NCBI GenBank assembly: GCA_002269645.1
Contig: NIVC01001886.1
Location: forward strand, 115,128 to 179,127
DNA from: Macrostomum lignano
Lineage: Eukaryota
Reading direction: 5' to 3'
DNA: 64,000 nucleotides
Part shown: positions 1-64,000 of the stretch, one piece after another
How the letters are laid out: every line of letters starts with the position of its first letter
Numbering within the stretch: position 1 is the stretch's first letter
Translations under genes and position numbers: made by a program
The notes under the pieces: generated by a model
The model's input: only the letters and a program-made list of their open reading frames with translations
What the model was told of the DNA's origin: nothing
Databases searched by the model: none

Positions 1-142
1 ACTACGACTACGAGCTACAATTTTTAGGCACCGTTAATTATAGGCCTAGCAAAATAAGGAATGCCTATCTGCCACAATCTAATAAAAGAAATTGAATTGA
101 CAAGATTATGAATAATATTATTATGCTTATAGAATTTAAACT

Positions 143-1330
143 AGCAATCTACGCCCCCCGTTGGGGAGCCAAAGAAATGCAATACACGTTTTTTTAATAA
201 GCTACATGTATCCTTGAAATCTTAAAAAATCTCCTGTCAAACCTTGTAAGCCTTGACATGTCAGTTATCCCCCCCACAAGCTTTAACATATCAACTTCCC
301 CCCTTGACATCTCAGCAATGCCCCCAATAAGCCTTGGAAATCTAAAAATATCTGTCAACCTTCTAACCCTAACCCTAGCCTAACCCTAACCCTAACCCTA
401 ACCCTAACCTAACCCTAAAGCATTGAAATTTCAGTAATTCTCCCTAAGAGTCATTATAGCACTACTACAGCATTATAGCGATTCCTTGCAAGCCTCAACA
501 TCGTAGGGATTCCCAAATGAATCTCTTAACTTCGACATGAAGCTTCTTTTATTTTTTACATTACGCTTTTTTATCAGCGATCCCTCCCCTGAGGAGGCAT
601 CAAATAATGTAATAAAAAGTTTTCAATAAACTACATGTAGCTTCTGACTTTAGCCTTGAAATCTCATTTATACCCCCGTGAGCCTTGACATCTCAGCTAT
701 TCCCCCCGTAAGCCTTGACATGTCAGCAATGGCCCCATAAACCTTGAAATCTAAAAAATCCCCTGTTAACCTTGAAACCCGATAAAATATAACCCTCAAC
801 CCACACCTGACCTAAACCTAACTTTAACCCAACCTAAAGCCTTGAAATCTCAGCAATTCTTCTCCCCTAAGCCTTAACATTTTAGTGATTCTTTCTTTAA
901 GAATCACAGCACTATAACGATTTCCACCAAGCTTTGACATCGTAGCAATTCCCAAATGAATCTTTTAACTTCGACATGACTTTTCTTTTATGTATACATA
1001 GTGCTACTTTTATTTTTTACATGACTTTTCTTCTATCAGCGGCCCCCCCCCCCGTGACGAGCCAACAAAGAATGCAATAAAAAAATGGAGTAAAGTACAT
1101 GAACTTTGAAGTAGCTTCTGACTTTTGCTTTGACATCTCAGAAACCCCCCCCCCCTGTAATCTCAGTTATTCTCTGAGAGCCTTGACGTCTCAGTTTTTC
1201 TCCCCAGCACAGCATTATAGTTGCATTTAATTTTTACATGAACCCTTCATGTCTGACATGACGTTTCTTTTATTCTACCATGATGCTTCTCAATTTTTTA
1301 AATGACACTTTCATTAGTTTTTAAATGAGG
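143..1330. repeat. Diverged higher-order tandem repeat, about 450-bp unit, roughly 2.6 copies
   Basis: Homologous blocks recur at ~143, ~576 and ~1038 (AGC..CCCCC..GAGCC..AAAGAA(A)TGCAATA). GGATTCCCAAATGAATCT..TAACTTCGACATGA-like block occurs at ~507 and ~948. Internal CCTTGACATCTCAGC subrepeats. Confidence 0.7.
364..417. repeat. Interstitial telomere-type (CCCTAA)n tract
   Basis: About 9 mostly perfect TAACCC units; a degenerate counterpart at ~788-836. Confidence 0.85.
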
Positions 1331-3880
1331 CTTCTATGATTTTTTCTTGACGCTTCTATGATTTTTACATGACGCTTCTATGATTTTTTACATGACGCTT
1401 CTATGATTTTTATATGACGTTTCTATGATTGTTTACATGACGCTTCTATGATTGTTTACATGACGCTTCTAAGATTTTTTACATGACGCTTCTATGATTG
1501 TTTACATGACGCTTTTATGATTTTTTACATGACGCTTCTAAGATTTTTTACATGACGCTTCTACGATTTTTTACATGACGCTTCTATGATTGTTTACATG
1601 ACGCTTCTATGATTGTTTACATGACGCTTCTATGATTGTTTACATGACGCTTCTATGATTGTTTACATGACGCTTCTATGATTTTTTACATGACGCTTCT
1701 ATGATTGTTTACATGACGCTTCTATGATTGTTTACATGACGCTTCTATGATTGTTTACATGACGCTTCTATGATTGTTTACATGACGCTTCTATGATTGT
1801 TTACATGACGCTTCTATGATTGTTTACATGACGCTTCTTCGATTTTTTACATGACGCTTCTATGATTGTTTACAGTACGCTTCTATGATTTTTTACATGA
1901 CGCTTCTATGATTGTTTACATGACGCTTCTATGATTTTTTACATGGCGCTTCTATGATTGTTTACATGACGCTTCTATGATTTTTTACATGACGCTTCTA
2001 TGATTGTTTACATGACGCTTCTATGATTGTTTACATGACGCTTCTATGATTGTTTACATGACGCTTCTATGATTGTTTACATGACGCTTCTATGATTGTT
2101 TACATGACGCTTCTATGATTGTTTACATGACGCTTCTTCGATTTTTTACATGACGCTTCTATGATTGTTTACAGTACGCTTCTATGATTTTTTACATGAC
2201 GCTTCTATGATTGTTTACATGACGCTTCTATGATTTTTTACATGGCGCTTCTATGATTGTTTACATGACGCTTCTATGATTGTTTACATGACGCTTCTTC
2301 GATTTTTTACATGACGCTTCTATGATTGTTTACATGACGCTTCTACGATTTTTTACATGACGCTTTTATGATTGTTTACATGACGCTTCTACGATTTTTA
2401 TATGACGCTTCTATGATTTTTTACATGACGCTTCTATGATTATTTACATGACGCTTCTATGATTGTTTACATGACGCTTCTATGATTGTTTACATGACGC
2501 TTCTATGATTGTTTACATGACGCTTCTATGATTGTTTACATGACGCTTCTAAGATTTTTTACATGACGCTTCTATGATTGTTTACATGACGCTTCTACGA
2601 TTTTTTACATGACGCTTTTATGATTGTTTACATGACGCTTCTACGATTGTTTACATGACGCCTCTACGATTTTTTACATGACGCTTCTATGATTATTTAC
2701 ATGACGCTTCTATGATTGTTTACATGACGCTTCTATGATTGTTTACATGACGCTTCTATGATTGTTTACATGACGCTTCTATGATTTTTTACATGGCGCT
2801 TCTATGATTGTTTACATGACGCTTCTATGATTGTTTACATGACGCTTCTAAGATTTTTTACATGACGCTTCTATGATTGTTTACATGACGCTTCTACGAT
2901 TTTTTACATGACGCTTTTATGATTGTTTACATGACGCTTCTACGATTTTTATATGACGCTTCTATGATTTTTTACATGACGCTTCTATGATTATTTACAT
3001 GACGCTTCTATGATTGTTTACATGACGCTTCTATGATTGTTTACATGACGCTTCTATGATTGTTTACATGACGCTTCTATGATTTTTTTAAATGACGCTT
3101 CTATGATTTTTTACATGACGCTTCTATGATTGTTTACATGACGCTTCTATGATTGTTTGCATGACGCTTCTATGATTGTTTACATGACGCTTCTATGATT
3201 GTTTACATGACGCCTCTACGATTGTTTACATGACGCTTCTATGATTGTTTACATGACGCTTCTATGATTTTTTACATGACGCTTCTATGATTGTTTACAT
3301 GACGCTTCTATGATTTTTTACATGACGCTTCTATGATTGTTTACATGACGCTTCTATGATTGTTTACATGACGCTTCTATGATTGTTTACATGACGCTTC
3401 TATGATTGTTTACATGACGCTTTTATGATTTTTTACATGACGCTTCTAAGATTTTTTACATGACGCTTCTACGATTTTTTACATGACGCTTCTATGATTG
3501 TTTACATGACGCTTCTATGATTTTTTACATGACGCTTCTATGATTGTTTACATGACGCTTCTACGATTTTTAAATGACGCTTCTATGATTTTTTACATGA
3601 CGCTTCTATGATTGTTTACATGACGCTTCTATGATTGTTTACATGACGCTTCTATGATTGTTAACATGACGCTTCTATGATTGTTTACATGACGCTTCTA
3701 TGATTGTTTACATGACGCTTCTATGATTGTTTACATGACGCTTCTAAGATTTTTTACATGACGCTTCTACGATTTTTTAAATGACGCTTCTATGATTGTT
3801 TACATGACGCTTCTATGATTGTTTACATGACGCTTTTATGATTGTTTACATGACGCTTCTACGATTTTTATGCGACGCTT
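1330..3880. repeat. 23-bp minisatellite (ACATGACGCTTCTATGATTGTTT)n, about 110 copies
   Basis: Direct reading of the tandem units. Confidence 0.97.
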
Positions 3881-5206
3881 CTTTTTAAAAAGTCTTTTAG
3901 TTTTCCTGACGTTGAAAAGCTTTAATTAAAAAAATTATACTCAAATTCAAACCATCGAAAATTCAAACCATCGTCACTGCATTTAGCAGTTCAGTTTGTT
4001 CACCTTTAGGCTAGCTCTCATCGTTTTGATAACATCAACTTTTACACTTATATAACTCAACACTTTTAAATCCAAGCATAGAGTAAATCACACGAAGCAG
4101 TTATGACATAATCAGTTTCTCAGTCAGTCAGTATCAGTTAACAATATGGTTACGCAATTTAAATCAAGTCTGGTGCTACGCTTCCACACTGCATTTTCAA
4201 TTCAAGTCGGAGTTACGCTCGTACAATTCAGTTATGATGCAATCTATTTCAGAGTCAGAATTCAACCAGTCAGTTTTTTCTCTAGCATTCTTACAATGCA
4301 TTTCAAGTCAAAAAGTTTGCTTGACCTTTGCAAAAAAGCATGTTTTTCGAATATTTAATGCCTTTAGCATCGAGCAATTTCTTAGCCACGATGCATGTAC
4401 CGTCACGGGAAAATTTCTGATCGAACAGTGCAAGTTCGAACAAAATCGGTCCAGCCATTTTTTCTCTAATCTATCACATATATATATATAGACATCACAT
4501 TTTTAGTATATAGGATATACATATGTACATTTGCACTTTGCCTACTTTTGTACTTTTTAATATAGGCCTATAGGCCCCCCTATGCCTAGCCCTACTAAAT
4601 CTAGTAATTGGTTAATTTAATAAAAAGTAAAAATCAATGATGCTTACAAATATAAACATCATTTCAATGACAATAAGCCTATGCTCAAAAGCATAAATAG
4701 ATCTAGGCCTATACTCTATTAAACTTATTGGATCAAATTAGGCTTGCTATTACCATTTGTCTTATTTTTAGGGAACCAATCAAAAGGGTGACAAATCAAA
4801 AGGGAAGCAGTAAAAAAAAGTGATAGTCATAGTATATTATTTGTTAGACAATTAAACAGTTATAATTTCTATGATATATAATATTTTGATATAGATTATG
4901 GAAAATTGACAGGAGTACAAAGGCAGAACATTTATATTTGTGTTTCAATCATCTAGACATCTATTATTTTAGTTTGTATATAGCTAAAAATAGTAAAAAA
5001 TTAATAAAAGCAAGCTATATGGGCCTATTGATTTCTTTAAAATAAATAACTTGTACATTTTAGGCCTAACAATGCAAGCTATCTTAGGCCTAGTACATTT
5101 TAACTACTTGTACATTTGAACAAATATTCATGTTAACAATATAGTATATATAGACATGGCACTGTGTTTATAACAGTAAAGCTTAAAATAGGCATATCTG
5201 TCATGT

Positions 5207-6198
5207 CTATAATGTTAAGCAGTGTAAATTTACTTTTGTTTGTAAATTTTTTCTTTTAAAATGGTGCCATTGATGCGGAATGACAAATAGGAGTTGTCTA
5301 TGGCCTGTACTAGCTGCGTAAAGTTGTTTGGGGCACAAAAATTCAGCTGTTTTATTGAGCTCATAATGTCAACTGGTAACACAACTGGTGGGAAACATTT
5401 TTAATGGCACTAAGCATTGCTTAGTTTAGTTCAATGTAGTCCTGACTGTCTCAGATTTCTAAACTGGGTAATAATGACAAATCCAGTACAGAATGCTGCT
5501 AAAAGCTTTGGTAAGCCCTGGGTAAAGGCGTCGCCATAGATACTCTTAGATAGGCGATTCAAAAAAGGCATCAATAGTGCCATGCATGGCCTAGAATTTC
5601 AGTATGGTACGGCTACTGATGCGACACTCATGCATGACAGTTGACATGGACTCGTTTTTGGCCCAGCATTGCAATAGGGTGATCAGCTGCTGCAAGTCCA
5701 GATGGCTGGCCTCGAAAAAAGGAGCCCTTGTATATACTCTCCTGGTGTCAACAGGTTTTATAGTCCCAGGCATAGCCATCAATGAGTTGCTCTCCATTGT
5801 GGTGCTGTAGATTCATCGGTGTATGCGCGGCACATAGGCAGGTCCATTGGTTGGCCAATAGTCCATGACGAGGAAGCCACCACATAGTCTTGTCAGTAGT
5901 AGCCGTCACTTCTATCAGATCCCTTAAATTCATATTTAGTTCCATTTGGTGGCACAATCCACAATGGTCTTAGCGGCCATCCAGCTATTTGCAAATCAGA
6001 AGAGTCTTGAAGTCTCTAAAGTCCAAACTATAGTGAGAAATCAATTAAACTCAGCCAAATTTTTATGCCCCAAAAAACTCTATGTGGCTAGTATAGGCCA
6101 TAGACAACTCCCATTTGTCATTCTGCGTCATTGGCACCATTTTAAAAGAAAAAAATTTGCAAACCAAAGTAAATTTACGCCTGTTAAGCATTTATTAG
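5207..6198 (-). mobile_element. Internally deleted Merlin/IS1595-type DNA transposon with ~150-bp inverted arms
   Basis: 5207-5358 and 6041-6198 are inverted copies. The minus strand encodes N-terminal remnants (WLPRHGLLANQWTC, IDGYAW, PFFEASHLDLQQLITLLQCW, ECRISSRTI) and the C-terminus (HGTIDAFFESPI*EYLWRRLY..AFSSILYWICHYYPV*). The DDE core is missing. Confidence 0.7.
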
Positions 6199-6323
6199 GT
6201 CTACCCACTGCTTTAAATTTTGGCAATAAGGGATTGCCAAATTTTTTTGCATTTTACTTGTAGACACAGCCATTATAACCCTGAGTTGTGGTATAGGCCT
6301 AGTAACAAACTAGCAATCTTTGC

Positions 6324-6644
6324 CCCTATTGCAGCCAAGGTCTGAACCGCGCCGGACGCCCCTCTTTCCCGCGCCAGACATCTACCCGTACCGCGCCAGG
6401 GCCAGTCCCCAGGATCAGTGATTTGGTTCAATTAATCAGTCAATGGCTCGCATCAATCGACGTTGACCCGGCCCTTTGTTGCCACCAGTCGCCGAAGCAC
6501 CTGCCACGCCGCCGCGCGCCGCCGCCACACGCCACGCCACCGCGCGCCGCCGCCACGCGCCGCGCCGCCGCCGCGCGCCGCGCCGCCGCCAGGCCAATCC
6601 GCGCCGGACGCCGTCCACGAAAATGGCCATTGGCTGCAATAGGG
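6324..6644. mobile_element. MITE, 15-bp TIR CCCTATTGCAGCCAA, 8-bp TSD ATCTTTGC
   Basis: Perfect TIRs at 6324-6338 and 6630-6644; exact TSD at 6316-6323 and 6645-6652. Confidence 0.92.
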
Positions 6645-6761
6645 ATCTTTGCCCCCCGATGGGGGACATCTAAATAGAATATCTGTTCTCTAAAAGTAAC
6701 AAAAAGACAGCGAAATAAAGCTTTCACAAAGACAACAGACATTCTATCTGTAAAGAAAACA

Positions 6762-7425
6762 TCCCCAGACAGCATGCAAGCATCTCCCAGATAGCATGCA
6801 AGCATCTCCCAGATAGCAAGCATCCCCCAAATAGCAAGAATCCCCCAGATAGCAAGCATCCCCAGACAGCATGCAAGCATCTTCCAGATAGCAAGCATCC
6901 CCCAGATAGCAAGCATCCCCAGACAGCATGCAAGCATCTCCCAGATAGCACGAATCCCCTAGATATAGCAAGCATCCCCAGACAGCACGCAAGCATCCCT
7001 CAGATAGCAAGAATCCCCCAGATAGCAAGCATCTCCCAGATAGCAAGAATCGCCCAGATAGCAAGCATCTCCCAGATAGCAAGAATCGCCCAGATAGCAA
7101 GCATCTCCCAGATAGCAAGAATCGCCCAGATAGCAAGCATCCCCAGACAGCATGCAAGCATCCCCAAACAGCATGCAACCATCCCCCAGATAGCAAGCAT
7201 CCCTGGATACAAAGAATCCTTATAGATAGCTAGCAACCCCCTCTCAGATGGCAAGTACCCTCCACTCCCCAAGAGCAAGCATCCCCCAATAGCAAGTTAC
7301 CCCAGATAGCAAGCATTCTTCCGATAGCAAGCATCCCTCCCCCCAATAGCAAGCATCACTCAGATAGCAAGCATCCCCCTGATAGCAAGTATCCATCCTT
7401 AAATAGCAAGCATCCACCAGACATC
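6762..7425. repeat. About 18-bp minisatellite (CCCAGATAGCAAGCATCT)n with longer variants
   Basis: Tandem units; explains the repetitive ORFs at 6724-7278. Confidence 0.9.
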
Positions 7426-7494
7426 AAGTAGCTAGTGCAATAATTTCCTTAGCTTTATAGTGGCTCCATTTTGTTTGGCATGACACTTCTTTTT

Positions 7495-8295
7495 ATGTTT
7501 GACATGGTGGCTCTTCTATGTTTGACATGGACACATGGTGTCTCTTCTATGTTTGACATGGTGGCTCTTCTATGTTTGACATGGTAGCTCTTTAATGTTT
7601 GACATGGAGTCACGTATATGTTTGACATAGTGGCTCTTTAATGATTGACATCGTGGTTCTTTAATGTTTGACATGGTGTCTCTGTTATGTTTGACATGAT
7701 GGCTCAGTTGTTCGACATGGTGTCTCTTCTATGTTTGACATGGTGGCTCTTTTGTGTTTGACATTGTGGCTCTTTAATGTTTGACATGGTGGCTCTTCTA
7801 TGTTTGACATGGTAGCACTTTAATCTTCGACATGGTGGCTCTTTAATTTTTGACATTGTGGCTCTTTAATGTTTGATATGGTGGCTCTTTTATGTTTGAC
7901 ATGGTGGCTCTTTAATGTTTGACATGGAGTAATGTATATGCTTGACGTGGTGGTTCTTTTATGGTTGACATGGTGGCTTTTTTATGTTTGACATGGCGGC
8001 TCTTTTATGTTTGGCATGGTGGCTCTTTTATGTTTGACATGGTGGCTCTTTTATGTTCGACATGGTGGCTCTTTTATGTTTGACATGGTGGCTCTTTTAT
8101 GTTCGACATGGTGGCTCTTTTATGTTTGACATGGTGGCTCTTTAATGTTTGGCATGCTGGCTCTTTAATGTTTGGCATGCTGGCTCTTTTATGTTTGACA
8201 TGGAGTAATGTATATGCTTGACGTGGTGGTTCTTTTATGGTTGACATAGTGGCTTTTTTATGTTTGACATGGCGGCTCTTTTATGTTTGGCTCTT
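7495..8295. repeat. 23-bp minisatellite (ATGTTTGACATGGTGGCTCTTTT)n
   Basis: About 35 diverged tandem units. Confidence 0.92.
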
Positions 8296-8424
8296 TTATA
8301 TTTTTTATTGCTTAGGCCTCTAGCTGACTAGGCTTACTTTGTTGCTTAGCTAGGTTGACTAGATTTGGTTAGGTTTAGATATATTATATGATCTAGTCTA
8401 TAATCTATGCTAATAATCCCTAGC

Positions 8425-11400
8425 TAGTGGTGGATCCAGGATTTTTTAAGTAGGGGGGGTGGGCAAATTTTGGATACTGAAACCGAAACTAGAAAAAAAA
8501 GTAATATTTTGTTCATATACAGAAAATGATTTTTAGCTATTTCAATTGATTGCAAAAGTTTAATTTTGGTTGAATCACTAAATTTCATTTATATTTTAAT
8601 TGTTACATGCAGTGCAGAAGAGCATTAAAAATGAGATAGTTAATAAGCAGCTTTTTAGTAGAGGAGTGGATTTTAAGTCACTTATTGCATGCTTTCCCTG
8701 CTGACACTTATTGTTATTGTTGATTCAATCATATTCAAATATAATGAGACAACACAATTGGCATTGCAAATGGGCATTAGCAGTTTGTCGTATCAAAAGC
8801 AGCATTTAAATTTTAATGCATTATTACAACTACTTGTTTGTACAAGTATGATGCATACATGCAGGGATGTAAGCAAACTGGAACAGGAACTGAAGCAACA
8901 GAAAAACAATACATTATACATATGATCTATAACATCTAGTGTCCGTCTAGAAGACAATCAGCAACATCGAAAAGTTGCCATTATACATGTAGAAGATTCT
9001 GTCTATGATTGCCACTTTTGAATGAAGGTAAAGTCTTTAAACCTTTGCAAATGATGCAACTTAGCTCGTAGCTACGCCGGGGCAGACTTGAGTTGAGAAG
9101 AATGAAGTGGGGGGGGAGCAGTGTGTGAGGGTTGGACAGATGAATTTAAAGCTTCCCCAATCCACTTTCTCTTTCAGAATAGTCCAAGGGAAATTGCTCA
9201 CTTGCGCATAGTGGCGACTTTTCAATGTTGCTGAGGATATATATATAGCTCATATGTAATATGCAATTTTCAACTATAACTTTTGAATTTACATATATTA
9301 AATTTGAATGAATATTCATATAAAATGATTGGACACTATGTGAGTTTCAAAGTCACTGCGCTAAAGCAATTAGTAGTTAAAGCAGGCCCAGCAATTGACA
9401 CCTTTGACAGAAACTTCTCAACAGTAGCAGATATATTGTGCCTGTGGTATCACAAATCATGTCCCTATGGATGAAGGCCAATGCGAGTCCATTCAACTGC
9501 TCTTCTCTCATTGTGCTGCGCAAGTAATTCTTTAAGAATTTCAGCAAAGAGAAAGATTTTTCTCCAGTGGCAGTGTAGACAGGCAACATTGTGTAAAAGT
9601 TCAAGAAGGTGCTGACATTGGGAAACAGGTTATGGTCGCACTCCAAGATGGTCTTAGTCAAAGTTGTGGGCCATTTCTGTGGGTCCTCCCTTTGCCAAAG
9701 TTGCATCCACTGGTTAAATTCTGCTTCAACCTCCTCTTCCTCTTGGCTTGGTAGAACTAAAGCAAAGTGCTGTACTGATGGCTTGAGCTAAATGAATGGA
9801 CTTACATGCTTTTTGGCTGTTGCTGGGATAAGGGCACTGAGTCCAGCAGCAATGTCAGAAAGGCGGGAAAATTGGTCTTGCAGATTGACCAGTAGTCTAT
9901 CCAAGAAGGGAACAAAGTTGACCAAATACCAGTAGTCTTTCATATCAGTAGTAGGAAGATTGGCACAATTCTTCTGACATGCAACCTGCCTAGGAGGAGT
10001 GACATCGATTTCAATTGCCTCTGCAGTCTCAAGAATCTTCTCCCATAGCTCACCAAACTTCTCTGCAGACTCTTCTTGCTACTTCTGCAATTGCTCTTGC
10101 ACATGCGCAATTAGAGTCCTGGCACTGAGCAAATCAATTGCGCTCTTCTGGAGTGCTTCTGCCAATCCCTTGGTGAGAGTCAATGTTGCATCCAGAGCCA
10201 CAACTGATACCAAAAACTCTATGTCCATTGAATTAAGCAGAGCTTTTGCATTCATGGATGCTTCTGGGTTGGAATGTTCACAAATTTCTTCAAGAGCTTG
10301 TGTCATTGGTATCAGCAAATGTCTTATTGTTTCAAACACAGCAAATACATATTTTCAATTGCTCCTTTGTGGCCTGACTTGTTGTTTCATCAGCCACAGC
10401 CAGGATGGACACAAACTTTGCACTGTTTATCCGCTCCTTCAGGCAGTCCAGAATTACTTCTCCAATGCACTCAATCAGCTCATTCTGAATTGTCTTGCTA
10501 GTATATTTTGCGTTACTCAGTCCAGAGTGCAGATGCTCCTCTAGCCTCTTGTCTTCTGTGTCCACCATCGCTTGCAGGATCTCTCAAAAGAGACTATCAT
10601 TCTGGCCTGGTTGGTCAGCAGTCTTTAGCACACTATGATCATCTTGGTGTCCCCTAAGAGCAGTTCCACTCCTTGCATAGACTAGGATGGCACGCACAAT
10701 GGAGCTGAGGATATGCCTGTTCTTTGCAATCTGCTCCTGCCTCTGTGTAGCCAATTGACTATCAATATGTTGCTCTGGCATCATTCGCTTGAACTCTTGT
10801 GCTCTTAGTATATTGTCTTTATGGTAGTTTGTATGCTCATGAGCACAGAGATAGCCATTGGCTCCTAAGAGTCTTGCGTACTTTTGCAATGTCTTCCCAA
10901 TTGTTGACCTTGTTGTCCTTGCTGAGTACCAAATAGCATACAAACTTTGCAGAACAAGCCACTCTTTACATGTGAATATGCTAACCGGTTTTTCAGTTAG
11001 ATGACTGTGCCTTAAGAATCTCTTTTCGATTTTTCCCTTTGTTTTTCGCTCTTCAAATGGCATTAGGTAAGAATTAGGGGGCTCCCATGTTTGCGTCAAC
11101 AAAGCTAACTTAGTGGCACTGTCAGCAGCAGCAGCAAGGTCAAATAGACCTATGTCAAAGTCAGACAACTTGCTCACTTGTACCTCATCTGCTTCTTTGG
11201 TAACTCCATTAAGATTAGCATTGCTTTCAGAGGGGCTGGCTTCAGCTTGGTCTGAATTAGAAGTATCAGCAAATTGCAGTTCCAAAGCAGAGTTAGAAAA
11301 ATTCGTAGGTACATGTACCTCAGTATAAGTAGCTGCAGAGGAAGAAATTGGTATCTTGGCTGTGGCAGAAATAGTAGCAGCAGCAGCAGGACCAGATGGG

Positions 11401-12213
11401 GTAGCAAAAAATGCGTCAGCAATTTCTGTCTCTTTGCATCATGCTGTAATGGTAAAGATGCTCACCTCATACTTTGTGATTTTGTATTGATCTTTCAATC
11501 TGTATCAATTCCTTGTCACAATCTTGTCTCTTGTTCATTTAAAGTCCTATGTACCCTTGCTTTTATTTATGCTTACTCGTATGCCCAAGGCCAAAGCCCA
11601 ATTAACTTTTTGGGCTTCTATGCCCAGAGGAGTCCCCACCCCATTCTCCTCCCCTAACTTCTTACGAGTACTTCTTACTTCTAGTTCAGTCACTTAGTTT
11701 CCAAAATGTACATTGCTCAGAAAGATTGAATTCTGAACCCCAAATAAGGGAGGACAAAAGTATTTTTCACACTGAGGGACTGAGCCACTAAGCCACTCTG
11801 CTTTATTTTATTGACCAACCCTGCCCCAGTGCCCCTGTCTTATCCCAAGGCTGGGCCTTCCTTATAATAGATGTCTGCACTGAATGTACACTGTAACACT
11901 TGTATAATACTCAATAGCTAATTTCTGCACTGACTAAGACTAATTGCTGCTCATGAATTGCTGTTCCAGTTGGAAAGCACTTCTACTTTCAATGAAATTC
12001 TATTACATTCCAAGAAAAAGCAGACTTGCTCCAGACAGACACACCCATAGAGCAATAGAAGCAATGAAAATATTGTAGAATAGAAGTGAATTTTTTTGTG
12101 TTGGTCCAAATTAAGCCCAAAATTAAAATACCTCCATTTTGTACAAGTCCAGCCGTGGCAAAAGTGGGGGGGGGGCAGTTGCCCCCCCTGCCTTCCCCCT
12201 GGATCCGCCACTG
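8425..12213 (-). mobile_element. hAT-superfamily DNA transposon, decayed (ZMYM1/THAP12-type transposase)
   Basis: TIRs TAGTGGTGGATCCAGG (8425) and CCTGGATCCGCCACTG (ends 12213). Degenerate 8-bp TSD TCCCTAGC / TCCTTGGC (6/8). Contains the transposase pseudogene. Confidence 0.85.
9377..11430 (-). pseudogene. Frameshifted hAT transposase (DUF4371-like region plus hAT dimerisation domain)
   Basis: Motifs NRHILSSIVRAILVYARSGTALRGH, AKYTSKTIQNELIECIG..ADETT..EQL and FPNV..LPVYTATGEKSFSLLKFLKNYLRSTMREEQLNGLAL are spread over four broken ORFs. Part of the core appears deleted. Confidence 0.88.
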
Positions 12214-13084
12214 TCCTTGGCTTTGCTATAGTCAAGATCATAATATATATGCTAGAATACTTTATAAAAATTGTAGGCCTATGAATAGTTTGAATAGTTT
12301 TTTTAACAATATGGAAAATATATTTGTTTGTACATATATTAAATTTTGATAAAATTCACAATAAAGTGAAGCTTTAAAGCAATAATTCTAAAAATGATAA
12401 GAGAGATAAACCTAATTTATCAATTTGTTTTTAGACTAAGATCCAAATTAGGATTTAGGTTGAAGTTAGAATTTAAACAAACTTGTAAATAGGAAAAATA
12501 GAGGAAAGGAGCTATTGCAAATTAGCTATGCACATTGCATATCTTTTACGTGTATCTAGCAAAGCTTATTAGCTAGTTTGGCTAATTTCAAAAGTGCATG
12601 TTGGTTAAGGCTTACTAGGCCTATTCAGGTCTTATGATTATGTCTTTAATTATGGCATAGTAGCATTCTGATATAGGAACTCAAAAGATGAGGACTTGGA
12701 CCTTTCAGCAGCAATTAATATTATCTAGCATTGTGAAGGGCCATATTGCTTTTCTATCTTGAGTTTTTCTGATAAAACTCTAAAGAACCTACACTTTAAG
12801 TTGATAGTGGCTATGGAAGCATATATAAAACAATTGTGCATGTGCATTGTGGTAATGCAATGTTTATGTGCATCAATCGGTCTGAAAGGCTAGCAGACAG
12901 ACTCTTTTAGTCATGGTCCTATTGCACCTACTCTTTCTCCTTTGCTATTAACTGATGTATAATATACTGTCAATAAATTTAATGCTTTATACCCTAGTTA
13001 GAAAAAATTCCATGATTTAAACTCCAAAGTCCAAATGTGAGCAGAGATGGAAAGAAGTTTTTGTAGTACATAATACATATAATG

Positions 13085-13288
13085 ATTATAATTAATTGAT
13101 TACACTTGCCCCAATTGGGCCAGATATGCAACCAACAGCTCAGCTGCAGCTTTTGTGTAGCACACCTGAAGGCTGAGTGGCTGGAGTGTCCTGATCAAAA
13201 ACATAAATTGTTCCGAGTGGGATCAGGAATCGAACCCCCAACCTATCTGTCGTGAGTCCGACGCTCTAACCACTAGACTACAGCCTCC
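13085..13288 (-). mobile_element. tRNA-derived SINE, copy lacking most of the CORE (same family as 61558-61866)
   Basis: Minus-strand head with A-box TAGTCTAGTGGTTAGAGCG and B-box GGTTCGATTCC; 3' part GCTGAGCTGT.GGTTGCA.ATCTG..ATTGGGGCAAGTG.AATCAATTA is shared with the 61.6-kb copy. Confidence 0.85.
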
Positions 13289-13300
13289 TTTATCGCATAG

Positions 13301-14906
13301 GATGCCATAAACTTAATTTGGGTCTTGTGCACAAACATTTGTCAGAGAGAAGGATAAATCACCAGCTACACCGCAATGCACTACTTACAGAGCCCGCTGT
13401 CGCGCCCACCCGAGTCAGGTTGATGTCTGACTGGCACCGCCGCGGTGGCGGCCAGTCGCCAACTGGATGCGCCTGCATCCTGTCTATTGGCGGCGTTGGC
13501 TGCGCACTGCTGCTTGGCAGCGCCCACCCGCTGGTTAGCCTGGCCATCTGCCTGGCCGCTCCAGCTGGTTTCTACATTGCTATCAGGCGACTGCGAGCCA
13601 GCCGGACCAGATGCCCGGCCTTGTTTGCCGTCACCTGTGCCACTGTCCTTCTTGCCTATCTCTGTGTGGCTGTCATAACTGCTATTCTGCGAGTTGTCCT
13701 ACTATGGGAGCATATGTCTTTAAATCTATTGTGGATTCTTACCTGCTTATCAATTAGGCAAACTCGTACCGCTTCGTTGCTAGGATCTATAGACGATTCT
13801 GTTGAATCTGGTCACGGCGACACTGGCGGCGGCAGCGAAGGTGGAGGAGCCGACGTGTGCTCAATATGCGAGCGGTCTATTCAGCATTTGGATCACCACT
13901 GTTGGTGGCTGGACTGCTGTATTGGCAGGCCTAATCGTCGATCATATTTGATCACGTTGATTCTCTGCATAGCAACTGGTTGCTATGGCATTCTATTAAC
14001 AACTACGTCTATATGCACGCCTGCCATTTACATGGACTGGTAGGTTATTTAAGTTTAGTTAAATAATCTCTTAATTCTATGAATGACACCCATATAATTC
14101 CTTTGAACTTCCATCTACTAGTCTTAAATAATAGCTCGTAACTTACTAGTCCCTTGAATAATCCTTTTCGGTGGATAATCCCTGGATAATCCCTAGATAA
14201 TCCATTGGATAATCCCTAGATAATACATTGGATAATCCCTAGATAATACATTGGATAATCCCTAGATAATCCATTGGAGAATCCCTAGATAATCCATTGG
14301 ATAATCCCTAGATAATCCCTAACTAGTCCCTTGAATGATCTCTAGATAACCCCTTGGATTATCCCTAGAAATTCCTTGTATAATCCCTAGATAATCCCAA
14401 ACTAGTTACTTGAATAATCCCGCCCAAGATCCCTAATTAATCCTTCATTAGCCGCTCAGTCCCTTCACTGTGATAATCTCTTTATGTATTATTTTGGAAG
14501 TCTCAATTTATTTCGATCTCTGGTAGTTTTGTTGATAGATTTTTATTCCAATCAGGCCGCTTGAGTTCGTAGATAATTATTATCTGGTTATCGACTCAAA
14601 GCCGATTAACTCGAAACGCTAATCCGCAGGTTCCTGCTGCCGGCAGACTGCAGATTTCTTTATTACGACGGTCTTCATTCGTTTGCCGTCAGCGGCTGCG
14701 CCTTAGTGTTAACGTGCGCAATCTTGCTTCTGTGTGAATTAATTCTGCAGCTGACGCTTATCACGGCCGGTGCTACCTGGCACGAACTGTCGCGTAGCAG
14801 TTCCAGTACGTTCGACATGCTGCTGACTCTGATGTCCCGCCTGACGCGTCGGCATGTTGGCGTTTGCGCGACCGCTTGGCTTGACCTTTGCTGTCATTGG
14901 CGATGA
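13301..14906 (+). CDS. ZDHHC23: DHHC palmitoyltransferase, ZDHHC23-like; exons 13301-14039 and 14630-14906; 5' end uncertain
   Basis: CSICERSIQHLDHHCWWLDCCIG motif with flanking hydrophobic helices. Donor TG|GTAGGT at 14039 and acceptor CGCAG|G at 14630 join in frame (YMDW-FLLPADCRFLYYD..LQLTLITAGATWHE). Subfamily call is from recalled similarity. Confidence 0.8.
14168..14400. repeat. 23-bp composite minisatellite (GATAATCCCTA/GATAATCCATTG)
   Basis: Alternating 11- and 12-bp subunits inside the ZDHHC intron. Confidence 0.85.
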
Positions 14907-15017
14907 CTTCAACAAGTTCTTGAATCTGTGCCACTGTGAAGTCTGTCTGTCTTCTGTTGTCGGCGACCTCATCTTTATCACTTGTATTCAGGTGAGCAGG
15001 GGTTCGGGGATTTCGGT

Positions 15018-15350
15018 GTAGGGTGTGTTCAGAGGGTGACTGAGTGGTAGGGTGTGTTCAGAGGGTGACTGAGTGGTAGGGTGTGTTCAGAGGGTGACTG
15101 AGTGGTAGGGTGTGTTCAGAGGGTGACTGCGTGGTAGGGTGTGTTCAGGGGGTGACTGAGTGGTACGGTGTGTTCAGAGGGTGACTGAGTGGTACGGTGT
15201 GTTCAGAGGGTGACTGAGTGGTACGGTGTGTTCAGAGGGTGACTGAGTGGTACGGTGTGTTCAGAGGGTGACTGAGGGGTAGGGTGTGTTCAGGGGGTGA
15301 TTGAGGGGTAGGGTGTGTTCAGGGGGTGACTGATGGGTAGGGTGTGTTCA
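15018..15350. repeat. 29-bp minisatellite (GGGTGTGTTCAGAGGGTGACTGAGTGGTA)n
   Basis: About 11 tandem units. Confidence 0.93.
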
Positions 15351-16092
15351 GGGGTGAATAAGGGGTAGAGCGGGTTCAGGGAATCACTGAAGGGTAGGGT
15401 GTGTTGATTGAAGTAAAGTGGCTAATTAATTAGCAATAACACACAATTACATTGCTTTATGGTCTTAATTCTAGCTAGCTAGATCGTACAAATTAACATT
15501 GAGAGCCCTTCACCTATATTTATTTACTTTAGCCCAGCTCAAAGCAGTGTAGAGAAACGGGTTGCCTAAAAATAGCTATGCATTATTATTTCTGAGTGAG
15601 CACGTTCGCAATTCTATTATCATGAAAGTCTCTATTGACATAGAGTGCGATAAAGGTAAGCTTTAGGCATAGACCTGGCTAGATAGATCGATCGTGCAAC
15701 GGAGACAGTGTATCTGATTCAGAATTGATTACCAATCTAATTATTTCAGACAGTCGCTTATCTTCCAACTGATTCTCCAGTCGAGACAATTACATAATAA
15801 ACTAAAAGTTGTATGTAATATCTCAGCTAGTCCGATGCCCGCTAGCGGGTTAATATCGTATTATACTAGTATATTAAATGATTTTCGCATGCTTCCTTTA
15901 ACTTTGGCTACCTTGCTCTACTGTGTATTTGATGCTTTCTAATTGAAGGTCGAAGTGTGTTACCCCACACATCTAGCTTGCTTGCTAACAATCCGGCTTA
16001 AGAGTGTGTATATTCATACTGTATTAATACCAAAATGATTGCTTATTTTTACTATCTATAATGACTTTCAATTGCACCCAGTATATACCATT

Positions 16093-16859
16093 TTGCAATC
16101 TAGTTGGGATAGAAAATCCTTCGCTTTCGCGAGTCCGCTCACCTAGCTGAGCTGAAAGCCATAGACATCGTGTAGAAATACTGCAACCAGTTTGGCCAAA
16201 ACTGCGATCAAGTTGGCCAGGGATAGGAAAGCCATAGACATTGTGTAAAAATACTGCAACCAGTTTGGCCAAAACTGCGATCAAGTTGGCCAGGGATAGG
16301 AAAGCCATAGACATTGTGTAAAAATACTGCAACCAGTTTGGCCAAAACTGCGATCAAGTTGGCCAGGGATAGGAAAGCCATAGACATCGTGTAGAAATAC
16401 TGCAACCAGTTTGGCCAAAACTGCGATCAAGTTGGCCAAGGATAGGAAAGCCATAGACATTGTGTAGAAATACTGCAACCAGTTTTGCCAAAACTGCGAT
16501 CAAGTTGGCCAATGCAATACAACACTTGAACATCAAACAGCTTGAATTAGATAGGGCGCGTGAAAATTTGTCAATCGGTCCATTAGCACCGCTGGATGTA
16601 GGTCTGATTGTAGTTTACCCACTGAATGCACTTTAGTGGAGTGATGACAGCACTAGCCATTCAGTGCCTTTTGGGCCGTTGACAAGTTATCTATGGCTAT
16701 AAGTTCAACTTGGAAGGCAATAGATCTCGGCCAACTTGATCGCAGTTTAGGCCATATTGGTTGCAGTATTTGTACACAATGTCTATGGCTTTCAGCTCGG
16801 CTGAGTGAGCGGACTCGCGGGAGCGAAGGATTTTCTATCTCTGGCCAAATTGATCGCAA
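16093..16859. mobile_element. Foldback-type element whose left arm holds a 73-bp tandem repeat (about 5 copies)
   Basis: 16107-16215 is inverted at ~16727-16838. The 73-bp unit GAAAGCCATAGACA..GTTGGCCAGGGATAG repeats over 16148-16512. No clear TSD. Confidence 0.7.
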
Positions 16860-17916
16860 TTAATTGACTTTGCTTAATTCGAAGGACTTGCCGCTTTTAG
16901 CGTGTGACAAAAACTATATGATTTTTTTCACCACAGGCCTGGATGCCGGTGACTGGCACGGATTTCAACTCGGGACTGGCTTGTCTCTGTCGAGTTTCTC
17001 AGTCAGAAATTTGTGTGCTGTCTATGGTCCAACCTGTCTTTGTTCTACATGTAGGCTTTCAACTCTGCGTACGCGTACCATGGACATTGATGCTGATCTC
17101 GCACGCTTACTCTATTTGTAGAATTTATCTTTAGAACTTTCCCGCCAATTAATAATAAATTCTCCCACATGGTGTAAACTACCGTAGAAAAATTTATTGC
17201 ATTTTAAAAAAGCAGAATTAGAATTTTAAATGAGTTTACGTTCACTTAATAGATACCATATAGATCAGTTATTCTTGACTTGGAACTTTCCAAGAAAATC
17301 ATTTCTGGGGGCTGGGTTTGCAACCGTAGCTTTTATTGGAACATTGATCTTTGCAAACTTCTTAAAAGTTCCTATCTCCGTGGCGTACTTTTCGCGGAGA
17401 TGCTCTTATGCTCTACTCTACACAGAATGTTTTGCAAGAAACAAGGTTTCCCATTCTATACTTAACGGCCCCTTTATCAGATGCTTATCTTTGTGCATGC
17501 AGCACCCGTTGGTTGTTAAAATTGCCCGCAGTAGGTTCTGTTTTGCAGTATTCTATTATATTCTTATTTGTAATGCTCGTAGTTAATACTGTGCAGAGTT
17601 TAATTATTAGTTATTAGCTACTTAGCGCATGCCTTTTTGATTGGTAGCAGTTAATTGTGCACTTCTTGGTGTGAGTATTGTGATTTTTCTTTTCATCTCT
17701 AGCCCGTGTTTTTATGCACAGCTAGAAGCATATTTTGCGTCAAATTTTAGTATCTATATAGCACTCTTAACATGGTTGCACCGTGTTTTTTTGCTGCTAA
17801 CTGATTCCACTTTCTCAATTTACTTCGCATGCTTTTCGCGACCTAAATTGTAGCGGCGTGTGACTGCTTTTTGTGATGGACAGATGTCCGAAATTAGATT
17901 AACTACCTTTCAGATG

Positions 17917-18975
17917 CTCGCCCTCTACCCACCTAGATAATCACCCTCTACCCACCTGGATAATCGCCCTCCACCCACCTGGATAATCGCCCTCTACCCA
18001 CCTGGATAATCACCCTCTACCCACCTGGATAATCGCCCTCCACCCACCTGGATAATCGCCCTCTACCCACCTGGATAATCGCCCTCTACCCACCTGGATA
18101 ATCGCCCTCCACCCACCTGGATAATCGCCCTACACCCACCTGGATAATCGCCCTCCACCCACCTGGATAATCACCCTCTACCCACCTGGATAATCGCCCT
18201 CCACCCACCTGGATAATCGCCCTCCACCCACTTAATAATCGCCCTCCACCCACCTGGATAATCGCCCTCTACCCACCTGGATAATCGCCCTCTACCCACC
18301 TGGATAATCGCCCTCTACCCACCTGGATAATCACCCTCTACCCACCTGGATAATCGCCCTCCACCCACCTGGATAATCGCCCTACACCCACCTGGATAAT
18401 CGCCCTCCACCCACCTGGATAATCGCCCTCCACCCACCTGGATAATCGCCCTCCACCCACCTGGATAATCGCCCTCCACCCACCTGGATAATCGCCCTCT
18501 ACCCACCTGGATAATCGCCCTCCACCCACCTGGATAATCGCCCTACACCCACCTGTATAATCACCCTCTACCCACCTGGATAATCGCCCTCCACCCACCT
18601 GGATAATCGCCCTCCACCCACCTGGATAATCGCCCTCTACCCACCTGGATAATCGCCCTCCACCCACCTGGATAATCGCCCTACACCCACCTGGATAATC
18701 GCCTTCCACCCACCTGGATAATCGCCCTCCACCCACCTGGATAATCACCCTCTACCCACCTGGATAATCGCCCTCCACCCACCTGGATAATCGCCCTCCA
18801 CCCACCTGGATAATCGCCCTCTACCCACCTGGATAATCGCCCTCCACCCACTTAATAATCGCCCTCCACCCACCTGGATAATCGCCCTCCACCCACTTAA
18901 TAATCGCCCTCCACCCCCTTAATAATCGCCCTCCACACTTGGATAATCGCCCTCCACCCACTTGGACACTCGCCC
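17917..18975. repeat. 23-bp minisatellite (ACCCACCTGGATAATCGCCCTCT)n
   Basis: About 46 units; 23-aa ORF period equals three units. Confidence 0.96.
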
Positions 18976-19459
18976 TCCACACTACTACTTTAAAGTCACT
19001 CTTTTGAACTCCCTCTAGAAGCATCTCACTGGAAAAGATGAGCTGTTTCTGAGGTGTGTGCTAGTGCTGGCTGTTGTGTGACACTGCTCAAAACGATCTG
19101 CTCTCTCACTCAGCCTAGTATTTAGTGTCAATGCCAAAGTCGCACAGCATAGCTTTGAGCTCGCTTGCTTCTATACCTTGAACTGAGCACCTGTTACTTA
19201 GACAATGCAAAGGCACACGAGCTAACCCGACTTTGAACTGCAATATAATTGATTTTTCCTTATCGGACAAATTATGAACGATGCGATTATTGTCTTGATC
19301 TCGGATTTTATTCTTATTTCTTTTCATCTCCATTTTGTCGCTTAGAAAGAAAGGCTTTTTGAGTTACTTAGGGCTCGTGTTACATATCTTATGATTAGGG
19401 TTTTAGCTAAAAAAGTACATTTACCTAATCTGGACACAACATTTCTCCCAGTCTACTAA

Positions 19460-20235
19460 GTGAGGCACTGCTGCCCCATTCCCAGTGTACTGAGTGAGTC
19501 ACTGCTGCCCCATTCCCAGTCTACTGAGTGAGTCACTGCTGCCCCATTCCCAGTCTGTCAGTGAGTCACTGCTGCCCCATTCCCAGTCTACTGAGTGAGT
19601 CACTGCTGCCCCATTCCCAGTGTACTGAGTGAGTCACTGCTGCCCCATTCCCAGTCTACTGAGTGAGTCACTGCTGCCCCATTCCCAGTCTGTCAGTGAG
19701 TCACTGCTGCCCCATTCCCAGTCTGTCAGTGAGTCACTGCTGCCCCATTCCCAGTCTGTCAGTAAGTCACTGCTGCCCCATTCCCAGTCTGTCAGTGAGT
19801 CACTGCTGCCCCATTCCCAGTCTACTGAGTGAGTCACTGCTGCCCCATTTCAGTCTGTCAGTGAGTCACTGCTGCCCCATTCCCAGTCTGTCAGTGAGTC
19901 ACTGCTGCCCCATTCCCAGTCTGTCAGTGAGTCACTGCTGCCCCATTCCCAGTCTGTCAGTGAGTCACTGCTGCCCCATTCCCAGTCTACTGAGTGAGTC
20001 ACTGCTGCCCCATTTCAGTCTGTCAGTGAGTCACTGCTGCCCCATTCCCAGTCTGTCAGTGAGTCACTGCTGCCCCATTCCCAGTCTGTCAGTGAGTCAC
20101 TGCTGCCTCATTTCAGTCTGTCAGTGAGTCACTGCTGCCCCATTCCCAGTCTGTCAGTGAGTCACTGCTGCCCCATTCCCAGTCTGTCAGTGTCTCACTG
20201 CTGCCCCATTCCCAGTCTGTCAGTGTGTCACTGCT
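19460..20235. repeat. 33/37-bp minisatellite (GAGTCACTGCTGCCCCATTCCCAGTCTGTCAGT)n
   Basis: About 23 tandem units. Confidence 0.95.
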
Positions 20236-22238
20236 GTCCTCATGGACATGGACAAACAGCACATGGTTTTTTGTATTTCACGATTTCAGGCTAAAATTAG
20301 CTTGCTAAAACTAAAATATTTCAAATAGCCAGTCTTCCCAAGTAACCAATGGATTAAAAGCATTGATTATTCGGACGAACAACGGGAGCAGCAATTGTAT
20401 GGCCCGAGCAACGAGCTGCATTCGTCAAAGATTTTAACGCAGTACTTCTGGCACTTTGTTGTTGCACCACGACTCCGCTGCTGTTCGGGATGCTGAATCG
20501 CTCGCTGGAGGAGAACAACGCCCGGCTGGACGGGGAAGAGCTTTGACCGAGCCGATGCACAATCTCTATTTTATGCCGCTTTGGTCGGAATACTCGTAAA
20601 ATTAGACTGCATTCTGATTGGCTAGAAGGTTTTGTGATTGGCTGGGTAGGATTTTGGCGATTTTTTATTGGCTGGGCGGATTTTTAGCAATTTCTGACTG
20701 ACTGGGTAGGATTTAGGCGATTTTTGATTGGATGAGATTTTGGCGATTTTTTATTTGCTGGGGGGGGTGGCTGCGCTTCTTAATAATTGACTGGAGTGGG
20801 TCTAAATGATTTCTAATTGGCTGGGTGGGTTTTACATGTAAGGTGCTTTCAATTTGATACAGTGGCTGCTGACGCACTAACGTACGAAAAGAGATTTTTG
20901 CTTTTTGCTCTGTAAATGCTGTTTCTCTGACTTCCAATTTGTTTTACTTTAGCAACATTTTCCGCTAATTTCAGGCATGCGAGCTACACATGCAAAGACC
21001 AAGTGGTAGTTTTGTTTATAAATATCTAACATCCATCTTGGGGATAGCCTCTTAAATGTCTTCCAGCTTCCATTATCATTTGCTGTTGCGACCCAAATAA
21101 TCGTTTCATTTTGTTTTATTAATAAACGGCTGGTTTAATCGTGTGATTATAAAAGATTCGCTATTTGAACTATTTAATCTGAAAACTATGGTAAAAAGTC
21201 TTCATTTAATTACCTTCATTTTCTATTAAATACTACTTAGTGGAAAGTAGATTAAAAGCGTATGCTTTATTTAAAACAAATAACGAAGTCAAGACCTTAG
21301 TAATTAATTAATTTTTCTGGGTGTACATGACGAATCATTTAATAGTAGCGGGTAATAGTAAAACAGAGAGTACTGTATTGGTAGCTTCTCATTTATTTAT
21401 TTTTTTTGCAGCTCAAGTACAGCAGTGCTCACGGGTTAGCTAGTAGTATAGGTAATATGTATAGATTATTTATAAGCACAGGCAGTTGGAGTGAATTATT
21501 TCATATAAGAAACTGGGGGAGCAAATTTGCCTACATTAGTAATAACAGTAGTAGATTCATTCTGCGGGAAAGGGAGGTGAAAGGCCGAGGGGCGGTTGAG
21601 AAAAGGCATGGCTCAGAAATTGTGTGCGCGTGTCTGCGTGTGTATGGACAGGACGGATTCAATAGTCCAGTATGGTGGATTAGAGGCGATGCGTGTGTAA
21701 TGATGATAATAACAATAAATCAAAATGGCACAAAGACTTGTAGGGGAACAGAGAGTGTAATCGGCAATTCTGTTATATTGTTATTAAGCCTATAAAAACA
21801 GTCAGTCAGCTGATGCGGTGCTGTGCAGATTTCAATTGCGATTAATTTGATGCTGCATCACAGACGTAAACGAGCTAACTGGCAGGTAAGCATATTGTGG
21901 ACAGGTAGGCACACTGGTGCGGAATATTAATTATAAACAGCTAATTCGCACTATGCGCACAGTATTGAACTCCGATTTTCGTTTACTATTGTTGAAAGCA
22001 CACGCGCTGTCTACATTGCAACTTATTCGGATAAAGATCCCTTTTTTATGCATACTACTGTTCCACTGTGAGTAGTAGAGCTTGAAAGTTTTTATTAATA
22101 ATAAACAAGAAAATTCAGCACCACAGGAGTACAGAAGAAATCGATCCCACCTCAGGATAGGGAAACTGGAGAGATGTCAGGTGTTAATTAACGAGTTGTC
22201 AGTTTTTTTAACAAAAAAGCCCAGCCAAGCCAATCGGG

Positions 22239-25200
22239 TCACTCTGAGCTAACCTGCGGCCTGCCGCTCACAGCGTCGGCCCGGCAGATCGGGCAGGTGC
22301 GATTGTGTCGCAGCCAGCGGTCAACGCAGCGCACGTGGAATTCGTGACCGCAGGCGAGGCCGCGCAGCTGCTGGCGGGGCTCGAACTCGGCCAGGCAGAC
22401 AACGCAGCTAGCCTGACGGCGAGTGTCCGACTGCCTGCGGCCAGGCTGGTAGCGATAGGCCGGCAGGCTTTCCAGCTCCTCTTTGGCGGCGCCGCGGGGC
22501 CGGCAGCCGCCTACTTGCGCGGCCAGGTGCAGCAAACTGTCCAGATTGCTAGGCTGATGCTGCAGCTGCTGCTGCTGCTGCTGATGATGCTGATGATGGC
22601 GGTGCTGTTGATGCGCCTGCTGTTGCGAATGCTGATGATGATGCAGCAGGTGCTGATGAAGATGATGCTGACTGTGCGCGCTGCCAGCCGCTGACGATGA
22701 AGCACCGGTGCCGGCAGTTGTGGAGGCTGCGTTGTCTAGCAAAGCCAGGAAATGCAACAGCAGGCCGGGATAGGGGGCCGGCGGGCAGCAGTAGTAGCCG
22801 GTGGGACCGCCCAGCTGGTAGGAGCCGGCCGGGTAGTACAGAGGGCCACCATAGTGCTGCTGCTGCTGCTGTTGCTGCTGCTGGTACACTAGCGAGCTGG
22901 TCAGGTAAGCACCCCCGAGCAAGTGTGCGCCGCTGCTGCCGCCGCTAGCTCCGCTGCCACCGCCAGCGGCTGCCGATGCTGCAACGGCGGCCGCGGAAGC
23001 AGCTGTAGCCGCGGCAGAAGCCGCAGCCGCCGCCGCAGCAGCAGCAGCAGCTGCCTGCTGTTGCTGTTGAAGCTGATGCCGCCTATGCTGCTGATACTGG
23101 AAGCCGGCTTCGTTGGCGTCCGCGACTGACGCTCCCGACATCATAGTGGCGGCGGGCAGGCCGGTCGGCTGGCGCTGATGAATCTGCTGCTGATATTGCT
23201 GTTGCTGCTGCTGCTGCTGTGTCAGTTGCTGATGATGTCGACGGCGTAGCTGAGGACTGCAATGGGGGTCAGAACACTACTATTAGTAATGGTATAGCTT
23301 GCTTATAGGGAGTTGTAGATACTGGATAAGTGGCTTTTTTAAGCGCCAGAAACGCACTACTATTTGGTAAATTGAAAACCAGGAAGCCAGCTGCACTGCT
23401 GACCCTTTCTAAACAACTGAGTCGCAGAAGCCTGCATACCCCCTGTTTACAGATCTACTACTATTTTTTGTGAATTGTCGATTCTAGGAAGAATAAGTTT
23501 ACCATAGCTCGTACAATGTGCCATTTTGGAGTGCTAGATGGGACGCTTTTTGGAGTGCTAGTTGGGACGCCATTTGGAGTGCTAGTTGGGACGCTTTTTG
23601 GAGTGCTAGTTGGGACGCTTTTTGGAGTGCTAGTTGGGACGCCATTTGGAGTGCTAGTTGGGACGCCATTCAGAGTGCTAGTTGGGACGCCATTTGGAGT
23701 GCTAGTTGGGACGCCATTTGGAGTGCTAGATGGGACGCTTTTTGGAGTGCTAGTTGGGACGCCATTTGGAGTGCTAGATGGGACGCTTTTTGGAGTGCTA
23801 GTTGGGACGCCATTTGGAGTGCTAGATGGGACGCTTTTTGGAGTGCTAGTTGGGACGCTTTTTGGAGTGCTAGTTGGGACGCCATTTGGAGTGCTAGTTG
23901 GGACGCCATTCAGAGTGCTAGTTGGGACGCCATTTGGAGTGCTAGTTGGGACGCCATTTGGAGTGCTAGATGGGACGCTTTTTGGAGTGCTAGTTGGGAC
24001 GCTTTTTGGAGTGCTAGTTGGGACGCCATTTGGAGTGCTAGTTGGGACGCCATTTGGAGTGCTAGTTGGGACGCCATTTGGAGTGCTAGTTGGGACGCCA
24101 TTCAGAGTGCTAGTTGGGACGCCATTTGGAGTGCTAGTTGGGACGCCATTCAGAGTGCTAGTTGGGACGCCATTTGGAGTGCTAGTTGGGAAGCCATTTG
24201 GAGTGCTAGTTGGGACGCCATTTGGAGTGCTAGTTGGGACGCCATTTGGAGTGCTAGTTGGGACGCCATTCAGAGTGCTAGTTGGGACGCCATTCAGAGT
24301 GCTAGTTGGGACGCCATTTGGAGTGCTAGTTGGGACGCCATTTGGAGTGCTAGTTGGGACGCCATTTGGAGTGCTAGTTGGGACGCCATTTGGAGTGCTA
24401 GTTGGGACGCCATTTGGAGTGCTAGTTGGGACGCCATTTGGAGTGCTAGTTGGGACGCCATTTGGAGTGCTAGTTGGGACGCCATTCAGAGTGCTAGTTG
24501 GGACGCCATTTGGAGTGCTAGTTGGGACGCCATTTGGAGTGCTAGTTGGGACGCCATTTGGAGTGCTAGTTGGGACGCCATTTGGAGTGCTAGTTGGGAC
24601 GCCATTTGGAGTGCTAGTTGGGACGCCATTCAGAGTGCTAGTTGGGACGCCATTTGGAGTGCTAGTTGGGACGCCATTTGGAGTGCTAGATGGGACGCTT
24701 TTTGGAGTGCTAGTTGGGACGCCATTTGGAGTGCTAGATGGGACGCTTTTTTGAGTGCTAGTTGGGACGCCATTTGGAGTGCTAGATGGGACGCTTTTTG
24801 GAGTGCTAGTTGGGACGCCATTTGGAGTGCTAGATGGGACGCTTTTTGGAGTGCTAGTTGGGACGCCATTTGGAGTGCTAGATGGGACGCTTTTTGGAGT
24901 GCTAGTTGGGACGCTTTTTGGAGTGCTAGTTGGGACGCCATTTGGAGTGCTAGTTGGGACGCCATTTGGAGTGCTAGTTGGGACGCCATTTGGAGTGCTA
25001 GTTGGGACGCCATTTGGAGTGCTAGTTGGGACGCCATTTGGAGTGCTAGTTGGGACGCCATTTGGAGTGCTAGTTGGGACGCCATTTGGAGTGCTAGTTG
25101 GGACGCCATTTGGAGTGCTAGTTGGGACGCCATTTGGAGTGCTAGTTGGGACGCCATTCAGAGTGCTGGTTGGGACGCCATTTGGAGTGCTGGTTGGGAC

Positions 25201-28200
25201 GCCATTTGGAGTGCTAGTTGGGACGCCATTCAGAGTGCTAGTTGGGACGCCATTCAGAGTGCTAGTTGGGACGCCATTTGGAGTGCTAGTTGGGACGCCA
25301 TTTGGAGTGCTAGTTGGGACGCCATTTGGAGTGCTAGTTGGGACGCCATTTGGAGTGCTAGTTGGGACGCCATTTGGAGTGCTAGTTGGGACGCCATTTG
25401 GAGTGCTAGTTGGGACGCCATTTGGAGTGCTAGTTGGGACGCCATTTGGAGTGCTAGTTGGGACGCCATTCAGAGTGCTGGTTGGGACGCCATTCAGAGT
25501 GCTAGTTGGGACGCCATTCAGAGTGCTAGTTGGGACGCCATTTGGAGTGCTAGTTGGGACGCCATTTGGAGTGCTAGTTGGGACGCCATTTGGAGTGCTA
25601 GTTGGGACGCCATTTGGAGTGCTAGTTGGGACGCCATTTGGAGTGCTAGTTGGGACGCCATTTGGAGTGCTAGTTGGGACGCCATTTGGAGTGCTAGTTG
25701 GGACGCCATTTGGAGTGCTAGTTGGGACGCCATTTGGAGTGCTAGTTGGGACGCCATTTGGAGTGCTAGTTGGGACGCCATTTGGAGTGCTAGTTGGGAC
25801 GCCATTTGGAGTGCTAGTTGGGACGCCATTTGGAGTGCTAGTTGGGACGCCATTTGGAGTGCTAGTTGGGACGCCATTTGGAGTGCTAGATGGGACGCTT
25901 TTTGGAGTGCTAGTTGGGACGCCATTTGGAGTGCTGATAATCCACAATGCAGTTTGGCCGCACCACAGCTGTCTAAGAAGACACGAGCGCAGCTGTTTAA
26001 GCATTCGATTAGCGTTGAGATGCCGCGACACCGAACGGCCCAGTGAGTGCAGAATCTGCCTAACAACGGGCGTCAAGCCCAGGTCCGACCTGTCCAAGCA
26101 CCGCAACAGCAGGCTGGCGTGCAGCCAAGTTGGCCGGCCGGCCAGCTGATGCCTGCGGACATAATCGGACAGGGCCGAGCCGAGGCAGCAGGCCGGGTCA
26201 ACGCCGGCAGCGGAGGCGACACCAGCCAGAGCGGCTCCGGCCAGAGGATCAAGAGCTAACCGATGCCCGGCCCAGTTAACGAAGCTGGCGTAGAACTGGG
26301 CGTAGAGCGACTCCAACTGCTGCTGGTGCTGCATCTCTCCGAGTACAAGCCAGCCAATATAGATCGAGTGTATTATTCTTCTAGTATAGTAGTAGTAGCC
26401 GATAGTAGAATTCTCGGGCGTCTTGACTGCCATTACCATGCCTTTTATATACATATATACATACATGCAGCCTATGCAGCAGCAAGCAGGGCGGGCAGCT
26501 GTTTAGTCATTGTGTGCGCGGCGCCCGCGGTTCTGCCAGCCCCTAGCCGGGCCGGCCCAAGCCCCAATACAGACAGGCCTGCGCACGCCGCCCGCACACA
26601 CAGCATTGGCGGAGGGTTGAGAGAGAGAGATAGGGAAGGCACGATTGGGGCCCTCCAGGAAGGCACGTGGACACTTGTATTAGCAATGCGCGGGGGGGGT
26701 AGATGCTACAGGCAAGAGAGGGAGGTGCAGGACCGTGCAAGTTGGTGAGGGTGGGGGTGCACCAGGGTTGAAGTCAAGTTTGACTTCTTCTTCACAATAA
26801 AAAGAGAGTTCAGACGGGCTGTTGCAGCCGAACCCCCCCCCCCTAAACTTGCAACCCAGTAGGCCCCTATTGCAGCGCATGGCTTAAGTATGCCAGACGC
26901 CTACACAACCTGCGCCACACTGTGAAATGACTTACCTGTGAAAGAAACCCTAAAGCAAAATTAACGCAGTTTTGGGTAAACGGCAGGAGTAACTATGACT
27001 GTCTTATCAAGCCTAAATGCCTCGGCATCTAATTAGTACCGCGCCGCGCCGTACTAATCGCCGCGCGCCGTACGCGCCGCGCCGCGCCGTATTAGATCCG
27101 CGCCGGACGCCGTCCGCCAAAATGCCCATGCGCTGCAATCAGGCAGTAGGCCAGATGCCGCAAGCCAAGGTTCCTTGTCCACAGGTCTGTGCTGGCCGGC
27201 ACATAAATATATATACTCGAACATGCGAGCATAAATTATATACATACAACCGATAGCTTTGTTTTTTGTCGGTATCGGAATTCACCTTACCAACTGGTCA
27301 ATAGATTTATTATCTCTCTAGTCTGGGGGGTCGTGCTGACGGTCTTTGTAGCTCGATTGAAGTACTAACAAATAACAAAGACTCGCATTTGGCGCGCTTT
27401 TATACGCAGCAATGTGTTGAAAGCGGAGACGCATCCAGAGAGAGAGAGAGAAAGATTTTTCGATAGGAATGCCAGACTGCCGACCCAATGCAGAGATAAA
27501 TTACGCAATCAATTCTCTCAACGTGAAATAGCTTACGCGTGCATAATTAGTTTATCTAAAGCAAAATGCTAATAACTGCATTAAATGATTGCTGCGCTCT
27601 GCAATTCTTTTGCCTATTGATAAACAATGTGCTAAGCAGTTTTAGTTAAACTGTCCATTCTGGGATAAATGTGTCACGAAATGTGCTAGTTGGGGGCGCC
27701 ATTCAGAGTGCTAGTTTGGGCACCATTCAGAGTGCTAGTTGGGGCGCCATTCAGAGTGCTAGTTTGGGCACCATTCAGAGTGCTAGTTGGGGCGCCATTC
27801 AGAGTGCTAGTTGGGGCGCCATTCAGAGTGCTAGTTGGGGCGCCATTCAGAGTGCTAGTTGGGGCGCCATTCAGAGTGCTAGTTGGGGCGCCATTCAGAG
27901 TGCTAGTTGGGGCGCCATTCAGAGTGCTAGTTGGGGCGCCATTCAGAGTGCTAGTTGGGGCGCCATTCAGAGTGCTAGTTGGGGCGCCATTCAGAGTGCT
28001 AGTTGGGGCGCCATTCAGAGTGCTAGTTGGGGCGCCATTCAGAGTGCTAGTTTGGGCACCATTCAGAGTGCTAGTTGGGGCGCCATTCAGAGTGCTAGTT
28101 TGGGCACCATTCAGAGTGCTAGTTGGGGCGCCATTCAGAGTGCTAGTTGGGGCGCCATTCAGAGTGCTAGTTGGGGCGCCATTCAGAGTGCTAGTTGGGG

Positions 28201-31200
28201 CGCCATTCAGAGTGCTAGTTGGGGCGCCATTCAGAGTGCTAGTTGGGGCGCCATTCAGAGTGCTAGTTGGGGCGCCATTCAGAGTGCTAGTTGGGGCGCC
28301 ATTCAGAGTGCTAGTTGGGGCGCCATTCAGAGTGCTAGTTGGGGCGCCATTCAGAGTGCTAGTTGGGGCGCCATTCAGAGTGCTAGTTGGGGCGCCATTC
28401 AGAGTGCTAGTTGGGGCGCCATTCAGAGTGCTAGTTGGGGCGCCATTCAGAGTGCTAGTTGGGGCGCCATTCAGAGTGCTAGTTGGGGCGCCATTCAGAG
28501 TGCTAGTTGGGGCGCCATTCAGAGTGCTAGTTGGGGCGCCATTCAGAGTGCTAGTTGGGGCACCATTCAGAGTGCTAGTTGGGGCGCCATTCAGAGTGCT
28601 AGTTGGGGCGCCATTCAGAGTGCTAGTTGGGGCGCCATTCAGAGTGCTAGTTGGGACGCCATTCAGAGTGCTAGTTGGGGCGCCATGGCAAGTACCAACA
28701 AAAAGCATATATAAGAGGTTCCAGAAGCAGTACACAGATGCCAAAAATCTCAGTATAAGAAAGTATTTACCTGGCTCTTTGCTGGTGACCCAGCGACCCG
28801 CTCGCGCCGCCGTTGCGTCTAGAAGTTGCAGAAGACGACGCCGAGGAAGCCGAGGCAGAGAAAGACGGGCCGGCGAAGGCCGCAGATGCAGTGGCGGCAC
28901 CGCCGGGCGCGGGAGCGGCCGCCGATCGGTGCAGCGAAGCAGCAGCGGCCGCTGCCGCAGCGGCTGCCGCAGCCCAGGACGCTCCCGTCGGCTCGTCTAC
29001 GCCGCGGGGACAGGCGGCGGCCCCGGCTGCTACGGCGGACGGCGGTTGCGGTTGCGAGGAAGTCTGGCCGCTGGCCAAATTAACATCCGCTGCTACGCTG
29101 CTGGACGACAGGCGGAGCTTCTTGCGCGACGGCGGAGCTGCGTCTGTGCCCTGATTGTATGGATAGTTAGCGAATAAGTTGATTTATTTCTTGAAATACC
29201 CATAATAACTAATCGTTCCTTGGTAGTTAGTTAATCAAACGAGCGCTTCTCACCTTGCCAGTGAGGTGCCGGCCAGCACCGCAATTGTTCTCGCTGGTCA
29301 CGGCGGCAATTGCGGAGGACGCCGGCGGCGGCGGTGGCGGCAAAAGAGGCGCCGTCGCGGCGGCGGCAGACGGGACTACGGCGGCACCTGCGGCGGCCGC
29401 CACTGGGGTGAGTCGGTGCAGCCATTCGCTAGCCAGCTCTGCCAAAAGATGACAAAAAATGCACAATGACAAAACTGTCGGGACACGATTCTCAGGCAAA
29501 GCAGACAGATTACAGGATCAAATTGCAATGACCCCAATCCGATTTTTTATCGGAATATCGGAATATCAATAGATCCTAGAATCCCGATCACTAATCCTAG
29601 AATCCCGATCACTAATCCTAGAATCCCGATCACTAATCCTAGAATCCCGATCACTAATTCTAGAATCCCGATCACTAATTCTAGATTCACGATCACTAAT
29701 TCTAGATTCACGATCACTAATTCTAGATTCACGATCACTAATCCTAGAATCCCGATCACTAATCCTAGAATCCCGATCACTAATCCTAGAATCCCGATCA
29801 CTAATCCTAGAATCCCGATCACTAATTCTAGAATCCCGATCACTAATTCTAGATTCACGATCACTAATTCTAGATTCACGATCACTAATCCTAGAATCCC
29901 GATCACTAATCCTAGAATCCCGATCACTAATCCTAGAATCCCGATCACTAATCCTAGAATCCCGATCACTAATCCTAGAATCCCGATCACTAATCCTAGA
30001 ATCCCGATCACTAATTCTAGAATCCCGATCACTAATTCTAGATTCACGATCACTAATTCTAGATTCACGATCACTAATTCTAGATTCCCGATCACTAATT
30101 CTAGATTCACGATCACTAAGCCTCCAATCCCGATCACTGGCCTAGAAATCCGATCCCTAATTTTAAAGATCCTGATCACTAATCTAATTCGAATCCTTCA
30201 GCCACTCCGCCAATTCCGAATCCCGAAATCCCGGCTCAAAATGATCTATTAGAAATGTTACAACATTAGAAATAGTAACGCTAGAAACCCACCCGCCTAG
30301 ATGAAGTTGAGTCAGAACTCAGAATTATAGAATTATATCCCGGATCAGAAGAGGTACAGTTGAGAAGCAAGAAGACACAGACGGTTGCAAAGGAAATGTA
30401 AAAAGGCGGGAACGTGGCAAGGAGAGTTAGGTTGCAAAGTAGGAGAGAGAGAGTAGGAAAGGGTCGAGGATAGGACTCGGGACTCAGCGGGAAACAGCGG
30501 CAGCAGCAGCCGGAGGCCGGAGCAGCAGACAGCAGAGGGGAGGAGGTAGAGTCTACCCAACCCAACCCCCTGAGCTACACACGGGCCGGGAGCGTGGCAA
30601 CCTCCACAGGGTTTCTCTTCTCTTCGTAAACCAAGGCCTTCAAAGCTCCCCCTTCCCTCCCTCTCCCCCTCTCCTAGCGACTCGGAGAGAATTTTTTCCG
30701 TTCTTTCTCTCTTCTCTCGTTTCTAGCTAGCAGGCCGGAGCTCCGCTCCCACCGTGTACCGCGTGAGTCACTGAGAGACTGAGCGGAGCCGGTCGCATGG
30801 CCGGGGGGGGGCGCAGTAGGGGGGTTGGAGAGGCAGGAGAGGAAAGAAGAGAAGCCCCAAGCCCAGTGGAGCAGTATCGCAAATGGGGACCACCCTCGCG
30901 GGGCCACTCTAACGCTCTCACTCGGTCTAGGCAACTAAGAGCAGAGGCTTTAGAAGCGGACCAAAGTAATGGGCGGGTGGACGGACGGACGGGGAGGTCT
31001 AGCGCGCGGGCGGGGGCCCTCCGGCTCACACAGAGAGAAGGGAAGACTCAGCCGCCCTGGCAACACGGGACGCAGCACCGGAATCAGACACACACGCACA
31101 CAAAGGCAGACACACACACAGGGAGACGTCAGTCATTTTGTCCAGCCGTTTCGAACACCGAAAATTTTCCAGTTCTTACTCTTTATTAGTCGGTCGGCAG

Positions 31201-33123
31201 ACTCAACAACACGAATGGGCTCGTTCCAGCTTCGTGGGAGTTCGAATTACGAAGCCCTACTTATTGCGTTACGCACATCAACCAAGCAGCTTGGCTTCCT
31301 GTACTGATCGACTGCCAACCATTTTCTTACTACTAGACATGCACCACACTTTCTTTCCACAGCTGATGGTGCACCTGGCCCTACTACTAATTCCTCTTGC
31401 AGAGTACGACTGCAAATAATGGCGCCCCCTACTCGCTTATATACATATTGGCGCCCCCTACTCGCTTACATACATATTGGCGCCCCCTACTCGCTTACAT
31501 ACATATTGGCGCCCCCTACTCGCTTACATACATATTGGCGCCCCCTACTCGTCTTCAAGAAATTTTCAACCAATCCAGCCACCCAATTACAATGAGTGGC
31601 CTCTCTTACCAACAGCCTCAAGGGATCCAGTCGAGAAGTCGGAGGCCGCTGGATCGCCGCGCATCAACTGTTGTTGTTGCTGTTGTTGGCGCCGATGCCG
31701 AAGGCGGGACCGGCGTGACTGGGACTGAGAGTGACCGAGCCCCCTGTCCGGGGACACCACCTTGGTCATAGACATTTTACTAATGCAAGGGATAAAGGCA
31801 AAGGACTTGGGAGGAAAAGTTTGCGGGTCAACGGAGGGACCGTAGTTAAAGGGGGGAATTGGGAGTTCCACAAGCCCTGTGTTCTATTTAATATATACAG
31901 AGAGAGGACCCCATGCCTATTGCATCCTTCCGTTCTGCCTCCCCATCGAAACTGCAGAGCCCGCGGGATTGGGCAAGGCGTGTAGGGTTTCCCCGCTCCA
32001 TCCAAGCCCCTCCAGGCCTCCCTCTAGGCACTCCCCAGAATCTCCCTCTTTCTCCCGACAGCCCCCCTCGCGCTGTGGTGTACAATTGGACTAGGCATCT
32101 CCCCACCCCCCGTGGCGATCCTCCGTCTCCTCTCCCTGCCCTCAAATTCCCCCCCCCCCAATCTAGCATGCATGCTTGCAGCGCTCCGGGCCTAAGCCCC
32201 GGCACAACGCTAGCTCTAGCTTTGTAAGGCTGCTTGCTATACGGGGCAGCGCAGGGCATGTTGAGAGAGGGAGAGGGAGAAAGACCCCGGGCCTCCGCCT
32301 GAAAGCATGGGCTTTGGCTGGCCTGAATAGAACTGAACTGAATGCGATGTAGGTAGGCAGGCTGCAGGGGACTAGCTAGAGCTAGGCAGATTTTCTATGC
32401 GCCTTCTACTGCATATGGCCGTACATATATATAGTAAAAAATATATTATCTGGCATACGAGAAGCCCAGCTATAATAGAGATCGGAACCGAAGCCGAATA
32501 ATTAATTATTCCATTAATTATTGTTTAAAAACCAAGCTCTATGCATGCAATATGGCTCTAGCCTCTAGGTTGCACTAAAGTTCTTTAAAAAATTAAGAAA
32601 TAAAAAAATGGAAATCAATAGAATAAAAAAAGAGGGCGAGTCGGAGCTGAGCTGAGAGAAAAGAATTCCAGACGGAAAAATGGAACAAAAACATTGCAGC
32701 CAGTTACGCAACAACTTCAAGCGCTTCTCAATGTATTTCCTGAATTTCATTTTTTCTTAAATCCTCACCAAGGCTTGACAGGTGACGGCGCCGCGGCCTC
32801 TCGCGCAGGTCATAGGGAGGAGGCGGCGGAGGTGGAGGCAACGGCAGCAGTGGCTGAGAAGGGGCTGGACTCAGTGCTGGGCTCAGTTGGAGTAGCGGCG
32901 GATTCCAAGTGCTGAAATGACCGCCGCCTCCGCCGCTGCCAACAATCACAGGAGCGTCGGGATGGTCCTTGCTGCTGCTACTGCTGCCGCTGGCGCTACT
33001 GCTGACCTCCTGCTGCTGCTGCTGCTGATGCTGCGGCGATGAGCCACTAGACAGGCGGCTGGCTTCCTTAACAGCTGGCATTGGCAAATACTGGCTGCGT
33101 CTTGCTGGAGCGTTGCCAAGCAT
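22239..33123 (-). CDS. RNF38: RNF38/RNF44-like RING-H2 E3 ubiquitin ligase, about 645 aa; exons 33123-32769, 29438-29254, 29150-28771, 23256-22239
   Basis: C-terminus [79 protein letters not shown] matches the RNF38/44 pattern. All three introns are GT-AG with consistent phases (1,0,2), total 1938 nt. NLS-like PPSRKKLRL in exon 3. Confidence 0.85.
23461..26333 (-). CDS. Possible nested gene: ~130-aa unique N-terminus (death-fold-like) fused in frame to (STPNGVPT)n
   Basis: GC-rich unique ORF MQHQQQLESLYAQFYASFVNW..RPTWLHASLLLRCLDRSDL..HLNANRMLKQLRSCLL runs without a stop through array A. ATG position approximate; the coding status of the array is unproven. Confidence 0.4.
23525..25935. repeat. 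24-bp minisatellite array A (GGAGTGCTAGTTGGGACGCCATTT)n, about 100 copies
   Basis: Tandem units inside RNF38 intron 3. Confidence 0.97.
26865..27143 (+). mobile_element. MITE, TIR CCCTATTGCAGCGCAT, 8-bp TSD CAGTAGGC, carrying a 28S rRNA-like segment (26974-27037)
   Basis: TSD at 26857-26864 and 27144-27151. The core matches the conserved 28S sequence GGGTAAACGGCGGGAGTAACTATGACTCTCTTAAGGTAGCCAAATGCCTCGTCATCTAATTAGT at 54/64 ungapped (hand count). Confidence 0.9.
27690..28685. repeat. 24-bp minisatellite array B (AGAGTGCTAGTTGGGGCGCCATTC)n, about 41 copies, related to array A
   Basis: Unit differs from array A at three positions; same orientation. Confidence 0.97.
29575..30135. repeat. 21-bp minisatellite (TAGAATCCCGATCACTAATCC)n
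   Basis: About 26 units; explains ORF 29547-30179. Confidence 0.95.
31421..31551. repeat. 29-bp tandem repeat (GGCGCCCCCTACTCGCTTACATACATATT) x4.5
   Basis: Direct reading. Confidence 0.9.
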
Positions 33124-34136
33124 AATTATGCTGCATAAATTAAATTTTCCTTTAGAACTGTCAGAGAAGAAAAAATAAAGTCTTAAACTATGGCTCTAAA
33201 ATTATAGCCTAAGATGAATTTTTGAGAATATTGTATACAGAGTATAAGTAGAAGTTCCAAGTAGAATAGTTGGTATCCATGTAAAATACATACTAGATAG
33301 AAGTAGCAAAGATTAGTACATTTTCTAATAGTTTCTGTAGTAGTATAGATTTTTTATTTTAGTATAGTTGTTTAAACCATATTTTATCATTTGGCATATG
33401 ATGCCATGATCTTGAAAATGGTCAATAGTTGAGTAGAATAAAAGGAATAATAAGGACATATAATATATAATATTGTAGATCATGCATATATGCACATTGT
33501 CTGCTTTAACCTTGGATATATGAATATACATTGATCAGAATTGCAAATATTGATTGGCATATATACAAAGGGGTATTAGGCTATTTGACTATTGGCACAA
33601 TTCAGAATGAAAGAATTAAATAAATAAACTTAGAATAAGTTAATTAAATATATCTATTGTTTAAATTTATGCTAATATAGTTTTTGAAAATAAACAATAT
33701 AACTAATAAACTAATATTATAAACATTTGGTACAAAAATTTCATTTTAAAATAATCATGAATTATCTCTACAATTTCAAATATAAATTTCTATTTCTAAA
33801 ATACTTTCAACTTATTTTGTATATAGGATAACATTGTTTTGTTTTGTCTTAGACCTTAATTAATTAGTTCATTTAGTATATATAACATAGTTTTATATGT
33901 TGTAACTTTTATACTAACATGCATTATACATATCCATATTCTATTGAATTATTAATCAATTCAAGCATGACAAGTATGGTACATAATTAGTAAGCAGTGT
34001 GTAATTGGCATATAAACAAAAAATCACCCTATTGTGTATTTTAGCATTAATTCAACATGGACATGGTTTCAGATTCCAACTCTAAATTATTATAACTGTT
34101 TTTTGCATTTTTCAGCCAATGGTAGGTTAAACTGCA

Positions 34137-34535
34137 CAAAGAGCTTGCGTGCACGGCAGCCGTTCATGTAAGCTCAGAATTGCGTGCACGGCGGCTATCT
34201 ACCTAGTGCTTTATTTGCATGTATGCAGCCGTCTACCTAGTGTTGTGATTGCGTGCATGGCAGCCGGCAATTGGCCGGGACTGGGGCCCTTAAATCCACG
34301 CATTGGCATTGGCAAACCTAATTAAAAAATATTTTTACTATATTGTTTTATAATGTTTTATTCCCCGTACACCATGGATGGACTACAAATGTAATCTTAA
34401 TTCATTGTTATTTTTGTTAACTTGAATATTAATTCAAATAGTATATGACTTACTATATAAGCCTATAAGATATAGCTCTGCCGCGCACGCAATTCTGAGC
34501 TTACGTAAACGGCGGCCGTGCACGCAAGCTCTTCG
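34137..34535. mobile_element. Mutator-like MITE, ~58-bp TIRs, 9-bp TSD TAAACTGCA
   Basis: TIR C(A/G)AAGAGCTTGCGTGCACGGC..GTAAGCTCAGAATTGCGTGC; exact TSD at 34128-34136 and 34536-34544. Confidence 0.9.
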
Positions 34536-35258
34536 TAAACTGCAATGCCTACAACAATTATACCTCTCGCAAAGCTTCAGAATAGCATCATCCTGTGCAA
34601 TCTAATATAGTATAATATATAGCTTAGCCTTAGGACATAGATATACTAGTAAAGCCATCTTAATGCTTATTTAGGTCTGTCTCTAGACTAAATTTTAGTT
34701 GGCATATAATAATAATATAATATTGATAATAAAACCAGCTGATATAGACCAGATTAATTGCTATATTTTGACTAAGAGATGAACAAAAATCAGTGGCATA
34801 GCCAGAGTGCTGGAAGACCTGCCCTCTACCCAAAATTTCTAGAAAAAAACCTCTAATTTATACCTCATCTTTCTTGTAGATAGTGCTAAAGACAAAGTAA
34901 ATAGCACCCTAAAAAATTGTAGCTACACCACAAACAGAAAATAAATTAAATGCATACTGCAGCTACTGCTATCATTAATATGATAAAGAAAATTATAAAA
35001 TATAGGCCTAACTTTATGAAACTGTATTGAACTGTAATCTAGCAAAAACTAATTCTAATAAATATTTCCATTTTGGACTTGGACTTGCATTGTAACTTAT
35101 TTATAGATATTCCAATTTCCTAAGTCTAAGATCAGCACTTGTATTCTAGTTTTAAAAAACTCCTATGTTTTAGATTCCTAATTTAAATCGATAACATTTA
35201 ACAATTGCCTTACTGGCATTGCCATTGTGTACATTCCTCATGTTTATGTCGATGTTCC

Positions 35259-35876
35259 CCATAGTCAGGAAGGTGTCCGTACGCCGGAATTTTCCGGCGT
35301 ACATCAGCCCCCCCCCCCAAAAAATGGCGTACAGTTTCGCGTACACGCGGTCCGAAAAATGGCGTACAGAGTTCTTGGCGTACACAACACAGTTTTCGCA
35401 TGCAAAAATCTGTCCAAAAATCGGCCTACAATATTTGCATGTGATTGGCGTACGAACAAACGTTTAAAAAACCTGCAAACAACCCAATTACTTCGACAAA
35501 GTATTGTATATCGTTCAATTTTAGTGAATTGGTAAATCTATTTTCATCTTTAAAACGCTGAAATTACGTAAATTTTAAATCTGATTTATTGTTAACAAAA
35601 CTTTACTAAAGTTTTGTGTAAGTCAGTTATTTATTTTAACTTATTAACTAATTCTGTACAATAATTACTTTAGTATTTTAGATTTCTTCACGTTACAACA
35701 GATGACATACAGGTAAGTTAAGATTTAAGTTGCAAATTTTGGCGTACGCTTTTTTGGGCTATTCAAATTTTGGCGTACGTCAAAAAGCGCTTTTTTAGGG
35801 CTTTTCAATTTTGGCGTACACAACATTTTTTCTTAATTTTCATTCCGGCGTACACTGGACACCTTCCTGACTATGG
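35259..35876. mobile_element. Non-autonomous TIR element, 20-bp TIR CCATAGTCAGGAAGGTGTCC, 8-bp TSD GATGTTCC (P/hAT-type)
   Basis: Perfect TIRs; exact TSD at 35251-35258 and 35877-35884; many subterminal GGCGTAC motifs at both ends. Confidence 0.92.
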
Positions 35877-37331
35877 GATGTTCCTCCTGCTTTACTGCTT
35901 ATTTACTTTGTGGCGTTCAGCTACATTTTTCACACAAAGTTTTGAAAAGCTTGGTAAATTTAATTTTTTAATCAGAAATTCTACATTTTTTGCTTTTTTG
36001 TAGTCTGTGTTTGTCATTCTCCATATAAAATGTAGAACCTGGAACTAAAATACGCGTGATGCATTTTCCAAGACAATTAATTATTTAAAAACTGTGTTAC
36101 CAGTCCCACAATTTAAATTCTATAATGTAGGCGAAAAAAATATAGATATTTAGTGTTGCAGTGCACAAAAATATTTGGTAAACCATTTTAAAACATTTTT
36201 CTGCTTAAAAGCTTTCAAGCTTAAATCCTAATTTAATATTAAAAGAAACTATATGATTTTGTTTAAATGCTTAATTTTCAAACCTCTGAATCGGAGGAGA
36301 TAGAACTTGGCACTTGAAACATCATTCGTTACAGTTATTCGTTAAAGTCGGAAGTACTTTGTGCAGTCGGAAAAAACCAAAATATGTCCGATAGACAAAG
36401 CCAGCTGTATTTTTTTATTTTCTTACTCTGCCCTGCTCACTGCCTGGTCATACCCGCAACCAATGATTTATTATTGGGCACTTCCAACTACATGTTCCCT
36501 ACGTAGCTGATTAGATCATGATACTTATGAAGTTACGATCATGCTTTATGAAGCAAATAAAACTAGCTCAAGCATGTAACTGAACACTTGCTAGACAATA
36601 TACATGTATAAGGACATTTGTATTATAGACAGGGATACATGTACTTGAACTCACATAAGTCTATAGGACCATACACCATATACGTATCCCATATTACCAT
36701 TGCACATGTTTGCCATAAGCGGATTTAATTAAACGGGTTGCAATAATGAAAACAATGAAAACGATTATGATCGAATTGTAATAATTTTGGTTACAACAAT
36801 CATAAATGTAGTCTGAGTTATTATAAGTGGCTGGTATATTTTAAAACAAATGTTATTTAGTTGTTAAATACTTAGTGATAATGAAACGCATAAATTGCAT
36901 AACGCTGATTAGTTGTAATTAATTTTTGTAACATGAAATACATACTAGATTATAATTAACAAAATTGTAAACGATATTTTACAGAAATTAAAATTAATAA
37001 CAAACTACTAGACTTCTATAGCGGAGATGTTGCTACGAGCACGGTTTTACCGATTATGATAAATTATATAAAAATTAAGGTAACAAGGACGCATGTACGA
37101 TTGATTAAACACACAAGAAGATATTGCAACATATACAGCACTGGGAAAAACAGTATTAATTATAATTAACTTGCTTGTAAAACATAGCTGGTGCAACAAC
37201 AAGAAAAGCGATAATTAAGCGATAAATTGGATAAGAATAAAATTTCAACACGCAGAGAAAACAGGCCGGCTCAACTGTTTATTATTTAATAAAATTAAAG
37301 TTACAGATTGCCGAAGAGACTAAGGAGATTG

Positions 37332-40300
37332 TTAGTGAATTCCGAGAGCGTGCTCAAGTTCCTGGCGACGCTGAGTTACCTGAAAGTGTAAAGTTAAAAT
37401 GCAGAGAAACTGGAGACTTCAAGCTGATTCAAAACTGCACTAGAATGCACAATTCCGAGAGTCTCTCACCTTGCTAGAGAAGTACCGAGTGGCGGCCTCG
37501 TGCAGCCAGCTGTCCTGATAGAACTCGGCCCGCCTCTCCTCCTCGGGGTTGCCAACCAGATCCGTCATAGTCTTCAAGTCCTGCTTCTGCGACACTAGCC
37601 AGCTGGTGATGAACTGGCGCGGATCCTCGGTGAACTGATTGAAGAAGTCGCGGTGCTGGGCCATCTGGTTGATCTGCTCAATGGTGTCGAACAGTTTTGC
37701 ATCGATGATGGCCAGCTCCTGGGCGCTGGACGTGTTAACTAAGAAACTGTGCGCCATCTGCTTGTAGGGATCGTCAACTTCAACTTCGATCTCGTAGCAA
37801 GCGGTCTTCTTAGCGCCGGGCTCGTTGGAGATCAGGTGATTAATCACAATGGGATCTGGCGGCAGCAGCAGCTGGTGCAGGCGCTGAGGCACGTCGGCAA
37901 AGCGAAGCCGCGGCGGCGGCTGCTGCTGCGGATCGAGCCGGAAGGCTTCGGCCATGCCGGTATCGCAGACAATATAGCTGCGCTCCTGAGGATCCTGCAG
38001 CCGTTTGGTCTTCACGTAGTGCCAGAATGCTAGCAGAATCTGGGCCTTCGTGCCCGACTGGATGCCGAGCAGGCGGGACAGCTGCGGCTGCAGGCGGAAC
38101 TGCGGCGGCTGCTGGTCCAGCATCAGCAGCACCGTGCACTTCACCGGCTTGTCGCCTGGGCGCTTCACCTGACACGGGGATTCGCGTGCGGGATTCGGTG
38201 TTGATGGCAATGAGCTCAAGTCTGAGATATGGATAGCGAGAGTCACGACTGAGACAAGGGATAAAAACAACAGAAACAGGGGATAAAGACACAACTGAGA
38301 CAAGGGATAAAAACACAACAGAAACAGGGGATAAAGACACAACTGAGACAAGGGATAAAAACACAACAGAAACAGGGGATAAAGACACAACTGAGACAAG
38401 GGATAAAAACACAACAGAAACAGGGGATAAAAACACAACTGAGACAAGGGATAAAAACACAACAGAAACAGGGGATAAAGACACAACTAAGAAAGGGGAT
38501 AAAGACACAACTGAGACAGGGAATAAAGACACAACTGAGACAGGGGATAAAGACACAACTGAGACAGGGGATAAATACACAACTAAGAAAGGGGATAAAG
38601 ACACAACTGAGACAGGGGATAAAGACACAACTGAGACAGGGGATAAAGACACAACTGAGACAGGGGATAAAGACACAACTGAGACAAGGGATAAAAACAC
38701 AACAGAAACAGGGGATAAAGACACAACTAAGAAAGGGGATAAAAACACAACTGAGACAGGGGATAAAGACACAACTGAGACAGGAGATAAAGACACAACT
38801 GAGACAGGAGATAAAGACACAACTGAGACAGGGGATAAAAACACAACTGAGACAGGGGATAAAGACACAACTAAGAAAGGGGATAAAGACACAACTGAGA
38901 CAGGGGATAAAGACACAACTAAGAAAGGGGATAAAGACACAACTGAGACAGGGGATAAAAACACAACTGAGACAGGGGATAAAGACACAACTAAGAAAGG
39001 GGATAAAGACACAACTGAGACAGGGGATAAAGACACAACTGAGACAGGGGATAAAAACACAACTGAGACAGGGGATAAATATACAACTAAGAAAGGGGAT
39101 AAATATACAACTAAGAAAGGGGATAAAGACACAACTGAGACAGGAGATAAAGACACAACTGAGACAGGAGATGAAGACACAACTGAGACAGGGGATAAAG
39201 ACACAACTAAGAAAGGGGATAAAGACACAACTAAGAAAGGGGATAAAGACACAACTGAGACAGGGGATAAAAACACAACTAAGAAAGGGAATAAAGACAC
39301 AACTGAGACAGGGGATAAATATACAACTAAGAAAGGGGATAAAGACACAACTGAGACAGGGGATAAATATACAACTAAGAAAGGGGATAAAGACACAACT
39401 GAGACAGGGGATAAAGACACAACTGAGACAGGGGATAAAGACACAACTGAGACAGGGGATAAAGACACAACTGAGACAGGAGATGAAGACACAACTAAGA
39501 CAGGGGATAAAAACACAGCTGAGACAGGGGATAAAGACACAACCGAGACAGGGGATAAAGACACACCTGAAAGCCATCGGTCTCCTGTGTATTAGGTGAC
39601 CGGTGCCACTCAACCAGGTGATTATCCGGGCCGTACAGAGTTTTGTCCAGCTCGATGACCAGACTCTTGAAGTAGCTGGAGAATTTGCGCTTAGCTTTAG
39701 CCGAGTCCCCGGCCCCATCTTCTACTAAGCGGCCTTCGACTCGAACTTCCCAGTTGGGGACAACTGGCTCGGGACCGCCAGGCTCGGCGCTTGGATCCGT
39801 GCCCGGATTGAACTGGTTGCTAATCAGAATGCGCAGCTTGCGGCGCAGCTTTTGCGGCTTCTTCTGGGCCTCTTGGATGGCCAGTTTCTTGCGCAAAATC
39901 ACCTGGTTTAATATGAGGGGGGGGCAGTTGTTACAGCCTTCAGTACATTAGTAGAACTGTTGGGCTCTTTGCTAGCTCCAGATATTAAGTTGCCAACACC
40001 GTACCTCTTAAAAAGGAAGAAGCCACTCTTAATAGCCTAGCTCGTGTCTTTACCCGTCTCTCAGATGTGTCTTTATTTCCTATCTCAGTGGTGCCTATAT
40101 CCCCTGACTTAGTTGTGTCTTAATCCCTTGTCTCTGTTGTGTCTATTCCATTTCATTTTTATCAATATTTCAACAATCAAATAATAACAGTCAGGTAAGT
40201 ATTTTATCTTGGTATAGTTACTTTTTGAATCTTAATTACCAGAGTTAGACTTACTCGAAACTCCCCAAGCCTGAAACTCCCAAGCTCAAAACTTCACAAG

Positions 40301-41060
40301 CTCGAAACTCCCCAAGCTCGAAACTCCCCAAGCTCGAAACTCCCCAAGCTCGAAACTCCCCAAGCTCGAAACTCCCCAAGCTCGAAACTCCCCAAGCTCG
40401 AATCTACGACAAGGTGAAATTCCGAGATTGCGAAATCGACCAGGAGCCCAAAGCCAGACGGACCACAACTCTTATCAATACGTAAAAATGTACCTGGTCC
40501 AGCTTCTTTTCCAGTTTAAGCAGCTCCATATAGCTGGAAGATTCCGGCACCAGCTGTTGGATTCGCTCAGACAGCAGCCGGTCAGCGTGACGGCGCTTTC
40601 GTTTAGCTGATAGCATCGGCATACCAGACTGTTGCTGCTGCTGCTGCTGCTGCTGTGGCGGCGGCCGGGGTGGCGGATAGGGACCACTGCCGCCTCCTCC
40701 CGGCTGCATGTAGCCCGACGACTGACGCTGCTGGGACGAGACGCCGCCTCCGCCTCCGCCGCCGCGTCGAGAAGACGACGACGAAGAAGTCGAGGATGCT
40801 GAAGTCGGCGGAGGCGGCTGCGGCGGCGGAGCCGGACCGACTTGAGCGGGCGGTGGCGGCGGCGGTCCTGGGCGATATTGGGCAGGCGGCCCGCCTGGCG
40901 GCATTGGCGGATAGCCTCCAGGGGGTGCGCCGCTTCCGCCGGCTGCGGCAGGGCCGGGACTGCTGGCGCCTGGCGGGCCGCACGGGAATGCCGGACGAGG
41001 CTGCATATTGTTTGAATTGTTAAACTGCTGGCTGCAATGGGTTGGTACCATGTCACGCAT
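37332..41060 (-). CDS. SMARCD: SWI/SNF subunit SMARCD/BAF60, about 549 aa; exons 41060-40494, 39902-39567, 38168-37470, 37379-37332
   Basis: Motifs [68 protein letters not shown] domain, and [37 protein letters not shown]. All introns are phase 0 GT-AG. Start codon uncertain (41060 or a downstream ATG). Confidence 0.95.
38250..39566. repeat. 24-bp minisatellite (GACACAACTGAGACAGGGGATAAA)n filling SMARCD intron 2
   Basis: About 55 units starting at the donor GT. Confidence 0.96.
40044..40143. repeat. Four degenerate inverted copies of the 24-bp intron-2 unit, in SMARCD intron 1
   Basis: GTGTCTTTACCCGTCTCTCAGATGTGTCTTTATTTCCTATCTCAGTGGTGCCTATATCCCCTGACTTAGTTGTGTC resembles the reverse complement of the 38.3-39.6 kb unit. 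Confidence 0.75.
40255..40402. repeat. 16-bp minisatellite (GCTCGAAACTCCCCAA)n
   Basis: About 9 units in SMARCD intron 1. Confidence 0.92.
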
Positions 41061-41154
41061 TGGAAACACATTTATCGATTAGGAGAGCAGAGAACTTGCT
41101 ACTTTCTAGGAAATACAAATTTCAATTAGAGAAATGGCGTAGACCAATCACTTC

Positions 41155-42422
41155 AGTGTGGCTTCTACCGCTTACTCAATATCACGGGTCCCCCAGTGTG
41201 GCTTCTACCGCTTGCTCAACACGGGTCTCTCAATGTGGCTTCTACCGCTTACTCAATATCACGGGTCCCCCAGTGTGGCTTCTACCGCTTACTCAATATC
41301 ACGGGTCCCCCAGTGTGGCTTCTACCGCTTACTTAATATCACGGGTCCCCCAGTGTGGCTTCTACCGCTTACTCAACACGGGTCCCCCAGTGTGGCTTCT
41401 ACCGCTTGCTCAACACGGGTCTCTCAATGTGGCTTCTACCGCTTACTCAACACGGGTCTCTCAATGTGGCTTCTACCGCTTACTCAACACGGGTCTCTCA
41501 GTGTGGCTTCTACCGCTTACTCAACACGGGTCTCTCAATGTGGCTTCTACCGCTTACTCAACACGGGTCTCTCAATGTGGCTTCTACCGCTTACTCAACA
41601 CGGGTCTCTCAGTGTGGCTTCTACCGCTTACTCAACACGGGTCTCTCAGTGTGGCTTCTATCGCTTACTCAACACCACGGAGTTTCTCTGTATGGCTTCT
41701 ACCGCTTACTCAACACCACGGGGTCTCTCAGTGTGGCTTCTACCGCTTACTCAACACGGGTCCCCCAGTGTGGCTTCTACCGCTTGCTCAACACGGGTCT
41801 CTCAATGTGGCTTCTACCGCTTACTCAACACGGGTCTCTCAATGTGGCTTCTACCGCTTACTCAACACGGGTCTCTCAGTGTGGCTTCTACCGCTTACTC
41901 AACACGGGTCTCTCAATGTGGCTTCTACCGCTTACTCAACACGGGTCTCTCAATGTGGCTTCTACCGCTTACTCAACACGGGTCTCTCAGTGTGGCTTCT
42001 ACCGCTTACTCAACACGGGTCTCTCAGTGTGGCTTCTACCGCTTACTCAACACGGGTCTCTCAGTGTGGCTTCTACCGCTTACTCAACACGGGTCTCTCA
42101 GTGTGGCTTCTACCGCTTACTCAACACGGGTCTCTCAGTGTGGCTTCTATCGCTTACTCAACACCACGGGGTTTCTCTGTATGGCTTCTACCGCTTACTC
42201 AACACCACGGGGTCTCTCAGTGTGGCTTCTACCGCTTACTCAACACCACAGGGTTTCTCTGTGTGGCTTCTACCGCTTACTCAACACCACGGGGTTTCTC
42301 TGTATGGCTTCTACCGCTTACTCAACACCACGGGGTTTCTCAGTGTGACTTCTACCGCTTACTCAACACCACGGGGTCTCTCAGTGTGGCTTCTACCGCT
42401 TACTCAACACGGGTCCCTCAGT
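41155..42422. repeat. 37/40-bp minisatellite (GTGTGGCTTCTACCGCTTACTCAACACGGGTCTCTCA)n
   Basis: About 34 units immediately upstream of SMARCD. Confidence 0.96.
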
Positions 42423-43313
42423 CCCTTAACTACCTTAATACTTTGGATATTATTAAGAAATTGAAAATTCAAATTACCCAGCATTCATGTTAAATACACG
42501 GAGAAACGATGCAGATAATACACACAGATGATAATATACTCAATGAAATGAGATCGCAGTACAAATGAATATTACAACGATTGCAACAAACTATTTCCGA
42601 GACATATCAGAGATAACAGCATTAGGCATAGTAATTATTTAAAAAGTGAATAAAATGCATAGCAAAACCAGAGCGGGAAAGAAGAACGTGGTACCTAATA
42701 AAAATACATGTAAATTAAAAAATCTGCTAGCAATGGCGATGAATTTACACGGTCAATTGTAACCTTTAAACGAGTGCAAGTTGATAAAACATTTTAGAAA
42801 CTAAAATTGTAATTGCTAGCCGTTGCCAAATTGAATGTTAATCAAGCCACGCTTTAAGTAGCAGACAGAACCAAAGGATTATCTAAATTATAGATTATCT
42901 ACTACGACGGCGTTTCCAAATACTTTTGATTGATACTTTTGCCTACAAATTATTAATGCACAGTGTTTGCAGAGAACAAGTTGTTTGTTTAAAACAAACG
43001 CTCAATAATCAGGCTGACACGTTAAAGAACTTTTTTTCAGTGAATTTTAACCATACAAAGAACAAATACTTCAAGGATAACTTAATCACTTACTCATTGT
43101 AAAAAAAAGTATGTGACTCGTTTAAAAGCACTGTCCTATGGCCAAGCCTAACTGAAGATAAGGCTACACGCGAATGTAGCATGTAAGTTTGTGGCTGCAG
43201 TTAAGAACGGGTCTATGAGAATTTCCCGTGAGAATTTTTCCCGGCGAGGTTTTCCCGTAGGGTTTTTCTTCCTGTGGGAAATTCTCGTGCTCCCGTAAGA
43301 ACCTATCCATAAT

Positions 43314-43359
43314 CATGCTTGGGCGCAACCTAGGGATTCACCCTGCCGTTTCTATTGGC

Positions 43360-43408
<49 letters not shown>

Positions 43409-43527
43409 GTCGCTATTGGACAGAATACTAGTCACGTGACTGCTCTCAGCCAATAGCGACTTACATGTGTGTGTGTGTGTGTTGTCAATAGAAACGGCCG
43501 GGTGAATCCCAAGGTTGCGCATGCATG
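43314..43527. mobile_element. Foldback MITE with (CA)n/(TG)n arms and central GTCACGTGAC palindrome; ends related to the CATACATGCGCAAC family
   Basis: Arms GCGCAACC..GGGATTCACCC.GCCGTTTCTATTG.CAAC(AC)nATGTAAGTCGCTATTGG are inverted around 43430-43440. No clean TSD. Confidence 0.75.
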
Positions 43528-43847
43528 CAGGTAATGCTTTACGAGGACTAAGTTATTAATAGATCGGGCCTCCAAATTTCGTAGTTCCCCGTCCCTAGTT
43601 ATTGAGTAGTCCCTGGTTCATGCACAACCTAGGAGTACTTTGCAACTCTATGGGTCAAATAGTTAAGCACCAGTTCTTATTAAATTAACACATACAAAAC
43701 AGTTTTAAAGAGCTAAGAGAAGCGCCTGTTAGATAAATTGCTTGAATCTAGCAGCAGACACAACTCGTACTCAAAAAACACCTTATAGTCCCCTTCAACA
43801 CTACCCGTTACAGTTAAATACAATAAGTACAGAAGTCAATGCATGAG

Positions 43848-44810
43848 TCAATCAATCAGAATCGGATGGTCGGCATCGTTGGGCTCAACTAGCAGCGGCA
43901 ACTGCAGGCCAGATGGCTGTTCTAAAAAGCCCAATTCCCGGCCGCCGCTAGTAGACGTGGAATTAGTGAGGCTGCCAAAGTTGATGCCGCCAGTTCCTTT
44001 ACTAACGGGCAGGGAGGCTGGCAGAAGCGTCAATGACTGAGCCGACACCGCGGACTCTGGCAAGTCAGCCGAGCTGACAGGCCGAGTGCCCGGCCCAGTG
44101 GCAGACTGCTGCCGTAACGGTCGCAGGGTGATCTTCACAAATCCGGCATCGTCTAGCTGGACTCGCTCAGTCCTATACTGAGTGTGCACCTGCGGCGCTA
44201 CCGGCCGCTGCGGAGTCGGCGCCGGCTTCCTAACAACAGTTGTTGTTGTCGATGAGGCCTCGCCAATTCGAATAATTTTCACAGTTGAAGACGACGCAGT
44301 CTCAGTAGCCGGCTGAGTAGGAGTCTGGGCAGCGTGAGCTTGGGTCTGATTGGCTTGGCTAGGACTAATATGGGTTAGCGATATGGCCGGGCTCTGCTGA
44401 GATTGGGTGAGAGCAGTCAGGGGCTTCAATGGCGATATTTTAGGCAGGCCTGGCCGGTCGCGTTTTGACGGCACTGACGCAGAGTTCTGCGACTGCGACT
44501 CGGCTGCCGGGCGTTTCAATTGCGGCATCGAAGGCGGCTTGCCGACACTGATTTCAACAATGGGAAGCGGCGGCCGCCGTCTGGGCCGTTGAATAGCTTC
44601 AGCAGATCGGCTGACAGCGTCGGCGTGAGCCAGCAGCTGATTGAACAGGCCGCGTACGTCCTCGGCGGATTTGTCCGAGCCCAGCTCGACTTGTAGAGCC
44701 TCGGCAAGGCTGGCCGGCTCGATGGCCGGATTGGATTTGACCAGCCGGACGGCCAACTGCAGCTCATGCGGCTGCCAATCGGACAGCAGCGACTGCACGG
44801 CGGCTATCAT
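43848..44810 (-). CDS. Intronless 320-aa protein, N-terminal SANT/SNAPC2-like region plus S/T/P/Q-rich tail
   Basis: GC-rich ORF with acceptor CTCCGCAG 8 nt before the ATG. WQPHELQLAVRL..KSAEDVRGLFNQL..AEAIQRPRRRPPLPI resembles the SNAPC2 N-terminus (recalled). Confidence 0.65.
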   Translation of the reverse strand: MIAAVQSLLSDWQPHELQLAVRLVKSNPAIEPASLAEALQVELGSDKSAEDVRGLFNQLLAHADAVSRSAEAIQRPRRRPPLPIVEISVGKPPSMPQLKRPAAESQSQNSASVPSKRDRPGLPKISPLKPLTALTQSQQSPAISLTHISPSQANQTQAHAAQTPTQPATETASSSTVKIIRIGEASSTTTTVVRKPAPTPQRPVAPQVHTQYRTERVQLDDAGFVKITLRPLRQQSATGPGTRPVSSADLPESAVSAQSLTLLPASLPVSKGTGGINFGSLTNSTSTSGGRELGFLEQPSGLQLPLLVEPNDADHPILID

Positions 44811-45120
44811 GCGGCGGGCTGCGGAGTTGAAAATTCTTTTATTTACATTCCGTTTACACTACTTACACTAGTAGGCAGTAGCAGCTGTTCAATTAGATTT
44901 TTCCTATCGGTTGGGTTGGTAAAGTATGTTTTAGTGTACGGAAATTGTCTATAAAAACCTGTCTTCCAATTTGCGCCTATATAAAAGACCCTATCCACTG
45001 GCTGCCTGAGGATGATATATCAGATGATGAGGATGATGCTCAGGGGTCGCTGGCTGCAGTTTGACTGTCGCCTTGATCTGCGGCTGCCCCCTAGCAACTG
45101 CAGCTGTATTTCACTTAGCA

Positions 45121-45362
45121 CAAGAGTCGGCAACACATGCGGCCCGGGAACCTATCTATCTGTTCACGGCCCCGGTCCTTTGAAACTTCACAATAGCTCA
45201 AGGTCTCTTCGTAACTCTATTACCTCCATTCTCTTCTCTTTTCTCCTCTCTCATCCCTCAACTCGTTTGTCTCCTCTATTCCCTCTTCTCTCTCATCTGG
45301 CCTGCAGTCATTAGCTAGGTTCTTCACCTGACCCTTGAGGCAAAAAAGTTTGTCAACCTCTG
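45121..45362. mobile_element. hAT (Charlie/Buster-type) MITE, 8-bp TSD ACTTAGCA
   Basis: Ends CAAGAGTCGGCAAC..GCGGCCC and AAAAAAGTTTGTCAACCTCTG; exact TSD at 45113-45120 and 45363-45370 with central TA. Confidence 0.85.
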
Positions 45363-45902
45363 ACTTAGCATCTTGATGCCTATTGGTCTCTTGATTGTGG
45401 CATAGGAAGAGAACTAAATTTTATTTAAAAGCAAAATAAGCTTGGATAAAGCAGTTTCAACAAATGTCAAATAATCAAACGGAACAAATGAGATTTTTTC
45501 ATCTCTCGTTAAATAGTACTGAACTTATAGTTTAGTCAATACAGCAGCTTATTGTAAAGCAACGCAGCGAAATTCAAATAGGCAGATTGTATGCAATCAT
45601 CCAGAATCAACTAGGAAGTGCTTAAGTAACAAACAAAGGACTTAGTATTTACTTCGCTGAATATACGAGTCAAAATGCAATTGGCATGGCACGCAGTTTT
45701 AATGTAACATAAAATGTTCCAGTATTTCTTACAGTACATGTTAAATTAAGGCTATATAGACTGATTATAGTGAAATTTTGTTATTACATATGAAATTTTA
45801 CTAGTAGATATTTGCTTTGAGCAATTAAAAAGACCATATCGTATACTTAAAAGTAAGCTTGAAAAAAACTCTACGCTTTAAATTAACATTTCTTTGTCGG
45901 TA

Positions 45903-48900
45903 CTAACCGCTTCTGGCGCCCGGTGCCGCGGTAGCTGTCCCTGACGCTGCGGTAGGTGTCATTGGCGCTGCGGTAGCTGTCCTTGGCCCAGGAATAGCTG
46001 TCCCTGGCGCTGCGGTAGCTGTTCTTGGCCCCGGAATAGCTGTCCCTGGCGCTGCGGCAGCTGTTCCTGGCGCCGCATTAGCAGCTGTCCTTGTCGAATC
46101 TGTGGTTACCACAGACTTCACATACGATGAAATTGGCACCGATAGCTTAGGCCCAACCCGCTTAGCATAACCGGCTTGCACTAAATCTCGCGCAGACGTG
46201 AGTTCAGGCTCAGGTACTGAGCTACTATTGCGGTAGGTTCTGGCCCGACCTCGGCGCGCTAGCGGCACTTTTGTTAGCTGCTTCTGACCAAGATAGACTA
46301 CGCTAGTCGCAGTAGAAGTCTCTACAGCTGGTTGAGAACTAACGCTAGCTGACTGCTGCGACGGTGGCGGAGGCAGATTCGGTAAAGAAATATTCGCTTT
46401 CGGCCGCTCGAAAACTGGCGGCCTCGCAACCCGATGGGGTATGAACTTGTTCAAATTAACCTTGAACGGATCGACCATGACTGTTTCGGTGCACAATGCA
46501 CCCGAGCCGCCGCTGACGCTGTTCTCTTTGCCGTGAGTTGGTTTAGTTTTGCTTATAGATTTTGATGCAGGCGGAGTCTGCGCTACCGACTCAGCACTAA
46601 TTACCTGCTGAGTTTGAGCACTGCTACTCAAAAAATGCGATGGCTGATCAGTCGATGAAGTAGCTGCATCAACTGGATTAGCCGACTTATTGAAAGAATT
46701 CTCCAATATAACAAACTGATCTAATGGCGGCTCTACTACTCCGACAATCTCGACAACTACCCGCTCTACTGTAGGCTTAGTTGACTGCTGCTCTTCGGCT
46801 GATATTTCAACGCTGGATGGCTCGTTTGGCGGCAGAGTTTGAGACGGCTGGTTAGTGAGATCAGCCTGCAGCTCACCTTCTCCAGGAGCGCACGCCTTCT
46901 TAGCCTTGATGGGAGGTTGTACACCCGGCTCTTCTTCATTAGCCGCTTGTTCAACGGCTGCACCATCGTCTGGTTGGACAGCTGCCAACGAGTTCACAGT
47001 CGCAATCGATGAAACAGACTGGGACTTATTCCCGGCTAGCAATGTTCTGCGCCTTTTATTACTTCTAATACTGCCCGATGTTGCAACAGACTTGGGTGTC
47101 TGAGACGGCCGCTTAAAAGAATCAGCCTGTAGCATACCTTCTTTAATAGCGCATACCTGCTTAGCCTTAGTGGAAGGCTGTGCACCTGACTTTTCTTCAT
47201 TAGCCGCTTGTTCAACTGCTGCATCATCGTCTGGCTGGCCAGCTACCAACAATTCCTCAATCGAGCTGGCATCAATCGATGAACCAGACTGGGATGTCTC
47301 CGATGGCAAAGTTCTGCGCCTTTTATTACTTCTACTGCTGCCCGCTGTTGCAACAGACTTAGGTGTTTGAGAGGGCCGCTTAGAAGAATCAGCCTGTAGC
47401 TCACCCCCAGGAGCGCGTGCCTGCTTAGCGTCAATGGAAGGTTGCACACCTGGCTCTTCTTCATTAGAGTACGCTTGTTCAACGGCCGCATCATCGTCCT
47501 GTTGGCCAGCTGCCAACAATTCCTCAATAGAGCTGTCATAAGTCGATGAAGCAGACTGGGATGTCTCAGACAACAAAGTTTTGCGTCTCTTATTACCTCT
47601 ACTGCTGGCTGCTGTTGCAACAGACTTAGTTGTAGCCAATCTCAGTCTTTTTCTACCTGTTTGCTTCTTTGTAGGACTAGGACTCCTTGATTCCTTCATC
47701 GACTGAGCCTTCTTTGATGGCCGACCAGCACGCTTTTTAACAGTCTTCCGCTTTTGCGTCGATTTCTTTGCAGCAACGGCAGCAGCCGGGACGTCGCTTT
47801 GAATCTTCCGAGGCCTGGCGCCATCGGGCCGCGCCGAAGCCACGGCGGCGTAGGCGACACGCCTAAAGGGCTGCTCTTCATCAGACTCGGAATCGCACAG
47901 GCCGCGCAGCAGCAGCTCTTTGGTTAAGTCGGCCCGGCTAGTCATATAGCGCTTCATAAAGCTACTACTGCTAGTAGTAGGCGCGTCTTCAGCATCGATA
48001 TTGAATTCTTTTGGTTCGGCATCGTTGCTAGGGAACGAGGCCAATAGCTGGTCGGACAGATTCAATGGATTCACGCTATACTCCGCGTAGTCAGCCAGCA
48101 AAGCGCACCGGCTTCGAAGCCAGCTGTCATCGACTGCATCTTCGTCAGCAACATCATCGCTCCTAGCAGCGGTGGACGCTTTCGAGCTGAGCGGCATTCG
48201 CAGTAGCGATTGAAGACGATCGCGAAACACCGTAGCCCGAGGCAAGCTGGCAGAGGTGTGCGCCAAGCCAAGCAGGCGGTACAGACAGTCGCGCTGCTCG
48301 GTGGCCGACTTAGCTAACGGTAGAAGGTCGGTCAGCATGCCGAGCAGACGCTTGCAGACTGCCGGAGACACACTGTCCAACCCAGTGGCTGGCCGGCCGT
48401 CCAGCAGGCTAGCTAAAAATAAATAGGCCTCGGCAAGCTGCCCGGAGGCCGTGCTAGCTGATTCAATCAGCACGTCGGCCAGCTCAGTTGAGAAGTCCAG
48501 GCCGCCGGGTACAAGATCGTCTAGCATGCACAGGAATGCGTCCATAGATGTCGGATTGTCGTCGGTGGCACTTCCGGCACAAGAAGTATCGGCAGACTGG
48601 GTCAGATTGGAATACCTGGCAATGCGTTCTAGAAGAGTTTCAACATCGCGCGGCTTCTTGTCTGTGCCGGGTACTCGGCGGAGCAGGCGAAGCCAAATTG
48701 CCCGAGCGCTGGCCAGATGCCAGTTGTCAAGGACGTCAGCAACAACGGCTAGCTCCGCTTGCGACCAGCTGTACAAGCTGGCATTCAATTTGGCGGTCAT
48801 CTCATTGCTGACTGAGCTGCTGTCAGCAGTAGCGAATTCGTGATCTTTAGAGCCGCTTGCGGCTGCACTGTGCGCCATTGGTAGGCCGTCACTGCCAGTC

Positions 48901-48923
48901 AGATTGACAGGCCTTTCATGCAT
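45903..48923 (-). CDS. Intronless 1006-aa protein, SNAPC2-like N-terminal region, AT-hook-like motif, three 89-aa repeats
   Basis: 3-kb non-repetitive ORF with acceptor 10 nt before the ATG. Motifs WSQAELAVV..KKPRDVETLL, DFSTELADVLIESA and LAEAYLFLASLLDGRP..SPAVCKRLLGML; KRAGRPSKK; 267-bp repeats at ~47617, 47350 and 47083. Confidence 0.8.
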   Translation of the reverse strand: MHERPVNLTGSDGLPMAHSAAASGSKDHEFATADSSSVSNEMTAKLNASLYSWSQAELAVVADVLDNWHLASARAIWLRLLRRVPGTDKKPRDVETLLERIARYSNLTQSADTSCAGSATDDNPTSMDAFLCMLDDLVPGGLDFSTELADVLIESASTASGQLAEAYLFLASLLDGRPATGLDSVSPAVCKRLLGMLTDLLPLAKSATEQRDCLYRLLGLAHTSASLPRATVFRDRLQSLLRMPLSSKASTAARSDDVADEDAVDDSWLRSRCALLADYAEYSVNPLNLSDQLLASFPSNDAEPKEFNIDAEDAPTTSSSSFMKRYMTSRADLTKELLLRGLCDSESDEEQPFRRVAYAAVASARPDGARPRKIQSDVPAAAVAAKKSTQKRKTVKKRAGRPSKKAQSMKESRSPSPTKKQTGRKRLRLATTKSVATAASSRGNKRRKTLLSETSQSASSTYDSSIEELLAAGQQDDDAAVEQAYSNEEEPGVQPSIDAKQARAPGGELQADSSKRPSQTPKSVATAGSSRSNKRRRTLPSETSQSGSSIDASSIEELLVAGQPDDDAAVEQAANEEKSGAQPSTKAKQVCAIKEGMLQADSFKRPSQTPKSVATSGSIRSNKRRRTLLAGNKSQSVSSIATVNSLAAVQPDDGAAVEQAANEEEPGVQPPIKAKKACAPGEGELQADLTNQPSQTLPPNEPSSVEISAEEQQSTKPTVERVVVEIVGVVEPPLDQFVILENSFNKSANPVDAATSSTDQPSHFLSSSAQTQQVISAESVAQTPPASKSISKTKPTHGKENSVSGGSGALCTETVMVDPFKVNLNKFIPHRVARPPVFERPKANISLPNLPPPPSQQSASVSSQPAVETSTATSVVYLGQKQLTKVPLARRGRARTYRNSSSVPEPELTSARDLVQAGYAKRVGPKLSVPISSYVKSVVTTDSTRTAANAAPGTAAAAPGTAIPGPRTATAAPGTAIPGPRTATAAPMTPTAASGTATAAPGARSG

Positions 48924-49117
48924 TATTCAAAGTCTGATTATTAAAAAGCATATATTTAAATCATTACTTAGCTTGGATAGTAAATTACTAAATATACATA
49001 GGGGGGGGGGTATTACCTCAAATAGAAATCAGGCACAAATATTACTCTTCTCATACTTTTCCTTTTGAACAACCCTATTGGAAACAAAGCTCAAATTAGA
49101 CACAAAAGCAGCAGGGC

Positions 49118-49414
49118 CATACATGCGCAACCTCCGAAATTCGGTCGGCCATGCGACTTAGTTTTAACAAAAAAACGACGTAGTTTTTGACCAAAAATGC
49201 GACTTACATGAAAAAAAACCCGAAAGCAAAATTAACGCAACCTTGGGTAAACGGCAGGAGTAACTATAACTGTCTTATTAAGCCAAAATGCCTCGTCAGC
49301 TACTTAGTACTACTAAGTACTAAGTTTTTGGGTGGGCATTTTTGCGACCTCCTTGGTTGGCCGCCAAATTGGTCGGCCGGATCAGCCGACTCGGCCGACT
49401 GTTGCGCATGTATG
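49118..49414 (+). mobile_element. MITE, 14-bp TIR CATACATGCGCAAC, 8-bp TSD AGCAGGGC, carrying the 28S-like segment (49245-49308)
   Basis: Perfect TIRs; exact TSD at 49110-49117 and 49415-49422; core 52/64 to the 28S consensus. Confidence 0.92.
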
Positions 49415-50334
49415 AGCAGGGCTTGTTTTCACACATAAACTTGCAATAATTATTTATAAATATAATAACAAACACATTTGCATACACAACTTCTATGGTT
49501 GGACAATAAAGAAAAACATGTTTTTTAGGCTTAGAATTGCAGTGCCATTTGGCATCAGTCAGAAAGCTCAAAATCAAATAAAATACAATATATTTTTCTA
49601 CCTTTACATTGCTAAGCATCTCTGATCCATAGGAATTGCAAAATTCTATATACTCAATTTTTTAACTTAAAATTACTTTTGAAATCCCAGAAAATCAAAA
49701 TAAACATAAATTTATTGATGTTTCAAAAAAATATATATAAAAAATGGACCTTCTATAAAGGGTGCCAACTTATTGTTTGGGGATCCAAATTAAGGATGCC
49801 AAAATTAAGATTTATGTGTTATAACACATGCAATAAAAAACTAATGATTGATTAATTGCTTTTTATAAATATTTTATTAAATTAACAATGATATTAGACA
49901 ATATATACTTTTAAAAAGTAAAAAAAACATTTATTTATTACCATATTTGCTATTAATATTGCATTTATTTGGTTTACCTATATGATCTATAAACTATACT
50001 GAAGAGTTCTTTAAAGAAATTGTTAGGCTTTGTTATTTAAAATTTCCATGTTAAAGAATTAATATTATTTCTAAATTGATTGTTGCATTAAGCCTATAGG
50101 TAATCATTTAAAATGAATGAATATTAATATATTTTCTTTTTTTCTATTTTAGCTTGACAAGACAAGCTAAAATCATTTTATCTATTGTCTTGTTTCTATT
50201 TTTGCTTTTTTTCAATATATCATTTGGTATAATTATTGGCTTTAAACTCACACTTAGCAAGGCTATTAGTAAGCCTATACTAGAAATTTTTAAAGTTACC
50301 ATATATGCCCAACCTTAAAAAATTTCACCCATCT

Positions 50335-50430
50335 GGTGCAACTTAGTTTTGTCCAGATTTGCAACTTAGTTTCTCCCAATTGCAACTTTGTTCCTTCCAA
50401 TTGCAACTTAGTTCCCCTGATTGTGACTTA
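50335..50430. repeat. Short ~21-bp degenerate tandem repeat (TTGCAACTTAGTT..)
   Basis: 4-5 units. Confidence 0.6.
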
Positions 50431-50869
50431 ATTTTCATTTTGTATGACTTTTCTTGCTTTTTTCTTTTTTTCTTTTCTTTTTCCCCTTTCTCTTTTCTTT
50501 GTCTTTTCTTTTCCTTTTCTCTTTTTCACCTTTTTTTCTTCTCCCAATTTTTCATTTTTTGAATTTTTGATTTCGCAACTTACCTTGTATAACACTGTTG
50601 GATGGGTGTTAGGCATGTATGAATGTAACAATTGATAATCAAGCTATTTTGGCATACTATTTAAGTATAGATAAATAATTATTTATAAATTAGGACTATG
50701 GCTTTAAACATGTTTTTAAATCTTTTTATTTAATACATAACAAAAAATATATAATGGTGAATGCTGTAATGGAATATTTTGTATAAAAGGAAAAAAGTTC
50801 AAAAGTTTTTAGGACTTAAAAAACAAAATAGAAATAAATACATCAAGCTATTCATATAATGGACCTAGT

Positions 50870-52682
50870 GGCTTCAAGTCACTGGCAAAAAGATATTTTG
50901 GCAAAAGGCAGTTTGGTGAAAGGACATTTCAGCAAAGCCATTTTGGCGAAAGGTTTTGCTTGACTTGCTTGATTGCATACATTTGTTATGTATTCCTTTC
51001 CTGACTAGGCCTACGAGCTAAATGCATTTGTTTAAGTGAAGTGAAATGTTTAATATTAAATTTCAACTTGTAATATGTACAAGAATTATCCATTTCTACA
51101 CATTTTTCCAGCTATAATATGTATGAGTGCATGGGTGAGAGTCAAGACACTAGACAAAATGATGCATGTTCACCAATTAGTAACACCATGCAAAGGCACT
51201 GGGTCTTCCATACATCTTACTAGGGACAGAGTGAGGAATGCACACATGTAAGCAATGCACATAATTGACAAATACAGAGGTTAATGTTCATATTGCACAA
51301 TGCAATGCCAAGGGCAAGGAATACCATGTGTGCGAATGACACGTTGTGCTCTGCCTAGATTTCAGTGAACAGCCCATCATGTTGCATATTGCACAAATGC
51401 ACAAAGGCAAGGAACACCAATGTGTGCAAATGGCACATATATAAGACACAGGTATATTGCGTATATTCAATATACAAATATCAAAGGCTTTGACTTCTCA
51501 TTCTGTAATGGATAACTGCACAATGTGCCAGAAAGCTGTTCTTGAGCATCAGCAGGCTTTGTTATGCGATGCCTGCAATCGATGGCAGCATCGTGCTTGC
51601 AACAACGGCATTTCAAGACAACTCTTGATGGGCACACACAGAGCTTCTGTCATAAGCTCATGGGTTTGCCATTCTTGCCTGGTAGACACATTGCATGAGC
51701 ATTCTATGAGCTGCGTACAAGTGTGGATTCGGAGCAACTGCAGCAGTTGTGTGACTATATGCAGTCAACTTGGATCCGAAGCAGCATCTGGACCACAGCG
51801 GAGCTATCAGTCTATTGTCATGCAATACACACTAACAACAATACAGAGGGCTGGCACCACAAGCTGAACCACTGAGCACAGCATGGCCAGCTCTAGTTCT
51901 ACCTGCTTTTGAAGCTGCTGCACAACCATACATGCGCAACTGCTGGCCAACCTGGCCAATCTGGCCACCGTAAATTGTGGTGGACCAGGGGTAAGTCACA
52001 AAAATGCCCAACCTAAAGAATACAAACGGAGTACTAATTAGATGACGAGGCATTTAGCCCTAATAAGACAGTCATAGTTACTCCTGCCGTTTATCCAAAA
52101 TTGCGTTAAGGTTTCTTTTACAGGTAAGTTGCATTTTTGGTCGAAAAGTAAGTTGCATGGCCAGTGTAAATCAGGGGGGTTGCACATGTATATGCACAAC
52201 GAAGGGCGACTTGTCACTGTTGAGGTGCAGCTGCTTGCCCAGGGAGGAGTTCGACGCCTGCAGCGGGTGGACATCCCCTGCCAACAGGAACAGTTTGTGT
52301 GGTTTTGGAATGAGTACGACAATAGTATGCACACAGCCTAGCAGCTCCTTGGGGCCTGCGGCTGTCTGAATGCACCTACTTGAAATAGAACATGCCAATT
52401 GCAATCAAAGTATGGAATCTCCATTTTATATATTGTAGGCCTATTTTTCTCTTTGTATTTTTGTATGCTCTAACTTAACCTTTCAAATGATCATCATTTT
52501 ATGTTTTACTGCATTTATACTTATGCTACCAAATATTCTAAGTTCAAACTTGTTCTAAGCTGTTCAGAGATTGCATGCAAAGTATTGTCAAAGACAGATG
52601 CACTGCAGAACCTTTCGCCAAAATGTCCTTTCGCTGAAATTTCTTTCGCCAAAATGTCTTTTTGCCGAAGTGACCTGTACCC
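50870..52682 (+). mobile_element. Decayed Mutator-like (MULE) element with PHD finger and transposase C-terminus
   Basis: Inverted ends of ~90 bp built from GGCGAAAGGACATTT-like subrepeats. PHD CTMC..LLCDACNRWQHRAC..WVCHSC (51508-51680). MULE-type YMQSTWI..TNNNTEGWHHKLN..FYLLLKLLHN|EGRLV..QLLGAC with stops. Core deleted. Confidence 0.8.
51927..52192 (-). mobile_element. MITE, TIR CATACATGCGCAAC, 8-bp TSD TGCACAAC, 28S-like segment on the minus strand (52033-52096), inserted in the MULE
   Basis: Exact TSD at 51919-51926 and 52193-52200; core 55/64 to the 28S consensus; removing it restores the MULE frame. Confidence 0.92.
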
Positions 52683-53429
52683 AACCTAGCCTATTGTATT
52701 ATAATTCCATTTAACATTAAGAACTAATAATTGAAAAAAAGCAAAATTGGCTTATGTTTTATGTGCAATTTGGCATACAATATTAAGACTTAAATAATAA
52801 ATATTTAGTATATGCCTTGAATATTCTATTTTAAATAAACTAGCCTAGGATGGCCTAATATAACAAATGCCAAAAGAAAATATTTCTTTATATTGTCTAT
52901 AGGCCTAGGCATAATAAGATAAGCACTAACCATAAATGCTTGATTTTTTATGTAAAGAGGGGCCTAGGCCTAACCCTAAGTCATATTCTTATATCATATT
53001 CAATAGGCCCTATAGAAGAGTCTAATTGTTGTAAACAGGCATTTTAATGTCTATTATTTATTATATTATAGGCCTACATGGCCATTTTAATTAATTTAAA
53101 GAGTAGAATACATATAAAATTGCTTTTGTATTTTTAAGTCAATTTTTAGGGTAGGCTTATGCATGGGCCTGTTGCCTACCCAACATTTAATAGTGCCCTG
53201 CCTGGCCTAAGCCAACTAACTAGACCTTATAAATTTATACCAACTTTAACACTATATGTAATATATGCACTATTATTAATAGAAATTATCAGAACAATAG
53301 TTCAAGCTATTTAGTACTTTAAATTGGTGAAGAATTGCAATCTCTAGAGCGTTATGGACATTCATTCAAGCATACAAACCTTAGAGATTTAGTATATTTA
53401 GATTTTTTGGACTTAAACAGGCCTAAGAA

Positions 53430-53610
53430 AAACTGGTGAGTTGTTCCCGACGTCCCAATGGCAATGCCAATGGTTTTTTAATTTGCCCAGGTGGCCAGGT
53501 CCATATCCAGGATGCCAGGCGAAATGACTTAAGAATTTTTGACGAAAAGGCTTTTTACGAAAGTATTTTTGACGAAATGTCCTGGACTCCTGGAACCCGT
53601 CCCCAGGCGC
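53430..53610. mobile_element. Possible solo end of a TIR element (GACGAAA subrepeats)
   Basis: Repeated (T)GACGAAA..ATTTT motif resembles the subterminal repeats at 50.9 and 52.6 kb; no partner end found. Confidence 0.35.
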
Positions 53611-54559
53611 TGGTGGGCGGGCAGCAGCCATGCCGACATTGCAGTTGCCCTATGGCTATAGGCCTAGGCCTATGGCAGCAGAACCCAGCTCAAGTAACTC
53701 AGCTAGGGCCTACTGAGATTCTGAGAACAATAAAGATATTACTGCCATTACTTATCTGAATTCTGAACATATTACATTTCAACGAGAGTGCTGCTACCGT
53801 ATCGCACGACCATAATTGCATTAGTTAGTTTGTTGTTGAACTTCGCACGTAATTTTCCGTCATGCAATAATTTAAATTACCAACTTTGATGCCAATTCAT
53901 ATTTGCCCCAAAAAGAGCAACATTGTTAAGCAATTACTAAAACACCATTCTTTCTAGCCTTAATTTTATTAGAAGAAAAACATCACAGTATTTTTTAATT
54001 TTTTTGTTGCTTTCGATTAGAACTATACTTGCTAATAGCATTTAGAAGCAAATCGTTACTTTAAAATGCATAGACTTTGTATTGACGTAGTTGTCGTCGC
54101 GCTTGCTGCCAAAACTTATCGAATATGGATGAGGAAGAAAATCGTGGCCTGTCAAGAATTACAAGATAATCTATAACCGTTTAAAATGCTCTATTTCATA
54201 TTCTTTAATTTTATATTAATTGCAGTTTTTACATGGGCCTTGAATAATTGAAAGAAATTGTTGTTTAAGTCATTATACATATACTTGTAAACACACTGCC
54301 TCATATTAGAAACGATTTTGCCATTGCTACGCACACTCATCTTTCGGTGATTTTTCACCTCCGTGACTTACTATGCAATCTACCATTATTCCACTTTTTG
54401 GAATATTATCATAGACATTTGGATTCAAAACACTCGACGTCGCACTGTATAACAACAACATAACAACAAACTACAGCAACCCTGGGCAAGCCAATTAAGT
54501 TGGGTTGCTGTCAAAATGCGCGCGCAAGCGCAGATTTGCGCAGAATAGCGAGTCCGCGG

Positions 54560-55440
54560 GGGTCGGAGATTTCAGCGTCTCAATTAAAAGCAGGTCGACA
54601 AAACGCAGACTTCTCGCCTGACCAAGCCGCCGCGGCCCAAGAAGGGATAGCAGCAGCCCGTCTTGAGGCGGCTCAGGGCAGTACTGCTCTGCCCGGATGA
54701 CGTGGCCGGCCAGCTGTAGGCGCCGGATGCGCAGCAGCTGGCTGAGTCGGGAGAGCTGGGCCCGTCGGTATAACTCGTCATTGCTGGTGTTGGTGGTGGC
54801 GGTCGGCGAGTAGTGGACACCGAAGGCGGCTCTCAGGAGTCCAGCGTGAGTGGCGTCGAGTTGCCGCTCCTGCGGGCCGTTCAGTGTCTACGTTTCAGCG
54901 TTGTAAAGGAGGACGGTTTCATTGACGGCCTGGAACACCCGCCCTCTCAGCCGATCCGAAAGCGCGGGGCTCTGCAGGACAGTCCGCACGGTGCGGAATG
55001 CGCCCCAGGCAAGCGCCCTGCGCCGTGCCATGTCCTCCGTGATGCTTGGCACCAGACCACCGAGGTAGACGAACTCTTTGAAGCGGGGCAACAATGCCAC
55101 CTGCCCGTTCGTGCAGCGGCAGTAGATCTCAGCTCGGAGGTCCGTCGGCACGGTCAGCACCATCGTCTATTTGGTGTTCACGGACCTCCTTCAGCTGTGC
55201 TAGACAGCAGCGCTAGATCGTCCGCGTACGCTAGGACGGAGAGTCGCTTCTCGGGGTGCCGCCTGCTTGTTCTGCGGCAGAGCAAGAATCCTTTGGAGTC
55301 GTCAGGGAGGCCAGTGCGCAGTACCCAGTCCAGGACCAGGACGAACAGAAATGGAGCCAAGGTGTCCCCGTGGAGAACTTCAGAAGACGTCCGGTGTCAC
55401 AACTGCCGCCCTAGTTTCCTGGTACAGAGCTAACACTGTA
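54560..55440 (-). mobile_element. 5'-truncated, decayed non-LTR retrotransposon (RTE/RTEX-like reverse transcriptase)
   Basis: GDTLAPFLFVLVLDWVLR..SRRHP..AYADDLALLS, FVYLGG, RVFQAVNETVLLYNAETW, and C-terminal RLQLAGHV; frameshifts and deletions. Confidence 0.88.
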
Positions 55441-56595
55441 TCAAGCACTGTATACATGTACAAAGGACCACACAAGGACAAGCAGATTATACATTGGTGC
55501 TTGAGAGTATATTTATTAATATATCAGAACGTCAGTAAGGAATTACATGCAAATGAAAAAGGCAACAATGAATAAAACTAAAGTATGCAAACTACACGAA
55601 CTGCAAGTTCATAATAAATTATGCCAAAAAGATTCAAATAAATGTATAGTAATGTAGTATCGTGTCATACTTTAAGATAGAACAAGCGTACATTTTAGAC
55701 ACTGCAGATTTTTTTCTGCTTAAAGTAGTATGACACGATTTAAGCTAGCTAAATTTACTATATTTTACATGCATTTTACGCTTGTCCAATCAAGGATGAC
55801 TTGAATTTCGTATAATACCACTTACTTGCTACTCTGTTCCACGGTTGAAAACCCTGTTTAGATTTGATGTATTGTCAATAAAAACATATCCACGACACTC
55901 ATTTAACAAAAGGAGAAAAGCAGCATCGTCTTTTCTTCAGCGGCATCACATACTTGTATAAAATGGAGGAGGTGGTCACCGTTGAAGTGGTAAGCGCAGA
56001 ATAACAAAAAAATTATTTAGAGGATCCTTTGGATAGCATTTAAATTTTCATAAGCTGACGACTAGTAATCGCAAAAAAACCAACTGGAATTTAATCGGAG
56101 GGCTCTTGTACTCAGTCGAATTGTTTTTATGACTCGTGAAGGTTTTAGTAAGAAGCGTTTGAAACAGGCTTCACTAGTTACATGACATTACATGTACATG
56201 ACAGTTACATGTTACATCAGCTAGATTCAGTTACATGTTACTGACACTATAACCTGTTACATGTAATATACAGTAACTACCGCTCCCTCCAGATAGACCA
56301 ATGAGCCCACTGGTTCAAGCGGTTCGAAACTCCGCAGTCCATTGGGTGGGGAAAGGAATTCGGCTGCTTCTTCAATGCTTTGCTTTTGATGGTCTTATAG
56401 TGACAAGAAATTCTCCAGCTTCTTACATCAGTTGATCGACTGGGGCTTGTTTGAAAATGGTAGCATAGGATTCTTTCGCAACTAAATCAGGCAATCCAAT
56501 TTGATGTTACTCCCTTTGCTCAAGCTATCAGCAGTTTTGCTAGCTGCTGTAGCTTGAAGTAGCTTTTGGAACGGGTTCTAATCCAAAAGGCTTAC

Positions 56596-56814
56596 GAAAA
56601 ATTTCATTATTAGAAGGACACTGCATGCAGCTAGCGATGGAATTGATCTGCAGAATGTGCAGTATAGGCGGACCAGATCAACTATGTGGTGCTGTAATCG
56701 AATTTCTTTGGCGAAACTCAGAATGGTAGGAAAAGGGGTCTTGGTCAAGGGGGACCAATTTGCACTAGTGAGCAGATCCCGATCCACTTCCTGCAGCAGA
56801 AGCGGGGAGGGCAC
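56596..56814 (-). other. Possible orphan 219-bp phase 0-0 exon
   Basis: TTTTTAG| acceptor and |GTAAGC donor; only frame 0 is open (VPSPLLLQEVDRDLL..LIMKFF). No family recognised. Confidence 0.3.
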
Positions 56815-57217
56815 CTAAAAAGTGGATAGATACAGGGGGATACAGAGGAAATAACGCAAACAAATTCTTTTAGGCTTTGGCTACCGGGTCTCAGCGCGCG
56901 TGCACTTTTGTCCCGGACAGGCTTGGTGCCATAAAAGTAAGGATGCAAGCGGCAAAGATGGCAATAATAAATAGCTAAATCTGATGACCAAATGACATGA
57001 TCAGACACCGGTCTGTCTGTGTACTTAATATGCAGACAGGAAAAGAAGTATGCAGTACAGAAGGGAAGAATGCGAAGTACATGTACATAGATGTGCTCCG
57101 TGATCGATCGATAATTATCAAGTCTATTCAGCCCACCGACCAACCTGTACTTGATTTTTGCCCTAAAAAGGTATTTAATGAGATTATTATGATAACACAG
57201 TTTCAAGCATGCTCTAA

Positions 57218-60200
57218 ATGAGCTTAAGCCGGAGCTATGACTCAAAAACCCGCTCCCTTCCGCAGAGGCCTCGAAGGCGGTCCCTGCTTCAGGCGTTGCG
57301 TCACGACAGCCACTGGAAGTGCTTCTGCCTGACGGCCGCGGTTGTAGCCTGTCTGGTTGCTGTCAGCTGGTGTCGCGTGTTCGTGCCTGCTACTGATGAC
57401 AACGCAGCTGCAGCCGCAGCGGTGGAAACGGGTGCAGCTCACGACGGAGAGCGAGAGCGCAGGTGCGACAGAGCCCAGCTGTACGCGCCTACAGGCCTGG
57501 CGATGCTGTTTTACCTGGCCTACCTGATCGAGTGCTGGGGCAGCCATTCGCGAATGCAGGTTTGGCATAAGGTGAGAATTTTATCACACTTGTCACACTT
57601 ATTTTGACACTTGTCCTACTGCATACAACGCAGAGACTTGGAAGCACACGGATGATTTTCATTGAAATCGGCTCTAAGCCTGTCTAGCAGCTGTCTCTAG
57701 CCTGTTCCGTCCTAGAGATTCAAGACCTCTTGTAACAGCGCGCGCGCTCTTCTGTTGTTGTTGATATTCAGCGTCCTTCTTCGAACTTCAGCGCTCACTC
57801 ATTTTTCTATTTGATTTGGTCAGCATTTGGACTGTAAAATTCGTTTCCGTGTTTCTTCAGGTCATGAATTAGGTCGGCACAGTGTGTTACTTGTACCTCA
57901 CTGCACGTGACACCGAAGGCCATAACAGGGTGCACTTTCTTAAGCATAGGAAGTACCCTACCTGAAACAGTGTTTTAAATTTAAAGGAAAGGTCAATAAA
58001 AAATGGCTAATACGCATATGTTATAAATGCATCCATATCTAACTCACTTGTAAAATAGAATCCTCAAACGACCACATCCGAGAACTTTTAAATGCATACA
58101 CAACTCGGATAATATAAAACTGGTGCAACTTGAGGCTTTTGGATTTCTGGTGGTAAAAAAAGTTTTTTTTCAGCAACAGACGGAGCCGGCATGATGGCAT
58201 GCAAATGCCATGCAAATTGGTTCCCGCGAACAGAAACTTCAGTCAGGCACCGCCAGCCTGGCAGCTGCGCTTCTTCGAGTCGAATTGTGACAAATTTCTG
58301 AAACCGAACCGAAATCAAGCGAAGCTGGGCATAAAAATTTGTGGTTACTGCTTACTGTTGTTGGACATTAGTGAGGTGAGCTACAACCAATAAATAAATA
58401 TTTGTAGCAGAGTTGTGGGCATCCGTTCGGCGAAAGCGTTCCGCAACCAGCACTGAGACAATTTTGTTTGTTCATTTTGCTGACTTTTGAGCACTGACTG
58501 GCGCTGACGACTTACAAATCGTCAGACATGTGCACCCTCTGTGCCTTGGGGGTTGGCCCTCATGAATGTTCATCGCACGACAACCCAGAGACGAATGCGG
58601 CCACGAACGGAATCGAACCAGGGGTCGCGGTGCGAGAGTCAGACGCGTCTACCGTTGAGCTGCTCTTTCCCATCTCTATTTCGTGATTATCTCATAATTT
58701 CATCATGATTATCTCATCATTGATTCTTAACTTTTGCTCATTATCTCTTTTTTTTCATCGATGGAACCTTGTATTCCATATTATCAATTGTTGTGCTATC
58801 GTGCCCATTGTACTCTCGCCCCACCCTACCTAGTCTGCCCAAAGCCTCCAGTTTTCTCTAACGTGCTCACATAGATCGAGCGGTGGTCCCATGGATGGGC
58901 GCACTTTTTTTCATCAATAACAGCCATTTGCTCGTCGATTATAGTCATTTTTGCGTTGATTTCAGTCATATTTCTTAACTATAAAGGCTCCTGTGTCTCG
59001 CGTCTATCAACTGCTGGACCGGATGCGCGCCGCTCTGCCCCTTCTATGGTGGAAAATGACCGCCTATCACTATTCTAGGCGCCAACATGGCGCCAGGCAG
59101 AACTTGCGCCGGCGCTACATTGTTTCCAGAGGCGGCGGAAACGTCTGCGATAGCGGCGGCGGCGTCGGCGGCGGCGGCTGCGGCAGAGGTCAGTCGCTGT
59201 ACCAGCGGGTCAACAGTCGGACAGTTACGGGTGCGTTCAATTTCTCCGTCTGCGGCTGTCTTGACACCAGCTATCGGCTGTGGGGCTTGGAGCGGTTTCC
59301 AGCGACTAGGGTGGACTTCTCCAAGGTATGCAACTGTTTGAATGTTCTGTTAGCAAAACCGCTTGAGTAACTTGGCTAACCGGTTCAGTATCTTGTTAGC
59401 AAAACCGCTTGAGTAACTTGGCTAACCGGTTCAGTATCTTGTTAGCAAAACCGCTTACGTACTCGTAGCTTGACCCACAAGCAAACACAAATTGCATATT
59501 CGAATCAACATGCAACCGACGCCCACAGGGATGTACCTTCCTGTGCCCTGAGGCCGAGGTGATGTTCAACAGTCAACGCGCCGCATTCTACCACAACCAC
59601 GAAAGACTGGACGACTACGCGGAGACTCGCGAAGGCTTTGACCTGCTGCGAGTCAGCTGTCCGGATTACATCATCGCCTTGTCGAAGTCCCGACAGCCCT
59701 GGTACCTGAGCCCTTGGATTTACACCGCCGCAGCGCTGCTGCTTCTGTCCTGGCCGCTAAGGATTGTAATCCAGTGCCGGTTGGCCACGGCTCACTGTCA
59801 CGTGCAGAAGTCGTTCGGCCACCTGCTACTGCTGACTAATGATGGTGAGTGGCTGTAACTTTTATGCTGACTATTTTTTAAATGTAGGGACAGATCCAAA
59901 AGGGAGTGACGTAATTACGAGTATCTGGATACAATAGTTGAGAGACAGGAGTAACTTAGCGAACATGATGATCAATTAGTCTTTCGAAATGACTTTCTAG
60001 CTAATGTACAAATATGGTTTGTGAACGGCTTTTAGTGCTGGTTTTGGGACATAATCGGCCCTCATTGAAAAATATTTGAAAAACTATTTGAAAGCAAAGC
60101 GTCTTTGACTTGACAGCAAGGACCAAATCCTATGGACTAAATGTAGGTAGGACAGTTTAGCCCCAAACCGTAGCTGGGATTCAAATCCCCAATCCACAGA

Positions 60201-60654
60201 CGGCATCATCAGAGCTGGTAACAGCTTCGACTGCCGATGTCACCGCAACTACCAGCGAAACCGGCGGAGCAGCAGTCCGCCCAGCTACTCGGAAGCCATC
60301 GGGATGCCCCGACCAGCGGTTGTGGCAGCACACGACTCTGGTCAGCGAACGCCGCCACCGCCGCCGTCGTATCGTGACGCCATCTGGCTGCTGCTTCGTC
60401 GCGTCTCGGCATCGCTCAATGATCAACGGCAACAACAGCAGCAGGCTGCTTACGACGACAATGATTACACTGACGAAACCGAAGACCGGCGACCTCGCAG
60501 CCGCCTCCAGCTCGGGCTGCCTGACTCAAACGGATTCGAACTGTTGCCGCGCAGCTCCAGCGAATTGATCCGACCGCCGCTGTTGCTTAGCAACCGACTG
60601 ATTATTGCCAATCCGGGAGCGACTGAGGCGGCGACTCAAGCTGACGAAGTTTAA
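57218..60654 (+). CDS. TMEM151: TMEM151 family membrane protein; exons 57218-57571, 58987-59325, 59529-59844, 60200-60654
   Basis: QRP..SHWKC, YLAYLIECW, LWWKMTAYHY, RVNS, ERLDDYAETREG, PWY..LSWPLRI..HVQKSFG. Phase-consistent GT-AG junctions (0,0,1). Confidence 0.92.
58490..58671 (-). mobile_element. tRNA-derived SINE-like element (second family)
   Basis: Minus-strand head AGCAGCTCAACGGTAGACGCG..GGTTCGATTCC followed by unrelated body; does not fold as a tRNA; 3' boundary uncertain. Confidence 0.55.
59345..59457. repeat. 46-bp tandem duplication (about 2.4 copies)
   Basis: TGTTAGCAAAACCGCTTGAGTAACTTGGCTAACCGGTTCAGTATCT repeated. Confidence 0.9.
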
Positions 60655-61049
60655 AAAGCGGACTGCCTAATTATGTGAATGAAACCACAACAGAGTAACT
60701 TATCAGTGCATTTTCCTAAGTTTGCTTAATATAAGATGGACCCTATCCAATAGACGGGACCTGCTGTCTGTTAGGCTTTCACCATGACGTCTTCTGTATC
60801 CCAGCCCACACAGCCCAAGCCTCAAGCACAGTCAGAATGTACAAAAACGATTCTCCACGAGCCTATGGCATCTGATCTGCTAAGAAATTTCATATGAACC
60901 TTTGGAATGTGAACAATTTCCGTTGAGCCAATTGGCGTCTGAGCAACACCTATGACTAACCCTATGAAGGACCACTAGAACTTGCTTAAAGCTCCAAGAC
61001 TGCGGATGACCTGTTCTCATTAATCTCAAATCTGTGGTCTGCGGCTCAA

Positions 61050-61554
61050 TTTGCTGCTGTACTCGTAATATACTCAAAGTTATCTAAACCTAACATAACC
61101 TGTTTTTGCCTCACAAAAGCAATAAATCTTAATGCCCTACCGCGCTTTTTTTGCTGGAGTGTAATTGGCGGAACAGCACTCTTCCTCTGAACAGCACCAG
61201 TTCTTCTACGCTTAGCTTCTTCTATGGCATGTTCCGGCAGATCTGCGGCACACAGTTGATGAAGGGCCTGCCCTTAGCTAGAGGATCAGCGGTGCCAAAG
61301 TTGGTGCAGTCGTAGAAGCGTAGTAGACTGCTGATCTGCTGACGCCTGTCTCTTTGCAGACAGGCTCGCAGCTGGAAGAATGGTGTAGCATTGAACTCCA
61401 TTTTAGACCAATGGAAACGTTGAATGCACCATCGTCAGCGGCAATATCTTGTTTGCCTTGATCTGTTTCGTCTTCATCATCAGTGAAAACACTGTCGTCT
61501 TCTTCTTCAAACTCACGATCGGTGTCGGGGTCAAAATGCCTTGCTCGATTCATC
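61050..61554 (-). pseudogene. piggyBac (PGBD-type) transposase remnant
   Basis: Acidic N-terminus, then after a frame change TPFFQLRACLQRDRRQQISSLLRFYD..DPLAKGRPFIN..KKLSVEELVLFRGRVLFRQ..CEAKTGYV; stops and frameshifts. Confidence 0.75.
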
Positions 61555-61557
61555 ATG

Positions 61558-61866
61558 ACAATAATAATAATAATAATAGTGCTAATTGATTGCACTTGCC
61601 CCAATCGACAGATGTGCAACCGACAGCTCAGCCGCAGCTATTGCGCGGCGCATCTGAAGGCTGCGTACGGCTGTTCAGTCCAAGGACTGGGGGGTCGCCA
61701 CACACCAAAATTACCCCAGCTAATGCTGGCACCCATTTTACAGCTGAGTGAACTGAACCAATGCAGAGTTAAGTGTCTTGCTCAAGGACACAAATTGTTC
61801 CGAGTAGGTCGGGAATCGAACCTCCGACCTTTTAGTCCAACGCTTTAACCACTAGGCTACAACCCC
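61558..61866 (-). mobile_element. tRNA-headed CORE-SINE with (TTA)n tail
   Basis: A/B boxes; CCCATTTTACAGCTGAGTGAACTG..AGAGTTAAGTGTCTTGCTCAAGGACACA (~61730-61792) matches the MIR/CORE motif; (TAA)n at 61559-61577. Confidence 0.88.
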
Positions 61867-62629
61867 AGAAGATAAATCTGCTCTATTCCCATGCAGCCTT
61901 GGCACCCAAGCAATCACCCGACTTGAACTGCGAACGAAAGAATTGTAAAAAAACACGGCTTAAGTAACCAACATATCCTTACGCAGTCGCGTTGAATCTT
62001 TTATGAACACAAATCTAATAAAACTGTTTTTAACAATTTTGTTTAAACAAATCTGTATTTTATATATTGTCATTGTAATCAGATTAAGATTCACCAGTCC
62101 CAGTATATATGTATCATAGTAGCCAGTAGTAAATGTACATTAACGGAATTTCTCTCTGTACTTCAGTGCCGTCAGGCTCTGGCTGGGGAAAGAAGGCCCA
62201 GTTGGTTGATCTAATTCACGTTAGGGATGATCAGCTATTGTTTTCCCACGTATTTATATCCCCCGGAGTATACTAGTGTCACTGTTAATTGAAAAATAGG
62301 TCGTTAGTAGCTTTTAATAAATATAAAATATATATATAACAGTATTTCGGTGCAATTTTATAATGACACTGAGGCATCTTACGCAGAAAAGGATAAATTA
62401 TATACACAATACCAGAACGCCAATACGTTATGGATGTACACGCCAGCATAACTAAAGTACTTCGACAGTGCCAATGTGCTTCTTGGTCTGGGCTTGGGTG
62501 GCGAGAGGTTCGACTTTGGTTGCTTGCTTTGGTTAGGAAAAGGTCGAGATGAGAGCCTGCAGGGGCTGAGAGAAGAACGGACTGACACAGGCAAACAGAC
62601 GTAGACAGACTGGTACAGGCATACAAACA

Positions 62630-62955
62630 GACTGAGACAAACAGACTGAGACAAACAGACTGAGACAAACAGACTGAGACAAACAGACTGAGACAAACAG
62701 ACTGAGACAAGCAGACTGAGACAAACAGACTTGAGACAAATAGACAGAGTCAGACAGACTGAGGCAAACAGACTGAGACAGACAGAGACAAGCAAGCAAA
62801 CAGACTGAGATAAATAAACAAGCAGACAAACAGACGGAGACAAACAGACGGAGGCAAACAGACTGAGAGAGACAGACAGACTGAGACAAACAGACAGACT
62901 GAGAAAAACAGACAAGCAGACAAACAGGCAGAGACAAATAGACGGAGACAGACAA
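62630..62955. repeat. (GACAAACAGACTGA)n 14-bp repeat grading into degenerate GACA repeats
   Basis: Direct reading. Confidence 0.9.
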
Positions 62956-63101
62956 ACTTTAGGCTGTTTCGACACAAAGCAGAGTATATCTTATTTTATT
63001 AGCTACCCCTAACAAACGCGAATGGCCGAAACAGATTTTAATAAAGAAAAGCTGAATTCGAAAAAAAACAGAGACGGTGAAAAAGACGCACTCCACGCAG
63101 G

Positions 63102-64000
63102 TCACGTGGCCGCTTGGCCGCGCAGCTCTTTGTCCAAAATGGACTGCAAATCGCTCAGCATGTCGCAGATATCGTCCAAGTTTGAGAACGAATCGTCTCG
63201 TGGTGGCGCTTTGAGACCGTGAAACGGCCGCCGGCTGTGGGGTGAACAGGAACGGTTTTTTGGTCTTTAAATCACCTCATACAATATCCTACTCGCATAG
63301 TCTCTAGATGGTGCCTGTGATATTTCTGTACCATAATTGAATTCAAATAATATTCTTCATGCAACATCCATGATCTTCCAGTACCACTAACGGACTCAAA
63401 TAATATTCTTCATGCAACATCCATGATCTTCCAGTACCACTATCGGATTCAAATAAATCTTTATGCAACATCCATGATCTTCCAGTACCACTAACGGACT
63501 CAAATAATATTCTTCATGCAACATCCTTGATCTTCCAGTACCACTAACGGACTCAAATAATATTCTTCATGCAACATCCATGATCTTCCAGTACCACTAA
63601 CGGATTCAAATAAATCTTTATGCAACATTCTTGATCTTCCAGTACCACTAACGGGTTTAAAAAATATATTCTTCATGCAACATCCGTGATTTTCTAGCAC
63701 AATTGGAAGCAAACATCACGCACCTGGATTAAAATATTTTCAAGCAGTCTATGATCCAATGCAACTCATGCGGCATCCCGTCATCATTGCTGAAATCTTC
63801 TTCAGGGAAGCTCTCTTACCACTGCTTCGTGTGTCCTTACCGATTAGCGGCTGGCGACGCGCCGGCAGCCGACATCCCGATTAGATGCTGCTGCTGCCGC
63901 TGCGGCACGGGCGGACCAGTGCGCAGGCCGCCGATCTTCGGACTGCCGCCACCACCAGCCGGAGACCGACTAGGCGAGGAATGCGAATGGCTGTGCGACA
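63102..64000 (-). CDS. 3' end of a gene entering from beyond the window; exons >64000-63841 and 63234-63102; caskin-tail-like C-terminus
   Basis: Donor CG|GTAAGG and acceptor CCCCACAG|C join in phase 2: ..SPSRSPAGGGGSPK..ANR-RRPFHGLKAPPRDDSFSNLDDICDMLSDLQSILDKELRGQAAT*. Resembles the caskin tail [20 protein letters not shown] (recalled). Confidence 0.6.
63340..63690. repeat. 53/51-bp minisatellite (AATAATATTCTTCATGCAACATCCATGATCTTCCAGTACCACTAACGGACTCA)n
   Basis: About 6.5 units in the last intron of the terminal gene. Confidence 0.93.

Follow-up and report, generated by a model that had tools for sequence, protein, structure and literature searches.

The 64-kb window analysed here (the whole stretch of Macrostomum lignano DNA under study) contains three short elements that carry a common internal module (E1, E2, and E3) and three relatives that lack it (E1b, M4, and M5). 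The DNA belongs to contig NIVC01001886.1, and a three-exon SMARCD model of 391 aa matched M. lignano at 100%. All three module-bearing elements have TIRs and exact 8-bp TSDs, none (266–297 bp) has any coding capacity, and the module itself contains stop codons in all frames; these features support their assignment as MITEs, both mobile and non-coding. A preliminary description of this DNA had given coordinates, TIRs, and exact 8-bp TSDs for the three elements, all of which were reproduced:

26865–27143, + strand: E1, a 279-bp MITE of TIR family A; TIRs CCCTATTGCAGCGCATGG / CCTGATTGCAGCGCATGG (26865–26882 and 27126–27143; 18 nt, two mismatches); TSD CAGTAGGC (26857–26864 and 27144–27151; perfect, 8 bp)
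49118–49414, + strand: E2, a 297-bp MITE of TIR family B; TIR CATACATGCGCAAC at both ends (49118–49131 and 49401–49414; 14/14); TSD AGCAGGGC (49110–49117 and 49415–49422; perfect, 8 bp)
51927–52192, − strand (inverted relative to E1 and E2): E3, a 266-bp MITE of TIR family B; TIRs CATACATGCGCAAC / TATACATGTGCAAC (12/14); TSD TGCACAAC (51919–51926 and 52193–52200; perfect, 8 bp)

The same description had placed the three elements in a single family, but the termini of E1 are unrelated to those of E2 and E3, which gives two TIR families, A (E1) and B (E2 and E3), each of which also has members without the module:

6324–6644, + strand: E1b, family A, without the module; TIR beginning CCCTATTGCAGCC, the same as in E1; TSD ATCTTTGC (6316–6323 and 6645–6652; 8 bp)
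43314–43527, + strand: M4, family B, without the module; TIR CATGCATGCGCAAC, subterminal motif GCGACTTAC, degenerate TSD
50300–50621, + strand: M5, family B, without the module; TIRs with two mismatches each, four GCAACTTA subterminal motifs, TSD 6/8

Because module-less members exist in both, the module is dispensable for both TIR families. The motif CATGCGC/GCGCATG is common to the two TIR types.

Across E1, E2, and E3 the module is 106–116 bp long and contains a 64-bp core that matches eukaryotic 28S (H69–H71):

26925–27039, + strand: module in E1, 115 bp; 28S-like part at 26974–27044
49195–49310, + strand: module in E2; 28S-like part at 49230–49308
52031–52136, − strand: module in E3, 106 bp (11 bp deleted compared with E1 and E2); 28S-like part at 52033–52096

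Aligned to canonical 28S without gaps, the core matches at 54/64 (E1), 52/64 (E2), and 55/64 (E3) positions, exactly the counts first reported and far above the window background, in which all other 64-mers on both strands average 16.2 matches to the 28S core (sd 3.4, maximum 32). An nhmmer profile of 72 real eukaryotic 28S genes gave only three matches in the window, namely the three modules (E = 5.2e-16, 7.4e-16, and 1.9e-13). The Rfam model LSU_rRNA_eukarya (RF02543) aligned to E1 at model positions ~2247–2314 with 22.8 bits (E = 0.0012 in a 291-bp search); the shortness of the piece keeps this value below the gathering score of 50. The similarity of the core to eukaryotic LSU rRNA is significant, and the 28S-like piece is real. 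Homology probably extends beyond the core by ~15 bp further 5′ in E2 (profile positions 237–315) and by 7 bp further 3′ in E1 (to 322), which would make the 28S-derived sequence ~64–86 bp long in total.

Whole-window Rfam scans revealed no other rRNA pieces, and no tRNAs were found in the window; the other Rfam matches were low-complexity and miRNA-like, on (CA)n and CAG repeats, and well below threshold. Two suspected likenesses, one between GTAAGTCGC and the fish V-SINE domain and the other between ACTTACCTG and the 5′ end of U1 snRNA, were dropped, having no Rfam support and an inconsistent orientation. Exact scans for the diagnostic core (GGCAGGAGTAACTATRACTGTCTTA / ACGGCAGGAGTAACTATNACTG) were empty in JGI metagenomes, IMG/VR, and GTDB genomes, collections without flatworm genomes, so that this result is uninformative.

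Relative to 28S, all three copies have the derived changes CGGGAG>CAGGAG, CTCTC>CTGTC, and TAGTGAC>TAGTAC, together with a rearranged patch at the insertion site. The sharing of these changes by E1, E2, and E3 indicates one capture followed by spread, rather than independent rDNA debris, and the single capture and amplification proposed in the preliminary description thus hold for 3/3 copies. The module is 83–87% identical between two families with non-alignable termini. E1 and E1b align over the left ~57 bp and the right ~110 bp, and the centre of E1 consists of the module in place of an E1b-like centre, with GTAC+CGCGCC microhomology at the right junction. This replacement implies that the module passed from one family to another by copying. 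The 5′ part of the module contains the family B motif GCRACTTA; the window has 14 instances of this motif, where ~4 would be expected, and they are concentrated in elements of family B.

An identical copy of E2 occupies the same site on a paralogous contig (L124 2426–2722); as E2 is fixed in both paralogous contigs, its mobility would be read from its TSD only. E1 and E3 are inserted slightly beyond the paralogous locus. For a MITE other than E1, E2, and E3, likewise with an 8-bp TSD, the paralogous contig has a clean empty site, which indicates that such elements moved recently in this genome. The 8-bp TSD of the hAT superfamily is present in E1, E2, and E3, and the TIRs begin CATAC and CCCTA rather than with the classic hAT YARNG motif; P-type or other 8-bp-TSD superfamilies are possible for these MITEs. 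The only transposase relic in the window is a hAT relic with a decayed transposase (DUF4371 plus hAT dimerisation domain) at 9377–11285. No TIRs matching those of the MITEs were found at this relic or at its closest intact relative (L121), and the window contains no autonomous element with either TIR (CATACATGCGCAAC or CCCTATTGCAGC).

We consider it likely that the 28S-like segment is filler from gap repair that was captured once in family B, decayed, and spread as a passenger, with the block that contains it later copied into family A. A family B element (TIR CATACATGCGCAAC, subterminal GCRACTTA) would have gained ~65–85 bp of 28S (H69–H71, domain IV) in a single event, the likely route being the incorporation of filler DNA from an ectopic template while a post-excision double-strand gap was repaired. 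As it decayed, the piece would have acquired two H69 point changes and a small rearranged patch at the site, lost 1 bp, and had part of its 3′ half duplicated in inverted orientation; it would then have spread passively with its element, mobilised in trans by a candidate hAT-like or P-like cut-and-paste transposase making 8-bp target duplications. E1 would have arisen later, when a 115-bp block made up of the 28S-like piece and ~45 bp of family B origin was copied into the middle of a MITE from the unrelated family A. We infer both the gap-repair or template-switch mechanism and the direction of transfer from B to A. The 28S-like segment would then be passenger DNA without demonstrated function and presumably neutral, in keeping with the modular reshuffling, mostly of no benefit to the TE, by which rDNA modules in TEs have been explained (PMC10946416). 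Counting against a passenger, an alternative 5-bp stem (GGCAG/CUGUC) arises from the two shared substitutions, and sites that vary within the family cluster in the 10-bp insertion-site patch (4/9, p = 0.03).

MITEs commonly arise from autonomous elements by internal deletion, and the 28S piece might instead have been captured by an autonomous transposon (for example, in an untranslated or subterminal region), of which the MITEs would be deletion derivatives, with E1 descending from a related autonomous element; the CATGCGC/GCGCATG motif in both TIR types means that the transposases could be related. We give this account only a small chance, as the arms of E1 match the module-less E1b on both sides of a replaced centre, which is better explained by secondary acquisition, and the window lacks an autonomous element of either TIR, its only transposase relic (hAT/DUF4371) having no matching TIR. 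Sequence similarity itself, and nothing else, would suggest that the segments are dispersed rDNA pseudogene fragments or chance likenesses unrelated to transposition. This explanation is refuted, with virtually no probability left to it, by the position of every copy between TIRs that are flanked by an exact 8-bp TSD, by the non-28S flanks and derived changes common to 3/3 copies, and by profile E-values of 1e-13 to 1e-16. The preliminary description further proposed that the elements disperse mimics of the 28S hotspot, which might serve as a decoy or landing pad for site-specific elements (R2, Pokey-like elements, group I intron homing endonucleases, or similar) or guide the MITE to rDNA. The captured stretch does span the 28S insertion hotspot, where the 15-bp recognition sequence of I-PpoI (CTCTCTTAAGGTAGC) includes the TTAA of Pokey, with the R2 site 4 nt downstream of this TTAA (PMC3315735), and the sequence flanking the cleavage positions is 90–94% preserved. 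However, the I-PpoI/Pokey/R2 site is the least preserved part of the core (8–9/15, versus 44–46/49 outside it): E1 has CTGTCTTATCAAGCC, E2 CTGTCTTATTAAGCC, and E3 CTGTCTTATTAGGGC, which match at 8, 8, and 9 of 15 positions; E1 and E3 no longer have the canonical TTAA, which in E2 is shifted; and the intact target (CTCTCTTAAGGTAGC with TTAA and AAGG|TAGC in place) is absent from all three. Both shared H69 substitutions affect the stem, at pairs that the Rfam alignment marks as non-canonical, so that native H69 pairing is broken. No insertion interrupts any of the four sequenced copies (E1, E2, E3, and the paralogous E2), a number that makes this weak evidence. Moreover, 0/3 insertion sites lie within or close to rDNA, the window ORFs of at least 150 aa include neither a reverse-transcriptase ORF nor an R2-like one, and a homology guide of ~64 bp at 85% identity would be too short and too diverged to be effective. 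Given also that the module is dispensable, we regard dispersal of target mimics as highly improbable. Mismatches to 28S are clustered at the insertion site (p = 3e-4 if events are independent); this clustering may reflect a single small rearrangement and was dropped as evidence of targeting.

The internal structure and conservation of the module bear on the possibility that it has been retained for a function of another kind. E2 contains an internal hairpin, formed between the 3′ half of the 28S-like segment and a nearby downstream sequence that repeats part of it in inverted orientation, and weaker equivalents are present in E1 and E3:

49282–49345, + strand: internal hairpin in E2; 30-nt arms, 73% complementary

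Between E2 and E3, the 28S-like segment is 89% identical with no indels, versus 79% and 39 gap columns for the flanks; a core better kept than its flanks runs counter to what MITEs usually show, a hint of constraint or recent exchange, but the contrast comes from this one pair and is not significant (Fisher p = 0.08). Such conservation, the hairpin, whole-element fold z-scores of −6.4, −3.7, and −2.9, the 83–87% identity across families with non-alignable termini, and the precedent of a conserved domain in a MITE (PMC6887750) would all favour a functional conserved domain, kept and exchanged because it is useful to the elements or to the host. Such a domain would resemble the highly conserved domains of SINEs, one of which has also spread in the MER6 DNA transposon. 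Possible routes are a hairpin yielding 28S-related small RNAs, or a binding site for a nucleolar or rDNA-binding protein. We consider a functional domain rather unlikely: the copies number three, with a conservation contrast at p = 0.08; fold stability comes largely from TIR pairing, as in any MITE; the TSDs of module-less members of both families imply that the module is not needed for transposition; and the stems are identical in all copies, so covariation is impossible. It likewise seems improbable that the module is a selected, exchangeable domain in at least two M. lignano MITE families, acting through a hairpin related to 28S H69–H71 that feeds small RNAs or through recruitment of rDNA or nucleolus proteins. 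If it were, a module under such selection would be to DNA transposons what the conserved central domains are to SINEs.

According to a 2024 review, rDNA-derived pieces in transposons are almost only 5S promoters, SINE28, and Pokey IGS repeats, and the table of that review, the sole source checked for this purpose, contains no MITE family of the present kind (PMC10946416). A cut-and-paste MITE with 28S coding sequence is a modest new example, from the flatworm model M. lignano. It also provides a clean small case of a module moving between two MITE families that differ in their termini, and this should help in annotating repeats in a genome whose repeat content makes annotation difficult. Spurious 28S/LSU matches are to be expected from such copies in repeat masking, in the design of rRNA depletion, and in small-RNA mapping in M. 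lignano. Greater importance would attach to the module only if it were under selection or a source of small RNAs.

Among known systems, internally rearranged non-autonomous hAT and P elements with filler DNA, as well as carriers of gene fragments such as Pack-MULEs, likewise contain host sequence that repair or replication copied into a TIR element and that was subsequently amplified, and chimeric elements of these kinds share modules. Compared with them, the piece described here is short (~65–85 bp) and rDNA-derived, and two families with different TIRs carry it. Mammalian SINE28 (derived from 28S), 5S-derived SINEs, and Cassandra TRIMs are, like the present elements, non-autonomous and mobile with a fragment of an rRNA gene (PMC10946416), but they are retroposons that move through an RNA intermediate and have no TIRs, whereas E1, E2, and E3 are cut-and-paste MITEs, with TIRs, no A-tail, and a TSD fixed at 8 bp. 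Retroposons of the SINE28 type are marked by a variable TSD and by a 3′ tail that is A-rich or derived from a LINE. Furthermore, in the 5S cases the fragment is a Pol III promoter of clear benefit, whereas neither a promoter nor another benefit is evident here. The piggyBac element Pokey and its mPok MITEs in Daphnia likewise form a DNA transposon and MITE family with internal rDNA-derived sequence (PMC10946416, Table 2), and Pokey is tied to the same 28S hotspot (PMC3315735). The rDNA part of Pokey consists of IGS repeats, in contrast to the 28S coding sequence of the present elements, and Pokey makes TTAA duplications (the Pokey/piggyBac trait, absent from E1, E2, and E3) and truly inserts into the 28S site, whereas the elements described here have 8-bp TSDs at unrelated sites and a degraded copy of the site, with no targeting. 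The V highly conserved domain in the MER6 DNA transposon is also a short conserved module shared by a MITE-type DNA transposon and other element families (PMC6887750); that domain is conserved across metazoans and is not derived from rRNA, whereas conservation of the module described here covers one genome and three copies.

Three small, non-coding MITEs, here called E1, E2 and E3, are bounded, mobile-element-like units, each with inverted termini and identical flanking duplications, as the preliminary description had proposed from their structure:

26865–27143: E1; 18-nt inverted termini CCCTATTGCAGCGCATGG and CCTGATTGCAGCGCATGG; CAGTAGGC on each flank; module at 26925–27039.
49118–49414: E2; perfect 14-nt inverted termini CATACATGCGCAAC; flanks AGCAGGGC; module at 49195–49310.
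51927–52192: E3; E2-type termini with two mismatches at one end; flanks TGCACAAC; module on the minus strand at 52031–52136.

The E2/E3 terminus occurs seven times in the window at ≤2 mismatches (0.39 expected). MAFFT and pairwise alignments delimit the module, an internal block common to all three elements, and a 31-nt module probe matched exactly three places in the window (E1, E2 and E3) and nothing in any shuffle of it.

The module contains a 64-bp core that matches canonical eukaryotic 28S GGGTAAACGGCGGGAGTAACTATGACTCTCTTAAGGTAGCCAAATGCCTCGTCATCTAATTAGT, ungapped, at 54/64 (E1), 52/64 (E2) and 55/64 (E3) positions, exactly the counts first reported, while all other 64-mer positions of the window, on both strands, have a mean of 16.2 (sd 3.4) and a maximum of 32. 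A profile built from 72 real eukaryotic 28S genes taken from metagenome contigs matched the window at these three places only (E = 5.2e-16, 7.4e-16 and 1.9e-13), so that the core is closer to 28S than chance. Rfam LSU_rRNA_eukarya aligns E1 at model positions ~2247–2314, the H69–H71 region of domain IV, with a score of 22.8 bits (E = 0.0012, short search) that lies under the family gathering score because the 28S-like piece is so short. Profile alignments suggest that in E2 the homology starts ~15 bp further upstream and that in E1 it ends 7 bp further downstream, for a total of ~64–86 bp. All three copies depart from 28S in the same way: G>A in CGGGAG, C>G in CTCTC, a rearranged patch at TTAAGGTAGCC, and one G missing from TAGTGAC. 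Given these common departures, one capture of the 28S piece followed by its spread, as originally claimed, is the parsimonious reading, and the piece has a single origin.

The elements do not, however, form the single family that had been described. E2 and E3 are alignable over their full length, whereas E1 has the module alone in common with them; there are thus two TIR families, family A (E1 type) and family B (E2/E3 type), each with module-less relatives:

6324–6644: E1b, family A; E1-type termini, 8-bp duplication ATCTTTGC; without the module.
43314–43527: M4, family B; E2/E3-type termini and subterminal GCRACTTA; different interior, without the module.
50300–50621: M5, family B; E2/E3-type termini and subterminal GCRACTTA; different interior, without the module.

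E1b can be aligned with E1 along ~57 bp on the left and ~110 bp on the right, and its centre is unrelated where E1 has the module. Based on these module-less members in both families, the module is neither family-defining nor required for transposition. The GC-rich right arm of E1b runs into a minisatellite region, with spurious long ORFs at 6440–7196. M4 contains a perfect 33-nt palindrome (43387–43482) that includes an (AC)n run; its Rfam miRNA-like matches stay below threshold (mir-3149, 47.9 bits; gathering score 100) and most likely reflect low complexity.

The motif GCRACTTA has 14 occurrences in the window (~4 expected), with a concentration in family B elements. It also lies within the first ~45 bp of the module, and we infer from this a transfer of the block out of a family B element into one of family A. 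The E1 junction on the right side (…TTAGTAC/CGCGCC…) coincides with GTAC/CGCGCC of E1b, a microhomology of the kind expected from template switching. Drawing on general knowledge of internally rearranged hAT and P elements, we propose that repair synthesis at a double-strand gap left by cut-and-paste excision would have changed template to abundant rDNA, copying ~65–85 bp into a family B element. The chimeric element, still mobilised in trans, would then have spread, and a later template switch could have placed the 115-bp block in a family A element.

The captured stretch spans the known 28S insertion hotspot, and to this extent the earlier claim holds, but no part of the copy is less well preserved than the recognition core. 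The same 28S bases as the Pokey TTAA/R2 hotspot are covered by the 15-bp I-PpoI recognition sequence CTCTCTTAAGGTAGC, which is matched at 8/15, 8/15 and 9/15 positions in E1, E2 and E3, against 46/49, 44/49 and 46/49 for the rest of the 64-bp core. The 28S TTAA used by Pokey and the R2 site are 4 nt apart (PMC3315735); E1 and E3 have lost this canonical TTAA, and in E2 it is shifted by two bases. No R2/Pokey-type or other inserted element was found inside E1, E2 or E3, none of which is interrupted, and no window ORF of ≥150 aa is reverse-transcriptase-like. Nothing observed supports a role as decoy, landing pad or homology guide; the underlying observation is confirmed and refined, and its interpretation as a target mimic is not supported. 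The 28S differences cluster at the insertion site with p = 3e-4 if counted as independent events, a value given no weight because they may be one small rearrangement. Within-family variable sites also cluster there (4/9 in 10 bp, p = 0.03), a mild unexplained feature.

Selection on the module might be read from the E2/E3 comparison, in which the 28S-like segment is 89% identical without indels, against 79% identity and 39 gap columns in the flanks; yet this contrast gives Fisher p = 0.08 for substitutions alone, in one pairwise comparison. Whole-element folds are also stabler than shuffles (z = -6.4, -3.7 and -2.9 for the three elements), although much of this comes from TIR pairing, which stabilises the fold of any MITE. 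In E2 the 28S-like 3' half pairs with a partial inverted copy directly downstream (30-nt arms). We consider a selected module improbable and, given the single E2/E3 comparison, carry that reading no further. Both shared point substitutions hit paired positions of the H69 stem, and in the Rfam alignment the native helix is broken; they permit another 5-bp stem, GGCAG/CUGUC, which is identical in the three copies, so that no covariation signal is possible.

Window positions 27332–51024 match contig NIVC01001886.1 of assembly GCA_002269645.1 at 100% identity. A paralogous locus on contig NIVC01000984.1 is 93–99% identical to window positions 27230–51836. E2 is present there in the same position, 100% identical, so this insertion is older than the duplication; the E1 and E3 sites lie ~90 bp outside the matching locus, one past each end. 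The two contigs differ by another MITE:

34137–34536: 400-bp MITE; TIR CAAAGAGCTTGCGTGCACGG; 8-bp TSD TGCAGTTT (minus strand) at 34129–34136 and 34537–34544.

This MITE is cleanly absent from the paralogous locus, where a lone TGCAGTTT stands at ~15944–15951. This pair of filled and empty sites shows that MITEs flanked by 8-bp duplications were recently mobile in the M. lignano genome. The inner TIR of the 400-bp MITE, TTGCGTGCACGG, resembles that of E1 (TTGCAGCGCATGG).

Based on gene ranges and ORFs, E1 probably lies antisense within an intron of a RING-H2 gene, and E2 appears to precede a 996-residue gene, ~225 bp from its annotated coding start. On its antisense strand, the module has a consensus 5' splice donor, CAG/GTAAGT in E1 (~26930–26940, minus) and E3 (~52121–52130, plus) and CAT/GTAAGT in E2 (~49203–49211, minus). 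Since E1 and E2 are antisense to neighbouring minus-strand genes, transcripts of these genes would contain the donor in sense orientation, and it might be exonised. Other features of the window are:

37440–41069, minus strand: SMARCD/BAF60 orthologue (SWIB-domain gene) with only three coding exons (within 40404–41069, 39495–39902 and 37440–38486).
9377–11285, minus strand: frameshifted hAT transposase relic, DUF4371/ZMYM1-like type.
8958–9234: short element-like unit adjoining the hAT relic; 27-nt inverted termini TCAGCAACATCGAAAAGTTGCCATTAT, 89% complementary.
19660–20130, 23500–26050, 27680–28690, 29550–30190, 38240–39570, 41150–42410: long minisatellite arrays, units ~21–37 bp.

The three-exon SMARCD/BAF60 model is 100% identical to BOX15_Mlig011519g5 of Macrostomum lignano. 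The hAT relic is 53% identical to its best database match, a 650-aa protein from metagenome contigs in ENA; no TIRs were identified for the relic at 9377–11285, nor any link to the MITEs studied here. Several minisatellite arrays lie inside introns (e.g. of the SMARCD gene) and produce spurious very long ORFs in several frames and on both strands; the two paralogous contigs differ in the copy number of these arrays.

The papers searched gave no account of MITEs in M. lignano, and these elements may have been annotated earlier in Repbase or Dfam. R2 lineages have been reported in other flatworms, with Macrostomum unmentioned (Kojima et al., 2016; PMC5035012). As rDNA-derived pieces of transposons, a 2024 review lists the 5S promoters of SINEs and of Cassandra/Ajax TRIMs, the 28S part of the mammalian retroposon SINE28, and the IGS repeats of Pokey and mPok. 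It ascribes most of these acquisitions to modular reshuffling that brings the element no benefit, and its table has no MITE carrying a 28S coding fragment (PMC10946416). Unlike SINE28, a retroposon, E1–E3 are MITEs, and their rDNA-derived part is a 28S coding fragment rather than the IGS repeats of Pokey and mPok. They add a new case to a phenomenon already known, with the modest added interest of a module common to two MITE families.
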